Positions 1 to 42,478 of a stretch of 42,478 nt of DNA are shown here, piece by piece. The stretch is taken from the IMG/VR virus record IMGVR_UViG_2698536308_000013; one strand, written 5' to 3'. This stretch comes from a virus. Its lineage: Duplodnaviria > Heunggongvirae > Uroviricota > Caudoviricetes. Made by a program: the position numbers and the translations under genes. Below the pieces are notes generated by a model that saw only the letters and a list, made by a program, of their open reading frames with translations, made no database searches and was not told where the DNA came from. Each line of letters starts with the position of its first letter. Positions within the stretch are counted from its first letter, which is position 1.

Positions 1-561
1 CGGACCGTGATAACCGCACTCATCACCGCGATAGGTCCAGGTGCAGGTATTAGCAAGCATGATGCGCCCCGGAAAAACAGCGCCGTCCGTTTCCGTCGGC
101 GTGGACAGTACAAAGGAGGCACTCACCGCGCTCAGTTCGCTGCACTGCTCGATGCGCCAGCGGCTGATCACCTCCTGCTCCGGATCGGCGTCACTGTTTC
201 CGTTGACGAAGTTCACCGCATCCAGAAAACGGGCGTAAACCTTACGCCTGACCACCGTTCCGCCGACCAGACTCTGCAGGTCTTCCGCCATCCCGGTGAC
301 CATGCCGTGCAGATTAGAGACTTTCAGCGTTGGCCTTGCACTGGCACCTTTGCCGTTCATCTCAAATCCACTCCCCTGAATGGGATAGGCCTGATACTGC
401 CGACTCTGCCAGGTGACAGACTCTCCTTTCTCGTTCTGCTCATTGCAGAAAAAGTAGCGATCCCCGCCTACCTCGGTCAGGTCGATTTCCCAGAGCACCA
501 CGCTGGCCGACTGCTCCGCACGAATGCATTCATTCAGCGTTTCCTGTTGTATGTCCTGCAT
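1..561 (-). CDS. Minor tail protein L (lambda gpL-like); start codon at 559-561, 3' end runs off the left edge of the window
   Basis: Minus-strand translation from 561 reads [33 protein letters not shown]..., recalled as near-identical to lambda gpL N-terminus. Not in ORF track because no stop inside window. Confidence 0.8.
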   Translation of the reverse strand, partial: MQDIQQETLNECIRAEQSASVVLWEIDLTEVGGDRYFFCNEQNEKGESVTWQSRQYQAYPIQGSGFEMNGKGASARPTLKVSNLHGMVTGMAEDLQSLVGGTVVRRKVYARFLDAVNFVNGNSDADPEQEVISRWRIEQCSELSAVSASFVLSTPTETDGAVFPGRIMLANTCTWTYRGDECGYHGP

Positions 562-899
562 CAGATCACCACTTCGTCAAACTGACACGAAAAATCGGTA
601 TAGGTGATATGTTCTGTCGCTGACCACGTTCGACACACCACTCTGATTTTTCTGTTAATACCCGGCGGGCGCCAAAAAAAAGATTTATAGCCTTCATGCC
701 GGGCTAAAAATTTTTCAAATGAATCACGTTCATTCGCCTCAACTTTGAAATCACAGGTGAAAACGCGCAGAGAATGATTAAGTCCATTTGGACTTCGTTG
801 CTCATAACCATCACCAAATCTTACAGTTTTTATCGATGGTTTATTTTCTGTTTTCATTCCATCCTCTGGTAACCAGTGAAATTCTTCCGTATTAGCCAC
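561..899 (-). CDS. Minor tail protein M (lambda gpM-like), 112 aa, GTG start
   Basis: Translation contains [10 protein letters not shown]...[16 protein letters not shown]...FFWRPP, matching the recalled lambda gpM pattern (FRWKVKPGMD...VRFGDGYSQRA); sits between tape measure and L as in lambda. Confidence 0.8.
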
Positions 900-3800
900 T
901 TAACATTCCCCCATCACGTCGCATATTTAACAGATTGCCCTGCACCCGCTGATCAACCATCCCCATAAGTGCTTTTATTGCCTGAGGGCCAATCTCTCCA
1001 TTCTGGCCGTCATTTTGAATAGTGATTTGGTATACAGGGGCATAGGTAATATCTCCGCCTCCATTACCACTTTTACTATTAATAGCTCTGACACCAAGAG
1101 AACCATCGGAAGTTCGTGTTAATGGCATAATGGCTTCCGGTCCAGCCTCACCAAAAACACCAGCCCCTTTTGCAAAAGCAAAAAATTGCGGGGAATCATA
1201 AATACCGTTCGAATACGTGCTCAATGACGGAGACTCATAAACACCGCCCTTTGCATTCGGAATAAATTTACTAATAGCACTCCCGATAGTTCCTAAAATC
1301 CCCCCAGAAGAACTGTTACTAATGCTGTCGAAAATCCCAGTAATTGAAGCCTTTAATGCTATTCGACTAAGATCCGAAATCACGGAAGTAGCGAAAGAAC
1401 GAAAATTTGCCTTGCCTGTCGTGACAAAATCACCCAGCGCATCGGTCATCCCATCAAACATCTGAGTCGTGGTTGATTTTATCTGCTCACTGATATCCTT
1501 AGTGTCATCCAGCCAGTTATTGAATCCCTGGGAGGCACCACTAACCCAGTCTCCTGCCTGAATATCGAGCTGCTCGTTTTTCTGTCTGACAATTTCTTTT
1601 TCCCGTTCCAGAGCATCATTCAGAGCCTGCATTTTCTCTTGAAAAACATGATCTGACATTCCACGGGATTTATCTGCATAGTCACGTTCAAGTTGCAGAC
1701 GCTGATTGTTATATCCATGTTCAATCCGCAGTAATTCCTGCTGGCGTTGCTGATTTTTATCGCCAACCCCATAACCAGCAATCTGAATATCATACCCCTG
1801 CTGACGATTATCAATCGAAGCCTGCAATGAATCACGCCATGCTGTTATTTCGGCGGATTCCTTGATTAGCCTGTTATTTTTTTCAATCGCAACATTTTTC
1901 TCCATCAACGTGGTTATTTCTTCCCGGTGTAAGAGAAGCGATTTCTGATCCTGGGTTAATTTCGATGATGGTCGTGACTCTAGGTCGGCAATCCGCTGAC
2001 GCCACTTAACCAGTTCCTGTTCAGAGGAACTTAATTTAACGGTCAACTCAGCTTGTGAACTTAGTAACGCATTCTGTTGATTCAGATGATCAATCATTCG
2101 TTGGGCTGCATCATCAGAATAACCTTTCGCCTTTGGTTGCTTTGGATCTTTATAACGCTCATTTATTTGAGCGATAAGATTATTATATTCTTCCTTTGAA
2201 TACTGATTCTTTAGCTTTTCCAGTTTTGCAAGTTCACTAGCTCTCTGCTGCTCCCGGGTCTGATATTGTTTTGAAAAGGCATCTGCTCTCTGTCTGAGTT
2301 CAATTCCTTCCTGTTGTCGCTTGTTGTAATCGTTTATTGATGAATTTAGTACGTCCTGAGCAATTTTTTCTGCTTGAAGTACGCCCAATTGCTGCTTTAA
2401 TCGTGCCAGCCTTTTATTTTGAGCTCCGCCATCTCCAATGCCACCTAACCCGAAAACTCCGGGTCGGGTATTTTTTTCTATTTCATCAATTTGACGGAGA
2501 ACATCTGAGATTTTTTGATCAAGGGAGGCCTCACGGCCAATATCCAGCATGGAATCCCATGCCCATTTTGCGGAGTCTGCGACAGCTTTCCATGCAGTCT
2601 CAAGATAACCAAGATTTTCTTTAATCTGGTTGGTGCGCTGGATCATTGAGGATGAGTATTCTTCTGTCGCAATGCGGGCGGCCTCCTGCTGGTTCCCTTC
2701 ATCCTGTAGCGCCTTAATCTGGTTATAAGTCGCAAGTGTCAGAAAATGGTACTGATCATTAAGTTTTGATATGGCACTGACAGGATCCTTTGCAATTTCA
2801 TTGAAGTCATTAACCAGTTGTTCGGTTGATATTCCTGTTACTTCGCTCGTTTTTACTATCGCTGTCGTCACTTGCTCCAGCGAACTGCTCGCTACCTTTC
2901 CCGAACGCACAAGCTGATTTAATACTGCCGCCGCAGCACCAGTTGTCGAATCAGCCGCATTCCCGGCACGTTGAGCTATATCGCCCAATTGCCCGCTGGT
3001 TGTCCCCAACTGATTTCCGGTAAGAATAAGAGATTTATTAAATTCGTCCTGCTCCTGAGAGCCTTTATAGTAAGCCAGTCCTAAGACCCCAACGGCTGCT
3101 GCGGCCAGGGTAAAAGGATTAATTAATCCCAGCACATAAGAACCTACACCTTTGATCGCCGGGCCAATCCCACCGAACATATCTTTTAGCTGGCCGCCCT
3201 GCTGCATTAACACCATAAATGGCGACTGACCAGTGGACAACCCAACAACAATATCCGTCATTTGTACAGGCAACATGCGCATAGCAAAAGCCGTTTGTTT
3301 TGCCGACATTCCGGTTTTGCTTAATTGTGATTGAGTAACCTCAAGCTCACTCCGCATAGCACGAAGTTTTCCAGAAAGCTCCTCATACATTTCAGGAGAA
3401 AGCATCCCCTTAGCTTTTGCTTCATTGAGCTGTTTCTGTTGTTCTACCAGACGATTAAAAGCAGTTCCGACAGGATCAAGTTGAGCAATCAGACGTTGCA
3501 AAGCAACAACCTGTTCATCATGCGCTTTTGCTGCTTCTCGCTCTGCCTGAGCCTCTCCGGTAAGCTCTCGCCGTGTTTCCTGTATTTTTCGGCTATAATT
3601 CTCAAACTGAGAACCATTTATTTTCCCGGATGCAAACGCAGCATTAAGTTCATCATGCTGTTGTTCAAGATTTCTTAGCGCCGCAGCCAGAGGGTCGATC
3701 TTGTCCAGCATTCTTTGAAAGGCCTGAGCCTGCGCTTCCTGCTGGGCGGCAGCAAGTTTTCCGGCCTTCTCGGCTTCTCTCTGCGCTTGCGCAACCCCGC

Positions 3801-4125
3801 TCAATTCCTCTGTGGTTTCATTAAGTTTACGGACAAGAAATTCATATTCTTCTTTATCAATAAGCCCTTTATCGAAAAATTTCTTTAATTCAGAATAGCG
3901 TCGACCGACAGTATCAATTGCGGCACCAACTGGATCAATAGCTGCTTTTAATTTTGCGAGCGCGTTCTTCTCATCTTCTGTTGCCTTAGTCACTTTCCCT
4001 GCGCTATTTGCAGCAGTTTCCCCAGCCTGCGTCATTTTGACTAATGAGGAGGTCAGATTGTCAGCATTATTTTTCGCTCCAGTGCTATCAATAATTATTG
4101 CGAGACGCGAGGTTTGCTCTGCCAT
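892..4125 (-). CDS. Tail tape measure protein, 1077 aa
   Basis: Very long ORF, N-terminal coiled-coil-rich region with repeated AKxxDE / QQxxNE heptads, Gly-rich hydrophobic middle segment, position between chaperone genes and gpM. Confidence 0.9.
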
Positions 4126-4140
4126 TTATTAAAACTCCTG

Positions 4141-4170
4141 ACAACAAAAAACCCACCGCGAAGTGGGTTT
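4141..4170 (-). terminator. Terminator-like hairpin just upstream of the tape measure start
   Basis: Plus strand aaaaaCCCACcgcgaaGTGGGttt; on the minus strand a 7-bp stem is followed by TTTTTTGTTG, about 20 nt before the tape measure RBS. Confidence 0.35.
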
Positions 4171-4290
4171 CAGGCGACATAATAGTAGATATAGCGATTA
4201 CGAGGCCACGCAATGCTTTTCTCCAGGAGCATCATCGATTTAATTAAAGACACCATCACATCTCTGTAACAGAGTGTACGTAATTAACAA

Positions 4291-4611
4291 CTACACACAC
4301 TGCTCCTGAAAATACTGGTCATCCAGTGCAAAGATCACTGCTTCAAATTCATCGCGCTCAATCAATACCGGATGAGTGGCTAAATATTCATTTATCTCTG
4401 TCAGAGATAAAGGCAAAGGCACCCCAGCCATTCCAGCATAACGTCGGGCACGGGATATTACCGAATAGGCGTACAACAACTCCTTAAGCACCGGGTCTAT
4501 TTCTGGTTCCGGTATCGGTGGCAACCTGAGTTTTTCTCGCTTCCATCTTGCCTTTTCCCCCCTTTCTCCCCCGAACTCCGATAACCACCGCTGGGCAGCT
4601 ATGGCTTTTTT
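4291..4611 (-). CDS. Tail assembly chaperone, T segment; -1 frame continuation that would be fused to gpG by programmed frameshift
   Basis: The -1 frame is open from the slippery site at the gpG 3' end down to 4291 and joins the tracked ORF 4291..4524 (…PPIPEPEIDPVLKELL…); layout matches lambda G/GT. Confidence 0.6.
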   Translation of the reverse strand, partial: KKAIAAQRWLSEFGGERGEKARWKREKLRLPPIPEPEIDPVLKELLYAYSVISRARRYAGMAGVPLPLSLTEINEYLATHPVLIERDEFEAVIFALDDQYFQEQCV

Positions 4612-5060
4612 ATCGTATCCTGCTTCTGCTGCTCTTTACCCTGGGCGATGCTGGCTGCTTCTGCAAGGATCTGCCAGTACAACTCTGGATTCTGCTTAAG
4701 CAGCGCGATCCCTCGTTCTGCCGTATATTCCAGTGCAACCTCAACACCATTAACCAGTTCACCAACCCCTTTCCAGTCTTTCAGCAGATAACGAGCGGCA
4801 TTATCAATGAGTAAATCATCAACAGAATCCACCTCGGAAACCTTTGAAATATCAAACTCCTTCGTTCCGACGTGCAAACTGGCATCCATTTTCTCAATGT
4901 GGCGACGGATTAATGCATTACGGGAGCGATACTGATCGTTATCGCTGCTTGCCACCAACAGTTTTAACCCGTCTACAGGTTTTAAGTCCTTCATTGGCGT
5001 AAACCAGCGTTCTCCACCAATGATAATTTTCTGATTAAGAATAAACATCCATAACCTCAT
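4599..5060 (-). CDS. Tail assembly chaperone (gpG-like)
   Basis: ORF of about 150 aa directly downstream of the tail tube gene, ending in a slippery site with an overlapping -1 ORF. Confidence 0.7.
   Translation of the reverse strand: MRLWMFILNQKIIIGGERWFTPMKDLKPVDGLKLLVASSDNDQYRSRNALIRRHIEKMDASLHVGTKEFDISKVSEVDSVDDLLIDNAARYLLKDWKGVGELVNGVEVALEYTAERGIALLKQNPELYWQILAEAASIAQGKEQQKQDTIKKP
4605..4611 (-). other. Putative -1 programmed frameshift slippery heptamer A AAA AAG at the end of gpG
   Basis: Minus-strand sequence GAT ACG ATA AAA AAG CCA TAG; A_AAA_AAG lies 1 codon before the gpG stop and the -1 frame stays open for about 105 codons. Confidence 0.55.
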
Positions 5061-5108
5061 TCAATGCGTCCCCCTGTAGGGCAGTACCACAGGAGGAATA
5101 ACGGAAAA

Positions 5109-6071
5109 TCAACTAATCGCCTCAGCACTGGCTTTTGCGATCACGGCAGCCGGGGAATTTTTTTTTCTGGTTATCGTAGGTGCTTCATCTGCTGCGGTAA
5201 TGCTCAATTGAACCTGGATAATGTCGCTATTACCCCCATCAGGCCATTCACCTGACACCTGAACCTTCGGGAAACTGAAAGTGTATGCCCCCTCTCCATT
5301 CGAAAGCGTGAAGCTGAACGGAACTGTTTCTCCAGTCAGTGTTTTACTCCAGATTTCCCACGCGGCTTTAGACCATGAAAGCGTCACCGTACCGGACGGT
5401 GTAAAAGTAGTCGGAATATTTGCTCCTGCATAAGGCGAGCCAGTCCCGATACAACGCTGTGTCTGGAGTTTGTTATCGAACTGAATATCAAAACTGTCGA
5501 TACAAAAACCGTTACCTCCGGCAACACCATTCAGGCTTACTGCTGAAACCTCCTTAAACGAATAACGTAGCTTTCCTGCACTATCCACAGGTTCGCCTTT
5601 GATAAAATTCGTATCATCGGCCTTTGATTCCCAGTCCAGTCCGGCAAAGGTTACGGTCGCTGTAATATCGCCGTCGTTAGGGATCTGCATTTTCCATGAG
5701 CCAACCTGCGCTCCTCTGACGACAGAGGCAATTCCGACATCGGACGCATAGGTCGCCAGAGAAAATGTTATTCGCTCATTCCCCATTGTCAGAGAATCGC
5801 CTGACCATTCCGCGCCGAAACAGGATGCAAGAAAATCATCATGTTGACCCCAGCGAAATTTGGTACCAACATCACCGCCGACATCCACAGTGCCAGGCGT
5901 CGCCCCCTGAGCCATCCGGGAGCCACCAATCTCATTATTTTCGCCTTTATTCTGGGTGGGTTTTACTCCCCAGCTTGTGCGTTTTAATAAACTCCAGTCA
6001 CCACTTGCTGGCGTAGTGCCTGCAACCGTCTCCCGGATAAATGCCGAGATAACCTTTGCACCTGAACTCAC
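5109..6071 (-). CDS. Major tail tube protein (gpV-like) with C-terminal Ig-like domain
   Basis: 320 aa, Ser/Thr/Gly-rich beta-type composition, position immediately upstream of the G/GT chaperones. Confidence 0.7.
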   Translation of the reverse strand: MSSGAKVISAFIRETVAGTTPASGDWSLLKRTSWGVKPTQNKGENNEIGGSRMAQGATPGTVDVGGDVGTKFRWGQHDDFLASCFGAEWSGDSLTMGNERITFSLATYASDVGIASVVRGAQVGSWKMQIPNDGDITATVTFAGLDWESKADDTNFIKGEPVDSAGKLRYSFKEVSAVSLNGVAGGNGFCIDSFDIQFDNKLQTQRCIGTGSPYAGANIPTTFTPSGTVTLSWSKAAWEIWSKTLTGETVPFSFTLSNGEGAYTFSFPKVQVSGEWPDGGNSDIIQVQLSITAADEAPTITRKKNSPAAVIAKASAEAIS

Positions 6072-6097
6072 AGGAGCCTCCTATGTCATTAATTGCG

Positions 6098-6490
6098 CTA
6101 GAGCGCGCGATATGGAATTTGAAGATTAAGCTGGAACCAGCCATTCTTTTCGCCAACGGCTATTGAGGAAACAGCCTGGTAACTGAGACGATCGTCATCC
6201 TGAAACTCAAACAGTTCCCGCAATTTATCGGCTGTCTCAGTAATGAGTTTTGAACCAGAACCTGCGGGGACAAATAACTGAATAATGATTATCCCCGTGC
6301 GATAAACAACCGGCCCCGCGCCAATTTCATTAACTCCAGCCTGCCCGGGAATATTACTTAACCGCGCCCAGATTAACTTACCGGAAGGATCGAACGTTGG
6401 CCCGTTCGGATACAATACGTCTTTTCCATCAATAATCGTCTGTGCCGTCATTCTGGAAATAACCGTATTTCTGATTTCAGTAAACTTCAT
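6098..6490 (-). CDS. Tail terminator-like protein (gpU / DUF3168-like)
   Basis: 130 aa ORF between the tail completion and tail tube genes; assignment by position and size. Confidence 0.5.
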   Translation of the reverse strand: MKFTEIRNTVISRMTAQTIIDGKDVLYPNGPTFDPSGKLIWARLSNIPGQAGVNEIGAGPVVYRTGIIIIQLFVPAGSGSKLITETADKLRELFEFQDDDRLSYQAVSSIAVGEKNGWFQLNLQIPYRAL

Positions 6491-6867
6491 TTGTAAGCCT
6501 GTAAAACACCATGAAAAGCGTTGGCATACACGCCAGTTGGCGCTTGTTGTGAATGACCGTTTTCAAGAGCCTCTGCATAAGGAAGGTTATTCTGGATATA
6601 AATAACCCCGTAATTTGCAGCTTTCGAAATAACCCCGATCCCACGCTGAACAGCAATCGTACCGTTCGGATCCACGTTATCAGATATACCAAAATCGGGA
6701 TGCTGTAACGACACCAGGTTGTTATTTCTGAAACGTCCGGTATCAACCGGAGCAGCAATATCAATAGCAGTAAGAATCTGCATAGCGATGTAGCGAATCT
6801 TCAGCCCTACATCTTCCTCAATCATCCCGGCAAATATTGACGGTTCTATATCCCATGCCTTTGCCAT
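6487..6867 (-). CDS. Tail completion protein (HK97 gp10-like)
   Basis: 126 aa ORF, overlapping start/stop with neighbours, in the head-tail joining gene block. Confidence 0.5.
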   Translation of the reverse strand: MAKAWDIEPSIFAGMIEEDVGLKIRYIAMQILTAIDIAAPVDTGRFRNNNLVSLQHPDFGISDNVDPNGTIAVQRGIGVISKAANYGVIYIQNNLPYAEALENGHSQQAPTGVYANAFHGVLQAYK

Positions 6868-7251
6868 TTACGCTCTCCTTAACTGGATAGAGTAAACTGA
6901 TGCGGAAGGATCTACACTTGCTGTAATTACCTCGTATCGTTGTAACTGCCTTGATACAGGATCATAAATCTCAATAATATGGTCGACAGCTGGTTTATCC
7001 GTAACCTCGCATACCAGAGCGGTTAATTTAAGGTCACCATGCAAAATATTAATCCCATCAATTCTGCCCAGCTTATAACGTGTCAACACGCCTCGCCCGG
7101 TATAGATTGCGGTGGATTCGCCGCCAGTTTCCGTCACAGGATCCCAGTGCCGGTGCGTAACGTAAGAACCAGAAAAATCACTCACGGCGTCCGCTAAATC
7201 CTCATCAAAAGCAGCGGCAACCTCTGACTGAATCTCTTCACGAAGCCCCAT
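6868..7251 (-). CDS. Head-tail adaptor / head closure protein
   Basis: 127 aa ORF translationally coupled to the connector gene; synteny only. Confidence 0.45.
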   Translation of the reverse strand: MGLREEIQSEVAAAFDEDLADAVSDFSGSYVTHRHWDPVTETGGESTAIYTGRGVLTRYKLGRIDGINILHGDLKLTALVCEVTDKPAVDHIIEIYDPVSRQLQRYEVITASVDPSASVYSIQLRRA

Positions 7252-7646
7252 TATCCCCCCCTCACAACCCTGACTTGTGAGCGACTAAGTCCGTACGGTT
7301 TCAGCAGTGCTATCGCAAGCTGTAAATCGGGTTCAAGCAATGCAGTGCTGTTTGCTGGCAACTCAGAAAATGATTTCGATACACTGACCCCGTCAGCCGA
7401 CACGGCTTTACTGATAACAACGCCAGAATCATTTTTCTGCTGAAACAACTTACCGAATGAGGCAATTCTGGCTGCATATGCTCCCGCAAGTTTTACCTCT
7501 TCCGGAATACGGGATGGGTTAATTTTCAGGTTGAAGCCATTAAGCCAGGCATTAGCCATTAAAACAGCTTTATTTTTAGCGTTCTCACTCGTCCAGGCGT
7601 TCCCAAACGCATTATCAACGTCATCACAGGTCACGTAAGTGATCAT
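7251..7646 (-). CDS. Head-tail connector protein (gp6-like)
   Basis: 131 aa ORF directly downstream of the capsid gene block; synteny and size. Confidence 0.5.
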   Translation of the reverse strand: MITYVTCDDVDNAFGNAWTSENAKNKAVLMANAWLNGFNLKINPSRIPEEVKLAGAYAARIASFGKLFQQKNDSGVVISKAVSADGVSVSKSFSELPANSTALLEPDLQLAIALLKPYGLSRSQVRVVRGG

Positions 7647-7649
7647 GTG

Positions 7650-7826
7650 TTACTCCTGAGTTTTCCAGCCCATAGCCTTCCAGTTGTCAACTTCATCAGG
7701 ATGAACATTAGCGATAGTTGGTGCGCCGGGAAACATCTGATAATCGGTCACCATAACCACTAACTCAATTTGCGTTTTTTGTGCGGCTTCACGCTGTGCT
7801 CTTTGCTCTTTAGTTAATCCGGCCAT
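7650..7826 (-). CDS. Small hypothetical head-module protein, 58 aa
   Basis: Untracked ORF MAGLTKEQRAQREAAQKTQIELVVMVTDYQ..., G-rich RBS, stop 4 nt before the next gene start. Confidence 0.35.
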   Translation of the reverse strand: MAGLTKEQRAQREAAQKTQIELVVMVTDYQMFPGAPTIANVHPDEVDNWKAMGWKTQE

Positions 7827-7836
7827 ATGCCCCCCA

Positions 7837-7858
7837 TTAAAAATGGGGCCGAAGCCCC
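7837..7858 (-). terminator. Intrinsic terminator-like hairpin after the major capsid gene
   Basis: Minus strand GGGGCttcgGCCCC followed by ATTTTTAA, 11 nt after the capsid stop. Confidence 0.45.
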
Positions 7859-7868
7859 GTTTGAATGT

Positions 7869-9008
7869 TTAACCAAGAATCAGACAACCATGTGCCGGCT
7901 TCACTGATGAAACACCCCATGCCAGTCCAACTTCATAGCGCACCTGGCGATACTGACGATACAGTGCAATCTGGAACGTAATCCCTGAAATCGGGTCCGT
8001 AACATTCATTACATCATCAGCATTATCGCCACCTTCCGGCATTGCCGGAGTACGGGATGCCAGCAGAAACGCGTTGCGATCAAACGCCATATTTGCAGTA
8101 AAGGCCCCAACAACTGTGATGGCAGTATCATCGGCCAGATCCTGACGCAGTCCGGGCGCTGCAAGAGTAATCAGATTGCTGGTCGCTGCTGCCACAACAT
8201 ACTGATTCGGATCACCAGCGAACGTAACAATCTGACCTGCAGAAATACTCCCCGAACCAGTATCAATGGAAATAAGAACATCGCCTTCTTTTTTCTCTCC
8301 ATTCACGAGATAACCAGTTGCAGCAACCTTTGGCGCTCGTTTCACACCTGCCGAACTGTGAATATTGAATCCCTCCAGACGCCCCAACACGCCCTCACGC
8401 AGTAGCTGTTCAGTGCCGGATTCATTCACTTTAAACAATACAGACTGTTTTCCGCGCAAATTAGCAATGGCAGTGGAGCCAAGCACCATCTGCAGATCGG
8501 TTGTCGGTGCGCCGTTATCCTCCAGAACCTGACGAGCCAGAGCAGCATCAGAAAGATCATCTTTAACACCAAACGGCGTTGTCCCTGCGGTTCCCACGGC
8601 GCGGGAAGCACCGAAATACAACGCACCAAGATCAGCCTCAACCTCGTTTGCAAGGGCGCGAAAAGCCTGCTTGAACTGATCAGCCAGAATGGTGTTGTAA
8701 GTCCCTGAAGGGCCAAGAGCCAGTTGTTCTTCACCATTCCATTTAACCGGTGCCATTTTGGATTTAGTAATTTTTACATCAACAGTGCCAATATTTTGAT
8801 CACCGGTATTCGGAGCTGACGGCCCCGGTACGATATCTTCGGTTTTCGCCTCAGGCGCAACTGGCGCGGTTACCGTCTGATCTTTTGCTGCGGCGTCAGC
8901 TTTTGCGTTTTTTGCTACCGCAGGGATAAAACCTACCTGCTCACGGGATACAACATCCAGGGCGGTATAAATAGTCGGGATCAACCCGGTCAGGGTATTT
9001 CCAGCCAT
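7869..9008 (-). CDS. Major capsid protein, about 379 aa
   Basis: Large ORF after the scaffold gene; likely start at the internal Met MAGNTLTGLIP (cat at 9006-9008); terminator hairpin downstream. Confidence 0.75.
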   Translation of the reverse strand: MAGNTLTGLIPTIYTALDVVSREQVGFIPAVAKNAKADAAAKDQTVTAPVAPEAKTEDIVPGPSAPNTGDQNIGTVDVKITKSKMAPVKWNGEEQLALGPSGTYNTILADQFKQAFRALANEVEADLGALYFGASRAVGTAGTTPFGVKDDLSDAALARQVLEDNGAPTTDLQMVLGSTAIANLRGKQSVLFKVNESGTEQLLREGVLGRLEGFNIHSSAGVKRAPKVAATGYLVNGEKKEGDVLISIDTGSGSISAGQIVTFAGDPNQYVVAAATSNLITLAAPGLRQDLADDTAITVVGAFTANMAFDRNAFLLASRTPAMPEGGDNADDVMNVTDPISGITFQIALYRQYRQVRYEVGLAWGVSSVKPAHGCLILG

Positions 9009-9106
9009 AATTAAATATTCCTTAAAAATTTGCGTAATTGTGAATAGATGGAGTAATGAGCTATCCAGCCCTGACACCAGCTCCCATCCGGAAGCTGACA
9101 AATGTG

Positions 9107-9871
9107 TTAATCAACGATTGTGATACCGTCTTTCAATGCGTTTTGCTTACCTGCAACATCCAGTGCATCAAAAGCAGAGCGTTTCATCGTTTTCTGACCA
9201 ATATCATGCTGTGTCGGACGGGAGCCGCCGCCATTGTTGCCACTGGCTTTCAGGATGTAGTCTTTCTGAGGGTAATTTTCGACAAGGAACTCCAGCGCCT
9301 CATCAAACTGCGCCAGTTCGCCAGGCTTCGCGCGGGAATAAATTTTGTTGCCGGAAGCGTCATAAGCAACGATCCTCCCTTCTTCCACTTTGAATGCCTG
9401 CCCGAAGCGGGCTTGTAATAAATCTGCCGGGATCGCAATTTTATCGGCAATATATTTTGAACCCGCAAAACTACCGCCAATCATAGAATCGTAAAGCTGC
9501 TTCTCCAGCATCTGAGAGCGTTGCTTTTCTTCATCTAATTGCTGCTGAAAATTTTTCGTAATTTCTGCCTTAACCTGGTCAACCTGTCCCGCATCGAGCA
9601 GCTTTTTCTGGTCGATTTTTGACAGCATTTCCAGTGCCTCGATCGCCTTCTTCGGGTCTTCGATAGCGGCAAACTTAGCCAGTTTTTCCTCTGCAGCTTC
9701 TTTAGCCAGGCGATGATTTTTTGCCTCGCCATTAAGCTCTGTAATTTTTTTTGTCGCCAGCGGTGCATCGAAGCCAATTTCTTTACCATCGTCGTGCACA
9801 TAAACTGGCAGGCCAGCAGTATCAATTTCTGCGTATTGTTTTCCGTTAATCTCGACCGTTTTCAGTTTCAT
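9107..9871 (-). CDS. Head scaffolding protein
   Basis: Charged, helical, Lys/Glu/Gln-rich ORF between the morphogenesis gene and the major capsid gene; start chosen at MKLKTVEING. Confidence 0.5.
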   Translation of the reverse strand: MKLKTVEINGKQYAEIDTAGLPVYVHDDGKEIGFDAPLATKKITELNGEAKNHRLAKEAAEEKLAKFAAIEDPKKAIEALEMLSKIDQKKLLDAGQVDQVKAEITKNFQQQLDEEKQRSQMLEKQLYDSMIGGSFAGSKYIADKIAIPADLLQARFGQAFKVEEGRIVAYDASGNKIYSRAKPGELAQFDEALEFLVENYPQKDYILKASGNNGGGSRPTQHDIGQKTMKRSAFDALDVAGKQNALKDGITIVD

Positions 9872-9975
9872 ATTAGTACCTGGTTTAAGTCTTCCGACAG
9901 TTACGCTGCTCACCATCCGGATCGCAGCAATAAAAAAGGCCACCCGAAGGTAGCCTGTTGTAATAAATGATTTAT

Positions 9976-11091
9976 TTAAATCCCTGCTTTTCTGAATACC
10001 TGTGCATCACGCTCACGGAGCTGCTTCAGCGTCAGCCATTCGCCTTTATCGGTGTAAAATTCATCTGGCGACATACCACCATCCCGAATCAGCTTTGCTC
10101 GGCTTTCCCCCACAATCTGTTTTTGTCTGGTGTAAGGCTGACGCAAAAACCATTCCCTGTAGGTTGTATCTCCGGCCACCACGCCATCCATGCTGGCCCG
10201 CTCAGCCGGGGAAATATCGCGAACATCAATACCCAGTTCCTTCGCTGATTTCAGAATGAACGTTTCCGTTGAGCGGCAGCAGAAATGAATTTTTCCCGGC
10301 CCCTGCAAATAAGGCACGCTGTGACCTACAGGTTTATTATTCAGCGTATATTTGAGGCGATCCCTGATTCGACATTGTGGCGTAGTACGATTATCAAGCG
10401 TTGATAACCATTGCTTACCCTTAATCAAATCATTATTCGCGCTGGCAAAACTCTCACGGGCAGTAGCAGCAAGATGTCCAACCGCTGTTTTTGCAATGCT
10501 GGCCGCATTAGCCCGGCTCATCTGCAATGCACCATCCTGAAATCCCTTACTGACATGTCCCCGAATTTTTCTTGCGATCTGCTCATTGGTATCCCCCAGC
10601 AAAAAACCCTGACGCACTGTATTTGTTATGCGTCTGAGCCGATCCGCCTCAAGATCTGAGGCCCACTCACTGAGCAGTCGTCCCTGGAATGGTCGCGCCA
10701 TTGCAGCGGCATAAAGTGCATCAGGAGAGATACCAACCAGAGGGTGAACATCAGCAACAAAATCAGGTAGCATAGAATCAAACAGACTTAACTGATAACC
10801 AGCCTCATAAATTGCCAGCTCGTTCAGCTCTCCGGAGAGACTGGTAAACATGCTGTTAATAGCAGTGCGGTTAACCTCTCTGACGCTCGCCAGAAGTGAC
10901 TCCAGGCGCTTAACGGTAAAACTACCTGGATCGAGGCTGTCCAGTGCTATCAGCAGGCGAGCAGTAAGTTCCGCATCGCTGTCATTCAGTATTTTCACCA
11001 TTCTGGCAGCCACGCCAGTGCTATAGCGGGATATCCAGACTGCATGAGCAATTGATTCATCACGCAGCCGTTCATTCACGGTTTGCATCAT
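9976..11091 (-). CDS. Head morphogenesis / minor capsid protein (Mu gpF / SPP1 gp7-like)
   Basis: 371 aa ORF directly downstream of portal, overlapping its stop by about 20 nt. Confidence 0.65.
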   Translation of the reverse strand: MMQTVNERLRDESIAHAVWISRYSTGVAARMVKILNDSDAELTARLLIALDSLDPGSFTVKRLESLLASVREVNRTAINSMFTSLSGELNELAIYEAGYQLSLFDSMLPDFVADVHPLVGISPDALYAAAMARPFQGRLLSEWASDLEADRLRRITNTVRQGFLLGDTNEQIARKIRGHVSKGFQDGALQMSRANAASIAKTAVGHLAATARESFASANNDLIKGKQWLSTLDNRTTPQCRIRDRLKYTLNNKPVGHSVPYLQGPGKIHFCCRSTETFILKSAKELGIDVRDISPAERASMDGVVAGDTTYREWFLRQPYTRQKQIVGESRAKLIRDGGMSPDEFYTDKGEWLTLKQLRERDAQVFRKAGI

Positions 11092-12478
11092 TGATTTCCA
11101 TCAGCATTACACTCTGATTTTTTAATTCATCGATCACTTCCTCTGGACGGGAATCCTGATCGATAAATTTCAACGCCTGCAACACCCGAACCGCATCAAT
11201 CTGACGTATATCACCGCCCTGACGCAATGACTGAACAGCCAGCGCGGAGGATGAGTCAAACACCTGGGCAGATACATCCAGTTCAGTGCGCACATCCACA
11301 TTGCCACCGCAACTCTCTCCGATCCATTCCGCCATTATCTGGAGAATATTATCGAGGGCATCTTCGAGGGAGTTCGCCATTGTATAAAGCGGCGAGTTTT
11401 CCTGCATTCGCTCTTCATTAGTCTGATCAACAGATTTGGTGGATGTATTTTCAGCACGCAGAAGTTTAGCGCCGGCATGACGCATCTGATTTTCCAGCTT
11501 CTCAAGTGATGTTTCGCCAGATTCTATCGCTGCGCCACTATGTTCAACATATTCGAGGCCATTTTTTGTTCTGTCCTCAAAAATCGTAGCGGTGGATGCA
11601 CCAACCGTCAGTTCTTCATTCCTGTCCAGCCCGTAGGCCACCAGCAATGGAACGCGGGCAACATGAAGAATATTGTCCTGCTCGCTCTGGCTTTGCCAGT
11701 GCTTGATATTCAGCAAGCCAAGATTAAGCAATGGCGGTGTACCACGCATAAATCCTGTTTTCTTCGTGTACAGTGTTACCAGAGGAATATCATCACGGCT
11801 GGTATTCCATGACTCATGAAGCGTCCAGACAGATTCGCCATTAGTGCCTTCGCTACGTCGATAAATTTCAACTCGACGGGGCATAATATGGCGGATCTGC
11901 TCCACCTTCTTCTGCCCGAAATCATCACCATCAATAATGATGACCTCTTTTATACGCAAATCAGTGAGAACAACTTTCCCTTTTTCAACTTTCGATTTCC
12001 ATCCAATAACCTGGCGTGGATTCAGCATCGTAACGTACGGACGACCACCGGTCGCGTTTTCATCGGCTTTTGTCCGAATCTCTTTCATATCCGTTCGTGG
12101 ATAGTCCACCAGCGCATGTGCCACACCATACTGAAATGCGAGGCTGAAAAATTGCTGCGCCCACACATCCAGTCGGCTCCCCTCCATGTCGATATTTTCT
12201 GCATATTCCCTGATTTTTGCCGGCGTTTCCTCACTCAATACTGTCGGCTCTGCAAATATGCGCCCAATATTTTGCTTGATGCTTTCTTCATACACAGGAA
12301 GTAGCGTAGCCACAGACAGGCGTTTTTTATAAGCGTCTTCATCTTCGTTAGGCCATTTTGGGAGATAATTTTCCCCCTGCCTGCGCATTTCAAGCGTACC
12401 GCCCATCAGTGCGTCGTTAATATCCCACGCCTCCAGCATATCGTTATAGTCGAGGTTGGGTGTTGATATATCAGCCAT
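11072..12478 (-). CDS. Portal protein
   Basis: 468 aa ORF immediately downstream of the terminase large subunit gene. Confidence 0.8.
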   Translation of the reverse strand: MADISTPNLDYNDMLEAWDINDALMGGTLEMRRQGENYLPKWPNEDEDAYKKRLSVATLLPVYEESIKQNIGRIFAEPTVLSEETPAKIREYAENIDMEGSRLDVWAQQFFSLAFQYGVAHALVDYPRTDMKEIRTKADENATGGRPYVTMLNPRQVIGWKSKVEKGKVVLTDLRIKEVIIIDGDDFGQKKVEQIRHIMPRRVEIYRRSEGTNGESVWTLHESWNTSRDDIPLVTLYTKKTGFMRGTPPLLNLGLLNIKHWQSQSEQDNILHVARVPLLVAYGLDRNEELTVGASTATIFEDRTKNGLEYVEHSGAAIESGETSLEKLENQMRHAGAKLLRAENTSTKSVDQTNEERMQENSPLYTMANSLEDALDNILQIMAEWIGESCGGNVDVRTELDVSAQVFDSSSALAVQSLRQGGDIRQIDAVRVLQALKFIDQDSRPEEVIDELKNQSVMLMEINDANRE

Positions 12479-12480
12479 AA

Positions 12481-13791
12481 TTAAATCCGAAGTGATGTGA
12501 CTCTTCCGGTCGGTTTGACAATAGGGAATTGCTTAACGATGAAATAACCTCCGGCATCATTCGGGTGATCATTGCCAGATTTTTTATCAGGCTCCCCCTT
12601 CTCATCCCAGACCTGTTGCTCCAGAGATTCGGCATATAACGGGCAACGCTTCACATTAACTTTATAGCGACGCTCACCATTGGCATTGCAGAACATTGCA
12701 TTCATTGAGTTAACGCGATCTTTTACTGGCGGGTTCGAGCTGTTCACCACAACGTTAAAACCAGCCTGCTTAAGCTGGGCTATATCCGTCGTACTTGCGT
12801 TACTTGATTTTCTGGAATCCCCGGAAGCATCTGGATAAATATAAATTTCCCTCACTTTCCGGTAATCATTCCCATCATACAGCCAGAAGCGTTCTTTAAT
12901 GATGCGGATCATATCCGGCGTATCGTAGGCATTGATGATTTCAGTTACCGCACATGGAAGCCCCAAACGCAGCACATGGACGATTCCCGCCATCTTTCCA
13001 ACGTTAAAATCCATCCCAATATAAATCGGCTCCCCTGGCTGCTCCACTTCTTCGCAATTATTCAGTTTCCGGTCAAACTGATGGTAAACAGTACCACTTG
13101 TCAGGTTAGTAAACTGTCCTCGAAGATAGGCTTTAATCAGCTCTGGAGGGTATGATTCAAGAAGCGAAGGAATGTAATCTGCTGGCAGGTTCTTTTCATT
13201 ATCGAAAGTAGATGCCTGCACCAGACCATACAGTGAGGCCAGCTCTGTTTTTTCACGCACGGCTTTAACAAACTGCTCGTAGACAAATTTGAATCCTTCC
13301 GGCGTGGTTGTAACGTCAATACCGTTGCGAAGTCCATCAATCTTATAACGCATACGTGCAATTATCTTGCGCCACGCCGTTCTGGCTTTTTCCTTCGGCA
13401 AAATGTCCAGTTCATCCACCAACGCATTACCAATTTTGAAACCGACGATCGTTTGTGGCTTCTCCATCGATCTGCAGATAGTGGTTCCCCGATACTGGCG
13501 TCCGTAATAAAAGTGAACCTCTTTATTTCCCTCATTAATTTTTACGTTCAATCCCCAGTCAGCAGCAACTTCTTCCACTGTAGGGTAAAAAATATCGCGA
13601 ATTTGGGGATACGTTGGCGCAAAATATCCCTGATTTATACCTGGATGCTCCCAAATCCCCTTGCATATGCCGCCACACCCAACCCATGTTTTGCCCGAGC
13701 CAAAACCAGCAATATAGGCTTTAAATTTATGGGGCATTGAAAGAAATCGCGCCTGAGGCACATTAAGCGTCGGAGAGATCATCTTCATCAC
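12481..13791 (-). CDS. Terminase large subunit
   Basis: 436 aa with an N-terminal Walker-A-like GFGSGKT motif and an acidic C-terminal nuclease-type region; followed by portal. Confidence 0.85.
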   Translation of the reverse strand: MMKMISPTLNVPQARFLSMPHKFKAYIAGFGSGKTWVGCGGICKGIWEHPGINQGYFAPTYPQIRDIFYPTVEEVAADWGLNVKINEGNKEVHFYYGRQYRGTTICRSMEKPQTIVGFKIGNALVDELDILPKEKARTAWRKIIARMRYKIDGLRNGIDVTTTPEGFKFVYEQFVKAVREKTELASLYGLVQASTFDNEKNLPADYIPSLLESYPPELIKAYLRGQFTNLTSGTVYHQFDRKLNNCEEVEQPGEPIYIGMDFNVGKMAGIVHVLRLGLPCAVTEIINAYDTPDMIRIIKERFWLYDGNDYRKVREIYIYPDASGDSRKSSNASTTDIAQLKQAGFNVVVNSSNPPVKDRVNSMNAMFCNANGERRYKVNVKRCPLYAESLEQQVWDEKGEPDKKSGNDHPNDAGGYFIVKQFPIVKPTGRVTSLRI

Positions 13792-14857
13792 TCCTTACTC
13801 TGGCATCAACCACATTAATATTGATCGCCACAGGCTGGGGATGTTCATTATCTTCCACCGTTTCGATCTCTTTGCGCAGCTTCTGGTTTTCCATTCTGCG
13901 CCGTTCAATTTCCAGTTCCCGTAGCCGCTTATCTGCACATAAAGCCCCGCCAGCAGAAAACAAACGCAACAATTCACGCCGGGCGGCAGCCTTATCCTCC
14001 AGCAGGATCTCAACGCCGAATTTTCCGAATTTTGCCCCTGCATATAATTGCCGCGCATCCCCATCAAGCAGAGTGGTATCAGCCATATAAAGCTGTCCCG
14101 TTCCCTCACCGCAGCACTTCGGGCAGTCCGGATTGGGTATGGCGTTATCAACAAAGCCGAGGCCTCCATATTCCGGTTCGGGTTTGCCATCTCTGGAAGC
14201 CTGCGCCGCTGCCTTGTCGAATTCTGCTATATCGCGCCACTGGTAGAGATGATTCTCGCCCCAGCAATAACGGCAGTTAACACGGCGAAATTGTGCAAGC
14301 TGATTGGGGTCGGCCAGGACAATAGCCATCAACTGACTCACTAGTAAATCCAGGTCTGCGGTATAGCGTTTCTGGTACTGATTGCGGAAGTAGCTGATAG
14401 CGCGAAAAACCCTGGCATTTCTAAGCATACGACTGGCGTTGCTGTTAGCTGTCGCACCTTGCCCCTCATAACCGGCTAGTCGGTACGCCTCTGTCGGCTT
14501 TTTACCCTGAGCAACAAGCATCGCAAACTTAGCCTGCTGGTCAGAAATGCCGAATTCATCGGGACAGAACGAAAATTCCTCCGCGTCGCCCTCATTCAGG
14601 CCCGCATCGAATACTGGCTTTTTTTCCTGAGATTTTTCGTTCCGCTTTTGTGCAGTCTGCGCAGATTTTTTCTGCGCACTTTTTTGCGCAGTTTTGCACA
14701 TTTCTGTCTGCGCATTTTTCGGAGTTTTTTTGATGTAACGACGGGCTGTTGCGTAATTCAGTCCCCTTGCTTCACACCATGCCACCGGAGATATACCGGA
14801 GCGGGTGTATTCAGCAATATACTCCTGCTGCAACGCCCCCCAGTCCGGTCTGCTCAT
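13763..14857 (-). CDS. Terminase small subunit-like DNA-binding protein
   Basis: N-terminal HTH-like segment, Cys cluster CRYCWGE...CPKCCGEG, overlaps the TerL start. Confidence 0.5.
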   Translation of the reverse strand: MSRPDWGALQQEYIAEYTRSGISPVAWCEARGLNYATARRYIKKTPKNAQTEMCKTAQKSAQKKSAQTAQKRNEKSQEKKPVFDAGLNEGDAEEFSFCPDEFGISDQQAKFAMLVAQGKKPTEAYRLAGYEGQGATANSNASRMLRNARVFRAISYFRNQYQKRYTADLDLLVSQLMAIVLADPNQLAQFRRVNCRYCWGENHLYQWRDIAEFDKAAAQASRDGKPEPEYGGLGFVDNAIPNPDCPKCCGEGTGQLYMADTTLLDGDARQLYAGAKFGKFGVEILLEDKAAARRELLRLFSAGGALCADKRLRELEIERRRMENQKLRKEIETVEDNEHPQPVAININVVDARVRSDEDDLSDA

Positions 14858-14860
14858 CAG

Positions 14861-15112
14861 TTAGTCCTGATTTTTATCCACCCTGAGTAGTTCGCGCAGA
14901 GCAAAGGCATCCCCTTTTCTGGCAAGCTTAAACAATGCCGCTCGTAACTCGGCTTCACCTTTCGCTCTGCCCTTACGGATGGCCGCATAAAAATCTGTCA
15001 TTGCTTCCCGATTTTCTTTCAGTCGGTTCAGATCAACATCCAGAACGTCAGCGATTTGTTGTGCAGTCATCCGGCACGCTGCCAGAGACTCGACTTTCGA
15101 ATACGGAATCAT
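14861..15112 (-). CDS. Small putative DNA-binding protein
   Basis: 83 aa ORF (alternative start at 15070) with basic helical C-terminus, upstream of TerS. Confidence 0.4.
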   Translation of the reverse strand: MIPYSKVESLAACRMTAQQIADVLDVDLNRLKENREAMTDFYAAIRKGRAKGEAELRAALFKLARKGDAFALRELLRVDKNQD

Positions 15113-15998
15113 TTGTCACCCCCATTGATATGCAGGGTGTCTTCTTCCTGTATTTTTCGTGAAGGATTTTTACTGCAGCGTTGTTCCAGGTGACCTGATG
15201 GTGAATGCGTTTATGACTGGCACCCATAAGTGAGATTTTTACGCACGACGGCGCATACATGACGGAGTAAAAACTTTTAACGTAGGTTCCGGAATCCAGA
15301 TACAGCTCGGTCATTCCGCCGCTGTTTTTCTGCGTCTGTTTCTGCCCTAACTGGACAGCACCGATCGTCATAAACAATTCACCACAGCGACCGAGATTCG
15401 TGTACGTATTCACATCCTCGTTAATGCGCCCCATGAATGAGAACGGTCGATCAACCGAACAGATAAAGCTGTTCATTGCCTTGCGTTTCACCCACGAAGC
15501 ATGGCCGCCATTGTCACCAAGAAAATCCCCGCCCTGCGACATAGCGATGGAAAGAGCAGGTATTGATTCGTAGTACGCAAGCATTTCAGAAAGGATCTCA
15601 TCCAGTTTCCTTATCGGGAAATAGGCCTGGTCATAGTTGCGATCCACCCGAAACTGGAACTCGTGATAATCATCATCGAGCTGAATGAAGTATTTACACC
15701 CGACCAGTTTTGCCTGGTCGAAACAGGCATTACGGGCGTAAAAAATTGAGCGGCGGTCACTAAAATTATCGGCTTCGTCAAAACGACTAGCAATATCGGC
15801 TTTGGAAAATACCAGCACCTGTTCACCAAATTCAGCCATGTACTGATGCCGTGTCTTATCTTCATCATCAACAACGATAAAAATTTTCCCGGTATAGCCA
15901 GCACGACGCAACGTCCGGTAAGTCAGAACTTTGTCCGGTCGCCCGTGAGTCAGAATAAAGGCGCAAAAATCATCACGCATATTCCTCCTCCCCGCCAT
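15048..15998 (-). CDS. GT-A fold glycosyltransferase-like protein, no predicted membrane segment
   Basis: N-terminal AFILTHGRPDKV...IFIVVDDEDKT resembles the family-2 glycosyltransferase signature; a DxD motif (FIQLDDDY) follows about 90 aa later. Confidence 0.45.
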   Translation of the reverse strand: MAGRRNMRDDFCAFILTHGRPDKVLTYRTLRRAGYTGKIFIVVDDEDKTRHQYMAEFGEQVLVFSKADIASRFDEADNFSDRRSIFYARNACFDQAKLVGCKYFIQLDDDYHEFQFRVDRNYDQAYFPIRKLDEILSEMLAYYESIPALSIAMSQGGDFLGDNGGHASWVKRKAMNSFICSVDRPFSFMGRINEDVNTYTNLGRCGELFMTIGAVQLGQKQTQKNSGGMTELYLDSGTYVKSFYSVMYAPSCVKISLMGASHKRIHHQVTWNNAAVKILHEKYRKKTPCISMGVTNDSVFESRVSGSVPDDCTTNR

Positions 15999-16761
15999 GC
16001 ATGATCTCCACCATGCGCTGCGTCATTCGGACAAATCCATTTTCAATAGCCTGCTGATAATCAATGATCACCAGCGCCGACTCCTCGAAAAGGCACTGAA
16101 TTTCAGCGGGGGCATGAGCGTAATAGTCCGCAATTCTGCTGAAATTAAACACCGTGTGACGTTCTGCTGCACACAGGAGGAATTTCTCAATATCAGGATC
16201 AAGGGACGCCGAACGTATCCGGCTGATCAGCTCCTGAGTTTTCGTATCGTCGTACAGTTCACTGATATCCGGTTTACCGCCTGACGGCTCATAAACAGGC
16301 GTATCAATTTTCGTCGTATACGGCTCCTCCTCATTTCCTGTACCGGGCAAAACATCCGTCAACAGTTCATCAATTTCTGCCGGGATGAAGCCTGTCAGGG
16401 AGACATCAAAATCAGCATTGATTAGGTCCGACAGCTCCATCCGCAACAGATCTTCATCCCAGCCAGCATTCATCGGCAGGCGATTATCTGCCAGGCGGTA
16501 CGCCTTTTTCTGCTCATCCGTCAGGCCAGACAGAACAATGACCGGAACAGAATCCATTTTGAGCATTTCAGCCGCCATAACACGACCGTGACCCGCAATA
16601 ATTTCGCCCTTTTCGTCAATCAGCACCGGATTAGTCCAGCCGAATTGCTTAATACTTTCTACCAGTTGTGCCACCTGCTCAGTACTGTGCGTCCTGGCGT
16701 TGTGCGCATACGGTGACAATTCTTGTAATGGGCGATAGACTATCTTTAATTTCTCGCTCAT
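15973..16761 (-). CDS. ParB-like nuclease domain protein (position of K-12 ynaK)
   Basis: N-terminal ParB/Srx-type signature (…NPVLIDEKGEIIAGHGRVMAA…), 262 aa. Confidence 0.7.
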   Translation of the reverse strand: MSEKLKIVYRPLQELSPYAHNARTHSTEQVAQLVESIKQFGWTNPVLIDEKGEIIAGHGRVMAAEMLKMDSVPVIVLSGLTDEQKKAYRLADNRLPMNAGWDEDLLRMELSDLINADFDVSLTGFIPAEIDELLTDVLPGTGNEEEPYTTKIDTPVYEPSGGKPDISELYDDTKTQELISRIRSASLDPDIEKFLLCAAERHTVFNFSRIADYYAHAPAEIQCLFEESALVIIDYQQAIENGFVRMTQRMVEIMHGGEEEYA

Positions 16762-16898
16762 ACAGCCTTGCTTTATGAATAAAACGCACCCCAGCAGCCA
16801 GTGCTACTGGGGGCGGAGGTGTTGCTGGTAAAGTTAGGTATTGGATCAATGAGTGAGTCAACATAATATTAAACTCACAATTATAAATCAGCCATATA

Positions 16899-18356
16899 TT
16901 AGGAGCGCCAAAAAAAACCTGAAAACAATATAATAACAGGATAAATTTCAAGGCGACCAAGAATCATAGCTATGCACATTAAATATTTTGCAATGTCATT
17001 AAGCACTCCGAATGACGATGCAGTAGCCCCAAAACCTAATCCCATATTATTAATACATGCAGCCACTGTTGCAAATGATGTAAGAAAATCATATCCCATA
17101 CCATTTAACACCAGTATAAAAAACACCGTGAAGAGAGTATAAAGAAAAAAGAAACTCCATACAGACCTCATTACACGATCTGTAACTATCTTCCCTCCTA
17201 CATTTACACTCAACAACGCTCTGGGATGAGAAAGCTGATTTATCTCGTGTTTGCTTTGTTTGAAAAGTATAAGAAATCGAAGTGACTTAATTCCACCACA
17301 GGTTGAACCTATACATCCCCCAAAGAAACTTGACAACAGCAAAAACACTATCGTGTGCGTGGGCCAGTTTGCATAATCCTGCGTAGCTAAACCATTATCA
17401 GTGAGCATGGAGCTGGCAAGAAAAAACGAATGAATAAAACTTCCATGCAAGTCATACATACCTATATGCCAGACCTGGAAAGAGGTAACAATGATCACCC
17501 CTAAGGCTATTAACAGAAAGAAACGAAGTTCAATATCTCTGATTAAAGGTTTTATCGTTTTTCTGCTAATAACAATATACCAAAGAGTGAAGTTGAAAGC
17601 CGATAGCAGGGAAAAAGAACCAGCCACCAGCTCAACCAAATAGTTATTAAAATATCCGATACTCTCGCTATGAGTTGAGAAACCACCAAGCGAAACTGTG
17701 GAAATCCCGTGACAAATAGCATCAAACAAAGGCATTCCTGCAAGTCTATAACAGACAATACAAGCAATACCTAATAAAGAATAAGTTATCCACAGTGTCC
17801 GTGACGTATCGGCCAGGCGGGGAGTGAGTTTGTCATCCTTAAATGGCCCCGGCATTTCTGACTGATAAAGCTTTGCACCACCAATACCCAATAATGGCAA
17901 TACTGCAACCGCCAGAACAATAACTCCTAAACCACCTATAAAATTTAACTGTGACCGATAGTACAAATATGCCCGAGGTAATGAACTAACATCATCAATT
18001 ACAGTTGCTCCTGTTGTTGTTATTCCAGAAACCCCTTCAAACAGAGCATCAATGAACGTTAAATTAAGTTCTGAGTCAATCCATAAAGGGAATGCACTAA
18101 TAACAGAAAACAAAATCCAAAACATTACAATTATAATAAACCCATCACGGGTACGTAATTGAATGCCAGATTTCTTAGTTGTATACCACGCTCCGCCACC
18201 AATGCAAAAAAATATAACGAAAGTTATAAAGAAAACGAACAGGCTTTTTTCTTTATAAAACAATGCTACAACCATTGGTGGCAACATTGAAAGACTATAG
18301 AGCCAAACCAGGAACCCACACATATGAGTAACAACTCTTACATGAGATGTATTCAT
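16899..18356 (-). CDS. trkG: Trk-system potassium uptake protein TrkG
   Basis: Polytopic membrane protein beginning MNTSHVRVVTHMCGFLVWLY as recalled for K-12 TrkG; low-GC gene next to Rz as in Rac. Confidence 0.9.
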   Translation of the reverse strand: MNTSHVRVVTHMCGFLVWLYSLSMLPPMVVALFYKEKSLFVFFITFVIFFCIGGGAWYTTKKSGIQLRTRDGFIIIVMFWILFSVISAFPLWIDSELNLTFIDALFEGVSGITTTGATVIDDVSSLPRAYLYYRSQLNFIGGLGVIVLAVAVLPLLGIGGAKLYQSEMPGPFKDDKLTPRLADTSRTLWITYSLLGIACIVCYRLAGMPLFDAICHGISTVSLGGFSTHSESIGYFNNYLVELVAGSFSLLSAFNFTLWYIVISRKTIKPLIRDIELRFFLLIALGVIIVTSFQVWHIGMYDLHGSFIHSFFLASSMLTDNGLATQDYANWPTHTIVFLLLSSFFGGCIGSTCGGIKSLRFLILFKQSKHEINQLSHPRALLSVNVGGKIVTDRVMRSVWSFFFLYTLFTVFFILVLNGMGYDFLTSFATVAACINNMGLGFGATASSFGVLNDIAKYLMCIAMILGRLEIYPVIILFSGFFWRS

Positions 18357-18493
18357 ATCTAAATATTCTTTCAATTATAACCACCTTGCTGCAATATTAT
18401 GATTATACTGTATAAAATTTAACTCCTCTTAGATCTTACTTCACTGTTCCTTATGAAACAATCATCAAAATGAATCATATTGTAGTTAAGATT

Positions 18494-18958
18494 TTACTTT
18501 AAACACTGCTCGGTTATGTATTGCTGAGCACCTTCAAGTTGGGCCTGCATCATTACCAGTCGTTCCCGGAGGGTGAAATAATCCCGTTCAGCGGTGTCTG
18601 CCAGTCGGGGGCTGGTTGCATTATCCACGCCGGAGGCGGTGGTGGCTTCACGCACTGACTGACAGACTGCTTTGATGTGCAACCGACGACGACCAGCGGC
18701 AACATCATCACGCAGAGCATCATTTTCAGCTTTCGCATCAGCTAACTCCTTCGTGTATTTTGCATCGAGCGCAGCAACATCACGCTGACGCATCTGCATG
18801 TCAGTAATTGCCGCGTTCGCCAGCTTCAGTTCTCTGGCATTTTTGTCGCGCTGGGCTTTGTAGGTAATGGCGTTATCACGGTAATGATTAACAGCCCATG
18901 ACAGGCAGACGATGATGCAGATAACCAGAGCGGAGATAATCGCGGTTACTCTGCTCAT
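18494..18958 (-). CDS. Spanin inner-membrane subunit Rz
   Basis: [47 protein letters not shown]... recalled as near-identical to lambda Rz. Confidence 0.85.
18553..18738 (-). CDS. Spanin outer-membrane lipoprotein Rz1, embedded in Rz in another frame
   Basis: 61 aa with lipobox LVVVGC and a Pro-rich segment PPPPPAW, entirely inside Rz. Confidence 0.75.
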
Positions 18959-19487
18959 TGTTGCCCCCACAAACAGACTTCACGCTCAATCTCACGACGA
19001 GTCATNNNNNNNNNNNNNNNNNNNNNNNNNNNNNNNNNNNNNNNCCTTTCCATTGCTTACCGCCAGCATATGTCCAGCGACGTAGCTGGTCACATGCGCC
19101 TTTGATATCGCCCTGGTTTATTTTGCGAAGAAGCGTCGATGTTCTGAAATTGCCAGCACCCACGTTGTAGACGAACGAGTACAGAGCGCCGCGCGTTGTT
19201 TCCGGTATATCGACTTTGATGTACGGGTTAATTTGTCTGGCAACCGTGGCAAGGTCTTTATTCAAGAGTGTTTTGCATTCTGCTTTGGTATACGTTTTAC
19301 CGAGCATGATGTCTTTTCCTGTATGCCCGTGACATACAGTCCATACACCAACAATATCTTTGTATGGTATGTAGCTGACACCTTCCAGGCCATCGTCACC
19401 ACTTGGGCCAGTGATTAACACTGATGCTATAGCAATTGCTCCGCCACCAATAGCAGCAGCAACGACTTTTCGTAATGATGGAGGCAT
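18957..19487 (-). CDS. SAR-type endolysin (phage 21 R-like lysozyme), interrupted by an N-gap
   Basis: N-terminal signal-anchor-release-like hydrophobic, Gly/Ala-rich segment ([18 protein letters not shown]); stop overlaps the Rz start; exact 3' portion unreadable because of N-run. Confidence 0.65.
19006..19044. other. Assembly gap, 39 N
   Basis: Run of N in the sequence. Confidence 1.
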
Positions 19488-19702
19488 TATTCACCTCTCG
19501 CAGCCTTGCGCTTATCTTCTTTAATCTTGAAATAAAGGTTTGTCAGGTACGTCAGCAGGCCAAATACCAGACTACCCAGCACACCGATTGCAGCCCACTG
19601 TGACGGAGTTACTCTATCGAGCAACTGTAAAAACCAGTAGCCAGCACTGCCTGCGGAGGTGCCGTAGGCAATGCCTGTTGAAATTTTGTCCATGGATTTC
19701 AT
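19487..19702 (-). CDS. Class II holin / pinholin (phage 21 S-like), 71 aa
   Basis: [26 protein letters not shown]..., two TM segments, dual-start motif MKSM, start overlaps the endolysin start. Confidence 0.8.
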
Positions 19703-19801
19703 AGCCTCACCTCCGCACGGAACGGATGGCATAGTTATTATGTGTAGGCTTTCAGACACATCAATCAGAGCCTTAATTGATATATATGCTGGAGACGATG
19801 C

Positions 19802-19828
19802 AATATAAAAAGCTCGCCGTAGCGAGCT
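19802..19828 (-). terminator. Terminator-like hairpin after the lipoprotein gene
   Basis: Perfect inverted repeat AGCTCGCcgtaGCGAGCT followed on the minus strand by TTTTATATT. Confidence 0.4.
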
Positions 19829-19953
19829 AATAAAATGTATTTCTCTGATATTATGTTTATTTGTATTAGCTCAGACTTGACATCACAGGTTTCGTATATA
19901 GAACATCATCAAATCTGTCAGTTTGCTATGAATGAGATATAGTAATTGAAGAG

Positions 19954-20349
19954 CTAACCTCGCATGTCAAAGCCAGATTTCTGAAAATCTCTGTAGACTT
20001 CCGGATTGTTGAAGGCCGGAAATTTGGCTTTATGAGCTGCGGACTTTATCGCTTCGCAATAGGCTTTATCACCGTTACTGGTAGATATTTTTAACGCCGT
20101 GCCATCCTGAGAGAATTCCATATGCAACCTGCATTTTTTCCCTTTCCAGTTATGCGGCTCATCAAGTTTGGCATTAATTGCAGCTCTGATTCCCCGCGCT
20201 TGCGCCCCCCATTCATCCTGATCATCCCAGCGTCCTGAACTGCAACTACCTGTAGCAGTAGTTTTGTGGCAATCTGAAGGGTGTAAAGGTGTGCATCCCG
20301 CAACAAAACCGACCCAAAAAGTCAACATAACGATTTTCTTTAATCCCAC
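19954..20349 (-). CDS. Predicted lipoprotein, moron, 131 aa
   Basis: Signal peptide with lipobox FVAGC; C-terminal region paralogous to the neighbouring lipoprotein (GKKC-L-M...PEVY--FQ). Confidence 0.6.
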   Translation of the reverse strand: MGLKKIVMLTFWVGFVAGCTPLHPSDCHKTTATGSCSSGRWDDQDEWGAQARGIRAAINAKLDEPHNWKGKKCRLHMEFSQDGTALKISTSNGDKAYCEAIKSAAHKAKFPAFNNPEVYRDFQKSGFDMRG

Positions 20350-20499
20350 TTCTTGCTCCTCAATCCATTAAAATCTCAGCAATAGTAGTTGTTACGTCCG
20401 CCACTGGCTCAGAGCTGACTATCCGCTAAATTTAGCTCAGTGCCGTAGCTGTGTCAGAACAAACCTAAGCCGAAACCGTTTATTACAAAACAATAAATA

Positions 20500-20928
20500 T
20501 CAGGGTTTAAAATCCAGCACCCCATTTTGAAATACTTTATATACTTCCGGCGAAGGGGGGGCAGGTATATCAGCATTCTTTATCGCATTCATCGCTTCAC
20601 GACATAAATCGAGGTCTCCACTTTCTCTTTTAACCTCCAGTAGAAGGCCATTCGGGGCCATATGCATTCTCAGTGTACACTCTTTTCCTGAATACTTACT
20701 CGCATCCCCGAACTGTTTTTCGATGGCGCTCTTGATTTGATGGGCATACAGACGGATATCCTCACTAACATCAGAAGTACGTTCAGATGAACTCACATAC
20801 TGTGTCTCTATTGCTTTATCGGAGTAATATGATGTACGGTCATGATAATTTGTCGATACAGCATCAGTGCACCCGATAATAATCCCACTAATAATCAACG
20901 TAAGAATTGATGCGCTACGAAAACCCAT
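20500..20928 (-). CDS. Predicted lipoprotein, moron, 142 aa
   Basis: Signal peptide with lipobox IIGC; shares a conserved C-terminal block with the 19954..20349 product. Confidence 0.6.
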   Translation of the reverse strand: MGFRSASILTLIISGIIIGCTDAVSTNYHDRTSYYSDKAIETQYVSSSERTSDVSEDIRLYAHQIKSAIEKQFGDASKYSGKECTLRMHMAPNGLLLEVKRESGDLDLCREAMNAIKNADIPAPPSPEVYKVFQNGVLDFKP

Positions 20929-21865
20929 TTTTCCTCACATATGTCATATAGTAAAGGATTATATATACCGTTGTTTTGGACGCTCAAACAGCGAATCAGA
21001 TCAAATAAAACGCACATTTGTTAACATTTACACAAAGTCTGCGTGGGATATTCTGAAAGAATATCCATAATGTGGAGAGAATCTATTGAAGTGCATGGTG
21101 CCGGGTGCCTCCCGGTGAACAAAATGTTCGTGATACCTGTCGGCGACAGAAAAGGTTAATGGTATCACCCCACCGCACAGGGGGATTCACCATGCAGGAG
21201 TTTTCTTAGCAAACTCACTGCGCGCCCGGCAACTCCCAACCACATAAAATGCGGAGTTTGTGGCATTTATGCATATAACTCGCAGGAATTATCTTAAAAA
21301 ACTGATGTCGATCCGGATTAAAAAGAAGCAGGTCATCATCAGATGACTGGAAAAAAGGAAAACAAAAAATACTCATCATACAGTTTTGATTGCAGGGATG
21401 AGCCTGCTATGCACAATATGCAGAATATAAGCAAGATAAAAATATGCAGGCATATTATTTCGGATCTTGTTATTAACACAACCTTTTTAATAATCATTTG
21501 GCATACAATAAACCAGCCCAAAAAGAACCGCCTAAACAGGCGGTTGGTCAATACAAAGGATGCTTCGTCTTTATTATAGTAATCTGAGGCGTCGGGTGTC
21601 TTGTATCAGACAACATATTGTCCCGCTAAACAGCGAATTACAAACCACCCTGCAATGATCTCTCATCTCATTTTATATGAGTTGACGACATCAGGATAAC
21701 GCATCATCAGCCCCTGCCAAGAAATATCAAAACTCCCGCCAGCAATGTGTTATCACAATATTGTAAAAAAAACACAGCACCGAAACTATAACTGGTCTCT
21801 GTTATAATTTGGAGCAGAAAGACCAGTTGCCCAACTAGCAGCATTCTCCCCTGCTTTCCTGACGT

Positions 21866-21892
21866 AAAAAAACCGCATTAAGCGGTTTTTTT
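21866..21892. terminator. Bidirectional intrinsic terminator downstream of Q (candidate tR')
   Basis: AAAAAAA-CCGC-attaa-GCGG-TTTTTTT: hairpin flanked by an A-run and a T-run, about 80 nt downstream of the Q stop. Confidence 0.6.
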
Positions 21893-21972
21893 ACGATGTC
21901 CATGTCTGCAATCCGCCTCGCGATACAGCTTTGCGAAGCATAGCAAAATTGAAGCAGTTTATACGTAAGAAA

Positions 21973-22515
21973 TCAAGCCATTTTCTCAGCAAATGATTCA
22001 CGCATGGGAATATATAGGGCATACTCAGCAACAGCTAACCAATTAGCAATCCGTTTTTCGCATGTGCTAAAACACCACTCTGGGTGTGCATCATTTAGCA
22101 ATTCAGCCATTTTGCGCTTAGTCATCCCCCGCCCTTCATAGCGTTGCCGGAGAATGCAAATCAATCCTGGATGCTCTGCCAGCACCTCACTTATGACTCG
22201 ATCAATACATAACGCCTCTGCATCAGTACAATGCGCCAGCCAGCTCTTTTGCTTGCCGTTGATCATCTCTCGCAAAAACGCTTCCAGCTCAGCTTTCTCT
22301 ATTCCCGCTTTTTTCATTCTGCGCAGGGCTTCATTAATGGCTGTTTTCGTCAGTTTTTTGGATGCCAACAACTGATTGAACATATTCCCTGACCTGCCAC
22401 CGCCAATATACGACCAGCGCCCCCACATACGTAGTTTTCCCTGAATCCAGACACTTTCCAGCGTGGTGAGGCGAAGGTGTTCTCCGCTTTTTCCTGTATT
22501 CGTTGGGTAAATCAT
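21973..22515 (-). CDS. Late-gene antitermination protein Q-like
   Basis: 180 aa, last gene of the nin-type block, followed by a promoter-like region and terminator upstream of lysis genes. Confidence 0.55.
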   Translation of the reverse strand: MIYPTNTGKSGEHLRLTTLESVWIQGKLRMWGRWSYIGGGRSGNMFNQLLASKKLTKTAINEALRRMKKAGIEKAELEAFLREMINGKQKSWLAHCTDAEALCIDRVISEVLAEHPGLICILRQRYEGRGMTKRKMAELLNDAHPEWCFSTCEKRIANWLAVAEYALYIPMRESFAEKMA

Positions 22516-22802
22516 AAATGACCTTTCTTTCTCCAGATTTCTTGTGTGCGAAAAACCCCTTCAGCATGCATCAGGCGCAATTCTTCTTTGGTGTAATCGC
22601 TGGTTTTTACCCGCCCGTCGATTAGATCGTGGCATGAGCTACAGGCTATCGCCGCCTGCATATCATGTGGTTTTGTCGCTGTTCCGCACGTCCCCGCCAG
22701 CCTGTAATGCGCCAGCACAGAGGTTTCGGGATTGTGATTGCAGTAGCCAGGGATTCTGATCTGGCACATCTGGCCTTTAGCCGCTTTACGTAAATTCACC
22801 AT
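22512..22802 (-). CDS. Nin-region protein (DUF1364-like, Cys/His-rich)
   Basis: 96 aa with CxxxxxC...CxxC...CSSCH pattern; translationally coupled to flanking genes. Confidence 0.45.
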   Translation of the reverse strand: MVNLRKAAKGQMCQIRIPGYCNHNPETSVLAHYRLAGTCGTATKPHDMQAAIACSSCHDLIDGRVKTSDYTKEELRLMHAEGVFRTQEIWRKKGHL

Positions 22803-23401
22803 TACGCAAACTCCAGTAGTTGTGCGGCCACATTTTCAACTTCCTCCTGAGAGGAGAATTTACGGAACAGAATCCAGTTCCACAGCACATTCAGTACAGA
22901 TTTATAAACCTGCTGAAACTCGACTTCGTCCATATTCGCAAAAGCGATGGATTTTGCCCGACGCCCACGGCTACCGTCCGGATAAATATGCTCGGTGTAA
23001 AATCCGGCCTGAATGGTTACCCACTCGCGGAAAGCCTCAAACGACTTTAGCAACGCCGTATCCCGGGTTCTACGAGTCGCAACGGTGTTAAGGTATTGCT
23101 CTGCGGCATCACTCAGGGCTGGCGTGTGTTCCCGACCAACTGATTCGCACAGGTAATCAACGAAACCAGACAGCAGTTCTCGTTCGCGAGGCGTGATCGC
23201 CCCACCGACCGGAGTCCAGTAATCGAATCCCAGTTGCAGGAGTTTGAAAAAACGCTTGTGGAATGCGTAGTTACGCACACGCTTAAAGTCTGCGTGTATC
23301 CACTCACCTATTTTGATTTGATGCAGAAAATCGCAACTCTCCGGCGTCGCCGGGAGAAGTAAACCAGAAGAGGTTTGTTTGACCAGTTGTATATGCGCCA
23401 T
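22802..23401 (-). CDS. Nin-region protein (DUF1367-like)
   Basis: 199 aa ORF upstream of and coupled to the DUF1364-like gene; family recalled from prophage annotations. Confidence 0.45.
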   Translation of the reverse strand: MAHIQLVKQTSSGLLLPATPESCDFLHQIKIGEWIHADFKRVRNYAFHKRFFKLLQLGFDYWTPVGGAITPRERELLSGFVDYLCESVGREHTPALSDAAEQYLNTVATRRTRDTALLKSFEAFREWVTIQAGFYTEHIYPDGSRGRRAKSIAFANMDEVEFQQVYKSVLNVLWNWILFRKFSSQEEVENVAAQLLEFA

Positions 23402-23681
23402 TTCTCAATCTCTCGATGGCGCAGCGCAGCAGATGCCAGTTGTTCAGGCTGACGAATAAAGTATAAATAAACTGGCTATGGTGTAAAGCCCCACATAGCA
23501 TGAACAAACACTACATATCAAATAGCTGGTACAAGGATAGAAATACGACACTTATTATTAAAAACGATTAGATAAATTACATTTTAATGTTATGCAAAAG
23601 TTCTTTTTTATCATAACATTTCAATAAAAGCATTACAGATGCAATCATCCCGTCATCATCAATTATTTAAGGTGGTTAAAC

Positions 23682-23768
23682 ATGGAAAATAACAAGTTCG
23701 CACATCTCGCTCCTTTTTTATCCGTAATCCTTTTCGCTTGTTGTTTTATATGGGCATTATTTTTATAA
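23682..23768 (+). CDS. Small hydrophobic peptide, 28 aa (MENNKFAHLAPFLSVILFACCFIWALFL)
   Basis: Strong SD AAGGTGG 6 nt upstream of ATG; single predicted TM helix; isolated in an AT-rich ORF-poor region. Below the ORF-track size cutoff. Confidence 0.35.
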   Translation: MENNKFAHLAPFLSVILFACCFIWALFL

Positions 23769-24176
23769 AGTAGCCACATGATAAGTTGCTGGAATCATAT
23801 TTCCCACTCAAGTCATTAACATTTGATAAGATATATCTAAAAGGACGCCTTTACATTATTTATGCGTATATAATTTATTTATATACACAGTAAAGGTATC
23901 CTGGGAAAATATTTATCGTTAAAAAATACATCATAAATAATTAAGCTGAAATTTCAGAACACAACTAATACACACAATAAGGTTCAGTAACAGTAATCTA
24001 TGTGGACTACATCGAGATTTTTTGATTAAACTTTAATAACTTATTCCTAACACACAGAATGCATAAACTAAAAGTAAAACAAATAGTTATACGAAAAACA
24101 ACCATATTTATTCTATCTTCTCCTCTAATCAACATATCAATTATGTGTTTCATAACAGCTTGACATAACCCTCCAA

Positions 24177-24199
24177 AAGATGCATTTTTAATGCATGTT
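24177..24199 (+). promoter_or_regulatory. NsrR-type operator-like palindrome upstream of the yeaR-like gene
   Basis: AAGATGCATTT-t-TAATGCATGTT; left half matches the recalled NsrR half-site AAGATGCATTT; TTGACA -35-like hexamer at 24160-24165. Confidence 0.45.
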
Positions 24200-24214
24200 T
24201 TGGAGGAGGTGGTT

Positions 24215-24553
24215 ATGACACACAAGAGAATTCCTAAAGATTGGGTAATCAAACGCTCAACTCCGTTCTTCACAAAAGAGAACGTACCTTCAGCGTTATT
24301 AACACATCATAATACAGCAGCAGGTGTTTTTGGGCAGTTGTGCGTAATGGAAGGCACTGTAACATATTATGGTTTTACTGATGAGAATGCTACTGAACCG
24401 GAGATAAAAGTAGTCATTAATGCTGGCGCTTTTGCAACAAGCCCACCACAATACTGGCACCGTGTTGAACTAAGCGATGATGCTCAGTTTAATATTAACT
24501 TTTGGGTCGCTCCAGACTTTTCGGGCGAAAAAGTCTATAGCACCAAAAAATAG
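24215..24553 (+). CDS. YeaR-like protein (DUF1971)
   Basis: About 112 aa; RSTPFFTKENVPSALLTHHNTAAGVFGQLCVMEGTVTYYGF resembles recalled E. coli YeaR; RBS GGAGG 7 nt upstream. Confidence 0.6.
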   Translation: MTHKRIPKDWVIKRSTPFFTKENVPSALLTHHNTAAGVFGQLCVMEGTVTYYGFTDENATEPEIKVVINAGAFATSPPQYWHRVELSDDAQFNINFWVAPDFSGEKVYSTKK

Positions 24554-24582
24554 ATGATCATATTAAAAATGCTTTAACAGTC

Positions 24583-24619
24583 AGACCCGGCAGGGCTATC
24601 CCCGACGGGTCTCATTTTT
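24583..24619 (+). terminator. Rho-independent terminator after the yeaR-like gene
   Basis: AGACCCG...CGGGTCT stem followed by CATTTTT, 30 nt after the stop. Confidence 0.6.
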
Positions 24620-25173
24620 GTAAATATATTGGTTCTACATTGACAGGAGACTTCAACCATAAGAAGTAATCTGAATACTTGAGCAATAAATTTACTTAAG
24701 ATTAATGAGCGCACCTTGCCGGACAAAGATAAACCAAGGTAACACCTTTTTTCTAGCCAGTATGTAATCAATCAGAAAGCCGCTCCATAAGAACAACAGC
24801 AAGACAATAAATTGCCATTACAGCCGCAATAGCCAGCGCACATTTGAGAACCAGCACGACAACCCCCTGTATTAGACGCACACCAGTCCTGATAAATATG
24901 AGGCTGTCTCGTCAGTGATTCAATACAACTATTGGGTATAGTTTCTGTGATTTTATTCTGTAGAAATGGAACACAACAACCAGTCACCACCAGCACTTCC
25001 TTAAATGCTCTAAGTCAGAAACAAGCCAACATTTTAGTCCGCTTTGAGCGATCTGCAGACATTGCTAGCAGCCTTCTGTGTGAATTCTCAGGGAGCAGGT
25101 CGGCATAGCATCACGTTGAGGCTCTTACCCTACTTGTTCACACCAACCCTAACTCCACAGACTGATTCATAAA

Positions 25174-26175
25174 TTAGTAATCTGCGTGTTTCGCACTTTT
25201 CAGAAATGCTTTCATATTTTCATTAGGTCGCTCAATTTCGAAGTTACTTCCATATAACTCTTGTAATTTTGGCCATAACTTACTTAATAACCCTCTCCTG
25301 CGATAAAATGGATGTATCCAAACGGTAGATAGGTACGGAGAATTTGCATTTGAATTGTTTATTGTGACCAGCCCAACTAAACATTGTCGATAACCACTAT
25401 TATCCATTGATTGTATTTCTTCGACGAATGGATACGCGATTACATCAGTCCAACCATGATCGGTTGTATCCCATTGCATTCCGTCATGACATTCCTTCGA
25501 CTGATAGCGGCGTAAAGCTACACACGCGAGCTTTTGCCAATCTGGAGAATTAATTGTGATCTCTTCATCGTATGACGCGCCTATTGGAGCGGGTATTGGT
25601 CTGATTAATCCAGCATGGCATTCATCATAGAACTTCATGTTTCCCTCAGAAACGTTGTGTACGTTGGGTTGCTCCATGTGTGCGCCATTCAAAAATAGCT
25701 CTGATAGTAGTGTATCTACACTGTAATCTTTATTGATTATTGTCGGCTTAGAGTTTTTCTTATTAAGGCCGCGAGTAACGATTTTTTGATCAATGTTAAC
25801 AACATGGAATAATCCGTCGGGGAGGCTAGCGAACCACGATGGGGCATCGGACCAGAATAGCATGCCTTTTGTACTTCTTAAGAGTTTAATTAAGTTAATA
25901 CAAGCTTCTTCACTAGTCTTGCCGTTGATGCGAAGTATGTTAGGACTAAAGTAATATTCATCCATATCAGGGAATGCAGCTTCGCAAAACTCCTGTACAT
26001 AATTTAGCACCTGGATTCTACAGAGATCATCATAGCTGGTAATAACTAAGGGGGTATCTTCATTACTATTATGATTATCAATAATGCAATCTATAGCGAG
26101 ACTTACTGCTTTGCGTATCACTTCAGTTGAATCTAACGACTCTAAAAATTTTGTCTTTCGTGTGCGAATATCCAT
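25174..26175 (-). CDS. Hypothetical protein, 333 aa, with possible C-terminal GNAT-like acetyltransferase fold; second gene of a low-GC operon
   Basis: Clean ORF 15 nt downstream of gene A. C-terminus CLVGLVTINN...STVWIHPFYRRRGLLSKLW resembles GNAT beta4-alpha3 with an R-x-x-G motif. N-terminal 230 aa unrecognised. Confidence 0.5.
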   Translation of the reverse strand: MDIRTRKTKFLESLDSTEVIRKAVSLAIDCIIDNHNSNEDTPLVITSYDDLCRIQVLNYVQEFCEAAFPDMDEYYFSPNILRINGKTSEEACINLIKLLRSTKGMLFWSDAPSWFASLPDGLFHVVNIDQKIVTRGLNKKNSKPTIINKDYSVDTLLSELFLNGAHMEQPNVHNVSEGNMKFYDECHAGLIRPIPAPIGASYDEEITINSPDWQKLACVALRRYQSKECHDGMQWDTTDHGWTDVIAYPFVEEIQSMDNSGYRQCLVGLVTINNSNANSPYLSTVWIHPFYRRRGLLSKLWPKLQELYGSNFEIERPNENMKAFLKSAKHADY

Positions 26176-26190
26176 GTATGACCTGCGCTA

Positions 26191-27213
26191 TTAAAATTCA
26201 TGAATGAACGGTTTGTCATCTGGTTGCAAAATGGTGGTTTTATTCGTTGCTACATTTAAACTGTTGTAGAGCATAATTGCCAGGTTCGATGCATTTTCAA
26301 TCAGCGTTTCAAGATCCTGGTCTGTAATCACTACGAGGTTCCCTTCTTTATCCTTTCCACCACGATGCACTAAGTGATTTCGATTGAGGGTTGCCAATTC
26401 AATAGCTTCTATCGGACAGTCTTTTTGTACTTTTATATCGAATGTAGCTTCATAGCGGTCGATTACCTTTTTAGTGCTATGCCAGCTTGCACTGATCAAG
26501 TGTTCCTTGATTGACCTGATTAGCTCTCCCCTAATTTTCTCGATGGGTTCACCCTTGAAAGGCAACGCAGCAATATCTTTGCTTACTTTAAATTCAGTCT
26601 TACCTTTTTCTATACAATTGGCTATGTAGACATCATCTTTCTCTATAGAATTAATGAATAGCTCAACATAAAGCGTTTCCAAAGCTGTAATAACATTCGT
26701 GTAGAGCAAACTAAGCAAGTGGTTTTTTTGCTGTTGTTCAGTTTTATCTTTTGCAAGTTTTTTTATTTTATCGATATTATCAATGAATTTTAAATACGGA
26801 TTACCGGAAGACGTTACAGCGTCGTAGATATCATCATCGTACCAATCATCTATATTATTTGAGTTTCCAGACCAGTCAAAACATTGTGTTTGTAATTCAT
26901 CTACTAATTCCTCAATATACTCAGATTTAACATATTGACCGAAGATGGATTGTAGTTCTTCGCTCGCATCATACGGCCCGCCATATATGTAAGCATAGCC
27001 ACCTTCTCTACTTTCATACGGACAAGCATTTGCCGGATCTTCAAAGTTTTCAAAGAACCAGTTTTTCATTACTTCGAGTTGATCTTTTTTGCTTATGTAT
27101 TTTAAAGATTTTAGTGGAACTTTCTTTCCATTAACCTCGAAAACAATTTTCACGATGTAACGCTCCCTTGTATCAATTGCGCAACTATTATACCACAGCG
27201 AAATACAGGGCAT
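26191..27213 (-). CDS. Hypothetical protein, about 340 aa, with C-terminal HEPN-like R-x4-H motif; first gene of a low-GC operon
   Basis: Perfect SD AAGGAGG 6 nt upstream of the ATG at 27213 (tracked ORF extends to 27282); C-terminal LNRNHLVHRGG fits the HEPN Rx4-6H signature. No other recognisable domain. Confidence 0.5.
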   Translation of the reverse strand: MPCISLWYNSCAIDTRERYIVKIVFEVNGKKVPLKSLKYISKKDQLEVMKNWFFENFEDPANACPYESREGGYAYIYGGPYDASEELQSIFGQYVKSEYIEELVDELQTQCFDWSGNSNNIDDWYDDDIYDAVTSSGNPYLKFIDNIDKIKKLAKDKTEQQQKNHLLSLLYTNVITALETLYVELFINSIEKDDVYIANCIEKGKTEFKVSKDIAALPFKGEPIEKIRGELIRSIKEHLISASWHSTKKVIDRYEATFDIKVQKDCPIEAIELATLNRNHLVHRGGKDKEGNLVVITDQDLETLIENASNLAIMLYNSLNVATNKTTILQPDDKPFIHEF

Positions 27214-27351
27214 AACCTGCCTCCTTAAACTAACATACCATGAGCCAGCAATGTCCGCTATTGGCACAAAGCGGACAACCACGCTAGCTCTCCCCTGTGC
27301 CAGAAAAATGTCAATTTACATATGAACTAATGCTCTTTGATCTAGTAACGT

Positions 27352-27783
27352 CTATAAATACCGAAGATTTCCTTGATAAAATGCCAGTACACGTTTCATA
27401 ACTTCACTCTTCCGGCACTCGCGACAGATTATGTTCTGACGCCTGTCATAGCGGCGTATTTCTCCGTCTGGTAATGACCAGATAAGGTCAGGATCAACCA
27501 CAACCGTTTTTTTCACCTTTGCCCTGGATAGTTTTTTGCGGGCGTTTTTCCAATCCTTACGAGCCTGTTCAGACGGGAATAACCCATAGCCAGAGTTGTA
27601 TACATCGCCACTGGCAACCAACTCTCTGGCAAGAATGCTCATCAGATATCTTGTCGCACCTGTCTTGGCCTCCAGTTGCCTTAACGTCTCGCGCCCACTC
27701 TGGCGTACCAACTCAACAACCTGCTCCTTAATTTTTTCACGCTCTTCCTGTGTAAAAACTTTTGCCATAAGCGCCTCCGGCAA
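27352..27783 (-). CDS. Hypothetical replication-module protein (position of Rac ydaW), N-terminal HTH-like
   Basis: 143 aa; a diverged partial paralogue is at 29732..29979; start overlaps the upstream gene stop. Confidence 0.5.
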   Translation of the reverse strand: MPEALMAKVFTQEEREKIKEQVVELVRQSGRETLRQLEAKTGATRYLMSILARELVASGDVYNSGYGLFPSEQARKDWKNARKKLSRAKVKKTVVVDPDLIWSLPDGEIRRYDRRQNIICRECRKSEVMKRVLAFYQGNLRYL

Positions 27784-28545
27784 TCACTTTTCCGACACAA
27801 TACGACTGGAGGAATCGACAATCTGTCGGACAATATCCCGGTGCTTGTTCAGCTCCCGCAGCGCGGCGCAGACTCGCTCCCACTTCTGGACATGATTTTT
27901 CGCCCGACGCAGTTCGCGGTTTGCCATATGCAGCGATGGTAAAACTAGGTCATCCGCTTGCGTTTCAGTAAACGATGGCAGCGACTGCACAATGTCCGCC
28001 ACAGTTTCTGTTTTAATATCTTCCTGTGTTGCCGCTTCCTGTACTGGTAACGCAACACCGGCTGGCTGAGGAAAGGCTTTACCATCAGTTTCCGCTACCG
28101 ATGCAGCTTTCGGCTCTGCTGGTAAATTATCGCCCGGCATGCAGTAACGAAATTTACTGTTCTGGTTTACGCGAATCAGGCGTCCTTTGCTGATTGCCAT
28201 TGCCAGCGTTGAAGCAACTTTGCGGGATGTTGTACCGAACAGCGTAGCCAGTTCATCCGCCGTTTGTGGTCCGCGTTGTTCAATCGTCGCGGTTAAATCG
28301 CACTCTGAGATTTTCACTACAGTTGCCGTGGTGGTTTCTTCCGGCAGTTCTGCCTGCATTGGCTGTTCCTGCTGAACGTTGTTATCAGCCACACGCCAGG
28401 TGTACGCGCTTTTATCAACGAAACCAGCTTTTTTCAGTTCCCATAGTTCGTTCAGCACTTCTTCACGACTGATATCAAGTCGCGCAGCAAGTTCTATGGA
28501 TGTGGCTTTTCCCATTGCTTTCAGTGCGTCAAAAACAGTCTCCAT
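27784..28545 (-). CDS. Hypothetical protein (DUF1627-like, N-terminal winged helix)
   Basis: Start chosen at [13 protein letters not shown] with SD GGGAGG; Glu/Thr/Ala-rich low-complexity middle; family name recalled, not verified. Confidence 0.45.
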
Positions 28546-28567
28546 AAAAATTTCCTCCCGGTAAAAA

Positions 28568-29314
28568 TTACTTCTCAATTCCTGGCTGGACGACATTCGG
28601 ACGCCAGCTCTCCCAGTTAAAATTCACCCATCGCCCGCCGTTCATGGTCATGCGATCCATAATCCGCTCGCCGAGCAATGTTTTCATGGCCTCATAGTTC
28701 AGGTTTGTCAGCATCCCCACGCTGCGCATCGACGCTGTCCGGCGATCAACAATCTGGTGCAGCACCACCTGCTCGTTTTTCGTCTCGCGCTGAATGCCAA
28801 TTTCATCAAGAACCAGCAGATCCACTTCGCATAGTTCCCGCAAAAATTTTTCGCCTGACTGCCCATCGTCATAGCTGGCGTGCAGGGCACTCATAACATC
28901 AGCCACGGTAACCACAATCACTGTCTGACCGTCTTTCAGCAGGCGATTCCCGATAGCTGCCGCTAAGTGATTCTTCCCGGTACCAGGTTTTCCGCTGAAC
29001 GCAAAATTTGTACACCCGGTCATCAGTTCATCAGCGATGGATTTCGCCTGACTCAACGCGTATCGCTGCGCTTCGTTCTGCACCTGGTAATTCGAAAACG
29101 AGCATTTGCGGTGCAATGGCTGGATGCCAGAGCGATTCAGAATTTTTTCCACCCGCAACTGACGATTCTGACGGTTGATCTCCTCACAACGTTTCTGGCC
29201 TTCGGAAAGTTGCCACTCGCGCCACTCCGCTACCGTCTTGAATGGCGCGGTTACATGTGACGGGGCCAGTCTGCGGATACGTTCAAGAACGTCGCCTGTC
29301 GCAATATTTTTCAT
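28568..29314 (-). CDS. ydaV: DnaC-like helicase loader (Rac YdaV-like), copy 1
   Basis: 248 aa with Walker [14 protein letters not shown] and Walker B LLVLDEIG; IstB/DnaC-type architecture. Confidence 0.85.
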
Positions 29315-29320
29315 GGTCAG

Positions 29321-29720
29321 TTACCCCCTGAAGCCTGGCGGGATCGCACTATCCGGTAACGAGACGGTGTTAACCTGTCGGAGTAACGTCTCAGGTCGAA
29401 CACCTTTCGGCGCGAACAAGCCCTGGTATTCATTGGCGATGCTGTGTCGAATCACCTGCTCAGGTGAAAAACCCTGCTGGCGGAATTTTTCCAGCTCCCG
29501 TATCGCCCCGTTAGCGCCCTGCTCCGTTCGAATCGGTTTTCGCAATGCCTGGCGAAATTCAACCCACTCACGCCAAAGCGAGACAGAAATCCAGTTCGGC
29601 AAAGCAATATCCAGAGGGTCAAACTTTTTGACACCTCGATTCCCCCGGGGGGGATTTAGGGGGGGATCTGTTTTTAGATCTTTATCTGTATCTTTATTAG
29701 TTGCCTTTGTGTTGACATCA
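29321..29720 (-). CDS. C-terminal fragment of an O-like replication initiator (ydaU-type), cut at its 5' side by an N-gap
   Basis: Nearly identical (2 mismatches in first 80 nt) to the 3' end of the ydaU-like gene at 32696..33090; the gap begins exactly where identity would end. Confidence 0.6.
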
Positions 29721-29731
29721 NNNNNNNNNNN
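29721..29731. other. Assembly gap, 11 N
   Basis: Run of N in the sequence. Confidence 1.
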
Positions 29732-29979
29732 ACTCTCGAGAGTTTTTTGCGGGCGCTTTGCCAGTCCTTGCGAGCCTGTTCAGACGGGAATAAGCCGTAG
29801 CCAGAATTATATACATCACCACTTGCGACCAGTTCTATGCATAAGCGACCGACAGACGCACGACTGATACCTGTTTCATCTGACAACTGCCGAATCGTGA
29901 CCCGACCGTCCTGATGCACGAGTTCCACAATTCGCGTCTTCAGTTCTTCCCGCTGTTCGGGAGTAAAAGGTTTCGCCAT
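29732..29979 (-). CDS. Partial paralogue of the 27352..27783 gene (N-terminal HTH part), 3' end lost in the gap
   Basis: MAKPFTPEQREELKTRIVELVHQDGRVTIRQLSDETGISRASV...; about 85 percent nucleotide similarity to copy 1. Confidence 0.5.
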
Positions 29980-29993
29980 AAATCCTCCTGAAA

Positions 29994-30740
29994 CTACTTA
30001 ACAACCCTCGAATGGCTAACATTCGGACGCCAGCTCTCCCAGTTAAAATTCACCCAGCGCCCGCCGTTCATGACCATGCGATCCATCACCCGCTCGCCGA
30101 GCAATGTTTTCATCACCTCATAGTTCAGGTTTGTCAGCATCCCCACGCTGCGCATCGACGCTGTCCGGCGATCAACAATCTGGTGCAGCACCACCTGCTC
30201 GTTTTTCGTCTCGCGCTGAATGCCAATTTCATCAAGAACCAGCAGATCCACTTCGCACAGCTCCCGCAAAAATTTTTCGCCTGACTGCCCGTCGTCATAG
30301 CTGGCGTGCAGGGCGCTCATAACATCAGCCACGGTAACCACAATCACTGTCTGACCGTCTTTCAGCAGGCGATTCCCGATAGCTGCCGCTAAGTGATTCT
30401 TCCCGGTACCAGGTTTTCCGCTGAACGCAAAATTTGTACACCCGGTCATCAGTTCATCGGCGATGGATTTCGCCTGGCTTAACGCGTATCGCTGGCCGTC
30501 GTTCTGCACCTGGTAATTCGCAAACGAGCATTTACGGTGCAACGGCTGGATGCCTGAGCGATTCAGAATTTTTTCCACCCGCAACTGGCGATTCAGGCGG
30601 TTGATCTCCTCGCTACGTTTCTGGCCTTCAGCAAGTTGCCACTCGCGCCACTCCGCTACCGTTCTGAATGGGGCGGTTACATGTGGCGGGGTCAGTCGGC
30701 GGATGCGTTCCAGAACGCCGCCTGTCGCAATATTTTTCAT
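29994..30740 (-). CDS. ydaV: DnaC-like helicase loader (YdaV-like), copy 2
   Basis: 248 aa, about 95 percent identical to copy 1 with the same Walker motifs. Confidence 0.85.
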   Translation of the reverse strand: MKNIATGGVLERIRRLTPPHVTAPFRTVAEWREWQLAEGQKRSEEINRLNRQLRVEKILNRSGIQPLHRKCSFANYQVQNDGQRYALSQAKSIADELMTGCTNFAFSGKPGTGKNHLAAAIGNRLLKDGQTVIVVTVADVMSALHASYDDGQSGEKFLRELCEVDLLVLDEIGIQRETKNEQVVLHQIVDRRTASMRSVGMLTNLNYEVMKTLLGERVMDRMVMNGGRWVNFNWESWRPNVSHSRVVK

Positions 30741-30746
30741 GGTCCG

Positions 30747-31423
30747 TTACCCCCTGAAGCCTGGCGGGATCGCACTGTCCGGCAACGAGACGGTGTTAAC
30801 CTGTCGGAGCAACGTCTCAGGCCGAACACCTTTCGGCGCGAACAGGCCCTGGTATTCATTGGCGATGCTGTGTCGAATCACCTGCTCAGGTGAAAAACCC
30901 TGCTGGCGGAATTTTTCCAGCTCCCGTATCGCCCCGTTAGCGCCCTGCTCCGTTCGAATCGGTTTTCGCAATGCCTGTCTGAACCGGACCCACTCATGCC
31001 AGAGTGTTTCCGGCAACCAATCGGGCAGCTCAATAGCCTCCGGCTCGAATTTTTTAGACGCTCGTTTTTGGCGAGGGGGAGATCAGTATTTAGATCTTCC
31101 TCTTCCTCTTCCTCTGGTAACGCTTTTTGATCCGTTTGTGTAACGCTGGCAGCGTTACCTTTTCGTTTCAGTTCGCGTATTTTTGTTACTCGCTCGTTTG
31201 TAACCGCCCGTTTTTTTTAGAGCTTTTTCCGTTATGACGTTCAAAGTTAGGTAGAGAAAGCCCTCCGTCATTTTCGACCAGCCATCCAACCTGAATTAAC
31301 GCATCAGCAAAACCAGACATAAAAGTGATGCGATCTATTGCACTTTTTGTAACGCCGCGAGCGTTACAATCTGCATTACCGTCTATCATTTGTTGATCCG
31401 CCCATGCCCAGAAGCGAATAACC
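30747..31423 (-). pseudogene. O-like replication initiator with a different N-terminal domain, 5' end truncated by the IS, probable frame disruption
   Basis: C-terminal 89 aa match the other O-like copies; upstream part (31186..31423) is in another frame; a T8 homopolymer and a CTCTTC x3 repeat lie in between. Confidence 0.5.
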
Positions 31424-31487
31424 TGAGGTAGCCTGAGTTTAACGGACACTCCTTCCTGAAATAGAATGGCATCAGAAGGAGCTAATA

Positions 31488-31790
31488 ATGAGCAGAAAAA
31501 CCCAACGTTACTCTAAAGAGTTCAAAGCCGAAGCTGTCAGAACGGTTCCTGAAAATCAACTTTCGATCAGTGAAGGCGCTTCCCGATTATCTCTTCCTGA
31601 AGGCACTTTAGGACAATGGGTTACCGCCGCCAGAAAAGGGCTCGGTACTCCTGGTTCCCGCACGGTGGCTGAACTGGAATCTGAAATTCTGCAACTGCGT
31701 AAGGCGTTAAATGAAGCTCGCCTTGAGCGAGATATATTAAAAAAAGCAACAGCGTATTTTGCACAGGAGTCGCTGAAAAATACGCGTTAA
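31488..31790 (+). CDS. IS3-family transposase OrfA (HTH)
   Basis: 100 aa ending ...LERDILKKATAYFAQESLKNTR, typical IS3 OrfA leucine-zipper C-terminus. Confidence 0.85.
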   Translation: MSRKTQRYSKEFKAEAVRTVPENQLSISEGASRLSLPEGTLGQWVTAARKGLGTPGSRTVAELESEILQLRKALNEARLERDILKKATAYFAQESLKNTR

Positions 31791-31825
31791 TCGAACAATG
31801 GCGACAACAATTTCCCATTGAAGCG

Positions 31826-32644
31826 ATGTGTCAGGTATTTGGTGTATCCAGGAGCGGTTATTACAACTGGGTACAGCATGAACCCTCAGACAGAAAACAA
31901 AGTGATGAGCGGCTAAAACTGGAGATTAAGGTGGCACATATCCGCACTCGCGAAACATATGGAACCCGGCGGCTCCAGACGGAGCTGGCAGAGAATGGCA
32001 TCATCGTTGGTCGTGACCGACTGGCACGTCTTCGTAAGGAGCTAAGGCTACGCTGTAAGCAGAAACGCAAGTTCAGAGCGACTACGAACTCGAACCACAA
32101 TCTGCCAGTTGCGCCAAATCTGCTGAACCAGACGTTCGCTCCTACAGCACCAAATCAGGTCTGGGTGGCGGACCTGACGTATGTTGCCACACAGGAGGGA
32201 TGGTTGTACCTCGCTGGCATCAAAGATGTTTATACGTGCGAAATTGTCGGCTACGCCATGGGAGAGCGCATGACAAAAGAGCTGACAGGTAAAGCCCTGT
32301 TTATGGCGCTCAGGAGCCAGCGCCCACCTGCCGGGCTAATCCACCACTCTGATCGAGGTTCACAGTACTGCGCATACGATTACCGGGTCATACAGGAGCA
32401 GTCTGGTCTGAAAACATCAATGTCGCGTAAAGGTAACTGTTACGACAACGCTCCGATGGAAAGCTTCTGGGGAACGCTGAAAAATGAGAGCCTGAGCCAC
32501 TATCGTTTTAATAACCGGGATGAAGCCATCTCAGTAATACGGGAATACATTGAGATTTTCTACAATCGTCAGCGTCGTCACTCTCGTCTGGGGAATATCT
32601 CCCCGGCAGCCTTCAGGGAAAAATATCATCAGATGGCTGCTTAA
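31826..32644 (+). CDS. IS3-family transposase OrfB (DDE catalytic domain); frame opens upstream and is normally fused to OrfA by -1 frameshift
   Basis: Contains …VWVADLTYV… and …HSDRGSQY…, consistent with an IS3-family DDE integrase core. Confidence 0.85.
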   Translation: MCQVFGVSRSGYYNWVQHEPSDRKQSDERLKLEIKVAHIRTRETYGTRRLQTELAENGIIVGRDRLARLRKELRLRCKQKRKFRATTNSNHNLPVAPNLLNQTFAPTAPNQVWVADLTYVATQEGWLYLAGIKDVYTCEIVGYAMGERMTKELTGKALFMALRSQRPPAGLIHHSDRGSQYCAYDYRVIQEQSGLKTSMSRKGNCYDNAPMESFWGTLKNESLSHYRFNNRDEAISVIREYIEIFYNRQRRHSRLGNISPAAFREKYHQMAA

Positions 32645-32688
32645 AAAAAGAACAAATGGTAGTGTCCGCTATTGCCAGTACACCTCAN

Positions 32689-32695
32689 NNNNNNC
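32689..32695. other. Assembly gap, 7 N
   Basis: Run of N immediately after the IS right end. Confidence 1.
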
Positions 32696-33547
32696 CCTGA
32701 AGCCTGGCGGGATCGCACTGTCCGGCAACGAGACGGTGTTAACCTGTCGGAGTAACGTCTCAGGTCGAACACCTTTCGGCGCGAACAAGCCCTGGTATTC
32801 ATTGGCGATGCTGTGTCGAATCACCTGCTCAGGTGAAAAACCCTGCTGGCGGAATTTTTCCAGCTCCCGTATCGCCCCGTTAGCGCCCTGCTCCGTTCGA
32901 ATCGGTTTTCGCAATGCCTGGCGAAATTCAACCCACTCACGCCAAAGCGAGACAGAAATCCAGTTCGGCAAAGCAATATCCAGAGGGTCAAACTTTTTGA
33001 CACCTCGATTCCCCCGGGGGGGATTTAGGGGGGGATCTGTTTTTAGATCTTTATCTGTATCTTTATTAGTTGCCTTTGTGTTGACATCATGTTCAAACAC
33101 CACTTCAACATCTGTTTGAACACCTGTTAAATTTCTCTCTTGTTTTGTTTGAACATCTGCTTCCTTTCTGCTTCTTCTGGCCTGAACAGATGCTTTTCCT
33201 GCGGCTGATTTTTTGGTTAATTTTTCCCTGACTGATGCCAGATCTTCCTCAATCCGAAGATGCACCCATTCCTCGCCGTTATCGCAAAAAAACTCCTGCA
33301 AGGATGGTTCAACATCAGCCCATCGCTCGTTAGTCAGACGGGCAATTTTTGCCAGCCTGTTTTTAGGTATTGGCTTTCCTGTTTGCCAGTAATTGAACAT
33401 CAGCAACAAATACGCACCATGCTCCTCTGCTGACAAATGCATGGTGTCAGCCAGGTAATCAGCTATGTACAGTTGCATGTATGGTAATGCGGCCATAATT
33501 GCCCCGTATGATGCTGCCCGGTGGCTTAGAATAAGCACAAACAGCAT
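32696..33547 (-). CDS. ydaU: O-like replication initiator (YdaU-like, DUF1376-type N-terminus), 3' end abuts the N-gap
   Basis: N-terminus MQLYIADYLADTMHLSAEEHGAYLLLMFNYWQTGKPIP fits the DUF1376 pattern; C-terminal block shared with the other two copies; likely start near 33496. Confidence 0.65.
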
Positions 33548-33559
33548 GGAAACTTTTGC

Positions 33560-33982
33560 TTAATGAACAATGACAGAATCGTCGGAAGACCCGCCGCCGC
33601 TGAAATGCGCTTTCCGGTAAACGGCTTGGACTGCATCATCATGCGCATCAATTGCCGTACTTAACGCTTCCTGCGCCGCCAGTAATGCACGGCGTTCCAG
33701 GGTATCGAAGATGCAGAGTCGGTGACGCAGCTCGCGCGGAAGGATTGCCAGAATTGCTGGGATCAGCTTCTGAATTTTTTCTCTTTGCGTTTTCGTTTCA
33801 CCTTTCAACCAACGGTGATAGATATTCTGCTGATTATTCCAGTCCTTGCCTGGTACCAGGGGCAATTCGCCGCCCCCCTGGCGCAGATATTCTTCAGTAA
33901 TGGCATTGGCTACCCATGCCTGCCCTTTTTCGGCTGCCAGGGCTAACAACACTGACTCGATGTGCTCATGCTTGATTTTCAT
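33560..33982 (-). CDS. ydaT: YdaT-like protein, 140 aa
   Basis: Same size and position as Rac YdaT (downstream of ydaS, upstream of ydaU). Confidence 0.65.
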   Translation of the reverse strand: MKIKHEHIESVLLALAAEKGQAWVANAITEEYLRQGGGELPLVPGKDWNNQQNIYHRWLKGETKTQREKIQKLIPAILAILPRELRHRLCIFDTLERRALLAAQEALSTAIDAHDDAVQAVYRKAHFSGGGSSDDSVIVH

Positions 33983-34233
33983 GAATCAACTCCCATCAGC
34001 TTTTTCGTAGTAGTTTTATTTCTGCCAATAGTTAAAATTACATCAGCAGAAAATAATCCGTTTGATGCATGAGCGATTTTTTCAGCGTAATTTGTTTCGC
34101 CGGTATATTCTGTGCGAGGCAATTTTCCGTTATCCATCCATTTGTAGATTGCTCTTTGGCTGACACCACAAACGTCGGCCACAACAGAAACGCGAACAGT
34201 TTTGATTACATCTTCAAGTGTTTTCTGGTTCAT
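33979..34233 (-). CDS. ydaS: Cro-like HTH protein YdaS-like
   Basis: Start at MNQKTLEDV with SD GAGGG; HTH segment VCGVSQRAIYKWMDNGKLP; divergent from the repressor gene. Confidence 0.6.
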   Translation of the reverse strand: MNQKTLEDVIKTVRVSVVADVCGVSQRAIYKWMDNGKLPRTEYTGETNYAEKIAHASNGLFSADVILTIGRNKTTTKKLMGVDS

Positions 34234-34294
34234 ATCACCCTCACAATGTGAACTTTGAGTACATGCTATAACAGAACTGACAGTACATTCAAGA

Positions 34295-34732
34295 GTGAAT
34301 ATCATTGAACTTATGGTTCATGAAGATAAAGCGCGTAAAGAGTTCGCCAGTAGGCTTGCGCTAGCCTGTGAAAACGCTGGTTATGAACAACATGGAAGGC
34401 AGGCAGAAATTGCCCGTCGAATGAAATTAACACCAAAAGCGGTTAGCAAATGGTTTAATGGCGAAACAATTCCTCGCCGAGAGAAATTAAGGGAATTAGC
34501 AACACTCATTGGAACAACACCAACCTATCTTTTGGGAGAGGATACAGAAGAAAGTGGACAGGTACGTTTCTATCAGGAGTTAAATCCAAGACAAAAAATC
34601 ATCATTGACCTTCTGGACGAGCTCCCTGACAGTGAGACAGATGAACTTTTAAAAACTCTTGAGGAGAAAAAACAGAAGTACAATGCAATTTACGAAGAGC
34701 TAGCACGAAAGAAAAAACAAAAAGCCTCTTAA
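34295..34732 (+). CDS. racR: Prophage repressor (XRE-family HTH; position of Rac RacR)
   Basis: HTH QAEIARRMKLTPKAVSKWFNGE; divergent from the ydaS-like gene across a short intergenic region; start GTG 34295 or ATG 34313. Confidence 0.6.
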   Translation: MNIIELMVHEDKARKEFASRLALACENAGYEQHGRQAEIARRMKLTPKAVSKWFNGETIPRREKLRELATLIGTTPTYLLGEDTEESGQVRFYQELNPRQKIIIDLLDELPDSETDELLKTLEEKKQKYNAIYEELARKKKQKAS

Positions 34733-35022
34733 ACCAGCATAAATCCGGTAGCGTCCCCCTCCGGGTTTGTGCTTCACTTTATCCCATCTCATTTTTTTAC
34801 ACACAAAATGTACTTATAGTACTTTACATCAATGAACACAAAGTACATTATATACCTACCAACCCACCCCGCCCCACAGAACGCAGGGCAATACTTCGAG
34901 TTACCAGGCAGTGGTCAGGGGTTAAGTAGCCAGCCCGAGGCGTATGAACATGACGGCAGGGTTCAGATTTTGCAGTGCAGCAGGTTTCAGTTCCGCCACC
35001 CGGCGTTAAGGGGAGAGATAAG

Positions 35023-35157
35023 ATGGTGCATTACGAAGTAGTTCAGTATTTGATGGATTGTTGCGGTATCACTTACAACCAGGCTGTGCAGGCTTTACGC
35101 AGCAACGACTGGGATCTCTGGCAGGCAGAAGTCGCTATACACAGCAACAAGATGTGA
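35023..35157 (+). CDS. Small Rac early protein (ydaF/ydaG-like), 44 aa
   Basis: MVHYEVVQYLMDCCGITYNQAVQALRSNDWDLWQAEVAIHSNKM with SD GGGGAGAG; I cannot assign ydaF versus ydaG from memory. Confidence 0.55.
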   Translation: MVHYEVVQYLMDCCGITYNQAVQALRSNDWDLWQAEVAIHSNKM

Positions 35158-35167
35158 GATTCGCAAA

Positions 35168-35323
35168 ATGCAAAAAATCGACCTCGGCAACAACGAATCC
35201 CTGGTGTGCGGCGTGTTCCCCAACCAGGATGGAACGTTCACTGCCATGACGTATACCAAAAGCAAAACATTTAAAACCGAAACTGGTGCGCGCCGATGGT
35301 TGGAGAAGCACACAGTAAGCTAA
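35168..35323 (+). CDS. Small Rac early protein (ydaF/ydaG-like), 51 aa
   Basis: MQKIDLGNNESLVCGVFPNQDGTFTAMTYTKSKTFKTETGARRWLEKHTVS; below the ORF-track cutoff, found by manual translation. Confidence 0.55.
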   Translation: MQKIDLGNNESLVCGVFPNQDGTFTAMTYTKSKTFKTETGARRWLEKHTVS

Positions 35324-35808
35324 CGATTAAAACGTCTACTCCTGCTGTTCCAGAATAACTTCATAAAATGGGAGTATTTTTCGGTGACGAGATAATAAGA
35401 ACAGTTTGCGCTATCACTCTGATGTTGAATGATGCCCTTCCGTTCTAATTTTTTCATAACCGGGTTACGGCAAGGAGAAGTGATAATAAGATTTCCTGTT
35501 TTAAGGAAATCTTTAAATACAGCGATTTCTTTCTCAGATAAACGAAGCAATACTCGTTGCTCTGGTAGTAATGAATAATGCTTTTGAATATGTGCTCGCA
35601 ATCTTGAGAAGGAAATGGCGACCACGAAAGAAAAGGCAAAAACGATAATCTGAAAGAGCCAAGGTATTTCAGTATAAGCATTGAATGCGACAGTAAACTC
35701 TTTCGGTATCAGCCAGAGAGTGAGACCAAAAATGATAATCGTATACATAAGTATTTCGAGTGGCTCGTTAGCAAAAAGTTTCAACAATGGAGTAAATACA
35801 TCCAACAT
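35320..35808 (-). CDS. sieB: Superinfection exclusion protein SieB
   Basis: 162 aa from MLDVFTPLLKLFANEPLEILMYTIIIFGLTLWLIP, membrane protein, opposite strand to the early operon as in Rac. Confidence 0.8.
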   Translation of the reverse strand: MLDVFTPLLKLFANEPLEILMYTIIIFGLTLWLIPKEFTVAFNAYTEIPWLFQIIVFAFSFVVAISFSRLRAHIQKHYSLLPEQRVLLRLSEKEIAVFKDFLKTGNLIITSPCRNPVMKKLERKGIIQHQSDSANCSYYLVTEKYSHFMKLFWNSRSRRFNR

Positions 35809-36249
35809 ATCAATAACTCTCAACTGTAAGGGTATTGAAATGTTAACACAAGCTCTCGCTGTAGGGGTATAGCCGAGACCACCGAAGCCCGGAGGTGGTG
35901 AAATAAAACCGGGCACAACACGAAGGCGCATTTCCGATATCCATAAAGAGTCGGTCTTGTCTGTTAAATTTAAATGGTGGGAGTGCGCCTCCGGTTGTAA
36001 ATAACGACATTGCTGTGTGTAGTCCTGGCGGCATCAGTTTTTTTCTTGAAGTTCGGCTGATGTCCGCCCTTTTTAAAGTGAATTTTGTGATGCGGTGAAT
36101 GCGGCTAAGCGCACGTGGCACAGTTAAAAGTCATGTTAGTCCTTATTGGTTTGGGTGGGAAAGCCGACTGTAATTGTTAACTGGTTGCAGTCACCTGGAG
36201 GCACCAGGCACCGCATCAACAAAGTTCATTTGTAAAAATGGAGATAATT

Positions 36250-36471
36250 ATGATTGCACATCACTTCGGAACTGATGAAATACCACGTCAGTGTGTGACT
36301 CCTGGCGATTATGTTCTTCATGAAGGCCGGACATATATTGCCTCGGCAAACAATATTAAAAAGCGAAAACTATATATTCGTAACCTGACCACAAAAACAT
36401 GCATTACTGACCGCATGATTAAAGTCTTCCTCGGTCGTGATGGTTTACCTGTAAAGGCGGAGTCATGGTGA
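36250..36471 (+). CDS. kilR: Cell-division inhibitor KilR
   Basis: 73 aa [49 protein letters not shown]..., recalled as Rac KilR. Confidence 0.85.
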
Positions 36472-36641
36472 TGACTAAGAAAATAAAATGTGCTTACCAC
36501 CTTTGCAAAAAAGACGTTGAAGAAAGCAAAGCTATTGAAAGAATGCTTCACTTCATGCACGGGATTTTATCAAAAGACGAACCGAGAAAATATTGCAGTG
36601 AAGCTTGTGCCGAAAAAGACCAGATGGCACATGAACTTTAA
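36471..36641 (+). CDS. ydaE: Small zinc-binding protein YdaE
   Basis: 56 aa [14 protein letters not shown]...CSEACAEKDQMAHEL; start overlaps the kilR stop (TGATG). Confidence 0.7.
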   Translation: MTKKIKCAYHLCKKDVEESKAIERMLHFMHGILSKDEPRKYCSEACAEKDQMAHEL

Positions 36642-36715
36642 TTAATTGACTATTCGAAACTGAATTTATGCCAGAAATGGCAGGTATTCGCTCAACCTTA
36701 ATTAAGGAGAAAAAC

Positions 36716-36991
36716 ATGATTACCAATTATGAAGCCACTGTTGTAACTACCGATGACATTGTTCACGAGGTGAATCTGGAAGGAAAGCGCATTGGCTACG
36801 TAATTAAAACAGAAAATAAAGAAACCCCATTCACTGTGGTTGATATCGATGGTCCATCAGGCAACGTAAAAACACTTGATGAAGGTGTCAAAAAAATGTG
36901 CCTGGTGCATATCGGAAAGAATCTGCCCGCAGAAAAAAAAGCCGAATTTCTGGCAACTCTAATTGCAATGAAATTAAAAGGTGAAATCTGA
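36716..36991 (+). CDS. racC: RacC
   Basis: 91 aa from MITNYEATVVTTDDIVHEVNLEGKRIGYV with SD AAGGAG; directly upstream of recE. Confidence 0.8.
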   Translation: MITNYEATVVTTDDIVHEVNLEGKRIGYVIKTENKETPFTVVDIDGPSGNVKTLDEGVKKMCLVHIGKNLPAEKKAEFLATLIAMKLKGEI

Positions 36992-37092
36992 AAGAAATAG
37001 CCTGCGTATGGCGCAGGCTATGAACAGTGTGTATCCGGCAAGATCATTCACTGAACAAAACGAATTTTAATCTGAGTTGAGGTTAAAAAACA

Positions 37093-39693
37093 ATGAGCAC
37101 AAAACCACTCTTCCTGTTACGGAAAGCGAAAAAATCATCCGGTGAACCTGACGTCGTCCTGTGGGCAAGCAACGATTTTGAATCGACCTGTGCCACTCTG
37201 GACTACCTGATCGTTAAGTCAGGTAAAAAACTGAGCAGCTATTTTAAAGCTGTTGCCACGAATTTTCCTGTCGTTAATGACCTGCCCGCTGAAGGTGAGA
37301 TCGATTTTACCTGGAGTGAACGCTATCAACTCAGCAAAGACTCCATGACATGGGAACTAAAACCGGGAGCAGCACCAGACAACGCTCACTATCAAGGCAA
37401 TACCAACGTCAACGGCGAAGACATGACTGAGATTGAGGAGAATATGCTACTCCCAATTTCTGGCCAGGAACTGCCCATTCGTTGGCTTGCTCAACACGGC
37501 AGCGAAAAACCGGTAACGCACGTTTCACGCGACGGACTCCAGGCATTACACATTGCTCGGGCTGAAGAACTACCGGCTGTTACTGCCCTGGCTGTTTCCC
37601 ACAAAACCAGCCTGCTCGACCCGCTGGAAATTCGCGAACTCCACAAACTGGTTCGTGACACTGACAAAGTTTTCCCTAATCCTGGTAATTCAAACCTGGG
37701 ACTGATAACTGCTTTTTTCGAAGCATACCTGAACGCTGACTACACCGATCGAGGACTGCTGACAAAAGAGTGGATGAAGGGTAATCGTGTTTCACACATC
37801 ACTCGCACGGCTTCCGGTGCTAATGCTGGCGGCGGAAACCTCACCGATCGCGGCGAAGGTTTCGTACACGATCTGACGTCACTGGCGCGGGACGTAGCCA
37901 CTGGCGTACTGGCCCGTTCAATGGATCTGGACATCTATAACCTTCATCCGGCACACGCTAAACGCATTGAGGAAATTATCGCTGAAAATAAACCGCCCTT
38001 TTCTGTTTTCCGCGACAAATTCATCACCATGCCTGGCGGGCTGGATTATTCCCGCGCCATCGTGGTTGCGTCCGTAAAAGAAGCACCAATTGGGATCGAG
38101 GTCATCCCCGCGCACGTCACTGAATATCTGAACAAAGTACTGACTGAAACCGATCATGCCAACCCTGATCCGGAAATCGTGGATATTGCCTGCGGTCGCT
38201 CCTCTGCCCCGATGCCGCAGCGAGTAACAGAAGAAGGAAAACAGGATGATGAAGAAAAACCGCAACCATCTGGAACAACGGCAGTTGAACAGGGAGAGGC
38301 TGAAACAATGGAACCGGACGCAACTGAACATCATCAGGACACGCAGCCGCTGGATGCTCAGTCACAGGTAAATTCTGTTGATGCGAAATATCAGGAACTG
38401 CGGGCAGAACTCCATGAAGCCCGGAAAAACATTCCATCAAAAAATCCTGTCGATGCCGATAAATTGCTTGCTGCATCACGTGGTGAATTTGTTGACGGAA
38501 TTAGCGACCCGAACGATCCGAAATGGGTAAAGGGGATCCAGACTCGCGATTGTGTGTACCAGAACCAGCCAGAAACGGAAAAAACCAGCCCGGATATGAA
38601 TCAACCTGAGCCAGTAGTGCAACAGGAACCGGAAATAGCCTGCAATGCCTGCGGCCAGACTGGCGGGGATAACTGCCCTGACTGTGGTGCGGTGATGGGC
38701 GACGCAACATACCAGGAAACATTCGATGAAGAGAGTCAGGTTGAAGCTAAGGAAAATGATCCGGAGGAAATGGAAGGCGCTGAACATCCGCACAATGAGA
38801 ATGCTGGCAGCGATCCGCATCGCGATTGCAGTGATGAAACTGGCGAAGTCGCAGATCCCGTAATCGTAGAAGACATAGAGCCAGGTATTTATTACGGAAT
38901 TTCGAATGAGAATTACCACGCGGGTCCCGGTGTCAGTAAGTCTCAGCTCGATGACATTGCTGATACTCCGGCACTGTATTTGTGGCGTAAAAATGCCCCC
39001 GTGGACACCACAAAGACAAAAACGCTCGATTTAGGAACCGCTTTCCACTGCCGGGTACTTGAGCCGGAAGAATTCAGTAACCGCTTTATCGTAGCACCTG
39101 AATTTAACCGCCGGACAAACTCCGGAAAAGAAGAAGAGAAAGCGTTTCTGAGGGAATGCGCAAGCACAGGAAAAACGGTTATCACTGCCGAAGAAGGCCG
39201 GAAAATTGAACTCATGTATCAGAGCGTTATGGCTTTGCCGCTGGGGCAATGGCTTGTTGAAAGCGCCGGACACGCTGAATCATCAATTTACTGGGAAGAT
39301 CCTGAAACAGCAATTTTGTGTCGGTGCCGTCCGGACAAAATTATCCCTGAATTTCACTGGATCATGGACGTGAAAACTACGGCGGATATTCAACGATTCA
39401 AAACCGCTTATTACGACTACCGCTATCACGTTCAGGATGCATTCTACAGTGACGGTTATGAAGCACAGTTTGGAGTGCAGCCAACTTTCGTTTTTCTGGT
39501 TGCCAGCACAACTATTGAATGCGGACGTTATCCGGTTGAAATTTTCATGATGGGCGAAGAAGCAAAACTGGCAGGTCAGCTGGAATATCACCGCAATCTG
39601 CGAACCCTGGCTGACTGCCTCAATACCGATGAATGGCCAGCTATTAAGACGTTATCACTGCCCCGCTGGGCTAAGGAATATGCAAATGACTAA
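37093..39693 (+). CDS. recE: Exodeoxyribonuclease VIII RecE, full length 866 aa
   Basis: Size matches K-12 RecE; acidic linker; C-terminal nuclease domain; translationally coupled to recT (ATGACTAA overlap). Confidence 0.9.
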
Positions 39694-40495
39694 GCAACCA
39701 CCAATCGCAAAAGCCGATCTGCAAAAAACTCAGGGAAACCGTGCACCAGCAGCAATTAAAAATAACGACGTGATTAGTTTTATTAACCAGCCATCAATGA
39801 AAGAGCAACTGGCAGCAGCTCTTCCACGCCATATGACGGCTGAACGTATGATCCGTATCGCCACCACAGAAATTCGTAAAGTTCCGGCGTTAGGAAACTG
39901 TGACACTATGAGTTTTGTCAGTGCAATCGTACAGTGTTCACAGCTCGGACTTGAGCCCGGTAGCGCCCTCGGTCATGCATATTTACTGCCTTTTGGTAAT
40001 AAAAACGAAAAGAGCGGTAAAAAAAACGTTCAGCTAATCATTGGCTATCGCGGCATGATTGATCTGGCTCGCCGTTCAGGTCAAATCGCCAGCCTGTCAG
40101 CCCGTGTTGTCCGTGAAGGTGACGAGTTTAATTTCGAATTTGGCCTTGATGAAAAGTTAATACACCGCCCAGGAGAAAACGAAGATGCCCCTGTTACCCA
40201 CGTCTATGCTGTCGCAAGACTGAAAGACGGAGGTACTCAGTTTGAAGTTATGACGCGCAAACAGATTGAGCTGGTGCGCAGCCAGAGTAAAGCTGGTAAT
40301 AACGGGCCGTGGGTAACTCACTGGGAAGAAATGGCAAAGAAAACGGCTATTCGTCGCCTGTTCAAATATCTGCCCGTATCAATTGAGATCCAGCGTGCAG
40401 TATCAATGGATGAAAAGGAACCACTGACAATCGATCCTGCAGATTCCTCTGTATTAACCGGGGAATACAGTGTAATCGATAATTCAGAGGAATAA
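39686..40495 (+). CDS. recT: Single-strand annealing recombinase RecT, 269 aa
   Basis: Starts [28 protein letters not shown] as recalled for K-12 RecT; overlaps the recE stop. Confidence 0.9.
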
Positions 40496-40550
40496 TTCAG
40501 CCTGGCGGTGTAATGCACCGCCAACTTGAAATATTTTTATGAGAAAAATT

Positions 40551-40700
40551 ATGAGATATGACAATGTTAAACCATGTCCATTTTGTGGTTGTCCATCAGT
40601 AACGGTGAAAGCCATTTCAGGATATTACCGAGCGAAGTGTAACGGATGCGAATCCCGAACCGGTTATGGTGGAAGTGAAAAAGAAGCACTCGAACGATGA
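40551..40700 (+). CDS. ralR: RalR/Lar-like small protein, apparently truncated to 49 aa by an in-frame TGA
   Basis: MRYDNVKPCPFCGCPSVTVKAISGYYRAKCNGCESRTGYGGSEKEALER then TGA; the frame continues NKRTTGNNNGGVHV, which I recall as the K-12 RalR C-terminus after a Trp codon. Confidence 0.55.
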   Translation: MRYDNVKPCPFCGCPSVTVKAISGYYRAKCNGCESRTGYGGSEKEALER

Positions 40701-40725
40701 AATAAACGAACCACTGGAAATAATA

Positions 40726-40926
40726 ATGGAGGTGTTCATGTATAAAATTACCGCCACTATTGAAAAGGAAGGTGGCACTCCTACTAACTGGACAAGATAT
40801 TCAAAATCTAAACTAACGAAATCAGAATGCGAAAAAATGCTCTCAGGTAAAAAAGAAGCAGGCGTTTCCAGAGAGCAGAAAGTAAAACTGATAAATTTTA
40901 ATTGCGAGAAACTTCAGTCCTCGTGA
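40726..40926 (+). CDS. ydaC: YdaC-like small protein
   Basis: MEVFMYKITATIEKEGGTPTNWTRYSKSKLTKSECEKML... between ralR and xis as in Rac. Confidence 0.6.
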   Translation: MEVFMYKITATIEKEGGTPTNWTRYSKSKLTKSECEKMLSGKKEAGVSREQKVKLINFNCEKLQSS

Positions 40927-41025
40927 ATTGCATTGTATTCAAATTAAAACTTCATAGCTGATTATTAATAATCAACATCGGGCGTCAATTTAAGTCTAAC
41001 ATTGGCGCCTGCCAGAGGTGATGCG

Positions 41026-41241
41026 ATGGCACAAGTAATCTTTAATGAAGAGTGGATGGTTGAATACGGCCTGATGCTTCGCACTGGTCTGGGGGCCAGA
41101 CAAATTGAAGCATACCGCCAGAACTGTTGGGTGGAAGGCTTCCACTTCAAACGAGTATCTCCTTTAGGGAAGCCAGACAGTAAGCGAGGGATTATCTGGT
41201 ATAACTATCCAAAGATAAATCAGTTTATCAAAGACTCATGA
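41026..41241 (+). CDS. ydaQ: Excisionase (Rac YdaQ/XisR-like)
   Basis: 71 aa from [23 protein letters not shown]; stop immediately before the integrase start. Confidence 0.7.
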
Positions 41242-41242
41242 T

Positions 41243-42478
41243 ATGTCTAAATTACCAACAGGTGTCGAGATTCGAGGTAAATACATTCGCATCTGGTTCA
41301 TGTTTCGAGGAAAACGATGTCGGGAAACATTGAAAGGCTGGGAGGTTACTAACAGTAACATTAAAAAAGCCGGGAATTTAAGAGCGTTGATAGTTCATGA
41401 AATCAATTCCGGTGAGTTTGAGTATTTAAGACGTTTTCCCCAGTCCAGCACTGGGGCAAAAATGGTGACAACGAGGGTCATAAAAACGTTCGGGGAGCTT
41501 TGTGATATCTGGACAAAAATTAAAGAAACAGAGTTAACAACAAACACAATGAAGAAAACGAAATCACAATTAAAAACACTCAGGATAATAATTTGTGAGA
41601 GTACTCCGATATCGCATATTCGTTATAGCGATATCTTAAACTACCGGAATGAACTGCTGCATGGAGAAACGCTTTACCTGGATAATCCAAGATCCAACAA
41701 AAAAGGAAGAACCGTGCGCACAGTTGATAACTATATCGCCCTGCTCTGTTCGTTGTTACGTTTTGCGTATCAGTCGGGATTTATATCAACCAAACCATTT
41801 GAAGGAGTAAAGAAATTACAGAGAAACAGAATAAAGCCTGACCCGTTATCTAAAACAGAATTCAATGCATTAATGGAAAGTGAAAAAGGACAGAGCCAGA
41901 ACTTGTGGAAATTTGCCGTATACTCCGGGCTTCGTCACGGGGAACTGGCTGCTCTGGCGTGGGAGGATGTGGATTTCGAGAAGGGAGTTGTGAATGTCAG
42001 AAGAAACCTGACGATACTGGATATGTTCGGTCCCCCAAAAACAAATGCGGGGATCCGGACGGTAACACTACTGCAGCCTGCTCTTGAAGCACTGAAGGAG
42101 CAATACAAACTGACCGGGCATCATCGCAAAAGCGAAATCACTTTTTATCATCGGGAGTACGGCAGAACCGAAAAGCAAAAACTGCATTTTGTTTTCATGC
42201 CCAGAGTGTGTAACGGAAAACAGAAACCTTATTACTCGGTAAGCAGTTTGGGTGCGAGATGGAATGCAGCAGTAAAACGTGCTGGTATTCGCCGCCGTAA
42301 TCCGTACCATACGCGGCATACTTTTGCCTGCTGGCTGTTGACGGCAGGAGCGAACCCGGCGTTTATAGCCAGCCAGATGGGGCATGAAACTGCGCAGATG
42401 GTGTATGAAATTTACGGTATGTGGATTGATGACATGAACGACGAACAGGTAGCCATGTTGAATGCGCGGTTATCGTAG
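41243..42478 (+). CDS. intR: Tyrosine-type site-specific integrase (Rac IntR-like), 411 aa
   Basis: C-terminal catalytic region with HTRHTFACWLL...GHETAQMVYEIYGMW (H-x-x-R and Tyr nucleophile pattern); last gene of the early operon; stop at window end. Confidence 0.9.
   Translation: MSKLPTGVEIRGKYIRIWFMFRGKRCRETLKGWEVTNSNIKKAGNLRALIVHEINSGEFEYLRRFPQSSTGAKMVTTRVIKTFGELCDIWTKIKETELTTNTMKKTKSQLKTLRIIICESTPISHIRYSDILNYRNELLHGETLYLDNPRSNKKGRTVRTVDNYIALLCSLLRFAYQSGFISTKPFEGVKKLQRNRIKPDPLSKTEFNALMESEKGQSQNLWKFAVYSGLRHGELAALAWEDVDFEKGVVNVRRNLTILDMFGPPKTNAGIRTVTLLQPALEALKEQYKLTGHHRKSEITFYHREYGRTEKQKLHFVFMPRVCNGKQKPYYSVSSLGARWNAAVKRAGIRRRNPYHTRHTFACWLLTAGANPAFIASQMGHETAQMVYEIYGMWIDDMNDEQVAMLNARLS

Follow-up and report, generated by a model that had tools for sequence, protein, structure and literature searches.

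Two adjacent genes in the window (the whole 42,478-nucleotide stretch of viral DNA that was analyzed) encode proteins, here called LipoA and LipoB, whose common C-terminal domain is TolA domain III (TolAIII), as judged from sequence profiles and structural models. TolAIII is the globular tip of TolA; beta-strand addition is the mode by which it is bound by TolB, filamentous-phage g3p-N1, and colicins A and N. With this identity, what had been "unknown moron lipoproteins" can be given a specific mechanism that is open to testing.

TolA domain III in two predicted lipoproteins

Both open reading frames lie on the minus strand with the lengths first reported for them. The LipoA gene (20500..20928) encodes 142 aa from an ATG start with the Shine-Dalgarno sequence GAGGA, and the LipoB gene (19954..20349) encodes 131 aa from a GTG start that follows GAGGAG-N6; PGAP places the LipoB start at Met8. 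Each translation reads as a predicted exported protein made up of a lipoprotein signal, a tether of 25-30 residues, and a complete TolA domain III. The description of both as lipobox proteins in the initial annotation, which absence of lipidation signals would have overturned, held up under a PROSITE-style rule (positively charged n-region, hydrophobic h-region, [LVI][ASTVI][GAS]C, cysteine at 15-35): LipoA passed with IIIG/C-TD and LipoB with VAG/C-TP. The signal peptides predicted by this rule occupy aa 1-19 of LipoA and aa 1-18 of LipoB, so that the lipid-bearing residues would be Cys20 (codon 20871-20869, minus strand) and Cys19 (codon 20295-20293, minus strand), and the lipobox is kept in 32 of 46 LipoA-family clusters and 112 of 120 LipoB-family clusters. 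The Cys+2 residue is Thr in both proteins and Ala or Ser in relatives, and the Asp retention signal is absent; sorting to the outer membrane via Lol is thus expected under the established +2 rule, and LipoA and LipoB are predicted outer-membrane lipoproteins.

The LipoA tether (aa 21-50) is rich in Ser, Thr and Tyr and was modeled with low confidence, while that of LipoB (aa 19-48; C-x7-C-x8-C, SSGRWDDQDEWG) is hyper-conserved, with a conservation of 0.97 that is above that of the LipoB domain. The TolAIII domains span aa 51-142 of LipoA (20778-20503, minus strand), with LDFKP as C-terminal end, and aa 45-131 of LipoB (20217-19957, minus strand), with FDMRG as C-terminal end. The shared C-terminal block noted earlier (GKxC.L.M, PEVY, FQ) is real and far beyond chance, as both proteins exceed the gathering cut-off of 25 for Pfam PF06519 (LipoA E 2.4e-23, 82.6 bits; LipoB E 1.3e-14, 54.6 bits). 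LipoA additionally matches Pfam TonB_2 (E 5.6e-5); TolA and TonB_2 were the only Pfam matches, leaving no homology to a lysis component in the profile search. The initial annotation was right that the block is not Bor, Cor or spanin, and a separate Rz/Rz1 pair is present, but what it had left unrecognized is readily identified as TolA domain III. PDB TolAIII sequences were matched by LipoA at E 5e-28 and by LipoB at E 5e-9, with identities to E. coli TolAIII of ~60% and ~34%.

AlphaFold models of both domains had pLDDT of at least 90 and are predicted to adopt the TolAIII alpha/beta fold, a three-stranded sheet with a free beta3 edge strand. In Foldseek comparisons the LipoA model matched 2x9a_B (TMt 0.96, rmsd 0.6 Å) and the LipoB model matched 3qdp (TMt 0.92, rmsd 1.1 Å), and the next structural neighbors were TonB C-terminal domains, at TM 0.4-0.5 versus 0.9 for TolAIII. 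The E. coli C363-C388 disulfide cysteine pair is invariant in an alignment of 13 mobile and host sequences, the bond itself being a prediction.

The TonB matches bear on a different function, in which the pair would block TonB-dependent receptors in the manner of Cor and Llp, the fold binding TonB boxes from the periplasm and shutting out T1, phi80-like phages and group B colicins. In favor of this are the TonB_2 match, the TonB structural neighbors, the structural similarity of TolA-TolB and TonB-TonB-box complexes (review PMC7391070), and the divergence of LipoB at TolA-specific contact residues; a preprint also describes Llp, a small lipoprotein of the outer membrane, as a blocker of FhuA (bioRxiv 10.64898/2026.03.26.714494). 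Both proteins are nevertheless much closer to TolAIII than to TonB in identity and in TM score, and a Klebsiella plasmid described below carries a separate TonB C-terminal domain beside its TolAIII, implying different jobs for the two folds. We consider a TonB-receptor blocker very unlikely.

RefSeq/PGAP already labels both as TolA-domain proteins and names the gene for the 142-aa protein "tolA". That name is an over-call: the alignment is with the 3' end of tolA only, matches to the TolA model are confined to its last ~95 positions (293-386 of 387), and scores against the full-length model NF007065 / TIGR02794 (107.8 and 53.7 for NF007065) fall under its cut-off of 213. The TolAI inner-membrane helix is missing, the N-terminus being a lipoprotein signal peptide, and so is the long helical TolAII domain, with 142 and 131 aa compared to 421 aa in TolA and only 25-30 low-confidence residues from the cysteine to the domain. 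Compared with K-12, the genes also lie outside the ybgC-tolQRA-tolB-pal operon, sited instead between phage Q and the holin. Without TolAI and TolAII the two proteins cannot be linked to TolQR and energized by the proton-motive force, and a functional replacement of TolA was ruled out on the same grounds.

In relation to E. coli TolAIII (PF06519; PDB 1TOL, 1S62, 2X9A, 3QDP/3QDR), then, the mobile proteins have the same domain by sequence and fold, with the disulfide cysteines and D418, but differ from TolA in lacking domains I and II, in a predicted lipid anchor in the outer rather than the inner membrane, and in being encoded by a prophage.

A mobile cassette between Q and the holin gene

The placement of the pair in the Q-to-holin slot downstream of tR' was confirmed. 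The Q-like late antiterminator (21973..22515; DUF1133, with a borderline Phage_antitermQ match) is encoded on the minus strand, as are all features given with coordinates in this section, and ~100 nt past its stop codon stands a tR'-like terminator (21866..21892) of the form A7-CCGC-TTAAT-GCGG-T7. This terminator was read by eye from the alignment and sequence and is absent from the terminator scanner's list; the Q-to-tR' block is conserved with the sibling phage vB_EcoS-683R6, and in two other phages the equivalent place is also occupied by a terminator. A different terminator, at 21545-21526, was replaced as the candidate tR' by the conserved one after alignment with sibling phages.

Upstream of the pair lies an STnc100 repeat element (21039..21225), inside which the recombination joint with phage mEp460_ev081 falls (~21119). 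A candidate sigma-70-like promoter (20958..20987; TTGAGC-18 nt-TATAAT) is found 30 nt upstream of the LipoA ATG and matches at 10 of 12 positions, and promoter-like sites are not enriched in the region (11 vs 7.2 ± 2.6 in shuffles). The region between LipoA and LipoB has no significant structure and no terminator after LipoA (z -0.8), and the two genes are therefore probably co-transcribed. One gene had been credited with its own terminator hairpin, and a canonical intrinsic terminator (19811..19828; AGCUCGC-UACG-GCGAGCU plus a U-run) does follow the 131-aa gene, ~52 nt upstream of the holin start, with a GC-rich 7-bp stem, a UACG loop, and a free energy of -13 kcal/mol (z -2.2). The phage-21-type holin gene (essD; 19487..19759) is the first lysis-cassette gene downstream and belongs to a block in common with mEp460_ev081; holin, lysozyme, Rz and Rz1 are each encoded by separate genes.

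Together, the LipoA and LipoB genes make up a mobile cassette that ends in a terminator of its own, and the pair resembles a moron, being present in some similar phages and absent from others, with unrelated flanks. vB_EcoS-683R6 has the same backbone and lysis cassette with tRNA-Thr/Gly in the slot instead of the pair, and mEp460_ev081 has the same LipoA-LipoB cassette with a different Q and endolysin. Sibling phages carry tRNAs in the slot, and a tRNA scan of the window found none. The comparison drawn earlier with the toxin position of Stx phages holds in the literal sense for one variant of the 142-aa gene, located between Q/tRNA genes and a nanS-p esterase gene in a Stx-phage-like prophage. 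Like lambda Bor and late-region morons (stx, nmpC/lc porin), the pair is cargo in or beside the late operon with its own terminator and variable presence, and for the pair a promoter of its own is a candidate; Bor too is a lipoprotein, as LipoA and LipoB are predicted to be, but it has no sequence relation to them and the benefit proposed for it is different.

The main rival to the decoy reading developed below is that the pair helps lysis or release. A tethered TolAIII, made in large amounts from the Q-antiterminated late transcript just ahead of holin, endolysin and spanin, would titrate the TolB N-terminus and act as a dominant negative on Tol-Pal, and the looser outer membrane (blebbing, leakiness, vesicles) would speed or complete lysis and release, or the release of toxin on bacteriocin plasmids. 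The orientation and transcription path are those of the late operon, and in four prophage contexts the holin gene comes immediately after the pair. In TolA, a full tol phenotype results from beta3 mutations that prevent binding of TolB (PMC4339652), and periplasmic proteins are reported to be released when TolAIII is co-overexpressed (Wan & Baneyx 1998, as cited in PMC2689190). Against this, a canonical terminator stands between the pair and the holin, and the sibling phage with the same lysis cassette lacks the pair, so that LipoA and LipoB are dispensable for lysis. The phage also encodes a complete set of Rz/Rz1 spanins, and the TolB-TolA interaction is weak (~40 µM). Evidence from relatives, given in the next section, falls on both sides, and overall a lysis helper seems rather unlikely.

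Relatives in prophages, plasmids and chromosomes

The pair was found in 774 of 5426 complete E. coli genomes (~14%) and, by tblastn, in one of 50,697 phage records, that of mEp460_ev081; with this lone carrier, it is common in prophages and nearly absent from sequenced virions. Carriers also include I-complex and pO157-type plasmids, several hundred of them, and numerous chromosomes of Enterobacteriaceae. LipoB relatives follow the nikB relaxase gene, in the order nikA-nikB-LipoB, on pO157 and on conjugative plasmids of the IncK2/Z and IncI-gamma/K1 types. Solitary copies of LipoB relatives occur among housekeeping genes on Enterobacter chromosomes and beside GmrSD/HEPN genes on a Serratia chromosome, and a metagenomic contig has a chromosomal copy among housekeeping genes.

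On a Klebsiella cloacin-DF13-like plasmid, a TolAIII lipoprotein gene adjoins one for a secreted TonB C-terminal domain, near a bacteriocin operon and its lysis gene, an arrangement that fits toxin release and so favors a lysis helper. This gene, of the cloacin/klebicin ColRNAI plasmid type (PMC10269471), is likewise a mobile TolAIII-only lipoprotein, ~27% identical to LipoB, but belongs to a different subfamily, and its partners are a bacteriocin operon and a TonB C-terminal domain secreted by Sec, not phage lysis genes.

Homology between LipoA and LipoB extends along the whole of both proteins (BLASTP E 2e-18, 29% identity), which upholds the earlier view of them as paralogues. They are separate lineages, each also found alone elsewhere, and synonymous sites between them are saturated; an in-situ tandem duplication was ruled out on these grounds. 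LipoB relatives are under strong purifying selection (dN/dS 0.06-0.12). Close homologues are kept under such selection in plasmid nikAB operons and as lone genes on chromosomes, settings in which lasting harm to the envelope would come at a price, and a role in lysis is therefore harder to sustain.

Selection speaks even more directly to the idea that these are captured tolA gene fragments without function, in keeping with the PGAP name "tolA" and the alignment to the tolA 3' end only. The genes have a lipoprotein signal, a good Shine-Dalgarno sequence, and a frame intact in hundreds of genomes; dN/dS is 0.06-0.35, the AlphaFold domains are confidently folded, and among the 78 short 50%-identity clusters that ranked highest, at least 51 have the same architecture. 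Inert debris is already contradicted by these selection and architecture data, and we give it almost no credence.

An envelope-fitness or virulence moron like Bor, tuning Tol-Pal or Pal/TolB dynamics and leading to resistance to bile, detergent or serum or to a change in vesiculation, has several points in its favor. The slot and moron anatomy are like those of lambda bor, a homologue is carried by the virulence plasmid pO157, chromosomal copies lie amid housekeeping genes (Enterobacter, the metagenomic contig), and conservation is higher in the LipoB tether than in the LipoB domain, a sign that points to a conserved partner in the host. There is, however, no known route from a non-energized TolAIII to a better envelope, the experimental precedent being tolerance and leakiness, and the association with conjugative-transfer and bacteriocin modules would be left unexplained; we judge this function unlikely.

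A PADLOC-DB 2.0 scan of both proteins gave no defense-model match at E ≤1, and PHROGs has only family 5772, to which it assigns no function. No functional study of the pair was found in the full-text literature, a corpus in which subscription journals are largely uncovered; genome tables mention a "TolA protein" incidentally (PMC6854850), and the TolA/Ton-like genes of the cloacin-like plasmid are mentioned without study (PMC10269471).

Tethered TolAIII as a possible decoy

By alignment, both known binding edges of E. coli TolAIII are retained in LipoA, and LipoB is diverged at both. The C-terminus of LipoA, LDFKP, is identical to L417-P421 of TolA beta3, and D418 is invariant across all mobile variants; in TolA, single proline substitutions of D418 or K420 abolish ColN and g3p binding and give a complete tol phenotype (PMC4339652). 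The ColA contact residues (as defined in PMC3365938) are mostly retained in LipoA and mostly altered in LipoB. With most known ligand-contact side chains changed, the ligand of LipoB may be something else.

We propose that LipoA and LipoB are outer-membrane-tethered decoys for invaders that depend on TolA/TolB (group A colicins and filamentous phages) and intercept them, a reading in which our confidence and our doubt are evenly balanced. A non-energized TolAIII would be placed at the very site where phage g3p and the translocation domains of colicins come through, and would capture these invaders, perhaps along with the TolB N-terminus, ahead of the energized TolA. Import would then stall, leaving the lysogen tolerant to group A colicins or bacteriocins and to TolA-dependent filamentous phages, and LipoA and LipoB would probably cover different ligands. 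During lytic growth, Q-driven read-through would greatly raise expression and could additionally weaken Tol-Pal.

Reported experiments are consistent with such a decoy. The g3p of IF1 binds TolA-C (PDB 2x9a), and g3p-N1 or pIII in the periplasm causes colicin A resistance and a 4-log fall in phage uptake (PMC10424213). Since TolAIII is bound by invaders at ~1 µM but by TolB at ~40 µM (PMC4339652), even a small quantity of decoy could keep invaders out and leave Tol-Pal largely unharmed. The laboratory constructs of periplasmic TolAIII or g3p-N1 affect the same interaction hub, but are artificial, soluble and overexpressed, whereas LipoA and LipoB are natural, predicted to be lipid-tethered, present in two diverged versions, and selected on mobile elements.

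Overproduced periplasmic TolAIII reportedly makes cells leaky and colicin-tolerant, a result attributed to Levengood-Freyermuth et al. in 1993, and Wan and Baneyx are said to have seen periplasmic proteins released on TolAIII co-overexpression in 1998; as the leakiness implies, a decoy may carry a cost. Cor is an outer-membrane lipoprotein of lambdoid phages for superinfection exclusion. LipoA and LipoB are like Cor and Llp (T5) in being small, phage-encoded, predicted outer-membrane lipoproteins with a proposed block of competitors at the periplasmic face, but Cor and Llp plug the receptor FhuA and are unrelated in sequence and fold, whereas LipoA and LipoB would mimic a periplasmic co-receptor and titrate the invader.

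The genomic settings point in two directions. The nikAB plasmid, solitary Enterobacter and Serratia, and cloacin-like plasmid contexts are unrelated to lysis, which supports a decoy; counting against it, the pair lies directly upstream of the holin, the Klebsiella TolAIII gene is next to a colicin lysis gene, and release fits these equally well. The moron anatomy of the pair and the strong purifying selection likewise speak for a decoy; the weak promoter call speaks against it.

More tentatively, and with doubt outweighing confidence, TolAIII-only proteins, lipid-tethered or secreted, may be a widespread, unrecognized "co-receptor decoy" immunity of mobile elements, with prophage, I-complex/pO157 nikAB and bacteriocin-plasmid versions. 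I-complex plasmid pili are of the kind used by filamentous phage IF1. On I-complex plasmids and pO157, a decoy in the nikAB operon would offset the vulnerability that a plasmid's own pilus brings to pilus-specific filamentous phages, and bacteriocin plasmids would pair a TolAIII decoy with a TonB-CTD decoy. Through its hyper-conserved tether (C-x8-C, SSGRWDDQDEWG), LipoB would present a further epitope for capture of TolB as well, and so act as a bivalent trap. The tether sequence SSGRWDDQDEWG loosely resembles the colicin TolB box DGSGWSSENNPW.

TolA domain III, the subject of decades of study, is the entry handle that filamentous phages and group A colicins have in common. If the decoy reading is true, natural outer-membrane TolAIII decoys would be an immunity mechanism missing from current defense catalogues, and for plasmid biologists they would explain the third gene of the nikAB operon. 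Therapeutics based on colicins or phages, phage-display hosts, and the competition of E. coli in the gut could also be affected. Should the pair instead act as a dominant negative, LipoA and LipoB would be the first phage-encoded Tol-Pal inhibitors.

Genes in the Q-to-holin interval

The minus strand of the window encodes, in order, a DUF1367 protein, a YbcO nuclease, a Q-like antiterminator (21973-22515), about 1 kb without a long ORF, LipoA (20500-20928; 142 aa) and LipoB (19954-20349; 131 aa), followed by a phage-21-type holin (19487-19759), a lysozyme, Rz/Rz1 and TrkG. LipoB begins at a GTG preceded by GAGGAG, and PGAP places its start at Met8. Both ORFs proposed in the initial annotation are real, and its description of them as related lipobox-containing proteins is confirmed: a PROSITE-style lipobox rule is passed at Cys20 of LipoA and Cys19 of LipoB, the two proteins can be aligned from end to end (E 2e-18, 29% identity), and the motifs it listed are genuine.

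The first ~100 nt past the Q stop are conserved in the sibling phage vB_EcoS-683R6 and end in a terminator recognized by alignment (A7-CCGC-TTAAT-GCGG-T7; 21892-21866, minus), which has counterparts at the equivalent place in two other phages. From this we infer that the region corresponds to PR'/tR'; the position claimed for the pair, between tR' and the holin, is correct, with tR' itself a putative assignment. A second strong intrinsic terminator (AACCGCC-UGUUUA-GGCGGUU plus a U-run) lies at 21545-21526 (minus). A promoter-like sequence within about 30 nt before it (AAGACA-18-TATAAT, 10/12) could, with this terminator (both inside 21518-21602, minus), specify a very short RNA, or the terminator could be a second one of the late operon.

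An STnc100 element (Rfam, 86.6 bits; 21225-21039, minus) lies upstream of the pair. The promoter-like site TTGAGC-18-TATAAT (20987-20958, minus), 30 nt before the LipoA ATG, is a consensus match only, in a region not enriched for such matches. No significant structure was found in the LipoA-LipoB spacer, and the hairpin previously attributed to one of the genes was found after LipoB as a canonical intrinsic terminator (19828-19811, minus; -13 kcal/mol), ~52 nt before the holin. The unit therefore consists of a promoter candidate, LipoA, LipoB and a terminator, which is the classic layout of a moron (PMC3594210).

Two observations concern the adjoining lysis genes. Directly after Rz/Rz1, the TrkG potassium transporter gene and a ParB/Srx-like gene (15973-18374, minus) form a second cargo block, an arrangement also found in the Rac prophage and vB_EcoS-683R6. 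The sequence of the endolysin gene (19002-19487) is interrupted by a run of 39 Ns (19006-19044), and in NZ_CP047658.1, which is 100% identical over 19400-22600, the endolysin gene is split by IS2.

TolA domain III on predicted lipoprotein anchors

The C-terminal block shared by the two proteins is real but no longer unrecognized, as a profile search identified it as TolA domain III (PF06519; 82.6 bits for LipoA and 54.6 for LipoB, Pfam cut-off 25). Among solved chains, those of E. coli TolAIII are nearest (1s62, 3qdp, 2x9a, 1tol; E 5e-28 for LipoA, 5e-9 for LipoB); over the domain, LipoA is 60% and LipoB 34% identical to K-12 TolA. AlphaFold models of both proteins show 41-50 N-terminal residues of low confidence and then a domain with pLDDT of at least 90, which superimposes on 2x9a_B for LipoA (TM 0.96, rmsd 0.6 Å) and on 3qdp for LipoB (TM 0.92, rmsd 1.1 Å). 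Full-length TolA models matched over the last ~95 positions only, NF007065 scores (107.8 and 53.7) were far under the cut-off of 213, and the inner-membrane helix and domain II are absent from both proteins. By domain, LipoA and LipoB are members of the TolA C-terminal domain family; judged from sequence they are not TolA proteins, failing its defining features. The fold that TolA and TonB have in common would also allow a block of TonB-dependent receptors in the manner of Cor/Llp, but both proteins are far nearer to TolA than to TonB, making this very unlikely.

PGAP names LipoA 'tolA' and LipoB 'cell envelope integrity TolA C-terminal domain-containing protein', so the domain identity is already in RefSeq. 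The LipoA record, WP_000506936.1 (20500-20928), is also given the full-length protein's product name, having cleared the TIGR02794 cut-off (75.6 vs 59.45). On a 142-aa lipoprotein this label is an over-annotation, and a possible source of error in gene counts and pangenome analyses.

In an alignment of E. coli TolAIII with prophage variants and plasmid and chromosomal copies, every mobile version starts with a lipoprotein signal, and the TolA disulfide cysteine pair and D418 are invariant. In TolA, g3p-N1, colicin N and the TolB N-terminus each add a beta-strand to the edge strand beta3 (L417-D418-F419-K420-P421), and a single proline substitution at D418 or K420 abolishes ColN and g3p binding and gives a full tol phenotype (PMC4339652). 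The LipoA C-terminus, LDFKP, is identical to beta3, and that of LipoB, FDMRG, retains the Asp and is still beta-forming in character. Colicin A binds the opposite edge (L375-P380, K368, K379, K396, L392; PMC3365938), where LipoA is mostly conserved (LLEVKR/H/K/K/M) and LipoB mostly changed (ALKIST/E/S/H/K). Residue +2 from the lipidated Cys is Thr in LipoA and LipoB and Ala or Ser in relatives, not Asp. Under the established Lol-avoidance rule, which reads Asp at this position, both proteins are predicted to be sorted to the outer membrane. A Bor-like role in envelope fitness is an alternative for such proteins that we consider quite unlikely.

The LipoB tether between lipid Cys and domain (CAPLHPSGCHKTTATGSCSSGRWDDQDEWG; aa 19-48, window 20206-20295) is more conserved than the TolAIII domain (0.97 vs 0.93 in 115 cluster representatives from six genera) and has a dN/dS of 0.04-0.16; it is therefore not a passive linker. 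Its AlphaFold pLDDT is below 50. Besides an additional pair of Cys, it contains an acidic motif with two Trp that loosely resembles the colicin TolB box (ColE9 GASDGSGWSSENNPW) but lacks the conserved Asp and has a Trp-Trp spacing of 6, not 7. The tether may be a second binding epitope.

Distribution across prophages, plasmids and chromosomes

In vB_EcoS-683R6 the DUF1367-YbcO-Q and holin-R-Rz-TrkG backbone is as in the window, and the slot holds tRNA-Thr and tRNA-Gly. Phage mEp460_ev081 carries the identical cassette (99%) with a different Q ahead and a different endolysin behind, and its homology with the window starts inside the STnc100 element. At least 80% of the cassette was found in 774 of 5426 complete E. 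coli genomes, almost always with an identity of 99% or higher, and in one of 50,697 phage records (tblastn). In Qin-like prophages and in Stx-phage-like ones, solitary LipoA variants (66-74% identical) lie between Q/tRNAs and nanS-p/holin, which is the stx position, as had been suggested for this slot. In one Stx-phage-like prophage, five STnc100 copies lie downstream of the LipoA variant. Repeats of this kind, which are ~200 nt long and belong to lambdoid late regions, are present in the window (21039-21225, minus) and two compared loci (L002 5444-5634; L004 1966-4894), and may be joints for shuffling cargo modules.

LipoB homologs ~88% identical (aa) are found on ~600 Escherichia/Shigella plasmids (PLSDB). 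On IncK2/Z and IncI-gamma/K1 conjugative plasmids (MPF_I) the gene lies 68 nt downstream of the nikB relaxase, as the third gene after nikA-nikB in three compared loci (L006, L017, L019; 3965-4396 / 5965-6396), and on the pO157-type plasmid NZ_CP044146.1 (L003 7003-7434) it is kept beside a truncated nikB, near toxB; the plasmids compared for this nikAB context were of the IncK2/Z, IncI-gamma/K1 and pO157 types. Solitary chromosomal homologs occur in Enterobacter, among housekeeping genes, and in Serratia, where the S. marcescens copy (L012/L013 7001-9736) is beside GmrSD_N and HEPN genes in a defence-island-like neighborhood; for Citrobacter, Klebsiella and Raoultella, presence alone is recorded.

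More distant TolAIII lipoproteins are encoded on Klebsiella plasmids. On the 10-kb ColRNAI plasmid NZ_CP031718.1 (L005 4905-5638) one is encoded beside a Sec-secreted TonB C-terminal domain, and the two genes adjoin the operon of a cloacin-DF13-like rRNase bacteriocin, which includes its immunity and lysis genes. On an IncFII/MPF_I plasmid (L007 5217-6246) another directly follows a secreted thioredoxin-fold protein with CxxC, which may help to form the TolAIII disulfide. Searched with a profile, 1.84 billion cluster representatives gave 573 matches; among the top 150, 78 have lengths of 100-170 aa, and a strict lipobox rule is passed by at least 51 of these 78, so exported TolAIII-only proteins are a large class. 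The dN/dS of LipoB across prophage, plasmid and chromosomal copies (0.06-0.12) and of LipoA variants among themselves (0.33-0.35) indicates functional genes; that they are inert fragments, contradicted by this selection and by the architecture, is extremely improbable.

A possible decoy role

Each protein is an exported copy of the hub domain bound by colicins, filamentous phages and TolB, one that cannot be energized and is probably tethered to the outer membrane. We propose, with roughly even confidence, that LipoA and LipoB act as decoys against colicins and filamentous phages. At the inner face of the outer membrane, a decoy would capture entering colicin translocation domains or g3p-N1, and the captured invader would not be handed over to energized TolA. 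The binding edges kept by LipoA support this reading. TolAIII binds ColN and g3p at ~1 μM and TolB at ~40 μM (PMC4339652), so a decoy would preferentially titrate invaders, and periplasmic pIII-N1, which fills the TolA-g3p interface from the opposite side, makes cells resistant to colicin A and lowers phage uptake by 4 logs (PMC10424213). Also in its support, the carrier elements gain from host survival, not lysis, most clearly the conjugative plasmids with I-type pili, the kind used by IF1, whose g3p binds TolA-C (PDB 2x9a).

The pair might instead inhibit Tol-Pal in a dominant-negative manner, aiding lysis or release, as would be suggested by its late-operon position, by a colicin lysis gene near a relative and by the leakiness known from TolAIII overproduction; the plasmid and chromosomal contexts do not fit, and we regard this as unlikely. 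The terminator before the holin, and the sibling phage that dispenses with the pair, also favor lysogen-expressed cargo over a lysis function. The decoy and dominant-negative readings are not exclusive, as low expression could protect while Q-driven expression loosens the envelope.

No functional study of such proteins was found in the full-text literature, where these genes appear as incidental annotations only; prior work may exist in the subscription literature, which was largely outside this search. Cor and Llp are likewise phage outer-membrane lipoproteins that exclude competitors, but they plug a receptor, whereas LipoA and LipoB would imitate a co-receptor, as natural counterparts of laboratory periplasmic TolAIII constructs. 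There is nothing unusual in their identity, which is already annotated; the biology inferred for them is specific, widespread and, as far as we can tell, unstudied. Under the decoy reading, the Klebsiella plasmid NZ_CP031718.1 would be a bacteriocin plasmid that carries a decoy for each of the two import machines.

What the first reader, a model, noticed from the sequence alone, without database searches (positions are those of the whole stretch)
23402..27300. Approximately 3.9 kb low-GC accessory island between the nin/Q block and the replication module
Visibly AT-rich stretch with different coding density and strand organisation from the surrounding phage backbone. It contains a long ORF-free region, a plus-strand yeaR-like gene with its own promoter and terminator, and the two-gene operon. 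This looks like horizontally acquired cargo, probably H-NS-silenced, rather than core phage genes.
Basis: seen in the sequence. Interest (0 to 1): 0.5.

Follow-up and report, generated by a model that had tools for sequence, protein, structure and literature searches.

The report
Swappable defence cassette in prophage island
The AT-rich stretch is a real, mosaic cargo region of a Rac-like E. coli prophage, holding a nitric-oxide-regulated yeaR-like gene and an untested HEPN RNase + GNAT gene pair; that pair is bracketed by two conserved 24-base palindromic sites that also bracket dozens of other, mostly anti-phage, cassettes in lambdoid and P2-like phages, which hints at a shared way of swapping defence genes.

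Summary
The low-GC island is real: 37.8% GC against 46.8% elsewhere, the lowest 3.9-kb window in the sequence. It is not one insertion but four pieces.

- 23402-23769: backbone leader of the DUF1367 gene.
- 23770-24752: a YeaR-like (DUF1971) cassette with a near-consensus NsrR operator and an intrinsic terminator.
- 24753-25036: a conserved element found in 1710 of 5426 E. coli genomes.
- 25037-27276: a two-gene cassette encoding a HEPN/RES-NTD1 + HEPN (Rx4H) protein and a GNAT-fold protein.

Both cassette genes occur together in exactly 209 of 5426 genomes. The whole block occurs in 13. Sister prophages carry IetAS, nuclease + methylase, PD-T7-1 or Hok at the same slot, so this is a defence and toxin-antitoxin hot spot.

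The HEPN protein shares its N-terminal domain with the recently validated stand-alone defence protein aRES. I predict a stand-alone abortive-infection RNase. The GNAT partner's role is unknown.

Unexpectedly, the cassette is bounded by two 24-nt palindromes with shared arms and different 6-nt centres. The same pair brackets at least 37 different cargos in lambdoid and P2-like phages, in a genomic island and in cassette arrays. This may be a cassette-exchange mechanism, and I found no description of it in the searchable literature.

H-NS silencing could not be tested.

The parts
23402..23769 (.). Backbone leader upstream of the DUF1367 gene. It is not cargo. It holds a promoter-like site (TTTACA-16-TATACT) at 23487-23460 on the minus strand.
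   Evidence: Homology to sister Rac-like prophages with different cargo (M18, W284, ATCC 8739, strain 3059) runs to 23769 and stops there. At least part of the wider query 23402-24752 matches in 852 of 5426 genomes, and many of those matches cover only its first ~370-380 nt. Promoter-like site; it is conserved in the 77%-identical variants.
23682..23768 (+). Conserved, unannotated 28-aa hydrophobic ORF (MENNKFAHLAPFLSVILFACCFIWALFL) with Shine-Dalgarno sequence AAGGTG.
   Evidence: The 28-aa length, the start codon, the Shine-Dalgarno sequence and the reading frame are all kept at about 77% nucleotide identity, with many synonymous changes. The exact sequence is absent from the protein collection.
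23770..24752 (+). YeaR-like cassette: an AT-rich upstream region, an operator, the gene and a terminator.
   Evidence: The query 23402-24752 is covered at 80% or more in 450 of 5426 genomes, independently of the HEPN/GNAT pair. Phage 666R9 keeps this module but carries different neighbouring cargo.
24177..24199 (+). NsrR-type 11-1-11 operator, AAGATGCATTTTTAATGCATGTT, ending 16 nt before the start codon.
   Evidence: It has 2 mismatches to the ytfE NsrR site AAGATGCATTTAAAATGCATCTT. It is the only match in the window, with 0.02 expected by chance. Reference sites come from PMC5320621 Table 4. Variants in other prophages keep the motif.
24215..24553 (+). DUF1971 / YeaR-like protein, 112 aa.
   Evidence: Pfam DUF1971 at 91.9 bits against a cut-off of 23.1. 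It is 41% identical to E. coli YeaR. PGAP calls it 'DUF1971 domain-containing protein'.
24583..24620 (+). Intrinsic terminator of the yeaR-like gene.
   Evidence: Hairpin AGACCCG...CGGGUCU followed by CAUUUUUG; -19 kcal/mol, z = -3.08, and 0 of 200 shuffles fold as well.
24753..25036 (-). Conserved backbone element lying between the two cargo slots. In Qin-like phages it sits about 200 bp upstream of hokD.
   Evidence: Found in 1710 of 5426 genomes and never annotated. Present next to different cargo in phages Evi, Tritos and mEp460 and in strains J3 and SF-166.
24768..24857 (-). 29-aa hydrophobic ORF (MLVLKCALAIAAVMAIYCLAVVLMERLSD) with a GTG start. The Shine-Dalgarno sequence is AGGAGG in most variants.
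   Evidence: Across 7 variants there are 7 synonymous changes against 3 conservative replacements. A few depositors call it 'putative membrane protein'.
25037..25060 (-). 'D' boundary site of the HEPN/GNAT cassette. Read on the minus strand it is GTCTGCAGA-TCGCTC-AAAGCGGAC.
   Evidence: It is one arm of a 46-nt inverted repeat, 25024-25069 paired with 27244-27289. The backbone/cargo homology breakpoint falls inside it. It travels with the cassette into non-phage contexts.
25174..26175 (-). 333-aa protein: a family-specific N-terminal domain of about 200 aa plus a C-terminal GNAT fold.
26191..27153 (-). 320-aa protein: HEPN/RES-NTD1 domain plus a RiboL-PSP-type HEPN domain with Rx4H (RNHLVHR).
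27187..27195 (-). Extended -10 promoter element TGgTATAAT inside the cassette. The Shine-Dalgarno sequence AGGGAG lies at 27168-27163.
   Evidence: Read directly from the sequence. The consensus scan did not list it because there is no good -35 hexamer.
27253..27276 (-). 'U' boundary site of the cassette. Read on the minus strand it is GTCCGCTTT-GTGCCA-ATAGCGGAC, and it starts 123 nt upstream of the HEPN start codon.
   Evidence: The exact stem pattern occurs once in the window, with 0.00 expected. It holds the same position (-123) in the Serratia locus and in metagenome copies whose outer flanks are unrelated.

Best explanation
The window is a Rac-like lambdoid prophage lying on the minus strand. 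The AT-rich stretch is its cargo region, between the last replication-module gene (DUF977/'LygF') and the DUF1367-YbcO-Q block. It holds two unrelated, independently acquired cassettes.

(1) The yeaR-like cassette. This is a plus-strand YeaR paralogue (DUF1971) with an NsrR operator across its promoter region and its own terminator. I infer that it is repressed by host NsrR and switched on by nitric oxide or nitrosative stress, like chromosomal yeaR. That makes it a host-fitness 'moron'.

(2) The HEPN/GNAT cassette. This is a minus-strand operon with its own extended -10 promoter.
- Its first product joins the HEPN/RES-NTD1 domain to a HEPN RNase domain with an invariant Rx4H motif.
- The same N-terminal domain sits in front of the RES effector in aRES, which is an experimentally shown stand-alone abortive-infection protein.
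- I therefore infer a stand-alone abortive-infection RNase. It would be held inactive until a phage cue acts through the N-terminal domain, then cleave RNA (tRNA or mRNA) and arrest the infected cell.
- The second product is GNAT-fold with a unique N-terminal domain. It most likely modulates or adds to this defence, but it is not an obligate antitoxin.

(3) The boundary sites. The cassette is delimited by two 24-nt palindromic sites, U and D, with 9-nt arms GTCCGCTTn / nAAGCGGAC. Their 6-nt centres differ: GTGCCA in U and TCGCTC in D. Cassettes are exchanged between mobile elements exactly at these sites.

What is shown and what is inferred.
- Shown here: composition, gene content, domain and fold assignments, motif conservation, distribution, slot variability, and the U/D architecture and its breakpoints.
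- Inferred: anti-phage activity, the RNA target, the trigger, the GNAT role, regulation by NsrR, and any enzyme acting on U/D.
For: Composition and mosaic structure.

The slot is a defence and toxin-antitoxin hot spot. Sister prophages with the same flanks carry:
- IetAS;
- an OLD-like nuclease + Dcm + Hok;
- an ATPase + methyltransferases;
- sce7726 + beta protein + hokD;
- PD-T7-1, in phage mEp460, and PDC-S15, in phage Tritos.

HEPN protein: invariant R..H R, PF18870 and PF18735 matches, HEPN fold.

NTD1 behaves as a portable domain. It is fused to RES in aRES, a validated stand-alone abortive-infection protein. It is fused to a PIN nuclease in P0117. It is listed with HEPN and RES fusions in PMC3710099.

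A solo HEPN defence protein, HepS, occupies the equivalent Gifsy-1 slot.

Solo relatives of both genes sit beside PD-Lambda-4, PD-T4-5/AbiD, PDC-S06/PrrC-like, PD-T7-5, ApeA and SIR2 genes.

The pair is a unit. Across 56 loci the genes co-diverge (HEPN 84-100% identity, GNAT 73-100%), nearly always with a 15-nt spacer (53 of 56).

NsrR operator.

U/D sites.
Against: - Neither protein hits any PADLOC v2 model, and no paper was found that tests them.
- The window protein's own NTD1 score (22.2 bits) is below Pfam's cut-off of 27.4.
- The GNAT cofactor motif is partly degenerate: R292 is invariant but the Gly positions are not, and Phe stands where many GNATs have the catalytic Tyr. It may not be an enzyme.
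- HEPN relatives at or below 76% identity are solo in 64 loci. GNAT relatives at or below 62% identity, and three at 86%, are also solo. The partnership may therefore be mere adjacency.
- No terminator was found after the GNAT gene.
- No empty U/D site was found and no recombinase is linked to the sites. The stems show no compensatory changes.
- Some U/D cargos are metabolic rather than defensive: a BCCT transporter, a HAD hydrolase, a VOC protein and an oxidoreductase.
Confidence: 0.55

Rival explanations
1. The two-gene cassette is a toxin-antitoxin (addiction) module. The HEPN RNase is the toxin, and the GNAT protein neutralises it, for example by acetylation, in the way MntA neutralises HepT by AMPylation. 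Its role would be to stabilise the prophage.
For: The operon is tight and nearly always has a 15-nt spacer, and the two genes co-diverge in 56 loci. The same slot holds Hok/Gef toxins in sister phages. HEPN toxins neutralised by a modifying enzyme are known (papers listed).
Against: HEPN relatives stand alone in 64 loci that have room for a partner, including relatives at 63-76% identity. The GNAT-like gene also stands alone at 86% identity and below. The toxin-first gene order and the size of the partner (333 aa) are atypical. aRES, with the same N-terminal domain, and HepS both work solo and are not toxic at rest.
Confidence: 0.15
2. The two genes are independent single-gene defence or accessory modules that merely became neighbours. 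The GNAT-like protein has its own unrelated function.
For: Each gene is found solo in defence-rich neighbourhoods. The GNAT gene diverges faster than the HEPN gene within pairs, for example 79% against 86%.
Against: In E. coli both genes are present in exactly the same number of genomes (209) at 99% identity or more. They share one U...D cassette with a single promoter-like element, and the spacer is 15 nt in 53 of 56 pair loci across Escherichia, Serratia and Aeromonas.
Confidence: 0.3
3. The U and D palindromes are only transcriptional or RNA-processing hairpins (insulators or terminators) that accompany morons. Cassette swapping happens by ordinary homologous recombination, for example RecET or Red acting on short homology. 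No dedicated site-specific mechanism is involved.
For: No recombinase gene is consistently adjacent and no empty site was found. Rac-like phages encode RecET. The sites lie in untranslated regions at the cassette ends.
Against: There is no T-run after either hairpin. The 6-nt centres are as conserved as the arms and fall into two discrete types with a fixed U-to-D order and orientation, whereas arm positions 8-9 and 16-17 drift. There is no compensatory covariation. The same 24-mers bound cargo in backbones that otherwise share no homology, namely the lambdoid DUF977 slot, the P2-like G/FI slot and a CP4-like island. Breakpoints fall inside the sites.
Confidence: 0.35
4. The island is decaying, H-NS-silenced foreign DNA with no current function.
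For: GC is very low, 30.5% over 23402-24190. H-NS binding could not be examined here.
Against: All three genes are intact and 99% or more identical across hundreds of genomes. Catalytic and structural residues are invariant over distant homologues. Specific regulatory signals are present: the NsrR operator, the extended -10 element and the terminator. Only a few copies are disrupted by insertion sequences.
Confidence: 0.05

Closest known systems
aRES (antiphage RES-domain protein; Osterman et al., bioRxiv 10.64898/2026.01.28.702374)
   Same: It has the HEPN/RES-NTD1 (PF18870) domain in front of a toxic effector domain. It is found as a stand-alone gene in defence islands and causes abortive-infection-type growth arrest. 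Most relatives of the window protein are likewise solo.
   Different: The effector here is a HEPN RNase (Rx4H), not a RES NADase. In this clade a GNAT-like gene follows in the same operon. No experiment exists for this protein.
HepS, the solo HEPN abortive-infection protein of Gifsy-1 (PMC13043305)
   Same: It is encoded by a lambdoid prophage in the accessory slot after the replication genes. It has a HEPN Rx4-6H nuclease and no obligate partner. It is an anticodon nuclease triggered by a phage protein.
HepT/MntA type VII toxin-antitoxin system
   Different: The partner here is GNAT-fold, not a MNT nucleotidyltransferase. The HEPN protein carries an extra N-terminal domain, and both genes occur solo elsewhere.
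[quoted passage not shown] 2022, PMC9122126; PMC13586616)
   Same: A fixed slot between conserved phage genes is filled by many alternative anti-phage systems. Part of the U/D-bounded cargo found here lies between the tail-fibre-assembly and tail-sheath genes of P2-like phages.
   Different: The slot in this window is in a lambdoid (Rac/Qin-type) phage. Neither paper contains the words hairpin, palindrome, inverted repeat or stem-loop, and the 2026 paper calls the route of exchange with unrelated elements unresolved.
Integron gene cassettes, and engineered recombinase-mediated cassette exchange with heterospecific lox/FRT sites
   Same: Promoter-plus-gene units are bounded by short imperfect palindromes, sit in one orientation and can be arrayed head to tail. 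The two site types share arms but differ in their 6-nt centres, as heterospecific lox sites do.
   Different: There is no IntI-type integrase nearby and no clear attC R''/R' core. Each cassette has two sites rather than one. No enzyme is known. The resemblance is structural only.
Chromosomal yeaR-yoaG and the NsrR regulon
   Same: The protein is a DUF1971 member, 41% identical to YeaR. An 11-1-11 NsrR-type inverted repeat lies at the promoter, and it is closer to the ytfE site than chromosomal yeaR's own site is.
   Different: The gene is prophage-borne and monocistronic with its own terminator. No yoaG partner was noted. Its regulation is untested.

Membership tests
HEPN superfamily | Rx4-6H catalytic motif | tested here: met
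   RNHLVHR is present. R258, H263 and R264 are invariant in 45 homologues down to 26% identity.
HEPN superfamily | Four-helix up-down HEPN fold | tested here: met
HEPN superfamily | RNase activity | not testable with these tools
   This needs biochemistry.
HEPN/RES-NTD1 (PF18870) | Match to the Pfam model at the gathering score | tested here: inconclusive
   The window protein scores 22.2 bits against a cut-off of 27.4 (E = 1.9e-4). However, 44 of 45 aligned family members match at E <= 0.01, the best at 1e-6.
aRES defence system | RES (NAD+-degrading) effector domain | tested here: not met
   The only effector domain found is HEPN. The protein is therefore an aRES analogue, not a member.
aRES defence system | Stand-alone gene not operonically linked to a partner | tested here: inconclusive
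   It is solo in 64 relatives' loci, but it is paired with the GNAT gene whenever HEPN identity is 84% or more.
GNAT acetyltransferases | GNAT fold | tested here: met
GNAT acetyltransferases | Acetyl-CoA motif Q/R-x-x-G-x-G/A and Pfam gathering score | tested here: inconclusive
   Acetyltransf_1 scores 19.9 bits against a cut-off of 20.7, and 16 of 41 members match. R292 is invariant, but the Gly positions vary and the last position is Leu or Met.
HepT/MntA (type VII toxin-antitoxin) | Adjacent MNT nucleotidyltransferase antitoxin | tested here: not met
   The partner is GNAT-fold. No nucleotidyltransferase domain was found.
Any system in PADLOC-DB v2.0.0 | Significant match to a defence-protein model | tested here: not met
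   Best E-values were 0.011-0.031 over short stretches for the HEPN protein. The other two proteins had no hits.
DUF1971 / YeaR family | Pfam DUF1971 above the gathering score, and similarity to YeaR | tested here: met
   91.9 bits against a cut-off of 23.1. It is 41% identical to YEAR_ECOLI over 111 residues.
NsrR regulon | 11-1-11 inverted repeat AAGATGCATTT-N-AAATGCATCTT at the promoter | tested here: met
   A site with 2 mismatches lies at 24177-24199, with 0.02 expected by chance. Reference sites are from PMC5320621. Binding and regulation are untested.
Phage 'moron' (own promoter and terminator, foreign composition) | Autonomous transcription unit inserted between phage genes | tested here: met
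   The yeaR-like unit has an operator/promoter region, a terminator and low GC. The HEPN/GNAT unit has an extended -10 element, but no terminator was found.
Integron cassette (attC) | A single attC with an R''/R' core, and an IntI integrase with attI nearby | tested here: not met
   Each cassette has two sites, U and D. In the loci whose flanks were inspected (L223, L224, L253) no integrase-like gene adjoins the cassette array; L253 has two integrase-like ORFs about 1-2 kb beyond its D site. Arm and centre sequences differ from those of attC. This was only checked informally.

The most novel reading that the evidence does not exclude
The U and D sites are recognition or crossover sites of a natural cassette-exchange system. 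They would be two heterospecific 9-6-9 sites with the same arms (GTCCGCTTn / nAAGCGGAC) but different 6-nt centres (GTGCCA in U, TCGCTC in D). A U-by-U plus D-by-D exchange would swap a promoter-plus-gene cassette between otherwise unrelated mobile elements: the lambdoid DUF977 slot, the P2-like G/FI slot, CP4-like islands and chromosomal arrays. U and D could not recombine with each other, so slots would never be left empty. This would explain how defence genes shuttle between elements that share no flanking homology, which the 2026 P2/P4 hot-spot study leaves open.
Probability: 0.3. Interest if true: 0.85.

Novelty: new variant of a known kind. Interest (0 to 1): 0.6.

Why it matters
Prophage accessory slots filled with defence genes are well known, so the island as first described is ordinary. 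Two things go further.

First, the cassette is an untested candidate anti-phage system. Its HEPN protein is the RNase counterpart of the newly validated aRES family, and it is carried by about 4% of complete E. coli genomes, including UTI89 and the type strain ATCC 11775. It can be tested in a week of plaque assays.

Second, the cassette is bounded by a conserved pair of 24-nt palindromes. In the sample taken here, the same pair brackets at least 37 different cargos: PD-T7-1, DarG, a TIR protein, Gabija, PDC-S15 and PDC-S33, and also some metabolic genes. These lie in unrelated phage backbones and in cassette arrays. If the sites mediate exchange, they supply a concrete, testable mechanism for the rapid shuffling of defence genes among mobile elements. 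They would also give a simple sequence tag for mining new defence cassettes.

Tried and rejected
- Rfam. The gathering-threshold scan of the whole window found only RalA and STnc100, both outside the island. The permissive scan of 23200-27500 gave two chance-level hits and nothing on the hairpins.
- PADLOC, NCBIfam and PHROGs gave no functional name for the two-gene cassette.
- Profile searches against sequences of solved structures gave only noise.
- The N-terminal domain of the GNAT-like protein was searched alone against 1.84 billion representative proteins. It returned only its own small family, so its fold class stays unassigned.
- The afdb50 fold library was unavailable. The viral fold library returned only generic GNATs.
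- I looked for direct repeats or target-site duplications flanking the island and found none of note.
- The yeaR-like cassette is not U/D-bounded: only two sites lie in 23000-28000.
- A search for an 'empty' slot, meaning the backbone halves of U and D within 30 nt of each other, found none in the viral contigs.
- My first U pattern had a loop one base too long and found nothing.
- Tests for RNA-type covariation in the stems were negative: both G.T and A.C mismatches occur and there is no strand bias.
- I considered REP/BIME elements, dif/Xer sites, attC sites, IS200/IS605 ends and nut/boxA. I rejected all of them from remembered consensus sequences, not by a formal test.
- Literature searches for the accession numbers, the hairpin sequences, and HEPN + GNAT systems found nothing relevant.

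Full report
**1. The observation**

The stretch 23402-27300 is 37.8% GC against 46.8% for the rest of the window. Among all 3.9-kb windows (mean 0.4595, sd 0.0295) the minimum, 0.374, starts at 23501. The sub-region 23402-24190 is 30.5% GC.

Third-position GC of the three island genes is 0.35-0.36. For DUF1367, YbcO, the Q-like gene, DUF977, DUF1627 and ydaV it is 0.48-0.61.

- a plus-strand DUF1971/YeaR-like gene (PGAP start 24215, stop 24553);
- two minus-strand genes, 26191-27153 and 25174-26175, separated by 15 nt.

**2. Context**

An almost identical region lies in E. coli JP538, inside a Rac-type prophage next to trkG. That prophage carries recE, kilR, sieB and ydaS/T/U/V, followed by DUF1627 and DUF977. 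Rfam also finds RalA in the window.

One side is the replication module. The other is a DUF1367 - YbcO/DUF1364 - DUF1133 (Q-like) block.

**3. The 'island' is a mosaic**

Counts among 5426 complete E. coli genomes:

| Segment | Genomes |
|---|---|
| DUF1367 gene plus adjacent leader (22802-23480) | 1330 |
| 23402-24752 (leader plus yeaR-like module), at least 80% covered | 450 |
| Conserved element, query 24740-24995 | 1710, never annotated |
| HEPN gene | 209, at 99% identity or more in 208 |
| GNAT gene | 209, at 99% identity or more in 208 |
| Whole block | 13 |

Pairwise comparison with sister prophages fixes the breakpoints:
- Backbone homology on the DUF1367 side ends at 23769 in four sister prophages, and at 23450-23466 in three others.
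- Homology on the DUF977 side resumes at 27363-27374 in Rac-like relatives, and at 27249 in Qin-like phages.
- The element 24753-25051 is shared with phages that carry quite different cargo.

**4. The slot is a hot spot**

With the same flanks, other prophages carry:
- IetA/IetS, annotated as anti-phage (strains 3059 and M18);
- an ATP-dependent nuclease + Dcm + Hok/Gef (ATCC 8739 and W284);
- an ATPase + O-methyltransferase + Dcm (strain 106);
- sce7726 + 'beta' protein + hokD (SA53-3);
- Ea22-like genes + hokD;
- a YobI NTPase + hokD (J3);
- a regulator + acetyltransferase (phage Evi);
- 444-449-aa proteins (phages Tritos and mEp460) that match PDC-S15 and PD-T7-1.

**5. The yeaR-like cassette**

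- The protein matches DUF1971 at 91.9 bits and is 41% identical to E. coli YeaR.
- Sixteen bases upstream of its ATG lies AAGATGCATTTTTAATGCATGTT (24177-24199). This is two mismatches from the ytfE NsrR site and is the only such match in the window, with 0.02 expected.
- Published NsrR 11-1-11 sites include ytfE, hcp, yeaR and tehA (PMC5320621 Table 4).
- Other prophage copies carry ...CATCTT (one mismatch) or AAGGTGCATTTATAATGCATGTT, so the motif is kept as the surrounding sequence changes.
- A hairpin plus T-run terminator follows the gene (z = -3.1).

I infer NsrR-repressed, NO-inducible expression. This is a prediction, not a measurement.

**6. The HEPN protein**

PGAP's 320-aa start (GTG at 27153) agrees with the N-termini of the homologues.

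- In 45 homologues down to 26% identity, R258, H263 and R264 (RNHLVHR) are invariant. So are W224-H225 and a set of N-terminal residues: M29, W32, F33, P40, P45, G52, G58-G59-P60 and W94.
- 44 of 45 match HEPN_RES_NTD1 and 19 of 45 match HEPN_RiboL-PSP. The window protein alone is just under Pfam's cut-off.
- Anantharaman et al. 2013 already listed NTD1 fused to HEPN and RES domains. Here it also appears fused to a PIN nuclease.
- A 2026 preprint shows that proteins with PF18870 plus RES ('aRES') are stand-alone abortive-infection defence proteins.
- The family has relatives in 394 species-level genomes across many phyla, usually with no conserved neighbour.

**7. The GNAT-like protein**

- The first ~200 residues form an alpha/beta domain that has only 21 relatives among 1.84 billion representative proteins. 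The full-length relatives are 329-346 aa, and none shows a different domain partner.
- The cofactor motif is only partly kept.

**8. Are the two genes a system?**

- In 56 loci they are adjacent and co-diverge (HEPN 84-100% identity, GNAT 73-100%), with a 15-nt spacer in 53 of them.
- These loci lie in E. coli prophages, in a Serratia grimesii island, and on an Aeromonas mobilisable element next to a SIR2 gene.
- Against this, HEPN relatives at or below 76% identity are solo in 64 loci that have room for a partner.
- GNAT relatives at or below 62% identity, and three at 86%, are also solo. They lie on an ICE, beside HigBA, and beside PD-Lambda-4_A, PD-T4-5/AbiD-like and PDC-S06 genes.

So the pairing arose once from two modules that can each exist alone. 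That argues against an obligate toxin-antitoxin relationship. It leaves open whether the GNAT protein tunes the HEPN protein or acts separately.

**9. Expression signals of the cassette**

An extended -10 element (TGgTATAAT, 27195-27187) and a Shine-Dalgarno sequence precede the HEPN GTG start. No convincing terminator follows the GNAT gene.

**10. Boundary sites, the unexpected result**

*In the window.* A 46-nt inverted repeat (25024-25069 paired with 27244-27289) brackets the cassette. Its cores are two 24-nt palindromes.
- U, read on the coding strand, is GTCCGCTTT-GTGCCA-ATAGCGGAC. It starts 123 nt before the HEPN start codon.
- D is GTCTGCAGA-TCGCTC-AAAGCGGAC. It starts 113 nt after the GNAT stop codon.
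- The stem pattern occurs once in the window, with 0.00 expected.

*In other phages.* The same pair, 80% complementary over 34-40 nt, brackets the unrelated cargos of Evi, Tritos and mEp460.

*Breakpoints.* Homology between elements switches inside the sites. The centre and outer arm stay with the backbone, and the inner arm goes with the cargo.

*Outside phages.* Both sites stay with the HEPN/GNAT cassette while the outer flanks become unrelated. This holds in Serratia grimesii and in four metagenome loci, with U at -123 and D at +113 or +160.

- 54 of them have DUF977 upstream.
- 41 have the 284-bp element downstream, at 18 different distances.
- Only 7 contain the HEPN gene.
- 71 have a D-type site downstream, enclosing 37 distinct cargo clusters of 541-6715 bp.

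*A second backbone.* The other common flank type is a P2-like phage, with the cargo between the tail-fibre-assembly and tail-sheath genes. There the inverted repeat extends into the flanks (...TCTGACA / TGTCAGA...).

*Cargo content.* Eight of ten sampled cargo proteins match PADLOC models: PD-T7-1, DarG, a TIR/ThsB-like protein, PDC-S15, PDC-S33 (twice), an HNH effector and a protease. Other cargos are metabolic.

*Arrays.* Cassettes also occur head to tail with junctions of roughly 15-20 nt between D and the next U.
- One array of three cassettes is in a metagenome contig (L113).
- Two-cassette slots occur in phages.
- A Gabija cassette (GajA + GajB) lies immediately upstream of the HEPN/GNAT cassette in L117.

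*Sequence conservation.* I selected sites by the stems only. This gave 45 further sites in the 120 loci, against 0.6 expected.
- Their 6-nt centres are TCGCTC (29 sites) or GTGCCA (5 sites), plus close variants.
- Only one of them is in the reverse orientation.
- The centres are at least as conserved as the arms, while arm positions 8-9 and 16-17 drift.
- There is no compensatory covariation and no strand bias in the mismatches.

This pattern fits a sequence-specific protein or recombination site better than an RNA hairpin or a terminator. No empty site was found.

**11. Prior knowledge of the sites**

- None of six 10-14-nt fragments of the U/D sites appears in a relevant paper in the searchable library.
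- Neither P2/P4 hot-spot paper contains the words hairpin, palindrome, inverted repeat or stem-loop.
- The 2026 paper says that how defences move between P2/P4 and unrelated elements is unresolved, because transposons are nearly absent and homologous recombination would need shared flanks.

This is absence of evidence in an incomplete library. It is not proof of novelty.

**12. Verdict**

It is a composite, however, and the H-NS idea is untested.

- As first described, it is an ordinary prophage moron and defence hot spot.
- Its two-gene cassette is a plausible but unproven anti-phage system, the HEPN analogue of aRES plus a GNAT-fold partner.
- The U/D boundary sites are the most interesting result. 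I can show the architecture and its statistics. I cannot show the mechanism.

Noticed in passing
window 29721-32694 (also 19006-19044): There are three runs of N. The block 29732-32687 between two of them carries a second, diverged copy of DUF977'/ydaV/ydaU: 28593-29578 against 30019-31004 is 94.7% identical. The sequence after the last N run (32695-33000) repeats 29326-29631 at 99.3%. The reference Rac-like prophage has a single copy. This looks like a scaffolding or assembly artefact, or an inserted block.
   Followed up: partly
window 23682-23768 (+): A conserved, unannotated 28-aa hydrophobic ORF with a good Shine-Dalgarno sequence. It is antisense to the phage early-transcription direction. 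Backbone homology to four sister prophages ends exactly at its stop codon. Its size and composition resemble a type I toxin, but no partner RNA was looked for.
   Followed up: partly
window 24768-24857 (-), within element 24753-25036: A 29-aa hydrophobic ORF lies inside a conserved element (query 24740-24995) found in 1710 of 5426 E. coli genomes. The element always lies between the cargo slot and hokD in Qin-like phages. Substitutions are mostly synonymous. RefSeq never annotates it.
   Followed up: partly
window 23460-23487 (-): The best sigma-70-like site in the region (TTTACA-16-TATACT) lies about 60 nt upstream of the DUF1367 gene and is conserved in diverged relatives. The DUF1367-YbcO-Q block may therefore have its own promoter.
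   Followed up: no
window 19954-20928 (-) and 21039-21225 (-): Two TolA C-terminal-domain-like lipoprotein genes lie between the Q-like gene and the lysis genes, next to an STnc100 sRNA match. Their composition (0.41-0.43 GC) suggests they are further cargo.
   Followed up: no
window 17001-18500: A second AT-rich patch (GC 0.36-0.40) lies outside the finding. It was not examined.
   Followed up: no
L113:268-5626 and L117:92-6673: These metagenome contigs hold head-to-tail arrays of U...D cassettes. In L113 there are three in a row, two of them with proteins that have no Pfam or PADLOC match. In L117 a Gabija (GajA + GajB) cassette directly precedes the HEPN/GNAT cassette.
   Followed up: partly
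L008 (JAIHTM010000277.1, labelled a Collinsella sp. MAG): A 3.3-kb contig assigned to a Collinsella genome bin is identical to the E. coli DUF977-HEPN-GNAT region. This is probably binning contamination.
   Followed up: no
L162:3352-7002 and L253: A solo GNAT-like gene sits directly after a P4-type primase gene in L162. In L253, U/D-bounded cargo lies within about 1-2 kb of two integrase-like ORFs. Satellites or islands may therefore carry the same cassettes.
   Followed up: no

What the first reader, a model, noticed from the sequence alone, without database searches (positions are those of the whole stretch)
23660..23780. 28-aa hydrophobic peptide ORF with a strong RBS in an otherwise ORF-free AT-rich stretch: possible type I toxin or small membrane protein
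ATG at 23682 is preceded by AAGGTGG at ideal spacing. The product MENNKFAHLAPFLSVILFACCFIWALFL is a polar head plus a single TM helix, the typical architecture of type I toxins and small membrane regulators. It is invisible to a 60-aa ORF cutoff. No antisense partner was identified by eye.
Basis: seen in the sequence. Interest (0 to 1): 0.5.

Follow-up and report, generated by a model that had tools for sequence, protein, structure and literature searches.

The report
Conserved unannotated 28-residue prophage membrane peptide
The 28-codon reading frame is a real, selectively maintained but never annotated gene for a tiny membrane-spanning peptide, carried by lambda-like prophages in about a fifth of complete E. 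coli genomes; whether it is a toxin or a harmless membrane regulator is still open.

Summary
The ORF (23682..23768, +) and its AAGGTGG Shine-Dalgarno are exactly as described. The 800-bp gap around it is 26-36% G+C and holds no longer ORF. The window is a Rac-like lambdoid prophage of E. coli.

Evidence that it is a gene:
- The ORF was an intact 28 codons in every complete copy fetched (204 loci, 20 nucleotide haplotypes, 16 peptide variants).
- pN/pS is 0.12-0.25 in its frame and about 1 or more in the other forward frames.
- A Shine-Dalgarno is kept in all lineages.
- It lies a fixed ~130 nt downstream of a conserved 43-nt A/T-rich block.

This ~220-bp cassette sits at the cargo hot spot next to the nin/Q module, facing against lytic transcription. 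Its downstream neighbours vary: DUF1971 here, hokD, iteAS or others elsewhere. It matches 1175 of 5426 complete E. coli genomes, including CFT073. It is absent from the two K-12 prophage regions examined. No RefSeq or phage record inspected annotates it, and it hits no Pfam, NCBIfam, PHROG, PADLOC, PDB or Rfam family.

The "small membrane protein" reading is supported. The "type I toxin" reading is neither shown nor excluded: the mRNA is no more structured than shuffles, and the antisense promoter and terminator candidates are weak and degenerate in the window's own lineage.

This is a new member of a known kind, of moderate interest.

The parts
23552..23594 (+). Conserved 43-nt A/T-rich block (TTATTATTAAAAACGATTAGATAAATTACATTTTAATGTTATG), the left edge of the cassette. 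Presumed promoter or regulatory region of the sORF; this role is inferred, since no consensus sigma-70 site was found on the + strand.
   Evidence: The block is nearly invariant across lineages whose following 5' UTR has diverged with indels. A pattern scan of IMG/VR gave 120 occurrences. All 118 that were not cut by a contig end are followed 128-135 nt later by an intact 28-codon ORF. No + strand promoter-like site passed the scan.
23587..23619 (+). Inverted repeat ATGTTATG (23587-23594) / CATAACAT (23612-23619) with a 17-nt loop. Candidate stem-loop near the 5' end of the sORF mRNA.
   Evidence: RNAalifold predicts it independently. All cells are paired in 24 distinct sequences. The only variation is G-C<->G-U and U-A<->U-G, which is tolerated on the sense strand and would give mismatches on the antisense strand. 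It forms in the window's MFE fold. There are no double-sided compensatory changes, so the support is suggestive only.
23620..23668 (+). Variable part of the 5' leader. Each lineage has its own small hairpin just upstream of the SD.
   Evidence: The alignment shows indels and low identity here, in contrast with the block and the ORF. The lineage-specific hairpin is paired in 72% of cells, with one both-sided change.
23669..23675 (+). Shine-Dalgarno AAGGTGG, 6 nt from the ATG.
   Evidence: Duplex energy is -8.4 kcal/mol here. An SD is retained in all lineages at -3.9 to -6.0 kcal/mol, and is weakest (-4.4) in the commonest, CFT073 type.
23682..23768 (+). The sORF: 28 codons plus TAA, encoding MENNKFAHLAPFLSVILFACCFIWALFL (polar N-terminus, one hydrophobic helix running to the C-terminus).
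   Evidence: It is intact in all complete copies. Variable sites by codon position are 6/9/17. Minimum-spanning-tree counts give 25 synonymous and 27 non-synonymous events, omega about 0.27, P = 5e-6. Homology with the hokD-linked type ends one base after the stop codon.
23460..23487 (-). Neighbouring element, not part of the sORF proper. It is the best sigma-70-like site of the gap (TTTACA-16-TATACT) and points into DUF1367 and the nin/Q module, divergent from the sORF.
   Evidence: The same hexamers sit at the same place in L002 and L003.

Best explanation
What it is: a genuine, translated small gene. It is a ~220-bp self-contained cassette made of a conserved A/T-rich upstream block, an ~85-nt leader, an SD and 28 codons. 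Lambdoid prophages of Escherichia and Shigella carry it at the cargo hot spot between the early/replication genes and the nin/Q module.

Setting: it is divergent from the first nin gene and faces head-on into pR-direction (lytic) transcription. I therefore infer that it is expressed from the resident prophage, like a moron, rather than during lytic growth.

Product: a tail-less single-pass inner-membrane peptide. Residues ~8-28 form the helix, with invariant His8, Pro11, Ser14 and Trp24 and near-invariant Cys21.

Most likely mode of action (inferred, not shown): it works inside the membrane by associating with a larger membrane protein, as MgtR, KdpF, PmrR or AcrZ do, and so gives the lysogen or the prophage some advantage. 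I rate this above a role as an RNA-repressed membrane-damaging toxin.

Shown: gene-like conservation, purifying selection on the peptide, a retained SD, cassette boundaries, distribution and absence of annotation.

Inferred: transcription start, expression in lysogens, membrane insertion, partner binding.
For: ORF integrity:
- All complete copies fetched keep exactly 28 codons, the ATG and the stop (88 loci; 118/118 block-anchored copies; 204 loci with 20 ORF haplotypes and 16 peptides). The 5' leader, by contrast, carries indels.

Selection:
- pN/pS for deep pairs is 0.12-0.25 in this frame, against 0.9-1.5 in the other forward frames.
- The antisense frame that shares wobble positions has stops in other lineages.
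- Substitution events by codon position are 8/16/28 (chi-square P = 0.003). The excess of synonymous events has P = 5e-6.

Translation signal: an SD is retained in every lineage.

Cassette behaviour:
- Homology between the window type and the hokD-linked type stops at the stop codon.
- Downstream neighbours differ: DUF1971, hokD, iteS/iteA, a 752-aa gene and a 601-aa gene.
- The upstream block and the ORF are strictly linked.

Hydrophobicity: it ranks first of 192 small ORFs in the window.

Prevalence: 1175 of 5426 complete E. coli genomes match. It occurs in S. flexneri and E. ruysiae and in CFT073 at NC_004431.1 complement(1338563..1338649).

Against a classic toxin architecture: no structured mRNA, no Rfam hit, single copy, and antisense signals degraded in the window's lineage while the ORF stays under selection.
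Against: - No direct evidence of transcription or translation could be obtained. The Sakai Ribo-seq supplement has no match, although the one file with a hit had been truncated when stored and Sakai may lack the cassette. The CFT073 Ribo-seq preprint could not be opened.
- No consensus sigma-70 promoter was found on the + strand.
- The selection statistics rest on only 84 nt and closely related genomes. The event counts come from a minimum spanning tree, not a full phylogenetic model.
- The partner-binding mechanism is an analogy. No partner is indicated by gene neighbourhood, because the neighbours vary.
- A short hydrophobic peptide on a mobile element beside hokD is also exactly what a type I toxin looks like.
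Confidence: 0.55

Rival explanations
1. Type I toxin-antitoxin module. The peptide is a membrane-depolarising toxin, and its translation is held down by a cis-encoded antisense RNA. That RNA would start at a minus-strand promoter overlapping the ATG/SD region and end at the CGCTT-N8-AAGCG hairpin inside the conserved block (~105 nt). Alternatively, it would start at a promoter just past the stop codon.
For: - The architecture fits: 28 aa, one hydrophobic helix, a long leader, a mobile-element location next to hokD, and invisibility to annotation.
- In the hokD-linked lineages the scan finds a minus-strand promoter-like site over the ATG/SD (TTTCCA-16-CATAAT or TATGAT). It also finds a minus-strand terminator-like hairpin in the block, CGCTTTTAATAATAAGCG followed by TTGTGTTTAT.
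- That hairpin shows one compensatory variant, CACTT/AAGTG, in L046.
- The window has a minus-strand promoter-like site (TTATCA-17-AATAAT, 23784..23756) overlapping the ORF's 3' end.
- The last five codons are almost free of synonymous change.
- RNAalifold proposes a short SD-to-codon 6-8 pairing.
Against: - The promoter-like hits are no more numerous than in shuffled sequence: 2 found against 1.5-1.7 expected, and 3 against 6.4.
- The -35 of the ATG-overlapping site is fixed by coding (ATGGAAAA).
- In the window's lineage the spacer is 15 nt, the hairpin loses 2 of 5 pairs, and no terminator-like site exists on either strand. The ORF is nevertheless intact and under selection there.
- L008's G-U variant of the hairpin would be an A-C mismatch on the minus strand.
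- The sense RNA is not unusually structured. The antisense fold is only marginal (z = -1.83).
- No Rfam antitoxin or toxin-mRNA family matches.
- It is single-copy.
Confidence: 0.25
2. The ORF is incidental. The conserved thing would be a non-coding DNA or RNA element of the nin/Q junction: a promoter or operator region, a transcription insulator or terminator against read-through from cargo genes, or a recombination linker between phage modules. The peptide would not be made.
For: - The strongest conservation in the cassette is in the non-coding 43-nt block and the ATGTTATG/CATAACAT repeat.
- A good promoter-like site for the nin module lies 65 nt to the left of the block.
- No + strand promoter was recognised.
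- There are no expression data.
Against: - A non-coding element does not predict an excess of change at third codon positions, an omega of about 0.27 in one frame only, the total absence of indels and stops in 87 nt while the adjacent leader accumulates indels, or a retained SD at fixed spacing.
- In L005 an IS3 replaced everything upstream of the SD, yet the ORF is still intact.
Confidence: 0.1
3. It is a remnant or a special-purpose peptide: either the decapitated signal peptide of a lost lipoprotein or secreted-protein gene, or a leader peptide that regulates the downstream DUF1971 gene.
For: - There are weak hits to lipoprotein signal-peptide regions: NCBIfam Lp6.6 at E = 0.03 and a PHROG Rz-like spanin at E = 0.24.
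- LFAC in the window type and FAGC in the L039 type resemble a lipobox.
- DUF1971 lies on the same strand, 447 nt downstream.
Against: - The hits are far below the curated cutoffs.
- The commonest types (FVLC, FVFC) lack a lipobox.
- Processing would leave a mature peptide of only 8-9 residues.
- The stop codon is at the same place in all lineages, and homology ends there.
- tblastn found no longer relative in phages or plasmids.
- Most copies are followed by convergent or unrelated genes, not DUF1971.
Confidence: 0.03

Closest known systems
Small hydrophobic type I toxins of enterobacteria (ShoB 26 aa, TisB 29 aa, DinQ 27 aa, ZorO 29 aa, IbsC 19 aa; Hok/HokD 50-51 aa)
   Same: The size is similar, with a single hydrophobic helix. 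ShoB and Ibs also end hydrophobically (sequences recalled from my own knowledge). The leader is long relative to the ORF. The gene sits on horizontally acquired DNA, is routinely missed by annotation, and in many prophages lies ~110 nt from, and convergent with, hokD.
   Different: There is no detectable sequence similarity to any family model. No antitoxin RNA was found. The mRNA is no more structured than shuffles. It is single-copy. The cassette occurs without hokD (this window), and hokD occurs without it in K-12 Qin, so the two are independent modules.
Small regulatory inner-membrane proteins (MgtR 30 aa, KdpF 29 aa, PmrR 29 aa, MgtS 31 aa, AcrZ 49 aa, CydX 37 aa)
   Same: It has a short polar N-terminus followed by one helix that makes up almost the whole protein. 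Helix residues are conserved (His8, Pro11, Ser14, Cys21, Trp24). Purifying selection acts on the peptide. The comparison with these proteins rests on my own knowledge of them.
   Different: Those proteins are encoded beside or within the operon of their partner, which is how the partners were found. Here the neighbours vary, so no partner is indicated. The gene is prophage-borne, not a core gene, and there is no homology.
Lambdoid prophage morons (lambda bor and lom, HK97 gp15, hokD/relBE of Qin)
   Same: It is an autonomous unit inserted between conserved phage modules and oriented against lytic transcription. Its G+C is lower than that of its flanks. It is present or absent independently of its neighbours.
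   Different: It is far smaller than the described morons. No clear promoter or terminator pair was recognisable in the window. Its function is unknown.

Membership tests
Type I toxin-antitoxin system | Small (<60 aa) hydrophobic, membrane-targeted peptide as the toxin | tested here: met
   28 aa. Residues 10-28 have a Kyte-Doolittle mean of 2.46-2.62 in three variants. It is the most hydrophobic of 192 small ORFs in the window.
Type I toxin-antitoxin system | An antisense or partly complementary sRNA antitoxin encoded at the locus, with its own promoter and terminator | tested here: inconclusive
   Candidate minus-strand promoter and terminator exist in the hokD-linked lineages, at chance frequency. 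In the window's lineage the spacer is 15 nt, the hairpin is broken and no terminator-like site exists. There is no Rfam match. The antisense fold has z = -1.83.
Type I toxin-antitoxin system | Highly structured toxin mRNA that keeps the SD or a standby site inaccessible until processing | tested here: not met
   Sense-strand folds of three lineages give z = -0.73, +1.48 and +0.43 against shuffles. RNAalifold gives a consensus energy of only -6 kcal/mol, with a 5-bp SD pairing.
Type I toxin-antitoxin system | Growth arrest or membrane damage on overexpression, relieved by the RNA | not testable with these tools
   This needs an induction experiment.
Hok/Gef family (the neighbouring toxin in many loci) | Sequence membership of the Hok family, with mok/sok/fbi mRNA elements | tested here: not met
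   There is no Pfam or NCBIfam hit for the peptide and no hok/sok Rfam hit in 23400-24200. The cassette and hokD occur independently.
Small regulatory membrane proteins (MgtR/KdpF/PmrR/AcrZ kind; a functional class, not a homology family) | A translated product of <=50 aa with one transmembrane helix | tested here: inconclusive
   The helix and the coding selection are shown. Translation itself was not observed.
Small regulatory membrane proteins (MgtR/KdpF/PmrR/AcrZ kind; a functional class, not a homology family) | Physical association with, and modulation of, a larger membrane protein | not testable with these tools
   No conserved neighbour suggests a partner. The peptide is below the 30-aa limit for structure prediction.
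Bacterial lipoprotein / signal peptide | Lipobox [LVI][ASTVI][GAS]C, followed by a mature domain | tested here: not met
   The commonest variants read FVLC or FVFC. Only 8-9 residues follow the Cys. The hits to lipoprotein models are far below cutoff (14 bits against a cutoff of 35).
Prophage moron | An autonomous insert between conserved phage modules, present or absent independently, and differing in composition | tested here: met
   Cassette boundaries are defined by the end of homology at the stop codon and by the differing upstream flank of L046 at the block. G+C is 27-32% against ~50% in the nin genes. It is absent from K-12 Qin and DLP12.
Prophage moron | Its own promoter and terminator, active in the lysogen | tested here: inconclusive
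   No + strand consensus promoter and no terminator were found in the window. A terminator follows the ORF only in L005 and, shared with hokD, in type B.

The most novel reading that the evidence does not exclude
The cassette is a previously unrecognised type I toxin-antitoxin family, or another membrane-acting addiction or exclusion peptide, of lambdoid prophages. It would be present in roughly one in five E. coli genomes, including the model uropathogen CFT073, but absent from K-12, which would explain why it escaped the K-12-centred small-protein and TA screens. Its regulatory RNA would be embedded in the conserved 43-nt block and leader.
Probability: 0.22. Interest if true: 0.6.

Novelty: new member of a known kind. 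Interest (0 to 1): 0.38.

Why it matters
Small membrane proteins and type I toxins are systematically missed by annotation. This gene is common: it matches 22% of complete E. coli genomes and occurs in Shigella and in the reference uropathogen CFT073. It is under selection, and it sits at a prophage hot spot that also collects hokD and anti-phage systems.

If the peptide is toxic or modulates a host membrane protein, it would add a widespread prophage-encoded factor to E. coli lysogen physiology. It would also give annotation pipelines a concrete model to add.

If it is simply a small membrane protein of unknown role, it remains a clean and easily testable candidate, but not a conceptual surprise.

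Tried and rejected
- Exact look-up of five peptide variants in the 15-billion-protein collection found none. This is expected, because gene callers drop ORFs under 30 aa.
- The search for homologous proteins refuses queries under 40 aa. Structure prediction and the representative search need at least 30 aa, so neither was used.
- Pfam, NCBIfam, PHROGs, PADLOC and PDB profile searches gave nothing above noise.
- Rfam gave nothing relevant in 23400-24200, at gathering threshold or at E<=10.
- A full-text search for the peptide strings found 0 papers.
- The supplements of the Sakai Ribo-seq paper hold no match.
- Searching for the CFT073 coordinates as numbers returned only irrelevant papers and was a wasted search.
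- The bioRxiv preprint 10.64898/2026.09.28.754932 (CFT073 Ribo-seq, 338 new sORFs) is indexed but could not be opened under any id. Full-text probing shows only that it mentions 'transmembrane' 11 times and 'type I toxin' once.
- The lipoprotein or signal-peptide remnant reading and the leader-peptide reading were rejected (see rivals).
- The antisense 38-aa ORF (23663..23779, -) was rejected because it has stops in other lineages.
- The 53-aa +1-frame ORF seen in the hokD-linked types was rejected because it is absent from the window type.
- K-12 Qin and DLP12 were checked and lack the cassette.

Full report
**1. The observation**

An ATG at 23682 opens a 28-codon frame that ends with TAA at 23766-23768 and encodes MENNKFAHLAPFLSVILFACCFIWALFL. 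AAGGTGG lies at 23669-23675, 6 nt upstream. Its predicted duplex with the 3' end of 16S rRNA is -8.4 kcal/mol.

The ORF sits in an ~800-bp gap of 26-36% G+C; the genes to its left are 47-55% G+C. The gap is bounded by a DUF1367 gene (22802..23401, minus strand) and a DUF1971 gene (24215..24553, plus strand).

Of 192 ATG-ORFs of 25-50 aa in the window, this one is the most hydrophobic and one of only five with an SD-like motif. None of the other eleven most hydrophobic ORFs has such a motif. So the combination was unusual even before conservation was considered.

**2. Context**

The window is a Rac-like lambdoid prophage of E. coli integrated at ttcA. The gap region (23400-24200) is 100% identical to several complete genomes. 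The surrounding annotation shows recET, ralR, kilR, sieB, trkG, lysis genes, a Q-like DUF1133 gene and the nin-type genes DUF1364 and DUF1367. Rfam finds RalA (40744-40922) and STnc100 (21039-21225) and nothing near the sORF.

The nin/Q/lysis genes are on the minus strand. The sORF is therefore divergent from DUF1367 and head-on to lytic (pR-direction) transcription. No RefSeq or phage record that I inspected annotates the sORF.

**3. It is a conserved gene**

A sensitive DNA search with 23560-23900 matched 1175 of 5426 complete E. coli genomes.
- 464 genomes carry the window type over at least 80% of the query.
- About 700 carry a type that is only ~73% identical. In the rows listed, that alignment ends at query position 210, which is one base after the stop codon.

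In those divergent loci the reading frame is intact and still 28 codons, for example MENNKSAHYAPFLSVILFVLCCVWALFL.

Wider sampling gave the same picture:
- A peptide-anchored scan of IMG/VR gave 193 relatives. All 80 that were fetched are intact.
- The scan of GTDB species representatives found the ORF only in Shigella flexneri and Escherichia ruysiae.
- Across 204 loci there are 63 distinct cassette sequences, 20 ORF haplotypes and 16 peptide variants. None has an indel, a frameshift or a premature stop.

The selection statistics agree:
- Variable sites by codon position are 6/9/17.
- Counted as events on a minimum spanning tree they are 8/16/28 (chi-square P = 0.003). That tree gives 25 synonymous and 27 non-synonymous events, omega about 0.27, and a binomial P of 5e-6 for the synonymous excess.
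- Deep pairwise comparisons give pN/pS of 0.12-0.25 in this frame and 0.9-1.5 in the two other forward frames.
- The one antisense frame with a low ratio is the frame that shares wobble positions, and it carries stop codons in other lineages.

An SD is kept in every lineage. It is weaker in the commonest, CFT073-type lineage (AAAGTGAG, -4.4 kcal/mol) than in the window. M1, E2, N3, N4, H8, P11, F12, L13, S14, I16, L17, F18, W24, A25, F27 and L28 are invariant, and A7, V15, C21 and L26 nearly so.

Together these points show purifying selection on the peptide sequence. That is hard to reconcile with a purely non-coding element.

**4. Anatomy of the cassette**

Upstream of the ORF, a 43-nt A/T-rich block (23552-23594) is almost invariant, even between lineages whose following leader has diverged with indels. 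A pattern scan for the block alone returned 120 IMG/VR occurrences. Every one of the 118 not truncated by a contig end is followed 128-135 nt later by the intact ORF.

The cassette therefore runs from the block to the stop codon, about 220 bp:
- On the left, L046 diverges right at the edge of the block, and L036 carries an IS element a little further upstream.
- On the right, homology stops at the stop codon.

Downstream neighbours vary:
- an AT-rich spacer plus DUF1971 (window type);
- a convergent hokD ~110 nt away (CFT073 type);
- the iteS/iteA anti-phage pair (L005);
- a 752-aa gene (L036);
- a 601-aa gene (L046).

The cassette and hokD are independent. The window has the cassette without hokD, and K-12 Qin has hokD without the cassette. 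K-12 DLP12 lacks the cassette too.

**5. RNA-level features**

The right end of the block (ATGTTATG, 23587-23594) forms an inverted repeat with CATAACAT (23612-23619).
- RNAalifold predicts this stem on its own.
- All cells pair in 24 distinct sequences. The only variation (G-C/G-U and U-A/U-G) is compatible with an RNA stem on the sense strand and not on the antisense strand.
- With no double-sided changes, this is suggestive rather than proven.

If the stem is part of the mRNA, transcription must start inside the block. Yet the consensus scan finds no + strand sigma-70 promoter in the window, L002 or L003. The promoter therefore remains unidentified.

The sense RNA as a whole is no more stable than shuffled sequence in three lineages (z = -0.73, +1.48, +0.43).

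**6. Testing the type I toxin idea**

In the hokD-linked lineages the scan reports two minus-strand features:
- a promoter-like site over the ATG/SD (TTTCCA-16-CATAAT or TATGAT);
- a terminator-like hairpin in the left part of the block (CGCTTTTAATAATAAGCG followed by TTGTGTTTAT).

Together they could delimit a ~105-nt antisense RNA covering the leader. L046 shows a compensatory CACTT/AAGTG version of the hairpin.

Several points count against this:
- The promoter-like hits are within the number expected in shuffles.
- The -35 is dictated by the coding sequence ATGGAAAA.
- L008's variant would be an A-C mismatch on the minus strand.
- In the window's own lineage the spacer shrinks to 15 nt, the hairpin loses two of its five pairs, and no terminator-like site exists on either strand.

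A second promoter-like site in the window (23784..23756, minus strand) overlaps the ORF's last codons. Those codons are unusually poor in synonymous change, but its -35 lies in flank that is not conserved between types.

The locus is single-copy and there is no Rfam hit even at E<=10. The toxin reading therefore stays possible but unsupported. I give it about 0.25.

**7. Comparison with what is known**

The peptide has no hit in Pfam, NCBIfam, PHROGs, PADLOC or the PDB. The weak hits to lipoprotein signal regions do not survive inspection: the commonest variants lack a lipobox, and only 8-9 residues would remain after cleavage.

The peptide strings occur in no searchable paper and not in the supplements of the Sakai Ribo-seq study.

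CFT073 carries the cassette at NC_004431.1 complement(1338563..1338649), unannotated in RefSeq. A 2026 preprint reports Ribo-seq of that strain with 338 new sORFs, but it could not be opened. That is the most direct pending check.

By architecture, the nearest things are the short hydrophobic type I toxins (ShoB, TisB, DinQ, ZorO, Ibs) and the small regulatory membrane proteins (MgtR, KdpF, PmrR, MgtS, AcrZ). By genomic behaviour, it is a prophage moron.

**8. Verdict**

The ORF is a real, selectively maintained, unannotated small gene that is common in E. coli prophages (about 0.85 for this core claim).

My best mechanistic reading is a lysogen-expressed single-pass membrane peptide that acts by associating with a larger membrane protein (0.55 for the whole statement). 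A type I toxin is the main rival (0.25). A purely non-coding element (0.1) and a remnant or leader peptide (0.03) are unlikely.

It is a new member of a known kind, the small membrane proteins of mobile elements. It is of moderate interest and is cheap to test experimentally.

Noticed in passing
window 40744-40922 (-): Full-length RalA sRNA (Rfam RF02694, 225 bits), next to where ralR is annotated in an identical genome. This is an established type I TA system in the same prophage, so the window already holds one bona fide type I module.
   Followed up: no
window 21039-21225 (-): STnc100 sRNA match (RF02076, 86.6 bits) just downstream of the Q-like DUF1133 gene. This is where a lambdoid late-promoter leader transcript would lie.
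   Followed up: no
window 23460-23487 (-): The best sigma-70-like site in the gap (TTTACA-16-TATACT, 10 of 12) points into DUF1367 and the nin/Q module. The same hexamers are conserved upstream of both DUF1367-type and rem/DUF968-type nin modules (L002, L003). This suggests the nin/Q module has its own promoter, divergent from the sORF.
   Followed up: partly
window 25174-26175 (-) and 26191-27282 (-): Two adjacent cargo genes (333 aa and 363 aa), with only weak Pfam matches (GNAT acetyltransferase, E = 9e-4; HEPN/RES N-terminal domain 1, E = 2e-4) and no PADLOC hit. They may be an uncharacterised toxin-antitoxin or defence pair in the same hot spot. This cargo differs from that of the genome with the identical sORF region (L001).
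   Followed up: partly
window 19006-19062: A run of 57 N (masked or unresolved bases) inside the lysis-gene region.
   Followed up: no
L005 2950-3160 (E. coli F2_81): An IS3-family element is inserted just upstream of the sORF's SD and removes the whole leader and block. The 28-codon ORF is still intact there. It is followed by a good bidirectional terminator and then by the iteS/iteA anti-phage genes.
   Followed up: partly
L003 3208-3320 / L210 1849-1960 (CFT073 type): The sORF stop lies ~25 nt from the hokD terminator hairpin. That hairpin is U-tailed only for the hokD strand, so an sORF transcript would probably read antisense into the 3' end of the hokD mRNA. Cross-talk between the two modules is possible.
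   Followed up: no
window 16899-18374 (-): By position in an identical genome (L001), this ORF corresponds to the potassium transporter gene trkG, embedded in the prophage as in K-12 Rac. The structural-gene region of that genome also carries an IS2 that splits rrrD.
   Followed up: no

Follow-up and report, generated by a model that had tools for sequence, protein, structure and literature searches.

A Rac-type prophage of Escherichia coli carries a putative NsrR-repressed, nitric-oxide-inducible moron of the STM1808 type

The window analysed here, which is the whole 42,478-nucleotide stretch of IMG/VR record IMGVR_UViG_2698536308_000013, is a Rac-type lambdoid prophage of Escherichia coli. 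It carries a DUF1971 gene that, judging from comparative sequence data, is probably an NsrR-repressed, nitric-oxide-inducible moron of the STM1808 type, brought to E. coli by Rac-type phages. A very strong NsrR-type operator lies across the predicted promoter of this gene, so the locus is best read as expressed in response to nitrosative stress. NsrR would be expected to bind the prophage operator in vivo, and the gene is probably nitric-oxide-inducible in the E. coli strains that carry it. The DUF1971 subfamily, its control by NsrR, and the idea of host-regulated morons were already known or predicted. In the literature searched, no description of this locus or of an NsrR-controlled phage moron was found, and both the carriage of the gene by phages and the standing of the phage copy as the sole copy in E. 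coli appear to be undescribed there.

Over the local 1.8 kb, the window matches E. coli O78 strain 3 with 100% identity. The first part of the O78 element runs from the tail genes to the terminase, trkG, the lysis genes, Q, DUF1364, and DUF1367, and the second part through ydaV/U/T/S, sieB, kilR, recET, ralR, xisR, and intR to ttcA. The DUF1971 gene is the single + strand ORF between DUF1367 and two cargo genes, with − strand genes on both sides, and it runs antisense to the phage early and late genes (Table 1). Its GC content is 41%, compared with 27–30% in the DNA upstream and ~50% in the nin/Q genes. A sequence-only reading of this DNA had described a prophage-borne, oppositely oriented, self-contained gene, and the Pfam assignment and the gene context bear this out; the TTGACA −35 element, the palindrome, and the terminator that it pointed to were all confirmed by direct reading. 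No RNA family was matched by Rfam at the DUF1971 locus, the only matches elsewhere in the window being RalA and STnc100, and PADLOC returned nothing for the DUF1971 gene or the two adjoining cargo genes.

Table 1. Features of the DUF1971 locus, in coordinates of the window.
Feature	Position	Strand	Basis or remark
DUF1367, DUF1364, Q	21973–23401	−	DUF1367 start codon at 23401
AT-rich conserved block 5′ of the promoter, within the mobile module	23915–24159	+	GC 27–30%, low haplotype diversity
−35 hexamer TTGACA	24160–24165	+	Direct reading
Extended inverted repeat, 17-nt arms CCTCCAAAAGATGCATT / AATGCATGTTTTGGAGG	24170–24206 (24170–24186 + 24190–24206)	.	
NsrR-type candidate operator AAGATGCATTTTTAATGCATGTT, 11-1-11 inverted repeat AAGATGCATTT-T-TAATGCATGTT	24177–24199	.	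Matrix score
Candidate −10 CATTTT, inside the operator, 17 bp from the −35	24183–24188	+	Geometry (inferred)
Alternative −10 TTTAAT, 21 bp from the −35	24187–24192	+	
Shine-Dalgarno GGAGGTG, 3 nt before ATG	24205–24211	+	Direct reading
DUF1971 gene, 112 aa, WP_000149055.1	24215–24553 (ATG at 24215; stop ends 24553)	+	
Intrinsic-terminator-like hairpin AGACCCG...CGGGTCT, then CATTTTT	24583–24619	+	Fold; stem 24583–24589 paired with 24606–24612, TTTTT at 24615–24619
Two hypothetical cargo genes	25174–27282	−	

DUF1971 is the sole domain of the 112-aa protein (Pfam, E = 2e-26), and NCBIfam gave a below-cut-off match to the N-terminal part only of the TehB model. The protein is 79% identical over its full length to the Salmonella protein encoded directly after dsbB, in the gene order fadR-nhaB-dsbB-orthologue that corresponds to the position of STM1808, and its identity to enterobacterial STM1808 orthologues is 79–83%. 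The nearest relatives (75–83% identity) constitute a tight subfamily in many Enterobacteriaceae, Vibrionaceae, and Shewanella, and the prophage protein shows the full-length identity of 75% or more by which the STM1808-type subfamily was delimited. Judged by these comparisons, the prophage gene is an orthologue of STM1808 and not of yeaR. PDB 3DL3, the structure of the Vibrio fischeri orthologue, matches the prophage protein with E = 3.5e-59, and H31, H32, and H82 are invariant in an alignment of 17 orthologues that includes the prophage protein. STM1808 is reportedly a zinc protein that needs H32 and H82, and it is said to aid the growth of Salmonella under nitrosative stress.

A neighbour-joining tree placed the phage copies as sister to a Kluyvera/Leclercia/Pantoea group, with which they have the C-terminal motif FSGE.VYS.KK in common, and not with Salmonella. 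The phage copies are far richer in AT, with a GC3 of 0.31–0.34 (0.34 in this copy) versus 0.44–0.69, and the Kluyvera orthologue has ordinary chromosomal genes as neighbours (RpiR, PTS, fimbriae). Passages in two papers (PMC7082413, PMC7527575) cite STM1808, after Karlinsey et al. (2012), as a member of the NsrR regulon and a virulence gene. An NsrR site was predicted for 'STM1808 (tehB^)' and for its Klebsiella orthologue, with none listed for E. coli (Rodionov, 2005).

The strength of the operator was assessed with a palindromic NsrR weight matrix derived from 27 E. coli CFT073 sites (Table 4 in Mehta et al., 2015; PMC5320621). With 26.6 bits, the prophage operator ranks second among 28 sites; only ytfE (30.1 bits) scores higher, and the hcp, tehA, hmp, yeaR, and ygbA sites all score below it. 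The chance probability of such a score is 9e-11 per position, which corresponds to ~4e-6 expected matches in the 42-kb window, where the operator ranks first and the runner-up scores 12 bits. The result was unchanged when the training set was restricted to ChIP-positive sites or when ytfE was left out. Its left half, the 11-mer AAGATGCATTT, recurs as the top-scoring half-site of both ytfE and hmp (Table 2, PMC5320621). The sequence-only reading had likened the palindrome to the NsrR binding motif, and the matrix scan lends this likeness significance, with an NsrR-type motif lying over the predicted promoter.

To place the operator in a wider context, the 250 nt upstream of the orthologue were scanned in 80 genomes, each from a different species. 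With the single exception of Leclercia adecarboxylata L015 (12 bits), the enterobacterial orthologue loci have an NsrR site of 20–30 bits centred 27–39 nt before the ATG, and this site is the top-scoring 23-mer in its own locus (up to 12 kb). These loci come from Kluyvera, Leclercia, Pantoea, Enterobacter, Pseudescherichia, Silvania, Buttiauxella, Citrobacter, Klebsiella, Raoultella, Salmonella, Yokenella, and Phytobacter. With the operator as the anchor of an alignment, the loci show a −35-like hexamer 11 nt (±1) before the site, in upstream sequence that is otherwise unrelated. At this place the phage has TTGACA, the Kluyvera group TTTACA, and Klebsiella TTGACG; TTGACA is invariant in 41 of 41 E. 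coli/IMG-VR copies.

The spacing of 11 nt between TTGACA and the operator, which is kept to within one base in the orthologues, puts the putative −10 within the operator, whose positions 7–12 read CATTTT in the phage and TATTTT, TATATT, or CATATT in the orthologues as −10 candidates. A −10 inside the operator would imply repression by promoter occlusion. The DUF1971 locus yielded no + strand promoter in the consensus scan, a miss that is explained by the weak −10 (CATTTT, with 3/6 matches at 17 bp, or TTTAAT at 21 bp). Likewise, the hairpin 3′ of the DUF1971 gene was not called by the terminator scan because of internal mismatches in its stem. As neither scan made a call, the promoter was assigned from comparative geometry and the terminator from folding. 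The terminator hairpin folds with −19.4 kcal/mol (z = −2.4 versus shuffles), and a hairpin at this position is retained in other haplotypes despite sequence divergence from the stop codon onward.

Most Vibrionaceae orthologues showed no NsrR site in the upstream scan. In Aliivibrio fischeri ES114, a 77%-identical orthologue is last in norV-norW-fpr, beside a divergent norR, and the Vibrionaceae norVW-linked gene is listed in the NorR table of Rodionov (2005). Two unrelated nitric-oxide-responsive regulators, NsrR and NorR, would then control the DUF1971 subfamily in different lineages, and this dual linkage is good indirect evidence for a nitric-oxide-related function.

The distribution of the gene was determined by sensitive blastn, which found it at an identity of at least 95% in 457 of 5,426 complete E. 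coli genomes, with the coding sequence intact in 453 of the 457. A larger query that includes DUF1367 matched 2,016 genomes, only 457–464 of which have the DUF1971 gene. With the Salmonella STM1808 DNA as the query, the same 457 genomes were recovered at 73–74% identity and nothing else. Because both queries find the same 457 genomes, E. coli has no chromosomal orthologue, and the possibility of a hidden chromosomal orthologue was rejected on these grounds. The gene is also carried by the isolated phages vB_EcoS-666R9, 673R7, and 613R10 and by 35 IMG/VR contigs, and strain NCTC9112 is among the carriers of the prophage. The surroundings were read for five E. coli copies (the window, O78, and three others), and all five lie in Rac-type prophages. 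Each of the five adjoins DUF1367-DUF1364-Q and has a variable cargo slot on the opposite side, which contains Hok/Gef plus KilA-N, QueH, a 1,210-aa protein, or the two hypothetical genes of the window. The locus has the features by which Juhala and Hendrix recognise morons, namely patchy presence at one position that conserved genes flank on either side, a base composition unlike that of the neighbours, and signals of its own, of which the promoter has predicted activity.

Diversity was measured among 27 E. coli/IMG-VR haplotypes. It is 0.003–0.07 at 23915–24159 versus 0.22–0.31 at 23815–23914, and this drop places the boundary of a mobile module near 23915. A sharp peak of 0.10–0.13 at 24165–24214 marks the operator/5′UTR as the most polymorphic segment of the module, with nearly invariant flanks (0.00–0.01) and a diversity of 0.02 in the coding sequence. 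The variation in the operator falls mostly at degenerate positions, and none of the 41 E. coli/IMG-VR copies has an operator below 17.5 bits. In the commonest haplotype the left half-site is degraded (AACACGCATTT) and the score is 20.6 bits, and a common variant of the 23-mer operator is AACACGCATTTATAATGCATGTT. Three elements never changed among the haplotypes: the −35, the operator core GCATTT.TAATGCAT, and GGTGGTTATG in the Shine-Dalgarno/ATG region. The majority haplotypes have a perfect TATAAT at operator positions 11–16, 21 bp from the −35. The best −10 falls within the operator in every haplotype, and promoter use may differ between haplotypes.

A diversity of the operator/5′UTR that exceeds that of the coding sequence would also be expected if the operator were a non-functional relic carried along with a captured gene, or if the gene were silent in E. 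coli lysogens owing to a poor −10 and H-NS. The weak −10 of a promoter that was not called agrees with such silence, as does the low GC content (27–30%) of the upstream DNA, and H-NS may silence this AT-rich region regardless of NsrR. However, no haplotype has lost the −35, the operator core, or the Shine-Dalgarno/ATG region, nearly all carrier genomes (453/457) have an intact coding sequence, and the promoter geometry is as in functional-looking chromosomal orthologues, so we consider a relic or a silent gene improbable.

The palindrome is present as the sequence-only reading had it, but the repeat is longer than was claimed, with 17-nt arms that reach into the Shine-Dalgarno region. The inverted repeat exceeds the operator by 7 nt on each side, and its CCTCC pairs with the GGAGG of the Shine-Dalgarno region; as RNA, the extended repeat folds with −22.9 kcal/mol (z = −4.9). 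The long stem is kept in most haplotypes, three of its pairs are altered on both sides, and these double-sided changes include a single-change intermediate together with its double-change descendant. Repeat extensions of 7–10 nt, of unrelated sequence, are also found in the Salmonella, Citrobacter, and Yokenella orthologues. The palindrome might be regarded mainly as a nucleic-acid hairpin (hiding the Shine-Dalgarno sequence in upstream-started transcripts, forming a DNA cruciform, or acting as a replication-slippage hotspot) and not primarily as an NsrR operator. We hold this to be very unlikely, as the covariation is weak or marginal (among 13 closely related haplotypes, 25 of 500 shuffles score as high as the real data), the Klebsiella, Leclercia, and Raoultella orthologues are without the extension, and the core fits the NsrR matrix far beyond a generic palindrome. 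Moreover, the conserved −35 geometry would start transcription inside the right arm, leaving the gene's own mRNA without the left arm, and a hairpin would be compatible with NsrR control, not exclusive of it. The polymorphism of the palindrome may reflect arm-to-arm template-switch mutation, tuning of operator strength, or an RNA or DNA hairpin role.

Regarding other regulators, the prophage promoter has no exact NarL heptamer, and its best 7-2-7 arrangement has four mismatches, which is a weak test since the real yeaR region also gives only four. No FNR site with three or fewer mismatches was found at the prophage promoter, where the best Fur match, 11/19, is at background level (363 such matches in the window). 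In the Kluyvera/Leclercia/Pantoea orthologues, but not in the phage copy, a 13–17/19 Fur box directly precedes the −35. A yeaR paralogue under control of the yeaR-yoaG type, with nitrate activation by NarL/NarP plus NsrR repression, is scarcely credible: the Pfam family is the same and the yeaR promoter also has an NsrR site (22–24 bits), but the identity to K-12 YeaR is 41% versus 79–83% to STM1808-type proteins, no yoaG-like (DUF1869) gene lies downstream, where the terminator is followed by − strand genes and no + strand ORF, and neither a credible NarL 7-2-7 site nor an FNR site was found. The earlier 'yeaR-like' label and the analogy to NsrR/NarL-controlled yeaR-yoaG are not supported, and the identities make STM1808, not yeaR, the right comparator.

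For an NsrR-repressed moron of the STM1808 type, the following course of events is proposed. In a lysogen, host NsrR with its iron-sulfur cluster would bind the 23-bp operator and, as this covers the −10 and the spacer of the predicted sigma-70 promoter (TTGACA, 17 bp, CATTTT), would occlude the promoter. Nitric oxide would damage the NsrR cluster, and NsrR would leave the DNA. The mRNA would then have a leader of ~16–20 nt with a strong Shine-Dalgarno sequence, and transcription would stop at the hairpin and its T5. The protein may act like its chromosomal orthologue in Salmonella, for which help with growth under nitrosative stress is reported. As E. coli is without a chromosomal copy, the phage would supply the gene together with the operator that ties it to the host nitric-oxide regulon. 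The exact −10, the transcription start, and the fitness benefit of the moron are likewise predictions.

The inflamed gut, the urinary tract, and macrophages use nitric oxide as a main weapon. Should the phage copy function as proposed, lysogeny would have given ~8% of sequenced E. coli an extra nitric-oxide-inducible defence gene. A near-consensus operator would link this gene to the host sensor from the outset, and the locus would be a clear case of a prophage that restores a regulon member absent from the E. coli chromosome. The locus would also offer a compact system for studying transferred genes that arrive with their regulation in place. A more speculative effect, which we regard as doubtful, is that replicating induced phage titrates NsrR through its operator, one of the strongest NsrR sites known for E. 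coli, and derepresses the entire host nitric-oxide defence regulon (hmp, ytfE, hcp); a passage in PMC5320621 cites the identification of NsrR targets through repressor titration from multicopy sites. If titration does occur, the polymorphism of the palindrome could reflect affinity tuning or arm-to-arm template switching and not drift.

Among known systems, STM1808 of Salmonella likewise stands alone as a one-gene unit, and an NsrR palindrome of 25.5 bits closely precedes its start codon. The two loci share the −35-to-operator geometry (±1 base), 79% protein identity, and His31/His32/His82. They differ in that STM1808 belongs to chromosomal core DNA between dsbB and gnsB whereas the prophage copy lies in a Rac-type prophage, in the distance from the operator centre to the ATG (27 nt in the prophage copy versus 39 nt in Salmonella), and in GC3 (0.34 versus 0.58). 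The yeaR-yoaG operon, which is repressed by NsrR and activated by NarL, shares the DUF1971 fold family (YeaR structure PDB 3BB6 versus 3DL3) and an NsrR operator in the promoter. In contrast, the protein identity is only 41%, the prophage gene is without a yoaG partner, no NarL site was found at its promoter, and its operator lies 27 nt from the start codon versus 72 nt for yeaR. The norVW(-fpr)-DUF1971 arrangement of Vibrionaceae encodes an orthologous protein (77–80% identity) that is likewise nitric-oxide-linked; unlike the prophage copy, the Vibrionaceae gene is last in a sigma-54/NorR-activated operon and has no NsrR site of its own.

Host-regulated phage morons include the Fur-controlled stx1 of Stx1 phages and the bor and lom genes of lambda. 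Such morons are accessory genes with their own promoter and terminator between conserved phage genes, and the prophage DUF1971 gene, with its predicted promoter, would resemble them in being tied to a host regulon through the site of a host transcription factor and in being expressible from a repressed prophage. Unlike stx1, which is under Fur, the regulator of the prophage DUF1971 gene would be the nitric oxide sensor NsrR.

Within the window, the segment 24165-24214 is a sharp polymorphism hotspot that is restricted to the palindrome enclosing the predicted NsrR operator of the moron (the DUF1971 gene) and to the 5'UTR, with a diversity of 0.10-0.13 among the 27 E. coli and IMG/VR haplotypes, as against 0.00-0.01 in the flanks. 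Some changes in the two palindrome arms are paired, for example CCCTC...GAGG to CCCTC...GATG to CCATC...GATG. The hotspot could reflect template-switch mutation in a quasi-palindrome, or else selection on operator strength.

At the chromosomal orthologue loci of Kluyvera, Leclercia, Pantoea, Enterobacter, and Buttiauxella (L009-L030), a Fur box with 13-17 of 19 matches to GATAATGATAATCATTATC lies directly upstream of the -35 element, about 25 nt upstream of the NsrR site, and a good Fur box is likewise found in two Photobacterium loci. The presence of this box suggests that Fur and NsrR both control the gene there. The Fur box is absent from the phage copy and from the Salmonella/Citrobacter/Klebsiella group.

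The non-coding stretch beside DUF1367 has a GC content of 27-31% and differs strongly from one Rac variant to the next (diversity of 0.22-0.31 at 23815-23914); it looks like a recombination junction. The slot holding the two cargo genes carries different cargo in other Rac variants. Pfam hints for these genes, all sub-threshold, are to a C-terminal GNAT domain and to HEPN/RES N-terminal domain 1, and PADLOC returned no match for either gene; they could constitute a toxin-antitoxin or defence pair.

Additional features of the window (strand and position)
Feature	Position	Strand	Remarks
STnc100 small RNA	21039-21225	-	Rfam match, 86.6 bits (gathering score 47)
Long, very AT-rich non-coding stretch	23402-23914		Separates DUF1367 from the conserved moron module
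Pair of neighbouring uncharacterised cargo genes (333 and 363 aa)	25174-27282	-	Variable slot beside the moron
RalA	40744-40922	-	Rfam match, 225 bits

Compared with the prophage of E. coli O78 strain 3, the window carries about 5.5 kb of extra DNA at 5843-11370, where the former has a truncated DUF4055 pseudogene, and lacks its IS2 insertion (at about 27320), so the window prophage looks more intact. The region around 29720-32695 aligns only partially to O78 strain 3. Short N runs, representing masked or unknown bases, occur at 19006-19044, 29721-29731, and 32688-32694.

The STnc100 match lies directly downstream of the Q antiterminator gene. RalA is the antitoxin small RNA in the type I toxin-antitoxin system RalR/RalA of Rac, and its match confirms that the element is a Rac prophage.

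What the first reader, a model, noticed from the sequence alone, without database searches (positions are those of the whole stretch)
25174..27282. Two-gene low-GC operon of unknown function in a moron hotspot: candidate undescribed defence or abortive-infection system
Two tightly linked minus-strand genes (about 340 aa and 333 aa, 15 nt apart, perfect SD on the first) are much more AT-rich than the flanking phage genes. They sit between the replication module and the nin/Q module, a classic accessory position in lambdoid prophages. I recognise neither protein as a standard phage function. Gene A ends with an LNRNHLVHRGG motif that fits the HEPN Rx4-6H RNase signature. Gene B has a C-terminal segment resembling a GNAT acetyltransferase core (IHPFYRRRGLLSKLW). 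A HEPN-type RNase paired with a GNAT-type enzyme would fit toxin-effector logic, but both domain calls rest on short motifs only.
Basis: partly seen in the sequence, partly recalled or inferred. Interest (0 to 1): 0.85.

Follow-up and report, generated by a model that had tools for sequence, protein, structure and literature searches.

The report
Mobile HEPN RNase–GNAT prophage defence cassette
A 2.2-kb mobile cassette in a proven anti-phage "hotspot" of an E. coli Rac-like prophage encodes a predicted RNA-cutting HEPN protein and a GNAT acetyltransferase; neither has been studied, and each also occurs alone elsewhere, so this is probably an untested phage-defence module rather than an obligate toxin–partner pair.

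Summary
Two co-oriented minus-strand genes lie 15 nt apart, at GC 0.36 and 0.39 against about 0.50 in the flanks, between the replication and nin modules of a Rac-like prophage.

One correction: gene A starts at GTG 27153 (320 aa). The ATG at 27213 with the "perfect SD" is not conserved and lies upstream of a conserved extended −10 promoter.

Both motif-based domain calls are confirmed by homolog profiles and structure prediction.
- **A** is a HEPN/RES-NTD1 domain plus a RiboL-PSP-type HEPN domain with an invariant R-x4-H-R.
- **B** is a family-specific N-terminal domain plus a GNAT fold.

No known defence model (PADLOC) and no paper matches either protein.

The site is a real defence hotspot: other prophages carry PD-T7-1, AbiH or a PDC-S15 candidate there. 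The pair is a discrete cassette bounded by palindromic inverted repeats, found in about ten unrelated contexts, with both genes under purifying selection.

However, A and B are adjacent only in one narrow clade. The nearest and the distant relatives of each are solo. Obligate toxin–partner logic is therefore not supported.

Most likely this is a HepS/AbiD-like self-regulated HEPN abortive-infection RNase co-packaged with an autonomous acetyltransferase. It is a new variant of a known kind and remains untested.

The parts
27244..27276 (-). 5' boundary element of the cassette: an imperfect palindrome, GTCCGCTTTGTGCCAATAGCGGACATTGCTGGC
   Evidence: Homology to unrelated contigs starts here. It is one arm of inverted repeat I1. 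The motif was found at the 5' edge of nearly all paired loci. It folds at -26.8 kcal/mol, z -2.7. The same element sits about 55-70 nt after DUF977 in about 1,300 E. coli genomes and in at least 120 viral contigs, ahead of other cargo.
27187..27195 (-). Putative cassette promoter: extended -10, TGgTATAAT
   Evidence: Read from the sequence. TGGTAYAAT is conserved in 9 of the 10 cassette copies aligned with the window, including the A-deleted derivative L010. It was not picked up by the consensus scan because the -35 is poor. Its function is inferred.
27163..27167 (-). Shine-Dalgarno (GGGAG) of gene A, 9 nt before the GTG start
   Evidence: AAGGAG/GGGAG is conserved.
26191..27153 (-). Gene A: 320 aa, GTG start, stop included; HEPN/RES-NTD1 plus RiboL-PSP-type HEPN protein (WP_014639476.1)
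   Evidence: dN/dS is 0.12-0.21.
26809..27153 (-). A residues 1 to about 115: HEPN/RES N-terminal domain 1 (predicted sensor/regulatory module), with motif WFxxNFEDP...PYESREGGYxYIYGGPYDA
   Evidence: PF18870 scores 22.2 bits in the window protein (gathering score 27.4) and hits 38 of 39 homologs. Invariant residues are listed.
26230..26736 (-). A residues about 140-308: HEPN four-helix domain
26362..26382 (-). HEPN catalytic motif R258-N-H-L-V-H263-R264 (Rx4H)
   Evidence: Invariant in all 39 aligned homologs.
26176..26190 (-). 15-nt A-B spacer (junction TAATAGCGCAGGTCATACATG including the stop and start codons)
   Evidence: Nearly invariant while A diverges to 84% and B to 78% identity.
25174..26175 (-). 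Gene B: 333 aa, stop included; N-terminal domain plus GNAT acyltransferase domain (WP_000354966.1)
   Evidence: dN/dS is 0.20-0.43.
25621..26175 (-). B residues 1-185: family-specific alpha/beta N-terminal domain of unknown function (invariant I28, C30, I32, N34, R100, R135, N138)
   Evidence: No Pfam or PDB match. In the exhaustive search it occurs only in full-length B homologs.
25177..25620 (-). B residues 186-333: GNAT-fold module that also exists as a stand-alone protein family of about 160 aa
25273..25317 (-). GNAT motif-A region IHPFYRRRGLLSKLW (beta4 to alpha3; invariant W286, H288, P289, R292)
   Evidence: The Pfam PF00583 match covers residues 264-311.
25037..25069 (-). 3' boundary element: GCTAGCAATGTCTGCAGATCGCTCAAAGCGGAC, the inverted-repeat partner of the 5' element
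   Evidence: It folds at -22.1 kcal/mol.

Best explanation
The region is a discrete 2.2-kb mobile cargo cassette (window 25037-27276). It is bounded by palindromic inverted repeats and carries its own promoter. It sits in a genuine anti-phage hotspot just downstream of the replication module of a Rac-like lambdoid prophage. It co-transcribes two modules that are each autonomous elsewhere. Module A is a self-contained abortive-infection-type HEPN endoribonuclease. Its N-terminal HEPN/RES-NTD1 domain is inferred to hold the C-terminal Rx4H HEPN nuclease inactive until a phage-derived cue appears. The activated oligomer would then cleave tRNA or mRNA and abort the infection, as shown experimentally for the non-homologous prophage protein HepS. 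Module B is an acyl-CoA-dependent GNAT transferase with a private N-terminal domain. I judge it most likely to be a second, independently acting modifier or effector that was recently co-packaged with A, rather than A's dedicated antitoxin. Shown here: gene structure, folds, conserved catalytic motifs, cassette boundaries, mobility, hotspot identity, purifying selection, and the separability of A and B. Inferred: RNase activity, phage triggering, anti-phage phenotype, and B's substrate.
Against: There is no experimental data for either protein. The window proteins themselves fall just below the Pfam gathering scores: 22.2 vs 27.4 for NTD1, 19.9 vs 20.7 for GNAT, and no direct PF18735 hit. The invariant 15-nt spacing, the single promoter and the joint mobility would also fit a functionally integrated pair. 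B's motif A is atypical: G295 is not invariant and the final G/A position is Leu. Small B-like GNATs occur in phage replication modules, which hints at a phage-side function rather than defence. The hotspot also carries non-defence cargo such as QueH, a methyltransferase and an alpha/beta hydrolase.
Confidence: 0.5

Rival explanations
1. Integrated two-component system. B is an enzymatic regulator or antitoxin of A, analogous to a type VII toxin-antitoxin system. It would acetylate the HEPN RNase (or its NTD1 domain) to keep it silent. Phage infection would stop that modification or deplete acetyl-CoA or B itself, releasing the RNase.
Against: A relatives at 33-76% identity, with intact catalytic residues, are solo, including a single-gene insertion beside sucD. 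So A does not need B to be tolerated. B relatives are solo in most lineages, unlike dedicated antitoxins. No second independent association of the A and B families was found. One contig has an intact A with a frameshifted B (L020). No complex prediction could be run.
Confidence: 0.22
2. This is prophage or phage fitness cargo rather than host defence. B would be a host-takeover or counter-defence acetyltransferase, and A an RNA-processing or regulatory nuclease serving the prophage's own cycle.
For: Stand-alone B-like GNATs of about 160 aa sit in phage replication modules, overlapping the stop codons of primase/helicase-like genes (DUF3987, AAA_25). The cassette lies within the early rightward operon region. 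The hotspot also holds non-defence cargo such as QueH and a methyltransferase.
Against: The cassette also occurs in chromosomal, non-prophage contexts next to restriction-like and dynamin-like genes. Solo A and solo B neighbours are mostly defence genes. The HEPN/RES-NTD1 domain accompanies toxin domains in conflict systems: the family name and the PIN-type co-domains of P0116 are, and what those domains are is my recollection. The cassette has its own promoter and low GC, like a lysogen-expressed moron.
Confidence: 0.15
3. This is a selfish addiction or stabilisation module (a toxin-antitoxin pair that stabilises the mobile cassette or prophage) with no anti-phage role.
For: It is a mobile, repeat-bounded, two-gene toxin-like cassette, and hok-type addiction genes lie in the same region of related prophages.
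Against: Both single-gene loss variants and many solo homologs exist, which is incompatible with strict addiction. IS-disrupted copies persist.
Confidence: 0.08

Closest known systems
HepS (Gifsy-1 prophage solo HEPN abortive-infection anticodon nuclease; PMC13043305)
   Same: It is a HEPN Rx4-6H protein encoded in the accessory slot after the replication genes of a lambdoid prophage. It is a single-protein sensor and effector. It is the best mechanistic model for gene A.
   Different: No detectable sequence homology: the A-family profile finds nothing in PDB sequences. A carries an extra HEPN/RES-NTD1 domain and belongs to the RiboL-PSP/AbiD-F branch. HepS has no co-transcribed GNAT. The trigger and RNA target of A are unknown.
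RiboL-PSP-HEPN family (PF18735) and HEPN/RES-NTD1 (PF18870), computational families (Anantharaman et al. 2013, PMC3710099)
   Same: A's homologs hit both profiles. The family is predicted to be catalytically active and distantly related to AbiD/AbiF.
   Different: The described associations were fusion to L-PSP or an operon with ParB. No GNAT partner was described, and I found no experimental work. The window protein itself scores below the gathering thresholds.
AbiD/AbiF (Abi_2) and other single-gene HEPN Abi proteins
   Same: They are single-gene HEPN abortive-infection proteins on mobile elements. The RiboL-PSP family is stated to be their distant relative.
   Different: Neither A nor any A homolog hits Pfam Abi_2. 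The N-terminal domain is different.
HEPN-MNT (type VII) and RnlAB/LsoAB toxin-antitoxin systems
   Same: All have a HEPN RNase toxin with an adjacent second gene. HEPN-MNT toxins and LsoA are among the structural hits. The toxin-first order matches rnlAB and lsoAB (my knowledge).
   Different: The partner here is a GNAT, not a nucleotidyltransferase or a small labile antitoxin. Co-occurrence is not obligate.
GNAT toxins of GNAT-RHH toxin-antitoxin systems (TacT, AtaT, ItaT, KacT)
   Same: They are small GNAT-fold enzymes on mobile elements that block translation by acetylating aminoacyl-tRNA (my knowledge). This is a possible model for B as an effector.
   Different: There is no RHH/DUF1778 antitoxin gene. 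B has a 185-aa N-terminal domain. The B profile finds no such toxin in PDB sequences. The top fold hits are other GNAT classes.
Defence hotspots of P2 phages and P4 satellites (Rousset et al. 2022, PMC9122126) and lambdoid 'morons'
   Same: A fixed position in a temperate phage genome holds interchangeable, low-GC, independently promoted defence cargo.
   Different: This hotspot is in Rac/lambdoid phages, after DUF977. Several of its cargos, including A-B, are bracketed by a specific pair of palindromic inverted repeats. I did not find this feature described.

Membership tests
HEPN superfamily (RiboL-PSP-HEPN branch) | Rx4-6H catalytic motif | tested here: met
   R258-NHLV-H263, followed by R264, is invariant in 39 homologs.
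HEPN superfamily (RiboL-PSP-HEPN branch) | All-alpha HEPN four-helix fold | tested here: met
HEPN superfamily (RiboL-PSP-HEPN branch) | Significant match to Pfam PF18735 | tested here: inconclusive
   The window protein has no hit at E<=1. 19 of 39 homologs hit, best E 1e-9, so membership rests on transitivity.
HEPN superfamily (RiboL-PSP-HEPN branch) | Metal-independent endoribonuclease activity | not testable with these tools
   Needs biochemistry.
HEPN/RES-NTD1 (PF18870) | Profile match of the N-terminal domain | tested here: inconclusive
   The window protein scores 22.2 bits against a gathering score of 27.4, E 1.9e-4. 38 of 39 homologs hit at E<=0.01.
GNAT acyltransferase superfamily | GNAT alpha/beta fold | tested here: met
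GNAT acyltransferase superfamily | Motif A, Q/R-x-x-G-x-G/A (acyl-CoA pyrophosphate loop) | tested here: inconclusive
   The sequence is R292-R-R-G295-L-L297. R292 is invariant, G295 is not, and the last position is Leu in the family.
GNAT acyltransferase superfamily | Pfam PF00583 at the gathering score | tested here: inconclusive
   19.9 bits against 20.7. 12 of 35 homologs hit, best E 6e-6.
GNAT acyltransferase superfamily | Acyl-CoA binding and acyl transfer | not testable with these tools
   Needs biochemistry.
Toxin-antitoxin pair (type II / type VII, HEPN-MNT-like) | Obligate co-occurrence of the two genes across the families | tested here: not met
   A and B are adjacent only where A is at least 84% identical to the window copy. 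All other A and B homologs examined are solo.
Toxin-antitoxin pair (type II / type VII, HEPN-MNT-like) | The partner is an MNT nucleotidyltransferase or a small labile antitoxin | tested here: not met
   The partner is a 333-aa GNAT protein.
Toxin-antitoxin pair (type II / type VII, HEPN-MNT-like) | The partner neutralises the toxin | not testable with these tools
   Needs genetics or biochemistry.
GNAT-RHH toxin-antitoxin (TacAT/AtaRT type) | An adjacent RHH/DUF1778 antitoxin and a GNAT toxin of about 170 aa | tested here: not met
   No such neighbouring gene. B is 333 aa. The B profile does not hit these toxins in the PDB.
Catalogued anti-phage systems (PADLOC-DB 2.0.0) | Significant match to any system model | tested here: not met
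   Only noise-level hits for A (E>=0.01) and none for B.
HepS family | Sequence homology to HepS | tested here: inconclusive
Prophage moron / hotspot cargo | Deviant GC, variable occupancy of a fixed site, own promoter | tested here: met
   GC 0.39 against 0.50 in the flanks. At least 12 alternative cargos occupy the same site. A conserved extended -10 is present, but its function is inferred.

The most novel reading that the evidence does not exclude
There are two linked novelties that the evidence does not exclude. (a) B is an acetyltransferase that chemically gates the HEPN RNase. This would be an acetylation-based type-VII-like defence or toxin-antitoxin logic not yet described. The small phage-encoded GNAT homologs would then be counter-defence mimics, as T4 Dmd is for RnlA/LsoA. 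(b) The paired palindromic boundary elements define a previously unrecognised cassette-exchange mechanism. It would shuttle defence genes (A-B, a 314-aa ORF next to PD-T7-1, a 212+214-aa pair and others) into a lambdoid-phage hotspot and out to chromosomal sites in other genera.
Probability: 0.2. Interest if true: 0.85.

Novelty: new variant of a known kind. Interest (0 to 1): 0.6.

Why it matters
About 4% of complete E. coli genomes, including ExPEC/APEC strains such as S88 and the type strain, carry this cassette annotated only as "hypothetical protein". If it is protective, it adds a new HEPN-based abortive-infection module to the E. coli immune repertoire. That module has a domain architecture (NTD1 plus RiboL-PSP HEPN) that has never been tested, and an unprecedented GNAT companion. 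It would also give the widespread HEPN/RES-NTD1 domain a testable role as a phage sensor. Separately, the palindrome-bounded cassettes at a lambdoid hotspot offer a concrete sequence handle. They can be used to mine further defence genes, since at least 12 cargo types are already visible and most are unannotated. They can also be used to study how defence genes move between phages and chromosomes.

Tried and rejected
- **Direct profile scans of the two window proteins:** Pfam, NCBIfam, PADLOC and PHROGs gave only sub-threshold or uninformative hits. I needed homolog sets to settle the domains.
- **PDB sequence-profile searches for both families:** nothing found.
- **A conserved alternative partner for solo A or solo B:** none found. 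AbiH follows A twice and an Abi_2/HEPN gene lies next to B once, but neither association is consistent.
- **IS insertions as natural knockouts (H1, H8):** uninformative. They lie upstream of A and at the A-B junction.
- **Consensus promoter/terminator scan:** no more sites than in shuffled sequence, and it missed the extended -10.
- **Rfam scan of 22500-27500:** no hits.
- **The boundary repeats as a genome-wide REP/MITE-like repeat:** rejected. They occur about once per genome, at this hotspot, and solo A or B copies do not carry them.
- **Literature searches:** RiboL-PSP, HEPN plus GNAT, the WP accessions and lambdoid hotspots returned no prior description of these proteins.
- **First attempts with wrong coordinates:** these failed on a frame error.

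Full report
**Observation.** The two minus-strand ORFs are real: A at 26191..27282 (maximal ORF) and B at 25174..26175, separated by 15 nt. GC is 0.361 for A and 0.391 for B, against about 0.50 in the flanking replication and nin genes and 0.459 for the whole window. A 100%-identical E. coli locus shows the context is a Rac-like prophage. The order is recET, ralR, kilR, sieB, ydaT, DnaC, DUF1627, DUF977, then A and B, then DUF1971, DUF1367, DUF1364, DUF1133 and the lysis genes. Both proteins are annotated "hypothetical". The cassette is at least 99% identical in about 205 of 5,426 complete E. coli genomes.

**Start of gene A.** One detail needs correcting. Aligning the leader from ten other cassette copies shows that the ATG at 27213 behind AAGGAGG is not conserved. 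It reads ATA in two copies and is disrupted in two others. It also lies upstream of a conserved extended −10 element, TGGTAYAAT (27195–27187). The conserved start is GTG 27153 (ATG in one copy) behind GGGAG/AAGGAG. That gives the 320-aa protein that RefSeq calls and that nearly all homologs match.

**What the proteins are.** Direct Pfam scans of the window proteins are only suggestive:
- A hits HEPN/RES-NTD1 at 21.8–22.2 bits, below the gathering score of 27.4.
- B hits GNAT at 19.9 bits, just below 20.7.

The homolog sets settle both calls.

An exhaustive profile search shows that full-length B is a rare family, with about 10 representatives at 50% clustering. Its C-terminal ~150 residues correspond to a larger family of stand-alone proteins of about 160 aa that share all its motifs. 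B's N-terminal 185 residues have no detectable relatives outside the family.

No PADLOC or NCBIfam model matches either protein, and PHROGs lists both as "unknown function".

**Are A and B a pair?** I scanned 99 loci with HMMs of both families.
- A and B are adjacent, A first, only where A is at least 84% identical to the window copy.
- Enterobacterial A homologs at 51–72% identity and distant ones at 33–40% have no B.
- B homologs at 39–68% identity have no A.

The one closer B copy without A (86% identity, L010 in Rahnella) is a deletion derivative, described below.

The nearest outgroups confirm the pattern. A at 76% identity is a single-gene insertion with its own intrinsic terminator beside sucD. 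B at 68% identity stands alone beside a ddrB-ParB gene.

Neither gene has a consistent alternative partner.
- Solo A lies next to P4-type integrases, AbiH (twice), a DpnII-type REase and DUF2326 (PDC-M68B).
- Solo B lies next to a ThsA-like SIR2 gene, an Abi_2/HEPN gene, antirestriction-RadC, and ICE or XRE genes.

These are defence-island or mobile-element contexts, and they support a conflict-related role for each gene on its own.

**Stability of the pair within its clade.** Inside the paired clade the operon is stable.
- The junction TAATAGCGCAGGTCATACATG is nearly invariant while A falls to 84% and B to 78% identity.
- dS values for the two genes track each other.
- Both genes are under purifying selection: dN/dS is 0.12–0.21 for A and 0.20–0.43 for B.

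Natural loss variants go both ways.
- L010 (Rahnella) has an internal deletion of A that leaves the leader and an intact B.
- A DnaC–B chimera has lost A in one Rac lineage.
- Metagenomic contigs show a frameshifted B with an intact A, and the reverse.

Obligate toxin–antitoxin logic is therefore not supported, although regulatory coupling is not excluded.

**A mobile cassette in a defence hotspot.** Homology between the window and unrelated contigs starts sharply at about 27277 and ends at about 25037. Flanking genes in about nine other contexts share nothing with the window prophage. Some of them are McrB-like or dynamin-like genes.

The two ends are 33–46-nt inverted repeats. Each is itself an imperfect GTCCGC…GCGGAC palindrome that folds stably.

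The 5′-type element also occurs once per genome in about 1,300 E. coli genomes that lack the cassette, about 55–70 nt after DUF977. It is also found in at least 120 viral contigs. There it is followed by at least 12 alternative cargos and then by conserved hokD/DUF968 genes. These cargos include:
- PD-T7-1 (E 7e-157), a system validated experimentally in PMC9519451
- a 463-aa protein plus AbiH
- a PDC-S15 FRG-domain protein
- many unannotated ORFs

At least three different cargos are closed by the 3′-type element: A-B, a 314-aa ORF, and a 212+214-aa pair. Solo A and solo B copies lack these repeats.

This is a real defence hotspot with repeat-bounded, swappable cassettes.

**Mechanism.** The best precedent is HepS, a solo HEPN protein in the equivalent accessory slot of the Gifsy-1 lambdoid prophage. 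It is constitutively made, held inactive as a tetramer, activated by a phage tail-tip protein, and then cleaves tRNA anticodons (PMC13043305).

A is not a detectable sequence homolog of HepS. It does share the logic of a single protein that both senses and acts. Its NTD1 domain also accompanies RES and PIN-type toxin domains in other proteins (the domain codes are; what they are is my recollection). That fits a role as a regulatory or sensor module.

I therefore commit to the following. A is a self-restrained abortive-infection RNase. B is an autonomous GNAT modifier that was co-packaged recently. Confidence is 0.5.

The main rival is that B enzymatically gates A, like a type VII system (0.22). 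Lesser rivals are phage-side fitness or counter-defence cargo (0.15), suggested by small B-like GNATs in phage replication modules, and a pure addiction module (0.08).

**Novelty and verdict.** Neither protein appears in the papers searched or in PADLOC 2.0.0. A belongs to a family that has been described computationally but never tested experimentally. The HEPN–GNAT operon and its palindrome-bounded cassette form are new, but they sit within the known theme of prophage-encoded HEPN abortive-infection defence. I rate it a new variant of a known kind, with interest 0.6. All functional statements remain inferences until the cloning, mutant and phage-challenge experiments listed under next steps are done.

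Noticed in passing
window 27244-27276 and 25037-25069; also L103 3741-3773 and 4906-4938; L118-L237: Paired palindromic inverted repeats (GTCCGC-N12-GCGGAC cores) bracket the A-B cassette. In other prophages they bracket different cargos: a 314-aa ORF next to PD-T7-1, and a 212+214-aa pair. The 5'-type element marks the start of a variable cargo region after the replication module in at least 120 viral contigs and about 1,300 E. coli genomes. This may be a cassette-exchange system. No target-site duplication or recombinase was identified.
   Followed up: partly
L118-L237 (viral contigs), the position just after the 5'-type element: At least 12 alternative cargo types occupy the hotspot. Several are frequent but unannotated: ORFs of 595, 269, 356, 341, 310 and 484 aa, and pairs of 212+214 and 379+417 aa. 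They are candidates for further undescribed defence genes.
   Followed up: no
L010 5816-7075 (Rahnella contaminans); P0148 / L115-L117 (E. coli): Two independent decay products keep B but lose A. One is an internal deletion joining the cassette leader to the last ~60 nt of A ahead of an intact B. The other is an in-frame chimera of DnaC residues 1-119 with B residues 134-333, found in at least 15 contigs.
   Followed up: yes
L110 4001-4483; L112 2938-3420; L113 1091-1570; L111 4001-4510: Stand-alone homologs of B's GNAT half (about 160 aa) often overlap the stop codon of a primase/helicase-like gene (DUF3987, AAA_25, or an 802-aa protein) in phage-like contigs. One lies after dnaG-rpoD in a chromosome. 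This suggests a phage replication-linked or counter-defence role for the small form.
   Followed up: partly
L055 1219-3232; L056 6001-8063: In two loci a solo A homolog (62-65% identity) is followed about 85-90 nt downstream, on the same strand, by an AbiH gene. This may be an alternative two-gene arrangement. AbiH, with a 463-aa partner, is also one of the cargos at the E. coli hotspot (L108).
   Followed up: partly
window 23400-24553: A very AT-rich tract (GC 0.305 at 23401-24200) has no long ORF and no Rfam hit. Next to it is a plus-strand DUF1971 gene (24191-24553). This looks like a second, separate low-GC insertion between the cassette and the DUF1367 nin-region gene.
   Followed up: partly
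window 28593-29578 vs 30019-31004; N-runs at 19006-19044, 29721-29731 and 32688-32694: The DnaC/ydaU part of the replication module is duplicated at 94.7% identity over 986 nt, with a second partial DUF977-like ORF interrupted by an 11-N masked run. This could be a tandem duplication, a hybrid of two prophages, or an assembly effect.
   Followed up: partly
L105 (E. coli O78 strain 3) and L106 (strain MB56): IS elements have hit the cassette. IS2 lies between DUF977 and gene A. In MB56, ISSen4 copies lie both upstream of A and exactly at the A-B junction, which probably silences or uncouples the operon.
   Followed up: yes
window ~25100 (cassette 3' UTR); L009, L030, L031, L034, L037, L040: A conserved segment of about 48 nt (AGATTTATAACATGCTAAACATC...CCCCATTCGTT...) is present in the 3' UTR of six cassette copies and absent from the window, L028 and L033. 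In L034 an extra 263-aa ORF lies between B and the 3' repeat.
   Followed up: no

Follow-up and report, generated by a model that had tools for sequence, protein, structure and literature searches.

False duplications at scaffold gaps have been described in draft assemblies (Kelley & Salzberg 2010, PMC2864568; Ko et al. 2022, PMC9516828), and a gap between two copies of a sequence is a recognised hallmark of such errors (PMC9516828). In these cases, near-identical copies are set apart by gaps, better assemblies hold one copy, and spurious extra and partial genes result. The locus analyzed here, a 42,478-nt stretch of viral DNA (Caudoviricetes; IMG/VR record IMGVR_UViG_2698536308_000013), hereafter called the window, would have all of these properties. 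Whereas the published cases (PMC2864568, PMC9516828) concern haplotype differences in diploid vertebrates, the window involves paralogous prophage modules and a multi-copy insertion sequence (IS) in a haploid bacterium and, unlike those cases, would hold a foreign contig between the two false copies.

The Rac module ydaT-ydaU-ydaV-ydaW of Escherichia coli has the same genes as the window, in the same order and of the same families, and identity to closed E. coli genomes across the region is 99.9%. Following removal of the presumed artefact, no difference from the Rac module was left. The Rac prophage of K-12 is a shorter remnant; the prophage in the window, a relative of Rac, is full-length and includes genes for head, tail, and lysis.

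An IS600-disrupted lambdoid prophage remnant that adjoins modABC in Shigella sonnei-type chromosomes matches the block between the 11-N and 7-N runs. HE616528.1, an S. sonnei chromosome, and CP146292.2, CP022457.1, and CP014099.2, which appear to be S. sonnei as well, carry window positions 29732-32687 at 99.8-99.9% identity, and IS600 interrupts the initiator gene at an identical point. In these chromosomes the block runs on into its own prophage on both sides, whereas in the window N runs cut it at both ends.

The replication genes can also be likened to lambda O/P, where the initiator gene contains the origin and is accompanied by a helicase loader. A predicted initiator gene is followed by a predicted loader gene, the initiator gene contains short repeats, and the two initiator types in the window differ in their N-terminal part and have in common a C-terminal part that accompanies the loader. 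By Pfam, neither YdaU (DUF1376) nor YdaV (IstB/DnaC-like) is homologous to its lambda counterpart, O or P.

Results

N runs and repeats in the window

Three N runs interrupt the window, at 19006-19044 (39 N), 29721-29731 (11 N), and 32688-32694 (7 N). The 39-N run, which is absent from an earlier sequence-only reading, corresponds to 4 reference bases in the closed genome of E. coli JP538, showing that the length of an N run is a poor measure of distance. The 11-N and 7-N runs, to which no strand applies, were annotated as scaffold gaps. They join contig X (ending at 29720) to block Y (29732-32687) and block Y to contig Z (starting at 32695), respectively; for both, bridging sequence was absent from the searched collections.

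The sequence-only reading had described three copies of an O-like 3′ region, and self-BLAST located all of them, as ydaU 3′ regions, at 29326-29720 (copy a), 30752-30977 (copy b), and 32695-33089 (copy c). Copies a and c were identical at 393 of 395 positions; copy b (30752-30977) was 98.7% identical to 32695-32920 of copy c. Two DnaC-like (ydaV) genes, put at about 95% identity, were likewise confirmed. The a module (28593-29551) and the b module (30019-30977) matched at 95.5% over 959 nt spanning ydaV and the ydaU 3′ end, ydaV and the initiator 3′ end share stretches of perfect identity as long as 142 bp, and the YdaV(a) and YdaV(b) proteins were 92% identical. Two neighbouring helix-turn-helix (HTH) genes had been placed at about 85% identity. 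Both are indeed DUF977 genes, matching at 86.6% (27524-27620 against 29735-29831), but over 97 nt only and at positions that are not equivalent. The b gene is cut, and 56 of 82 residues are identical between their proteins.

Copy a ends at 29720, the base preceding the 11-N run. The gap thus abuts the repeat exactly, as had been claimed, but copy a does not diverge from copy c at this point; the identity persists as far as the gap, where copy a just stops. The 7-N run begins one base past the end of IS600 (31424-32687), and copy c starts at 32695, the base right after the run, so that the repeat resumes past the IS where the earlier reading had placed it.

The Rac-type module

The a module lies on the minus strand. 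DUF977, copy a (27352-27783; HTH; Pfam DUF977, E = 3e-31), is collinear with closed JP538. The adjoining ydaW-like DUF1627 gene (27784-28596, minus strand; Pfam DUF1627, E = 2e-100), annotated in JP538 as a 253-aa protein, lies between ydaV and DUF977 in module a and is absent from module b. The gene ydaV(a) (28568-29314, minus strand; Pfam IstB_IS21, E = 2e-20) encodes a predicted DnaC/IstB-like helicase-loader ATPase. The 3′ part of ydaU, copy a (29321-29720, minus strand), forms the end of contig X. Contig Z starts with ydaU copy c (32695-33547, minus strand), which is complete but for the gene's last 5 nt and of which 32695-33089 duplicates copy a. It continues with a single copy of ydaT (33560-33982, minus strand; Pfam YdaT_toxin), which is collinear with JP538 and in a Rac-type prophage context. 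Together, the Pfam families YdaT_toxin, DUF1376 (YdaU), IstB-like ATPase, DUF1627, and DUF977 represent a Rac-type replication module, in the order found in annotated closed genomes, and this region of the window stands beside recET, xisR, and intR. Two cargo ORFs at 25-27 kb were considered as a defence system; PADLOC gave no match to them and Pfam matches were sub-threshold only.

Collinearity with a single Rac-type prophage in the closed genome of E. coli JP538 (L010) extends through the whole window. Window 19045-29720 matches L010 23433-12758 (99.85%), window 32695-42478 matches L010 13152-3369 (99.92%), and window 10-19005 matches at 98.9%, below the rest of the window. Because both flanks are collinear with JP538, copies a and c share one 395-bp site in that genome (L010 12758-13152). 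Both copies also carry a private base (29646/33015) that is absent from JP538.

The exact YdaV(a) protein was found in the order YdaT-YdaU-YdaV-DUF1627-DUF977, as a single module, in 10 of 10 large or closed contexts. A single module of 4132 bp, equal in length to window 27000-29720 joined straight to 33090-34500, is present in many closed E. coli genomes. Removing 29721-33089 (3369 bp) from the window gave an intact 285-aa ydaU product, one residue off the YdaU of JP538.

IS600 and the second module

Block Y measures 2956 bp. It starts with the first 82 codons of DUF977(b) (29732-29979, minus strand), cut by the N run; relatives read on uninterrupted, as in IMG/VR contig L005 and in L003 (5826-6248; Pfam DUF977). 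This stretch has a 93.6% paralogue in IMG/VR contig L004, which provides a reason for the contig break at the start of block Y. Next lies ydaV(b) (29994-30740, minus strand; Pfam IstB_IS21), predicted to be the loader gene of another prophage. Closed chromosomes of 4.8-5.0 Mb encode the exact YdaV(b) protein next to modABC, with an initiator gene split by IS600 on one side and DUF977-QueH-hok on the other. In the window, ydaV(b) is followed by the 3′ part of the initiator gene O(b) (30747-31423, minus strand), from which IS600 has severed the 5′ 103 nt. The uninterrupted gene in FDAARGOS_944 encodes 262 aa (L003 7016-7804), the window match ending at L003 7701. As a protein, the O(b) initiator differs from YdaU, save for its C-terminal part.

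A complete IS600 (IS3 family; 31424-32687, plus strand, 1264 bp) ends the block. It is 99.8-100% identical to annotated IS600 copies, encodes orfA (HTH_Tnp_1) and orfB (rve), and has the ends TG...CA. The element has simply inserted into O(b) in L005, where the 3-bp target repeat ACC lies on both sides. Its right flank is ACC and the missing O(b) 5′ part in L005, and an N run in the window; in L004 this IS600 end is flanked by different sequence. The IS600/O(b) junction was not found in complete E. coli genomes; it is present in IMG/VR contigs and, located via the exact YdaV(b) protein, in closed chromosomes.

Block Y forms one unit, at 99.8-99.9% identity, in three closed chromosomes (L014, L017, L020) and in L005. 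The native order is cI-cro-ydaT(b)-O(b)5′-IS600-O(b)3′-ydaV(b)-DUF977(b)-QueH-hok, adjoining modABC. The block is bordered by the 5′ portion of O(b) and the remainder of DUF977(b) in each of the closed genomes examined, and in a closed genome with both module types the modules are ∼540 kb apart. Judged by these sequence comparisons, block Y is a fragment of another prophage, with its own cI-cro-ydaT genes, and not of the Rac-type prophage.

Searches for the arrangement and its junctions

Both junctions were sought by pattern scans allowing 0-30 intervening bases in IMG/VR, GTDB representative genomes, and JGI metagenomes. The X/Y junction (29720/29732) gave 0 matches in these three collections, as did the Y/Z junction (32687/32695). 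The arrangement of the window was absent from 5426 complete E. coli genomes and 50,697 phage records. Coverage of at least 80% of the region was reached in 1 of the 5426 E. coli genomes, CFSAN027346. This genome was rejected as an instance of the same arrangement: its ydaU is interrupted by a different IS3-family element flanked by a 3-bp repeat, and its IS600 lies in recE.

Swapped paralogue-specific bases

Copy c differs from copy a at two positions only, 32720 and 32726; both bases are b-type and both lie directly beside the 7-N run. Copy b is a-type at 30893, 30906, and 30921, where 5 of 5 genuine b copies (L005, L009, L014, L017, L020) agree with one another on other bases. Real gene conversion between prophages could in principle account for the swapped bases. 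Assembly switching is favored over it because the b-type bases sit at the very edge of the N run.

Discussion

The sequence-only reading leaned toward repeat-induced contig breaks joined by a scaffolder, leaving the choice between one module, two modules, and a chimera. Genome comparison and the internal sequence signatures support this leaning and sharpen it: the Rac-type prophage has one module, and the second is a piece of a different prophage. The module duplication is in all likelihood an assembly artefact, in which a contig of the second prophage would have been placed between overlapping ends of the Rac-type prophage.

The source genome, presumably laid out like its relatives, would contain one Rac-type prophage with a single module, consisting of racR-like and cro-like genes, ydaT, ydaU, ydaV, DUF1627, and DUF977. 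Elsewhere in this genome, or in a co-assembled strain, there would be a degraded lambdoid prophage with O(b) split by IS600, ydaV(b), and DUF977(b). Because ydaV and the initiator 3′ end are ∼95% identical between the a and b modules, short-read assembly would have broken there. A scaffolding or gap-filling step probably then put the 2956-bp contig Y between X (end 29720) and Z (start 32695). In truth, contigs X and Z would overlap by 395 bp, and the true sequence would be the window minus 29721-33089.

Of the contig ends at the two gaps, the 3 that could be judged all coincide with repeats, namely the IS600 terminus, the a/b homology region, and the DUF977 stretch with its 93.6% paralogue. 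The end of contig X at 29720 lies ∼170 nt past the a/b homology, in sequence without a known paralogue. A repeat was considered as the cause of this end and rejected; the sole candidate is a 10-bp motif cluster beginning at this position, and an ordinary k-mer assembly would not be broken by so short a motif. Since X ends outside the a/b homology, the 395-bp overlap would need a postulated gap-filling or overlap-tolerant step, a point that counts against the artefact reading. As expected of a false duplication, the intervening block has a different native site and the copies collapse to one in closed relatives.

Alternatively, the arrangement may be real, with a segment of the second prophage inside the Rac-type ydaU, a genuine 395-bp direct duplication around it, and N runs that mark spots hard to sequence. 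Campbell-type integration of an excised circle or an IS600-mediated rearrangement could lead to this outcome. IS600-rich genomes do rearrange, as the other flank at the same IS600 end in L004 illustrates, genuine IS insertions in ydaU occur in closed CFSAN027346, and some read pairs presumably supported the order that the scaffolder chose. Nevertheless, two illegitimate junctions would be required, both exactly at the two unsequenced points, and neither was encountered in IMG/VR, GTDB representatives, or JGI metagenomes. The true IS3-family insertion in ydaU of CFSAN027346 leaves a 3-bp repeat, not 395 bp, block Y keeps its normal partners in every closed genome examined, and the b-type bases where copy c meets the gap resemble assembly switching. 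We consider a real arrangement very unlikely, and with it the capture of an IS600-associated segment with a second loader gene in the Rac-type initiator gene with a 395-bp duplication. If true, such a capture would mean that the prophage carries two loader genes and that its replication region is a hybrid.

Copies a and c might also both be real but of separate origin, either two Rac-type prophages or two strains sequenced as a mixture; the scaffold would then link the left portion of one with the right portion of the other, block Y lying in between. E. coli and Shigella genomes often have several lambdoid prophages with near-identical segments, and the lower identity of window 10-19005 to JP538 (98.9%) than of the remainder would agree with a mixed origin. 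Both sides of the gaps are, however, collinear with one JP538 prophage at 99.85-99.92%, with the 395-bp overlap perfectly in register; the private base is common to both copies and the sole two differences between them are the b-type bases beside the 7-N run. Of the readings weighed here, this is the least probable. Placement of a foreign contig between overlapping ends of one Rac-type prophage is preferred.

The duplication is very probably not a real feature of the prophage; all of its genes are already known, and no new biology is involved. The main value of the analysis lies in data hygiene, and the small N runs in the record should not be used as reliable distances. Read literally, the window would credit a Rac-type prophage with a second helicase-loader gene, a truncated ydaU, and an IS600 insertion site that are all false, as well as with a truncated DUF977 gene, and would make the prophage 3.4 kb too long. 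Counts of replication-module duplications, IS600 targets, or prophage mosaicism that are drawn from draft assemblies may be at risk of the same error.

Repeats and gaps in the replication region

Sequence comparison indicates that the duplication of replication genes in this Rac-type prophage is very probably false, an assembly artefact rather than a real feature. Every gene of the region lies on the minus strand, the IS being the sole exception. DUF977(a) (27352-27783), DUF1627 (27784-28596) and ydaV(a), encoding an IstB/DnaC-like ATPase (28568-29314), precede the 3′ 400 nt of the initiator gene ydaU (copy a, 29321-29720), where contig X ends in 11 N (29721-29731). Block Y (29732-32687, 2956 bp) holds 82 codons from the start of another DUF977 gene, b (29732-29979), ydaV(b) (29994-30740), O(b), a different initiator gene represented by its 3′ part (30747-31423, including copy b), and IS600 (31424-32687, plus strand). 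Following 7 N (32688-32694), contig Z opens with ydaU complete but for the final 5 nt (copy c, 32695-33547), then ydaT (33560-33982) and cro-like and racR-like repressor genes.

By self-BLAST, copies a (29326-29720) and c (32695-33089) were identical at 393 of 395 positions, and the two ydaV-containing gene sets, modules a (28593-29551) and b (30019-30977), were 95.5% identical. Copies b and c matched at 98.7% over 226 nt and the DUF977 pair at 86.6% over 97 nt only; the YdaV(a) and YdaV(b) proteins shared 92% identity. The repeats abutted the N runs to the base, bearing out the sequence-only reading of duplicated replication genes with gaps exactly at repeat boundaries. Other parts of that reading were revised: copy a does not diverge from copy c at the 11-N gap and simply stops there, module b is not equivalent to module a as it is without DUF1627, and O(b) is unrelated to YdaU except in its C-terminal part. 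Separation of the copies by a gap is an accepted mark of false duplication (PMC9516828; see also PMC2864568).

Of the four contig ends flanking the 11-N and 7-N gaps, three fall in repeats. On its right, Y stops at the terminus of a multi-copy IS; on its left, it starts in a DUF977 stretch for which an S. sonnei-type contig has a 93.6% paralogue; and the Z end lies within the a/b homology. Contig X ends at 29720, about 170 nt past the a/b homology, where the sequence has no known paralogue.

Comparison with closed genomes

Next to ttcA and intR, the closed E. coli JP538 chromosome has a prophage (locus L010) with which the whole window was collinear: window 10-19005 corresponded to L010 42431-23438 (98.9%), 19045-29720 to 23433-12758 (99.85%) and 32695-42478 to 13152-3369 (99.92%). 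Because the last two alignments overlap, copies a and c represent the same 395 JP538 bases (L010 12758-13152), and the window has 3369 extra bases relative to one Rac-type prophage. Across many closed genomes of E. coli, one 4132-bp module spans the region and corresponds precisely to window 27000-29720 fused with 33090-34500. Around the exact YdaV(a) protein, all 10 large contexts returned had the single order YdaT-YdaU-YdaV-DUF1627-DUF977. Deleting 29721-33089 restored a complete YdaU of 285 aa that differs from the JP538 protein at one residue.

The third N run (39 N, 19006-19044) lies at the overlap of rrrD (lysozyme) and rzpD (Rz-like). Its flanks are 4 nt apart in JP538, so N lengths in the record are not real distances. 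Since the module-b type prophage has lysis genes paralogous to these at 90-93%, this run is probably another repeat-induced break. Identity to JP538 changes at this gap, from 98.9% in the structural and lysis half (10-19005) to 99.85-99.92% in the early-gene half (19045-42478), pointing either to a mosaic origin or to a further joining of contigs that are not neighbours.

Block Y was native elsewhere. In E. coli FDAARGOS_944 the module without the IS was 99.0% identical and belonged to another lambdoid prophage, whose genes run cI, cro, ydaT, 262-aa initiator, ydaV, DUF977, QueH, hokD. The exact YdaV(b) protein was found in closed 4.8-5.0 Mb chromosomes, including HE616528.1, from Shigella sonnei 53G. 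Several of these chromosomes (L014, L017, L020) carried the complete 2956-bp block at 99.8-99.9% in a prophage remnant adjoining modABC, flanked on one side by ydaT(b) and the 5′ part of O(b) missing from the window, and on the other by the remainder of DUF977(b). Six IMG/VR contigs, and none of 5426 complete E. coli genomes, had the window's junction between IS600 and O(b).

In two draft-derived IMG/VR contigs (L004 4928-7641, L009 2892-3651), this IS600 right end leads into a third DUF1627/DUF977 module type, about 90% identical to module a, with no N at the join in L004 and a single N in L009. This flank reflects either a genuine rearrangement mediated by IS600 in the strains concerned or additional mis-joins at that IS.

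Two junction patterns, ydaU position 395 to DUF977(b) and IS600 right end to ydaU 3′ end, were scanned allowing 0-30 intervening bases. Neither had a match in IMG/VR, GTDB representative genomes or JGI metagenomes; the pattern recovered the window itself, and therefore the search works. No phage record covered more than 61% of the region.

Origin of the duplication

Contigs X and Z would belong to one Rac-type prophage, with 395 bp of overlap. A short contig of a paralogous, IS600-disrupted module from another prophage, which may reside in the same genome or a co-assembled strain, would have been inserted between the two during scaffolding or gap filling. We infer this assembler behaviour, as well as the resemblance of the strain to its relatives. 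The five genuine b copies compared (L005, L009, L014, L017, L020) all agree with one another at 30893, 30906 and 30921, where copy b of the window has a-type bases. True a and true b have exact runs of 142, 80, 62, 56, 47 nt and shorter in common, and copy c, a-type from repeat position 59 on, switches type inside a 26-nt exact run. Such patchy swapped bases are what path switching or mixed consensus in short-read assembly would give.

A genuine nested insertion that duplicated 395 bp is disfavoured and very unlikely. IS600 in L005 is a simple insertion flanked on either side by the 3-bp target repeat ACC, and closed CFSAN027346 likewise has a genuine IS3-family insertion in ydaU, with a 3-bp repeat (GTA) and without a long duplication. 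In closed NZ_CP087564, which has both module types, the modules are about 540 kb apart. An origin of copies a and c in two distinct Rac-type prophages or strains is also disfavoured, and very unlikely. Their sole two differences (32720 and 32726), no more than 32 nt from the 7-N run, are b-type, and the copies have in common a base (29646/33015) absent in JP538, as expected if both are the same locus. The scaffolding artefact preferred in the sequence-only reading is supported by the single module in closed relatives, the native home of block Y, the swapped bases and the absence of the junctions from the collections scanned.

Cargo genes

Two adjacent minus-strand ORFs downstream of DUF977 (25174-26175 and 26191-27282) are hypothetical in the JP538 annotation, and other Rac-type prophages are without them at this position. 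One (333 aa) had a below-threshold match to a GNAT acetyltransferase and the other (363 aa) to a HEPN/RES N-terminal domain; neither had a PADLOC match. They may form an uncharacterised toxin or defence pair.

Replication modules

The real gene content is already known: the Rac-type module comprises YdaT, YdaU (DUF1376 initiator), YdaV (DnaC/IstB-like loader), DUF1627 and DUF977. In lambda O/P, the initiator binds repeats inside its own gene and recruits the host helicase via the loader. The likeness would lie in the initiator-loader pairing and in repeats within the initiator gene.

The 10-mer TGTTTGAACA occurs three times in the window (33090-33099, minus; 33113-33122 and 33146-33155, plus; 0.15 expected by chance), the cluster (33090-33155) beginning one base past the a/c repeat end. 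Lying inside ydaU, they are candidate origin iterons. O(b) has its own repeated palindrome, GTAACGC..GCGTTAC (about 31125-31165 and 31340-31368; 7414-7437 and 7621-7645 in L003, the FDAARGOS_944 locus), in the part differing from ydaU, possibly its own binding sites.

The two initiator types have only the C-terminal 75-90 codons in common (window 30747-31016 versus 32695-33547; L003 7016-7804), and these travel with the adjacent ydaV (95.5% at the nucleotide level). The N-terminal parts are unrelated, YdaU having DUF1376 and the 262-aa O(b) no Pfam match, and each type has its own short repeats in the gene. This arrangement is consistent with a lambda O/P-like model, under which the initiator would recognise repeats lying in its own coding sequence and rely on the loader to bring in the host helicase. 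The breakpoint, at a domain boundary, is typical of lambdoid mosaics.

Follow-up and report, generated by a model that had tools for sequence, protein, structure and literature searches.

The window, the whole 42,478-nt stretch of viral DNA analysed here, is a scaffold interrupted by three runs of N (19006–19044, 29721–29731 and 32688–32694), and the insertion sequence (IS) studied lies on a contig of 2956 bp (29732–32687) bounded by an 11-N gap on its left (29721–29731) and a 7-N gap on its right (32688–32694). This contig carries the 5′ portion of a DUF977 gene that runs off the contig end (29732–29979, minus strand; Pfam DUF977, E = 1.7e-18; corresponding to L001:3826–4248, L numbers being used for the public loci compared), an intact ydaV gene for a DnaC-like helicase loader (29994–30740, minus strand; NCBIfam PRK12377, 510 bits, and DnaC, 306 bits; Pfam IstB_IS21), the 3′ 677 nt of a pseudogene of a YdaU-family, O-like replication initiator (30747–31423, minus strand) and a complete IS600 element of the IS3 family (31424–32687, plus strand; 1264 bp). 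The ydaV gene lies downstream of the ydaU pseudogene, its start (30740) being 6 nt from the pseudogene stop codon (30747–30749), and the gene order cI/cro/ydaT/ydaU/ydaV, as for an initiator of the early-right operon, is found in L001, L004 and L012. The left flank of the element (29732–31423) is up to 99.0% identical to E. coli chromosomes, the matching features there being ydaV, the 262-aa initiator and DUF977. Beyond the right-hand gap, outside the IS locus, the next contig starts with the 3′ end (32695–33089, minus strand) of an intact DUF1376-type O gene, which extends to 33547 and belongs to a Rac-type prophage. The remaining gap (19006–19044, 39 N) falls among the lysis genes of the Rac-type prophage, with flanks matching L004 near 12668–12673.

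The element at 31424–32687 has 99.8% identity over its full 1264 bp to features annotated as ‘IS3-like element IS600 family transposase’ in 1614 E. coli genomes. Its ends, TGAGGT at 31424 and ACCTCA at 32687, are those originally read, while the length first given for this IS3-family element, 1265 bp, was one base too long. The terminal inverted repeats are imperfect (left, 31424–31451; right, 32660–32687, the last base directly abutting the N-gap), with 20 of the 30 outermost positions matching when the left end is compared with the reverse complement of the right. Two overlapping reading frames are present on the plus strand: orfA (31488–31790; 100 aa; HTH_Tnp_1, Pfam PF01527, E = 2.2e-19) and, in the −1 frame relative to it, orfB (31727–32644; ATG at 31826), which encodes a DDE transposase (Pfam rve, E = 8.7e-26; NCBIfam transpos_IS3, 334 bits against a cut-off of 160). 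The predicted A7G programmed −1 frameshift motif is indeed located within the orfA/orfB overlap (31739–31746, plus strand; TT-A AAA AAA G in the orfA frame), and slippage by −1 at this site yields an OrfAB fusion of 385 aa, as long as the product annotated in closed genomes. Length (within the 1.2–1.5 kb or so of the family), TG...CA ends, overlapping frames with a slippery site, the HTH and rve domains and, in relatives, a 3-bp target duplication all agree with the definition of the IS3 family, and the element is an IS600 that is complete, bears no sign of inactivity and is apparently functional.

IS600 is inserted in the orientation opposite to ydaU. The intact homologue is a gene of 789 nt encoding 262 aa (L001:5016–5804, L002:3729–4517, L004:5206–5994), and the remnant in the window aligns with nucleotides 105–789 of it, so the gene is cut after nucleotide 104, with the element lying after codon 35. 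The gene had been described as truncated with its 5′ part abutting the element; the truncation is real, but the window retains the 3′ 87% and lacks the 5′ 104 nt, which were absent from the entire window in a search allowing three mismatches. Alignment to the intact genes also supports the earlier observation that the remnant is out of frame and contains a T8 run: the coding strand has A8 (T8 on the plus strand; 31211–31218) where the intact homologues have A6, a +2 frameshift. An additional lesion, absent from the original prediction, is the loss of 10 bp (TCCCCCTAAA) flanked by TCCCCCT direct repeats (31074–31081, at about 31080/31081, minus strand). The A-run and the deletion together give a net change of −8 and the frame is never restored. 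The window copy of ydaU, 99% identical at the DNA level to the intact homologue, is thus broken by three lesions (IS600 after nucleotide 104, the +2 homopolymer and the −10 deletion) and has no intact reading frame. An open reading frame of 87 codons spans the junction (31186–31449, minus strand), with a GTG start inside the left end of IS600; it enters ydaU in frame from codon 36 onward and stops past the A8 shift. It has been called as a gene in some assemblies and is probably a by-product of the junction rather than a gene.

The intact 262-aa protein matches phrog_2509 (‘replication initiation protein’) over residues 1–262 (E = 1.2e-89) and, partially, phrog_678 (‘replication initiation O-like’; residues 77–236), with no Pfam family at E ≤ 0.01 and hence neither DUF1376 (PF07120), the domain of the K-12 YdaU type, nor a lambda O-type N-terminal model. 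One record of this 262-aa type, WP_001737256.1, was named ‘phage replication initiator YdaU family protein’ by PGAP; the protein is a ‘hypothetical protein’ in the matching E. coli chromosomes, and its homologue in phage records is ‘DNA replication protein O’. The O-like label is one of position and function, given the PHROG assignment as a replication initiation protein and the location of the gene upstream of a DnaC-like loader. The neighbouring O-like gene (32695–33547) does match DUF1376 (Pfam, 2.7e-26), and BLASTP aligned the two proteins only over their C-terminal 123 residues (81% identity), with no homology detected by BLASTP between the N-terminal domains, in keeping with the original observation that the N-terminal domain of the disrupted initiator differs from that of the DUF1376-type copy. 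Neither O-like protein was assigned to a family by NCBIfam, the one match being that of a tail to DnaT, below threshold. The last 93 residues (residues 170–262 of L004:5206–5994; window 30747–31016, minus strand) resemble the DnaT C-terminal domain (2ru8_A, E = 9.5e-5; 9zbt_D, E = 3.2e-4), and this DnaT-like domain is common to both O-like types; the resemblance explains the label ‘primosomal protein I’ that phage records use. The YdaU-type gene also contains two GTAACGC-N5-GCGTTAC palindromes, 207 bp apart (window ~31141–31159 and ~31349–31369; L004:5573–5591 and 5366–5384), with related GTTAC/GTAAC half-sites and the A8 frameshift located between them. By analogy with lambdoid O genes, these palindromes are candidate origin or iteron boxes.

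The original prediction considered the target-site duplication unreadable, and this holds for the window, in which the right flank of IS600 is N (32688–32694) and only the left copy is present (ACC, which is GGT on the gene strand, at 31421–31423), the right copy lying outside it. The duplication could be read instead in relatives, on closed chromosomes and large contigs retrieved by exact look-ups of the YdaV protein and of the 87-aa junction ORF, so that the distribution described here is that visible through protein identity. The same junction with both flanks readable was found at ten loci in public assemblies (L003, L007, L009–L013, L015, L016 and L018), six of which are closed S. sonnei-type chromosomes. 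All ten read ...GGGAAGGT|IS600|GGTTATTCGC..., with GGT on both sides of the element, while the five unoccupied sites (L001, L002, L004, L005 and L008) read GGGAAGGTTATTCGC with a single GGT. Judged from these flanks, the pattern at the ten loci is that of a simple transposition that duplicated the 3-bp target GGT, which bears out the claim that an IS3-family element was inserted into an O-like initiator gene. Beyond IS600, the relatives carry the missing 5′ end of ydaU, followed by ydaT, cro and the cI-like repressor gene.

In total, 13 loci from independent assemblies, closed chromosomes included, share an identical ydaU/IS600 junction, and 481 blocks of the public collection include the 87-aa junction ORF. 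Among the strains compared are S. sonnei 53G (HE616528.1, L008), which lacks the insertion, and S. sonnei FDAARGOS_90 (CP014099, L012; PMC5447701), which carries it. The exact 31-nt junction had no match among GTDB species representatives, a set of one genome per species that carries little weight here, and a 271-nt junction probe searched by megablast against 5,426 complete E. coli RefSeq genomes, apparently exclusive of Shigella, matched no record over at least 80% of its length, and the insertion is thus absent from that collection. Many public S. sonnei assemblies share the insertion, which is an ordinary one for IS600. At two further loci (L006, 2978–4056, and L014), the far flank of IS600 is a truncated IS911-like element (its OrfA beginning MKKRNFSAEFKRES...) rather than the 5′ end of ydaU, which indicates, on the sequence of these flanks, a deletion or rearrangement at this IS600; a simple insertion therefore cannot be assumed for the strain of the window.

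The initiator had been considered probably inactivated by the element. That the gene is broken is clear, but the IS is not the likely cause, since two IS-free genomes, L005 and L008 (53G), carry the 10-bp deletion together with an expanded A-run (A8 and A9, respectively). The A9 of 53G, against A8 in the other Shigella loci and A6 in the intact genes, may reflect further slippage or homopolymer sequencing error. As both small lesions exist at sites without the element, IS600 would have landed in an existing pseudogene; this order is the most parsimonious reading of two IS-free genomes, whose A-runs differ (A8/A9) and in which homopolymer length may be subject to sequencing error. The reverse order, implied by the original prediction, in which IS600 inactivated a working initiator and the frameshift and deletion accrued later, draws on the fact that a split after codon 35 would by itself abolish the full-length product. 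Nevertheless, L005 and L008 have an empty site with a single GGT and yet share both the expanded A-run and the very same 10-bp deletion, and the reverse order would need either precise excision of the IS, an uncommon event among IS3-family elements, or two separate origins of one deletion; we regard it as distinctly unlikely.

The position of the IS-bearing contig within the scaffold was assessed by comparing its flanks. The stretches on either side of it (29326–29720 and 32695–33089) are the same 395 nt with two differences, and both map to L023:4595–4989, within one continuous gene of a closed genome. L023 matches window positions 37683–32695 and 29720–23569 at 99.9% identity, the two matches overlapping by exactly 395 nt; this overlap and the contiguity in L023 make the two large contigs neighbours in one Rac-type prophage. 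This prophage includes a recE-like gene (866-aa product with Exonuc_VIII matches), sieB, kilR, ydaT, the 285-aa DUF1376 O gene, ydaV, DUF1627 and DUF977. According to these alignments, the DUF1376-type O gene is single and intact and belongs to a Rac-type prophage distinct from the remnant with IS600. The apparently duplicated modules of the window (two ydaV genes and three O 3′ ends) probably arise because short-read contigs were scaffolded across prophage repeats, and to conclude from this window that one prophage has two initiators would be wrong. One further arrangement, in which the 7-N gap hides a true join between the IS and the stop codon of the O gene, was rejected as unlikely given the 395-nt overlap of the flanking contigs. 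A further closed genome, L020 (CP074921.1; 2875–4570), has a different IS3-family element (404-aa transposase) splitting the DUF1376-type O gene of its Rac-type prophage and leaving a 159-aa stump, which is an independent insertion into the paralogous initiator gene.

We infer that the misplacement was caused by a scaffolder confused by shared repeats, and two other readings of the arrangement were considered. Were the order in the window real, the replication module of the remnant would have entered the Rac-type prophage by recombination, either at IS600 or at the shared O/ydaV repeats, and the tandem ydaV copies and duplicated O 3′ ends would be its outcome. The scaffold itself has this order, a draft assembly (L017, CXFB01) also sets the contig within the replication module of the same prophage, and L006 and L014 demonstrate that the far side of this IS600 does rearrange. 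However, L017 places the contig elsewhere in that module, across a 1-N gap, as would be expected of scaffolding confused by repeats, and both joins in the window are N-gaps. The flanks of the interpolated contig are moreover the one sequence that is continuous in L023, and its copies differ at only two positions, both within sequence that the interpolated contig also has. Finally, eight closed or near-closed loci (L003, L007, L009–L012 and two chromosome-scale contigs among L015, L016 and L018) carry the locus in a separate remnant, and a real order is accordingly very unlikely. That the element and the O-like gene are adjacent merely through an assembly chimera at a repeat, with no insertion at all, would fit the location of the IS at a contig end, IS copies being classic assembly break points, but the left junction lies well within a contig and recurs identically at the 13 independently assembled loci, ten of them with the target duplication, leaving such a chimera with a negligible probability.

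In closed S. sonnei genomes, the remnant is a segment of ~9 kb comprising DUF1391, cI, cro, ydaT, the ydaU pseudogene with IS600, ydaV, DUF977, queH, hokD and rem, and no structural genes were found in it. At its far end lies a second IS600, oriented like the first, which cuts a DUF1367 gene short and adjoins an integrase fragment (L003, L006, L007 and L009–L012). This second copy is about 4.4 kb from the first, and the one in FDAARGOS_90 (L012:9698 to about 10962) is 100% identical to the IS600 of the window. As the disrupted gene lies outside the surrounding prophage, in this short remnant, testing the replication of that prophage is moot for the IS600 locus.

Taken together, the locus very probably represents an IS600 in an already dead ydaU of a separate small lambdoid remnant, on a contig misplaced in a Rac-type prophage. 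In the history that we propose, ydaU would first have become a pseudogene through slippage of the A-run (A6 to A8/A9) and a deletion mediated by the repeats flanking the 10 bp. IS600 would then have transposed into codon 35/36 of the gene, in a small lambdoid remnant of the S. sonnei kind, generating the 3-bp GGT duplication as a neutral, later event in an ongoing IS-driven decay of the prophage. Repeats shared between replication modules would have led the scaffolder to set 29732–32687 inside a different, more complete Rac-type prophage. For the right end of the element, which the window lacks beyond its last base, a simple insertion would predict ACCTCA followed by ACC (GGT on the gene strand) and TTCCCTAATGCGGC..., and then the 104-nt 5′ end of ydaU; we infer that the strain of the window has the same far flank as its relatives.

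It is unlikely that in this strain the far end of IS600 joins DNA of another kind, as it does in L006 and L014, or even the Rac-type prophage as drawn in the scaffold. If it did, two lambdoid replication modules would have been rearranged with each other through IS600. Separately, the absence of the insertion from the lineage II strain 53G and its presence in FDAARGOS_90 and others could make it a presence/absence marker of S. sonnei sublineages. Under the preferred reading of an insertion into a gene that was already dead, its biological weight is small, being that of one more IS600 in a prophage remnant that is not inducible.

Comparison with known systems places each component of the locus. 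The element shares its length, ends, ORF layout, A7G motif, 385-aa OrfAB and 3-bp duplication with the IS3-group element IS600 of Shigella sonnei and E. coli, from which it has no substantive difference, and represents one further copy at a particular site. Relative to phage lambda O, the disrupted gene has an analogous position upstream of a helicase-loader gene, a presumed analogous role and the partial match to phrog_678, whereas its product lacks any Pfam match and has a DnaT-like C-terminus, and its partner is a DnaC-like AAA+ loader rather than lambda P. The ydaU-ydaV module of Rac-type prophages (E. coli K-12 Rac; Rac MN652886; vB_EcoS-666R9) has the order cI/cro/ydaT/initiator/ydaV/DUF977 and the C-terminal DnaT-like domain in common with the locus, and the phage records Rac MN652886 and vB_EcoS-666R9 (‘DNA replication protein O’) have 93.5–93.8% DNA identity over 83% of the flank. 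The disrupted gene differs from that module in being of the 262-aa type, with an N-terminal domain lacking a Pfam model where the Rac-type copy of the window is of the DUF1376 type, and in having been reduced to a pseudogene by three lesions. Pseudogene formation and prophage decay driven by IS elements are well described in Shigella, and the remnant shares with them multiple IS copies, truncated genes, an integrase fragment and the lineage-specific presence or absence of single IS insertions, of which this locus is an instance.
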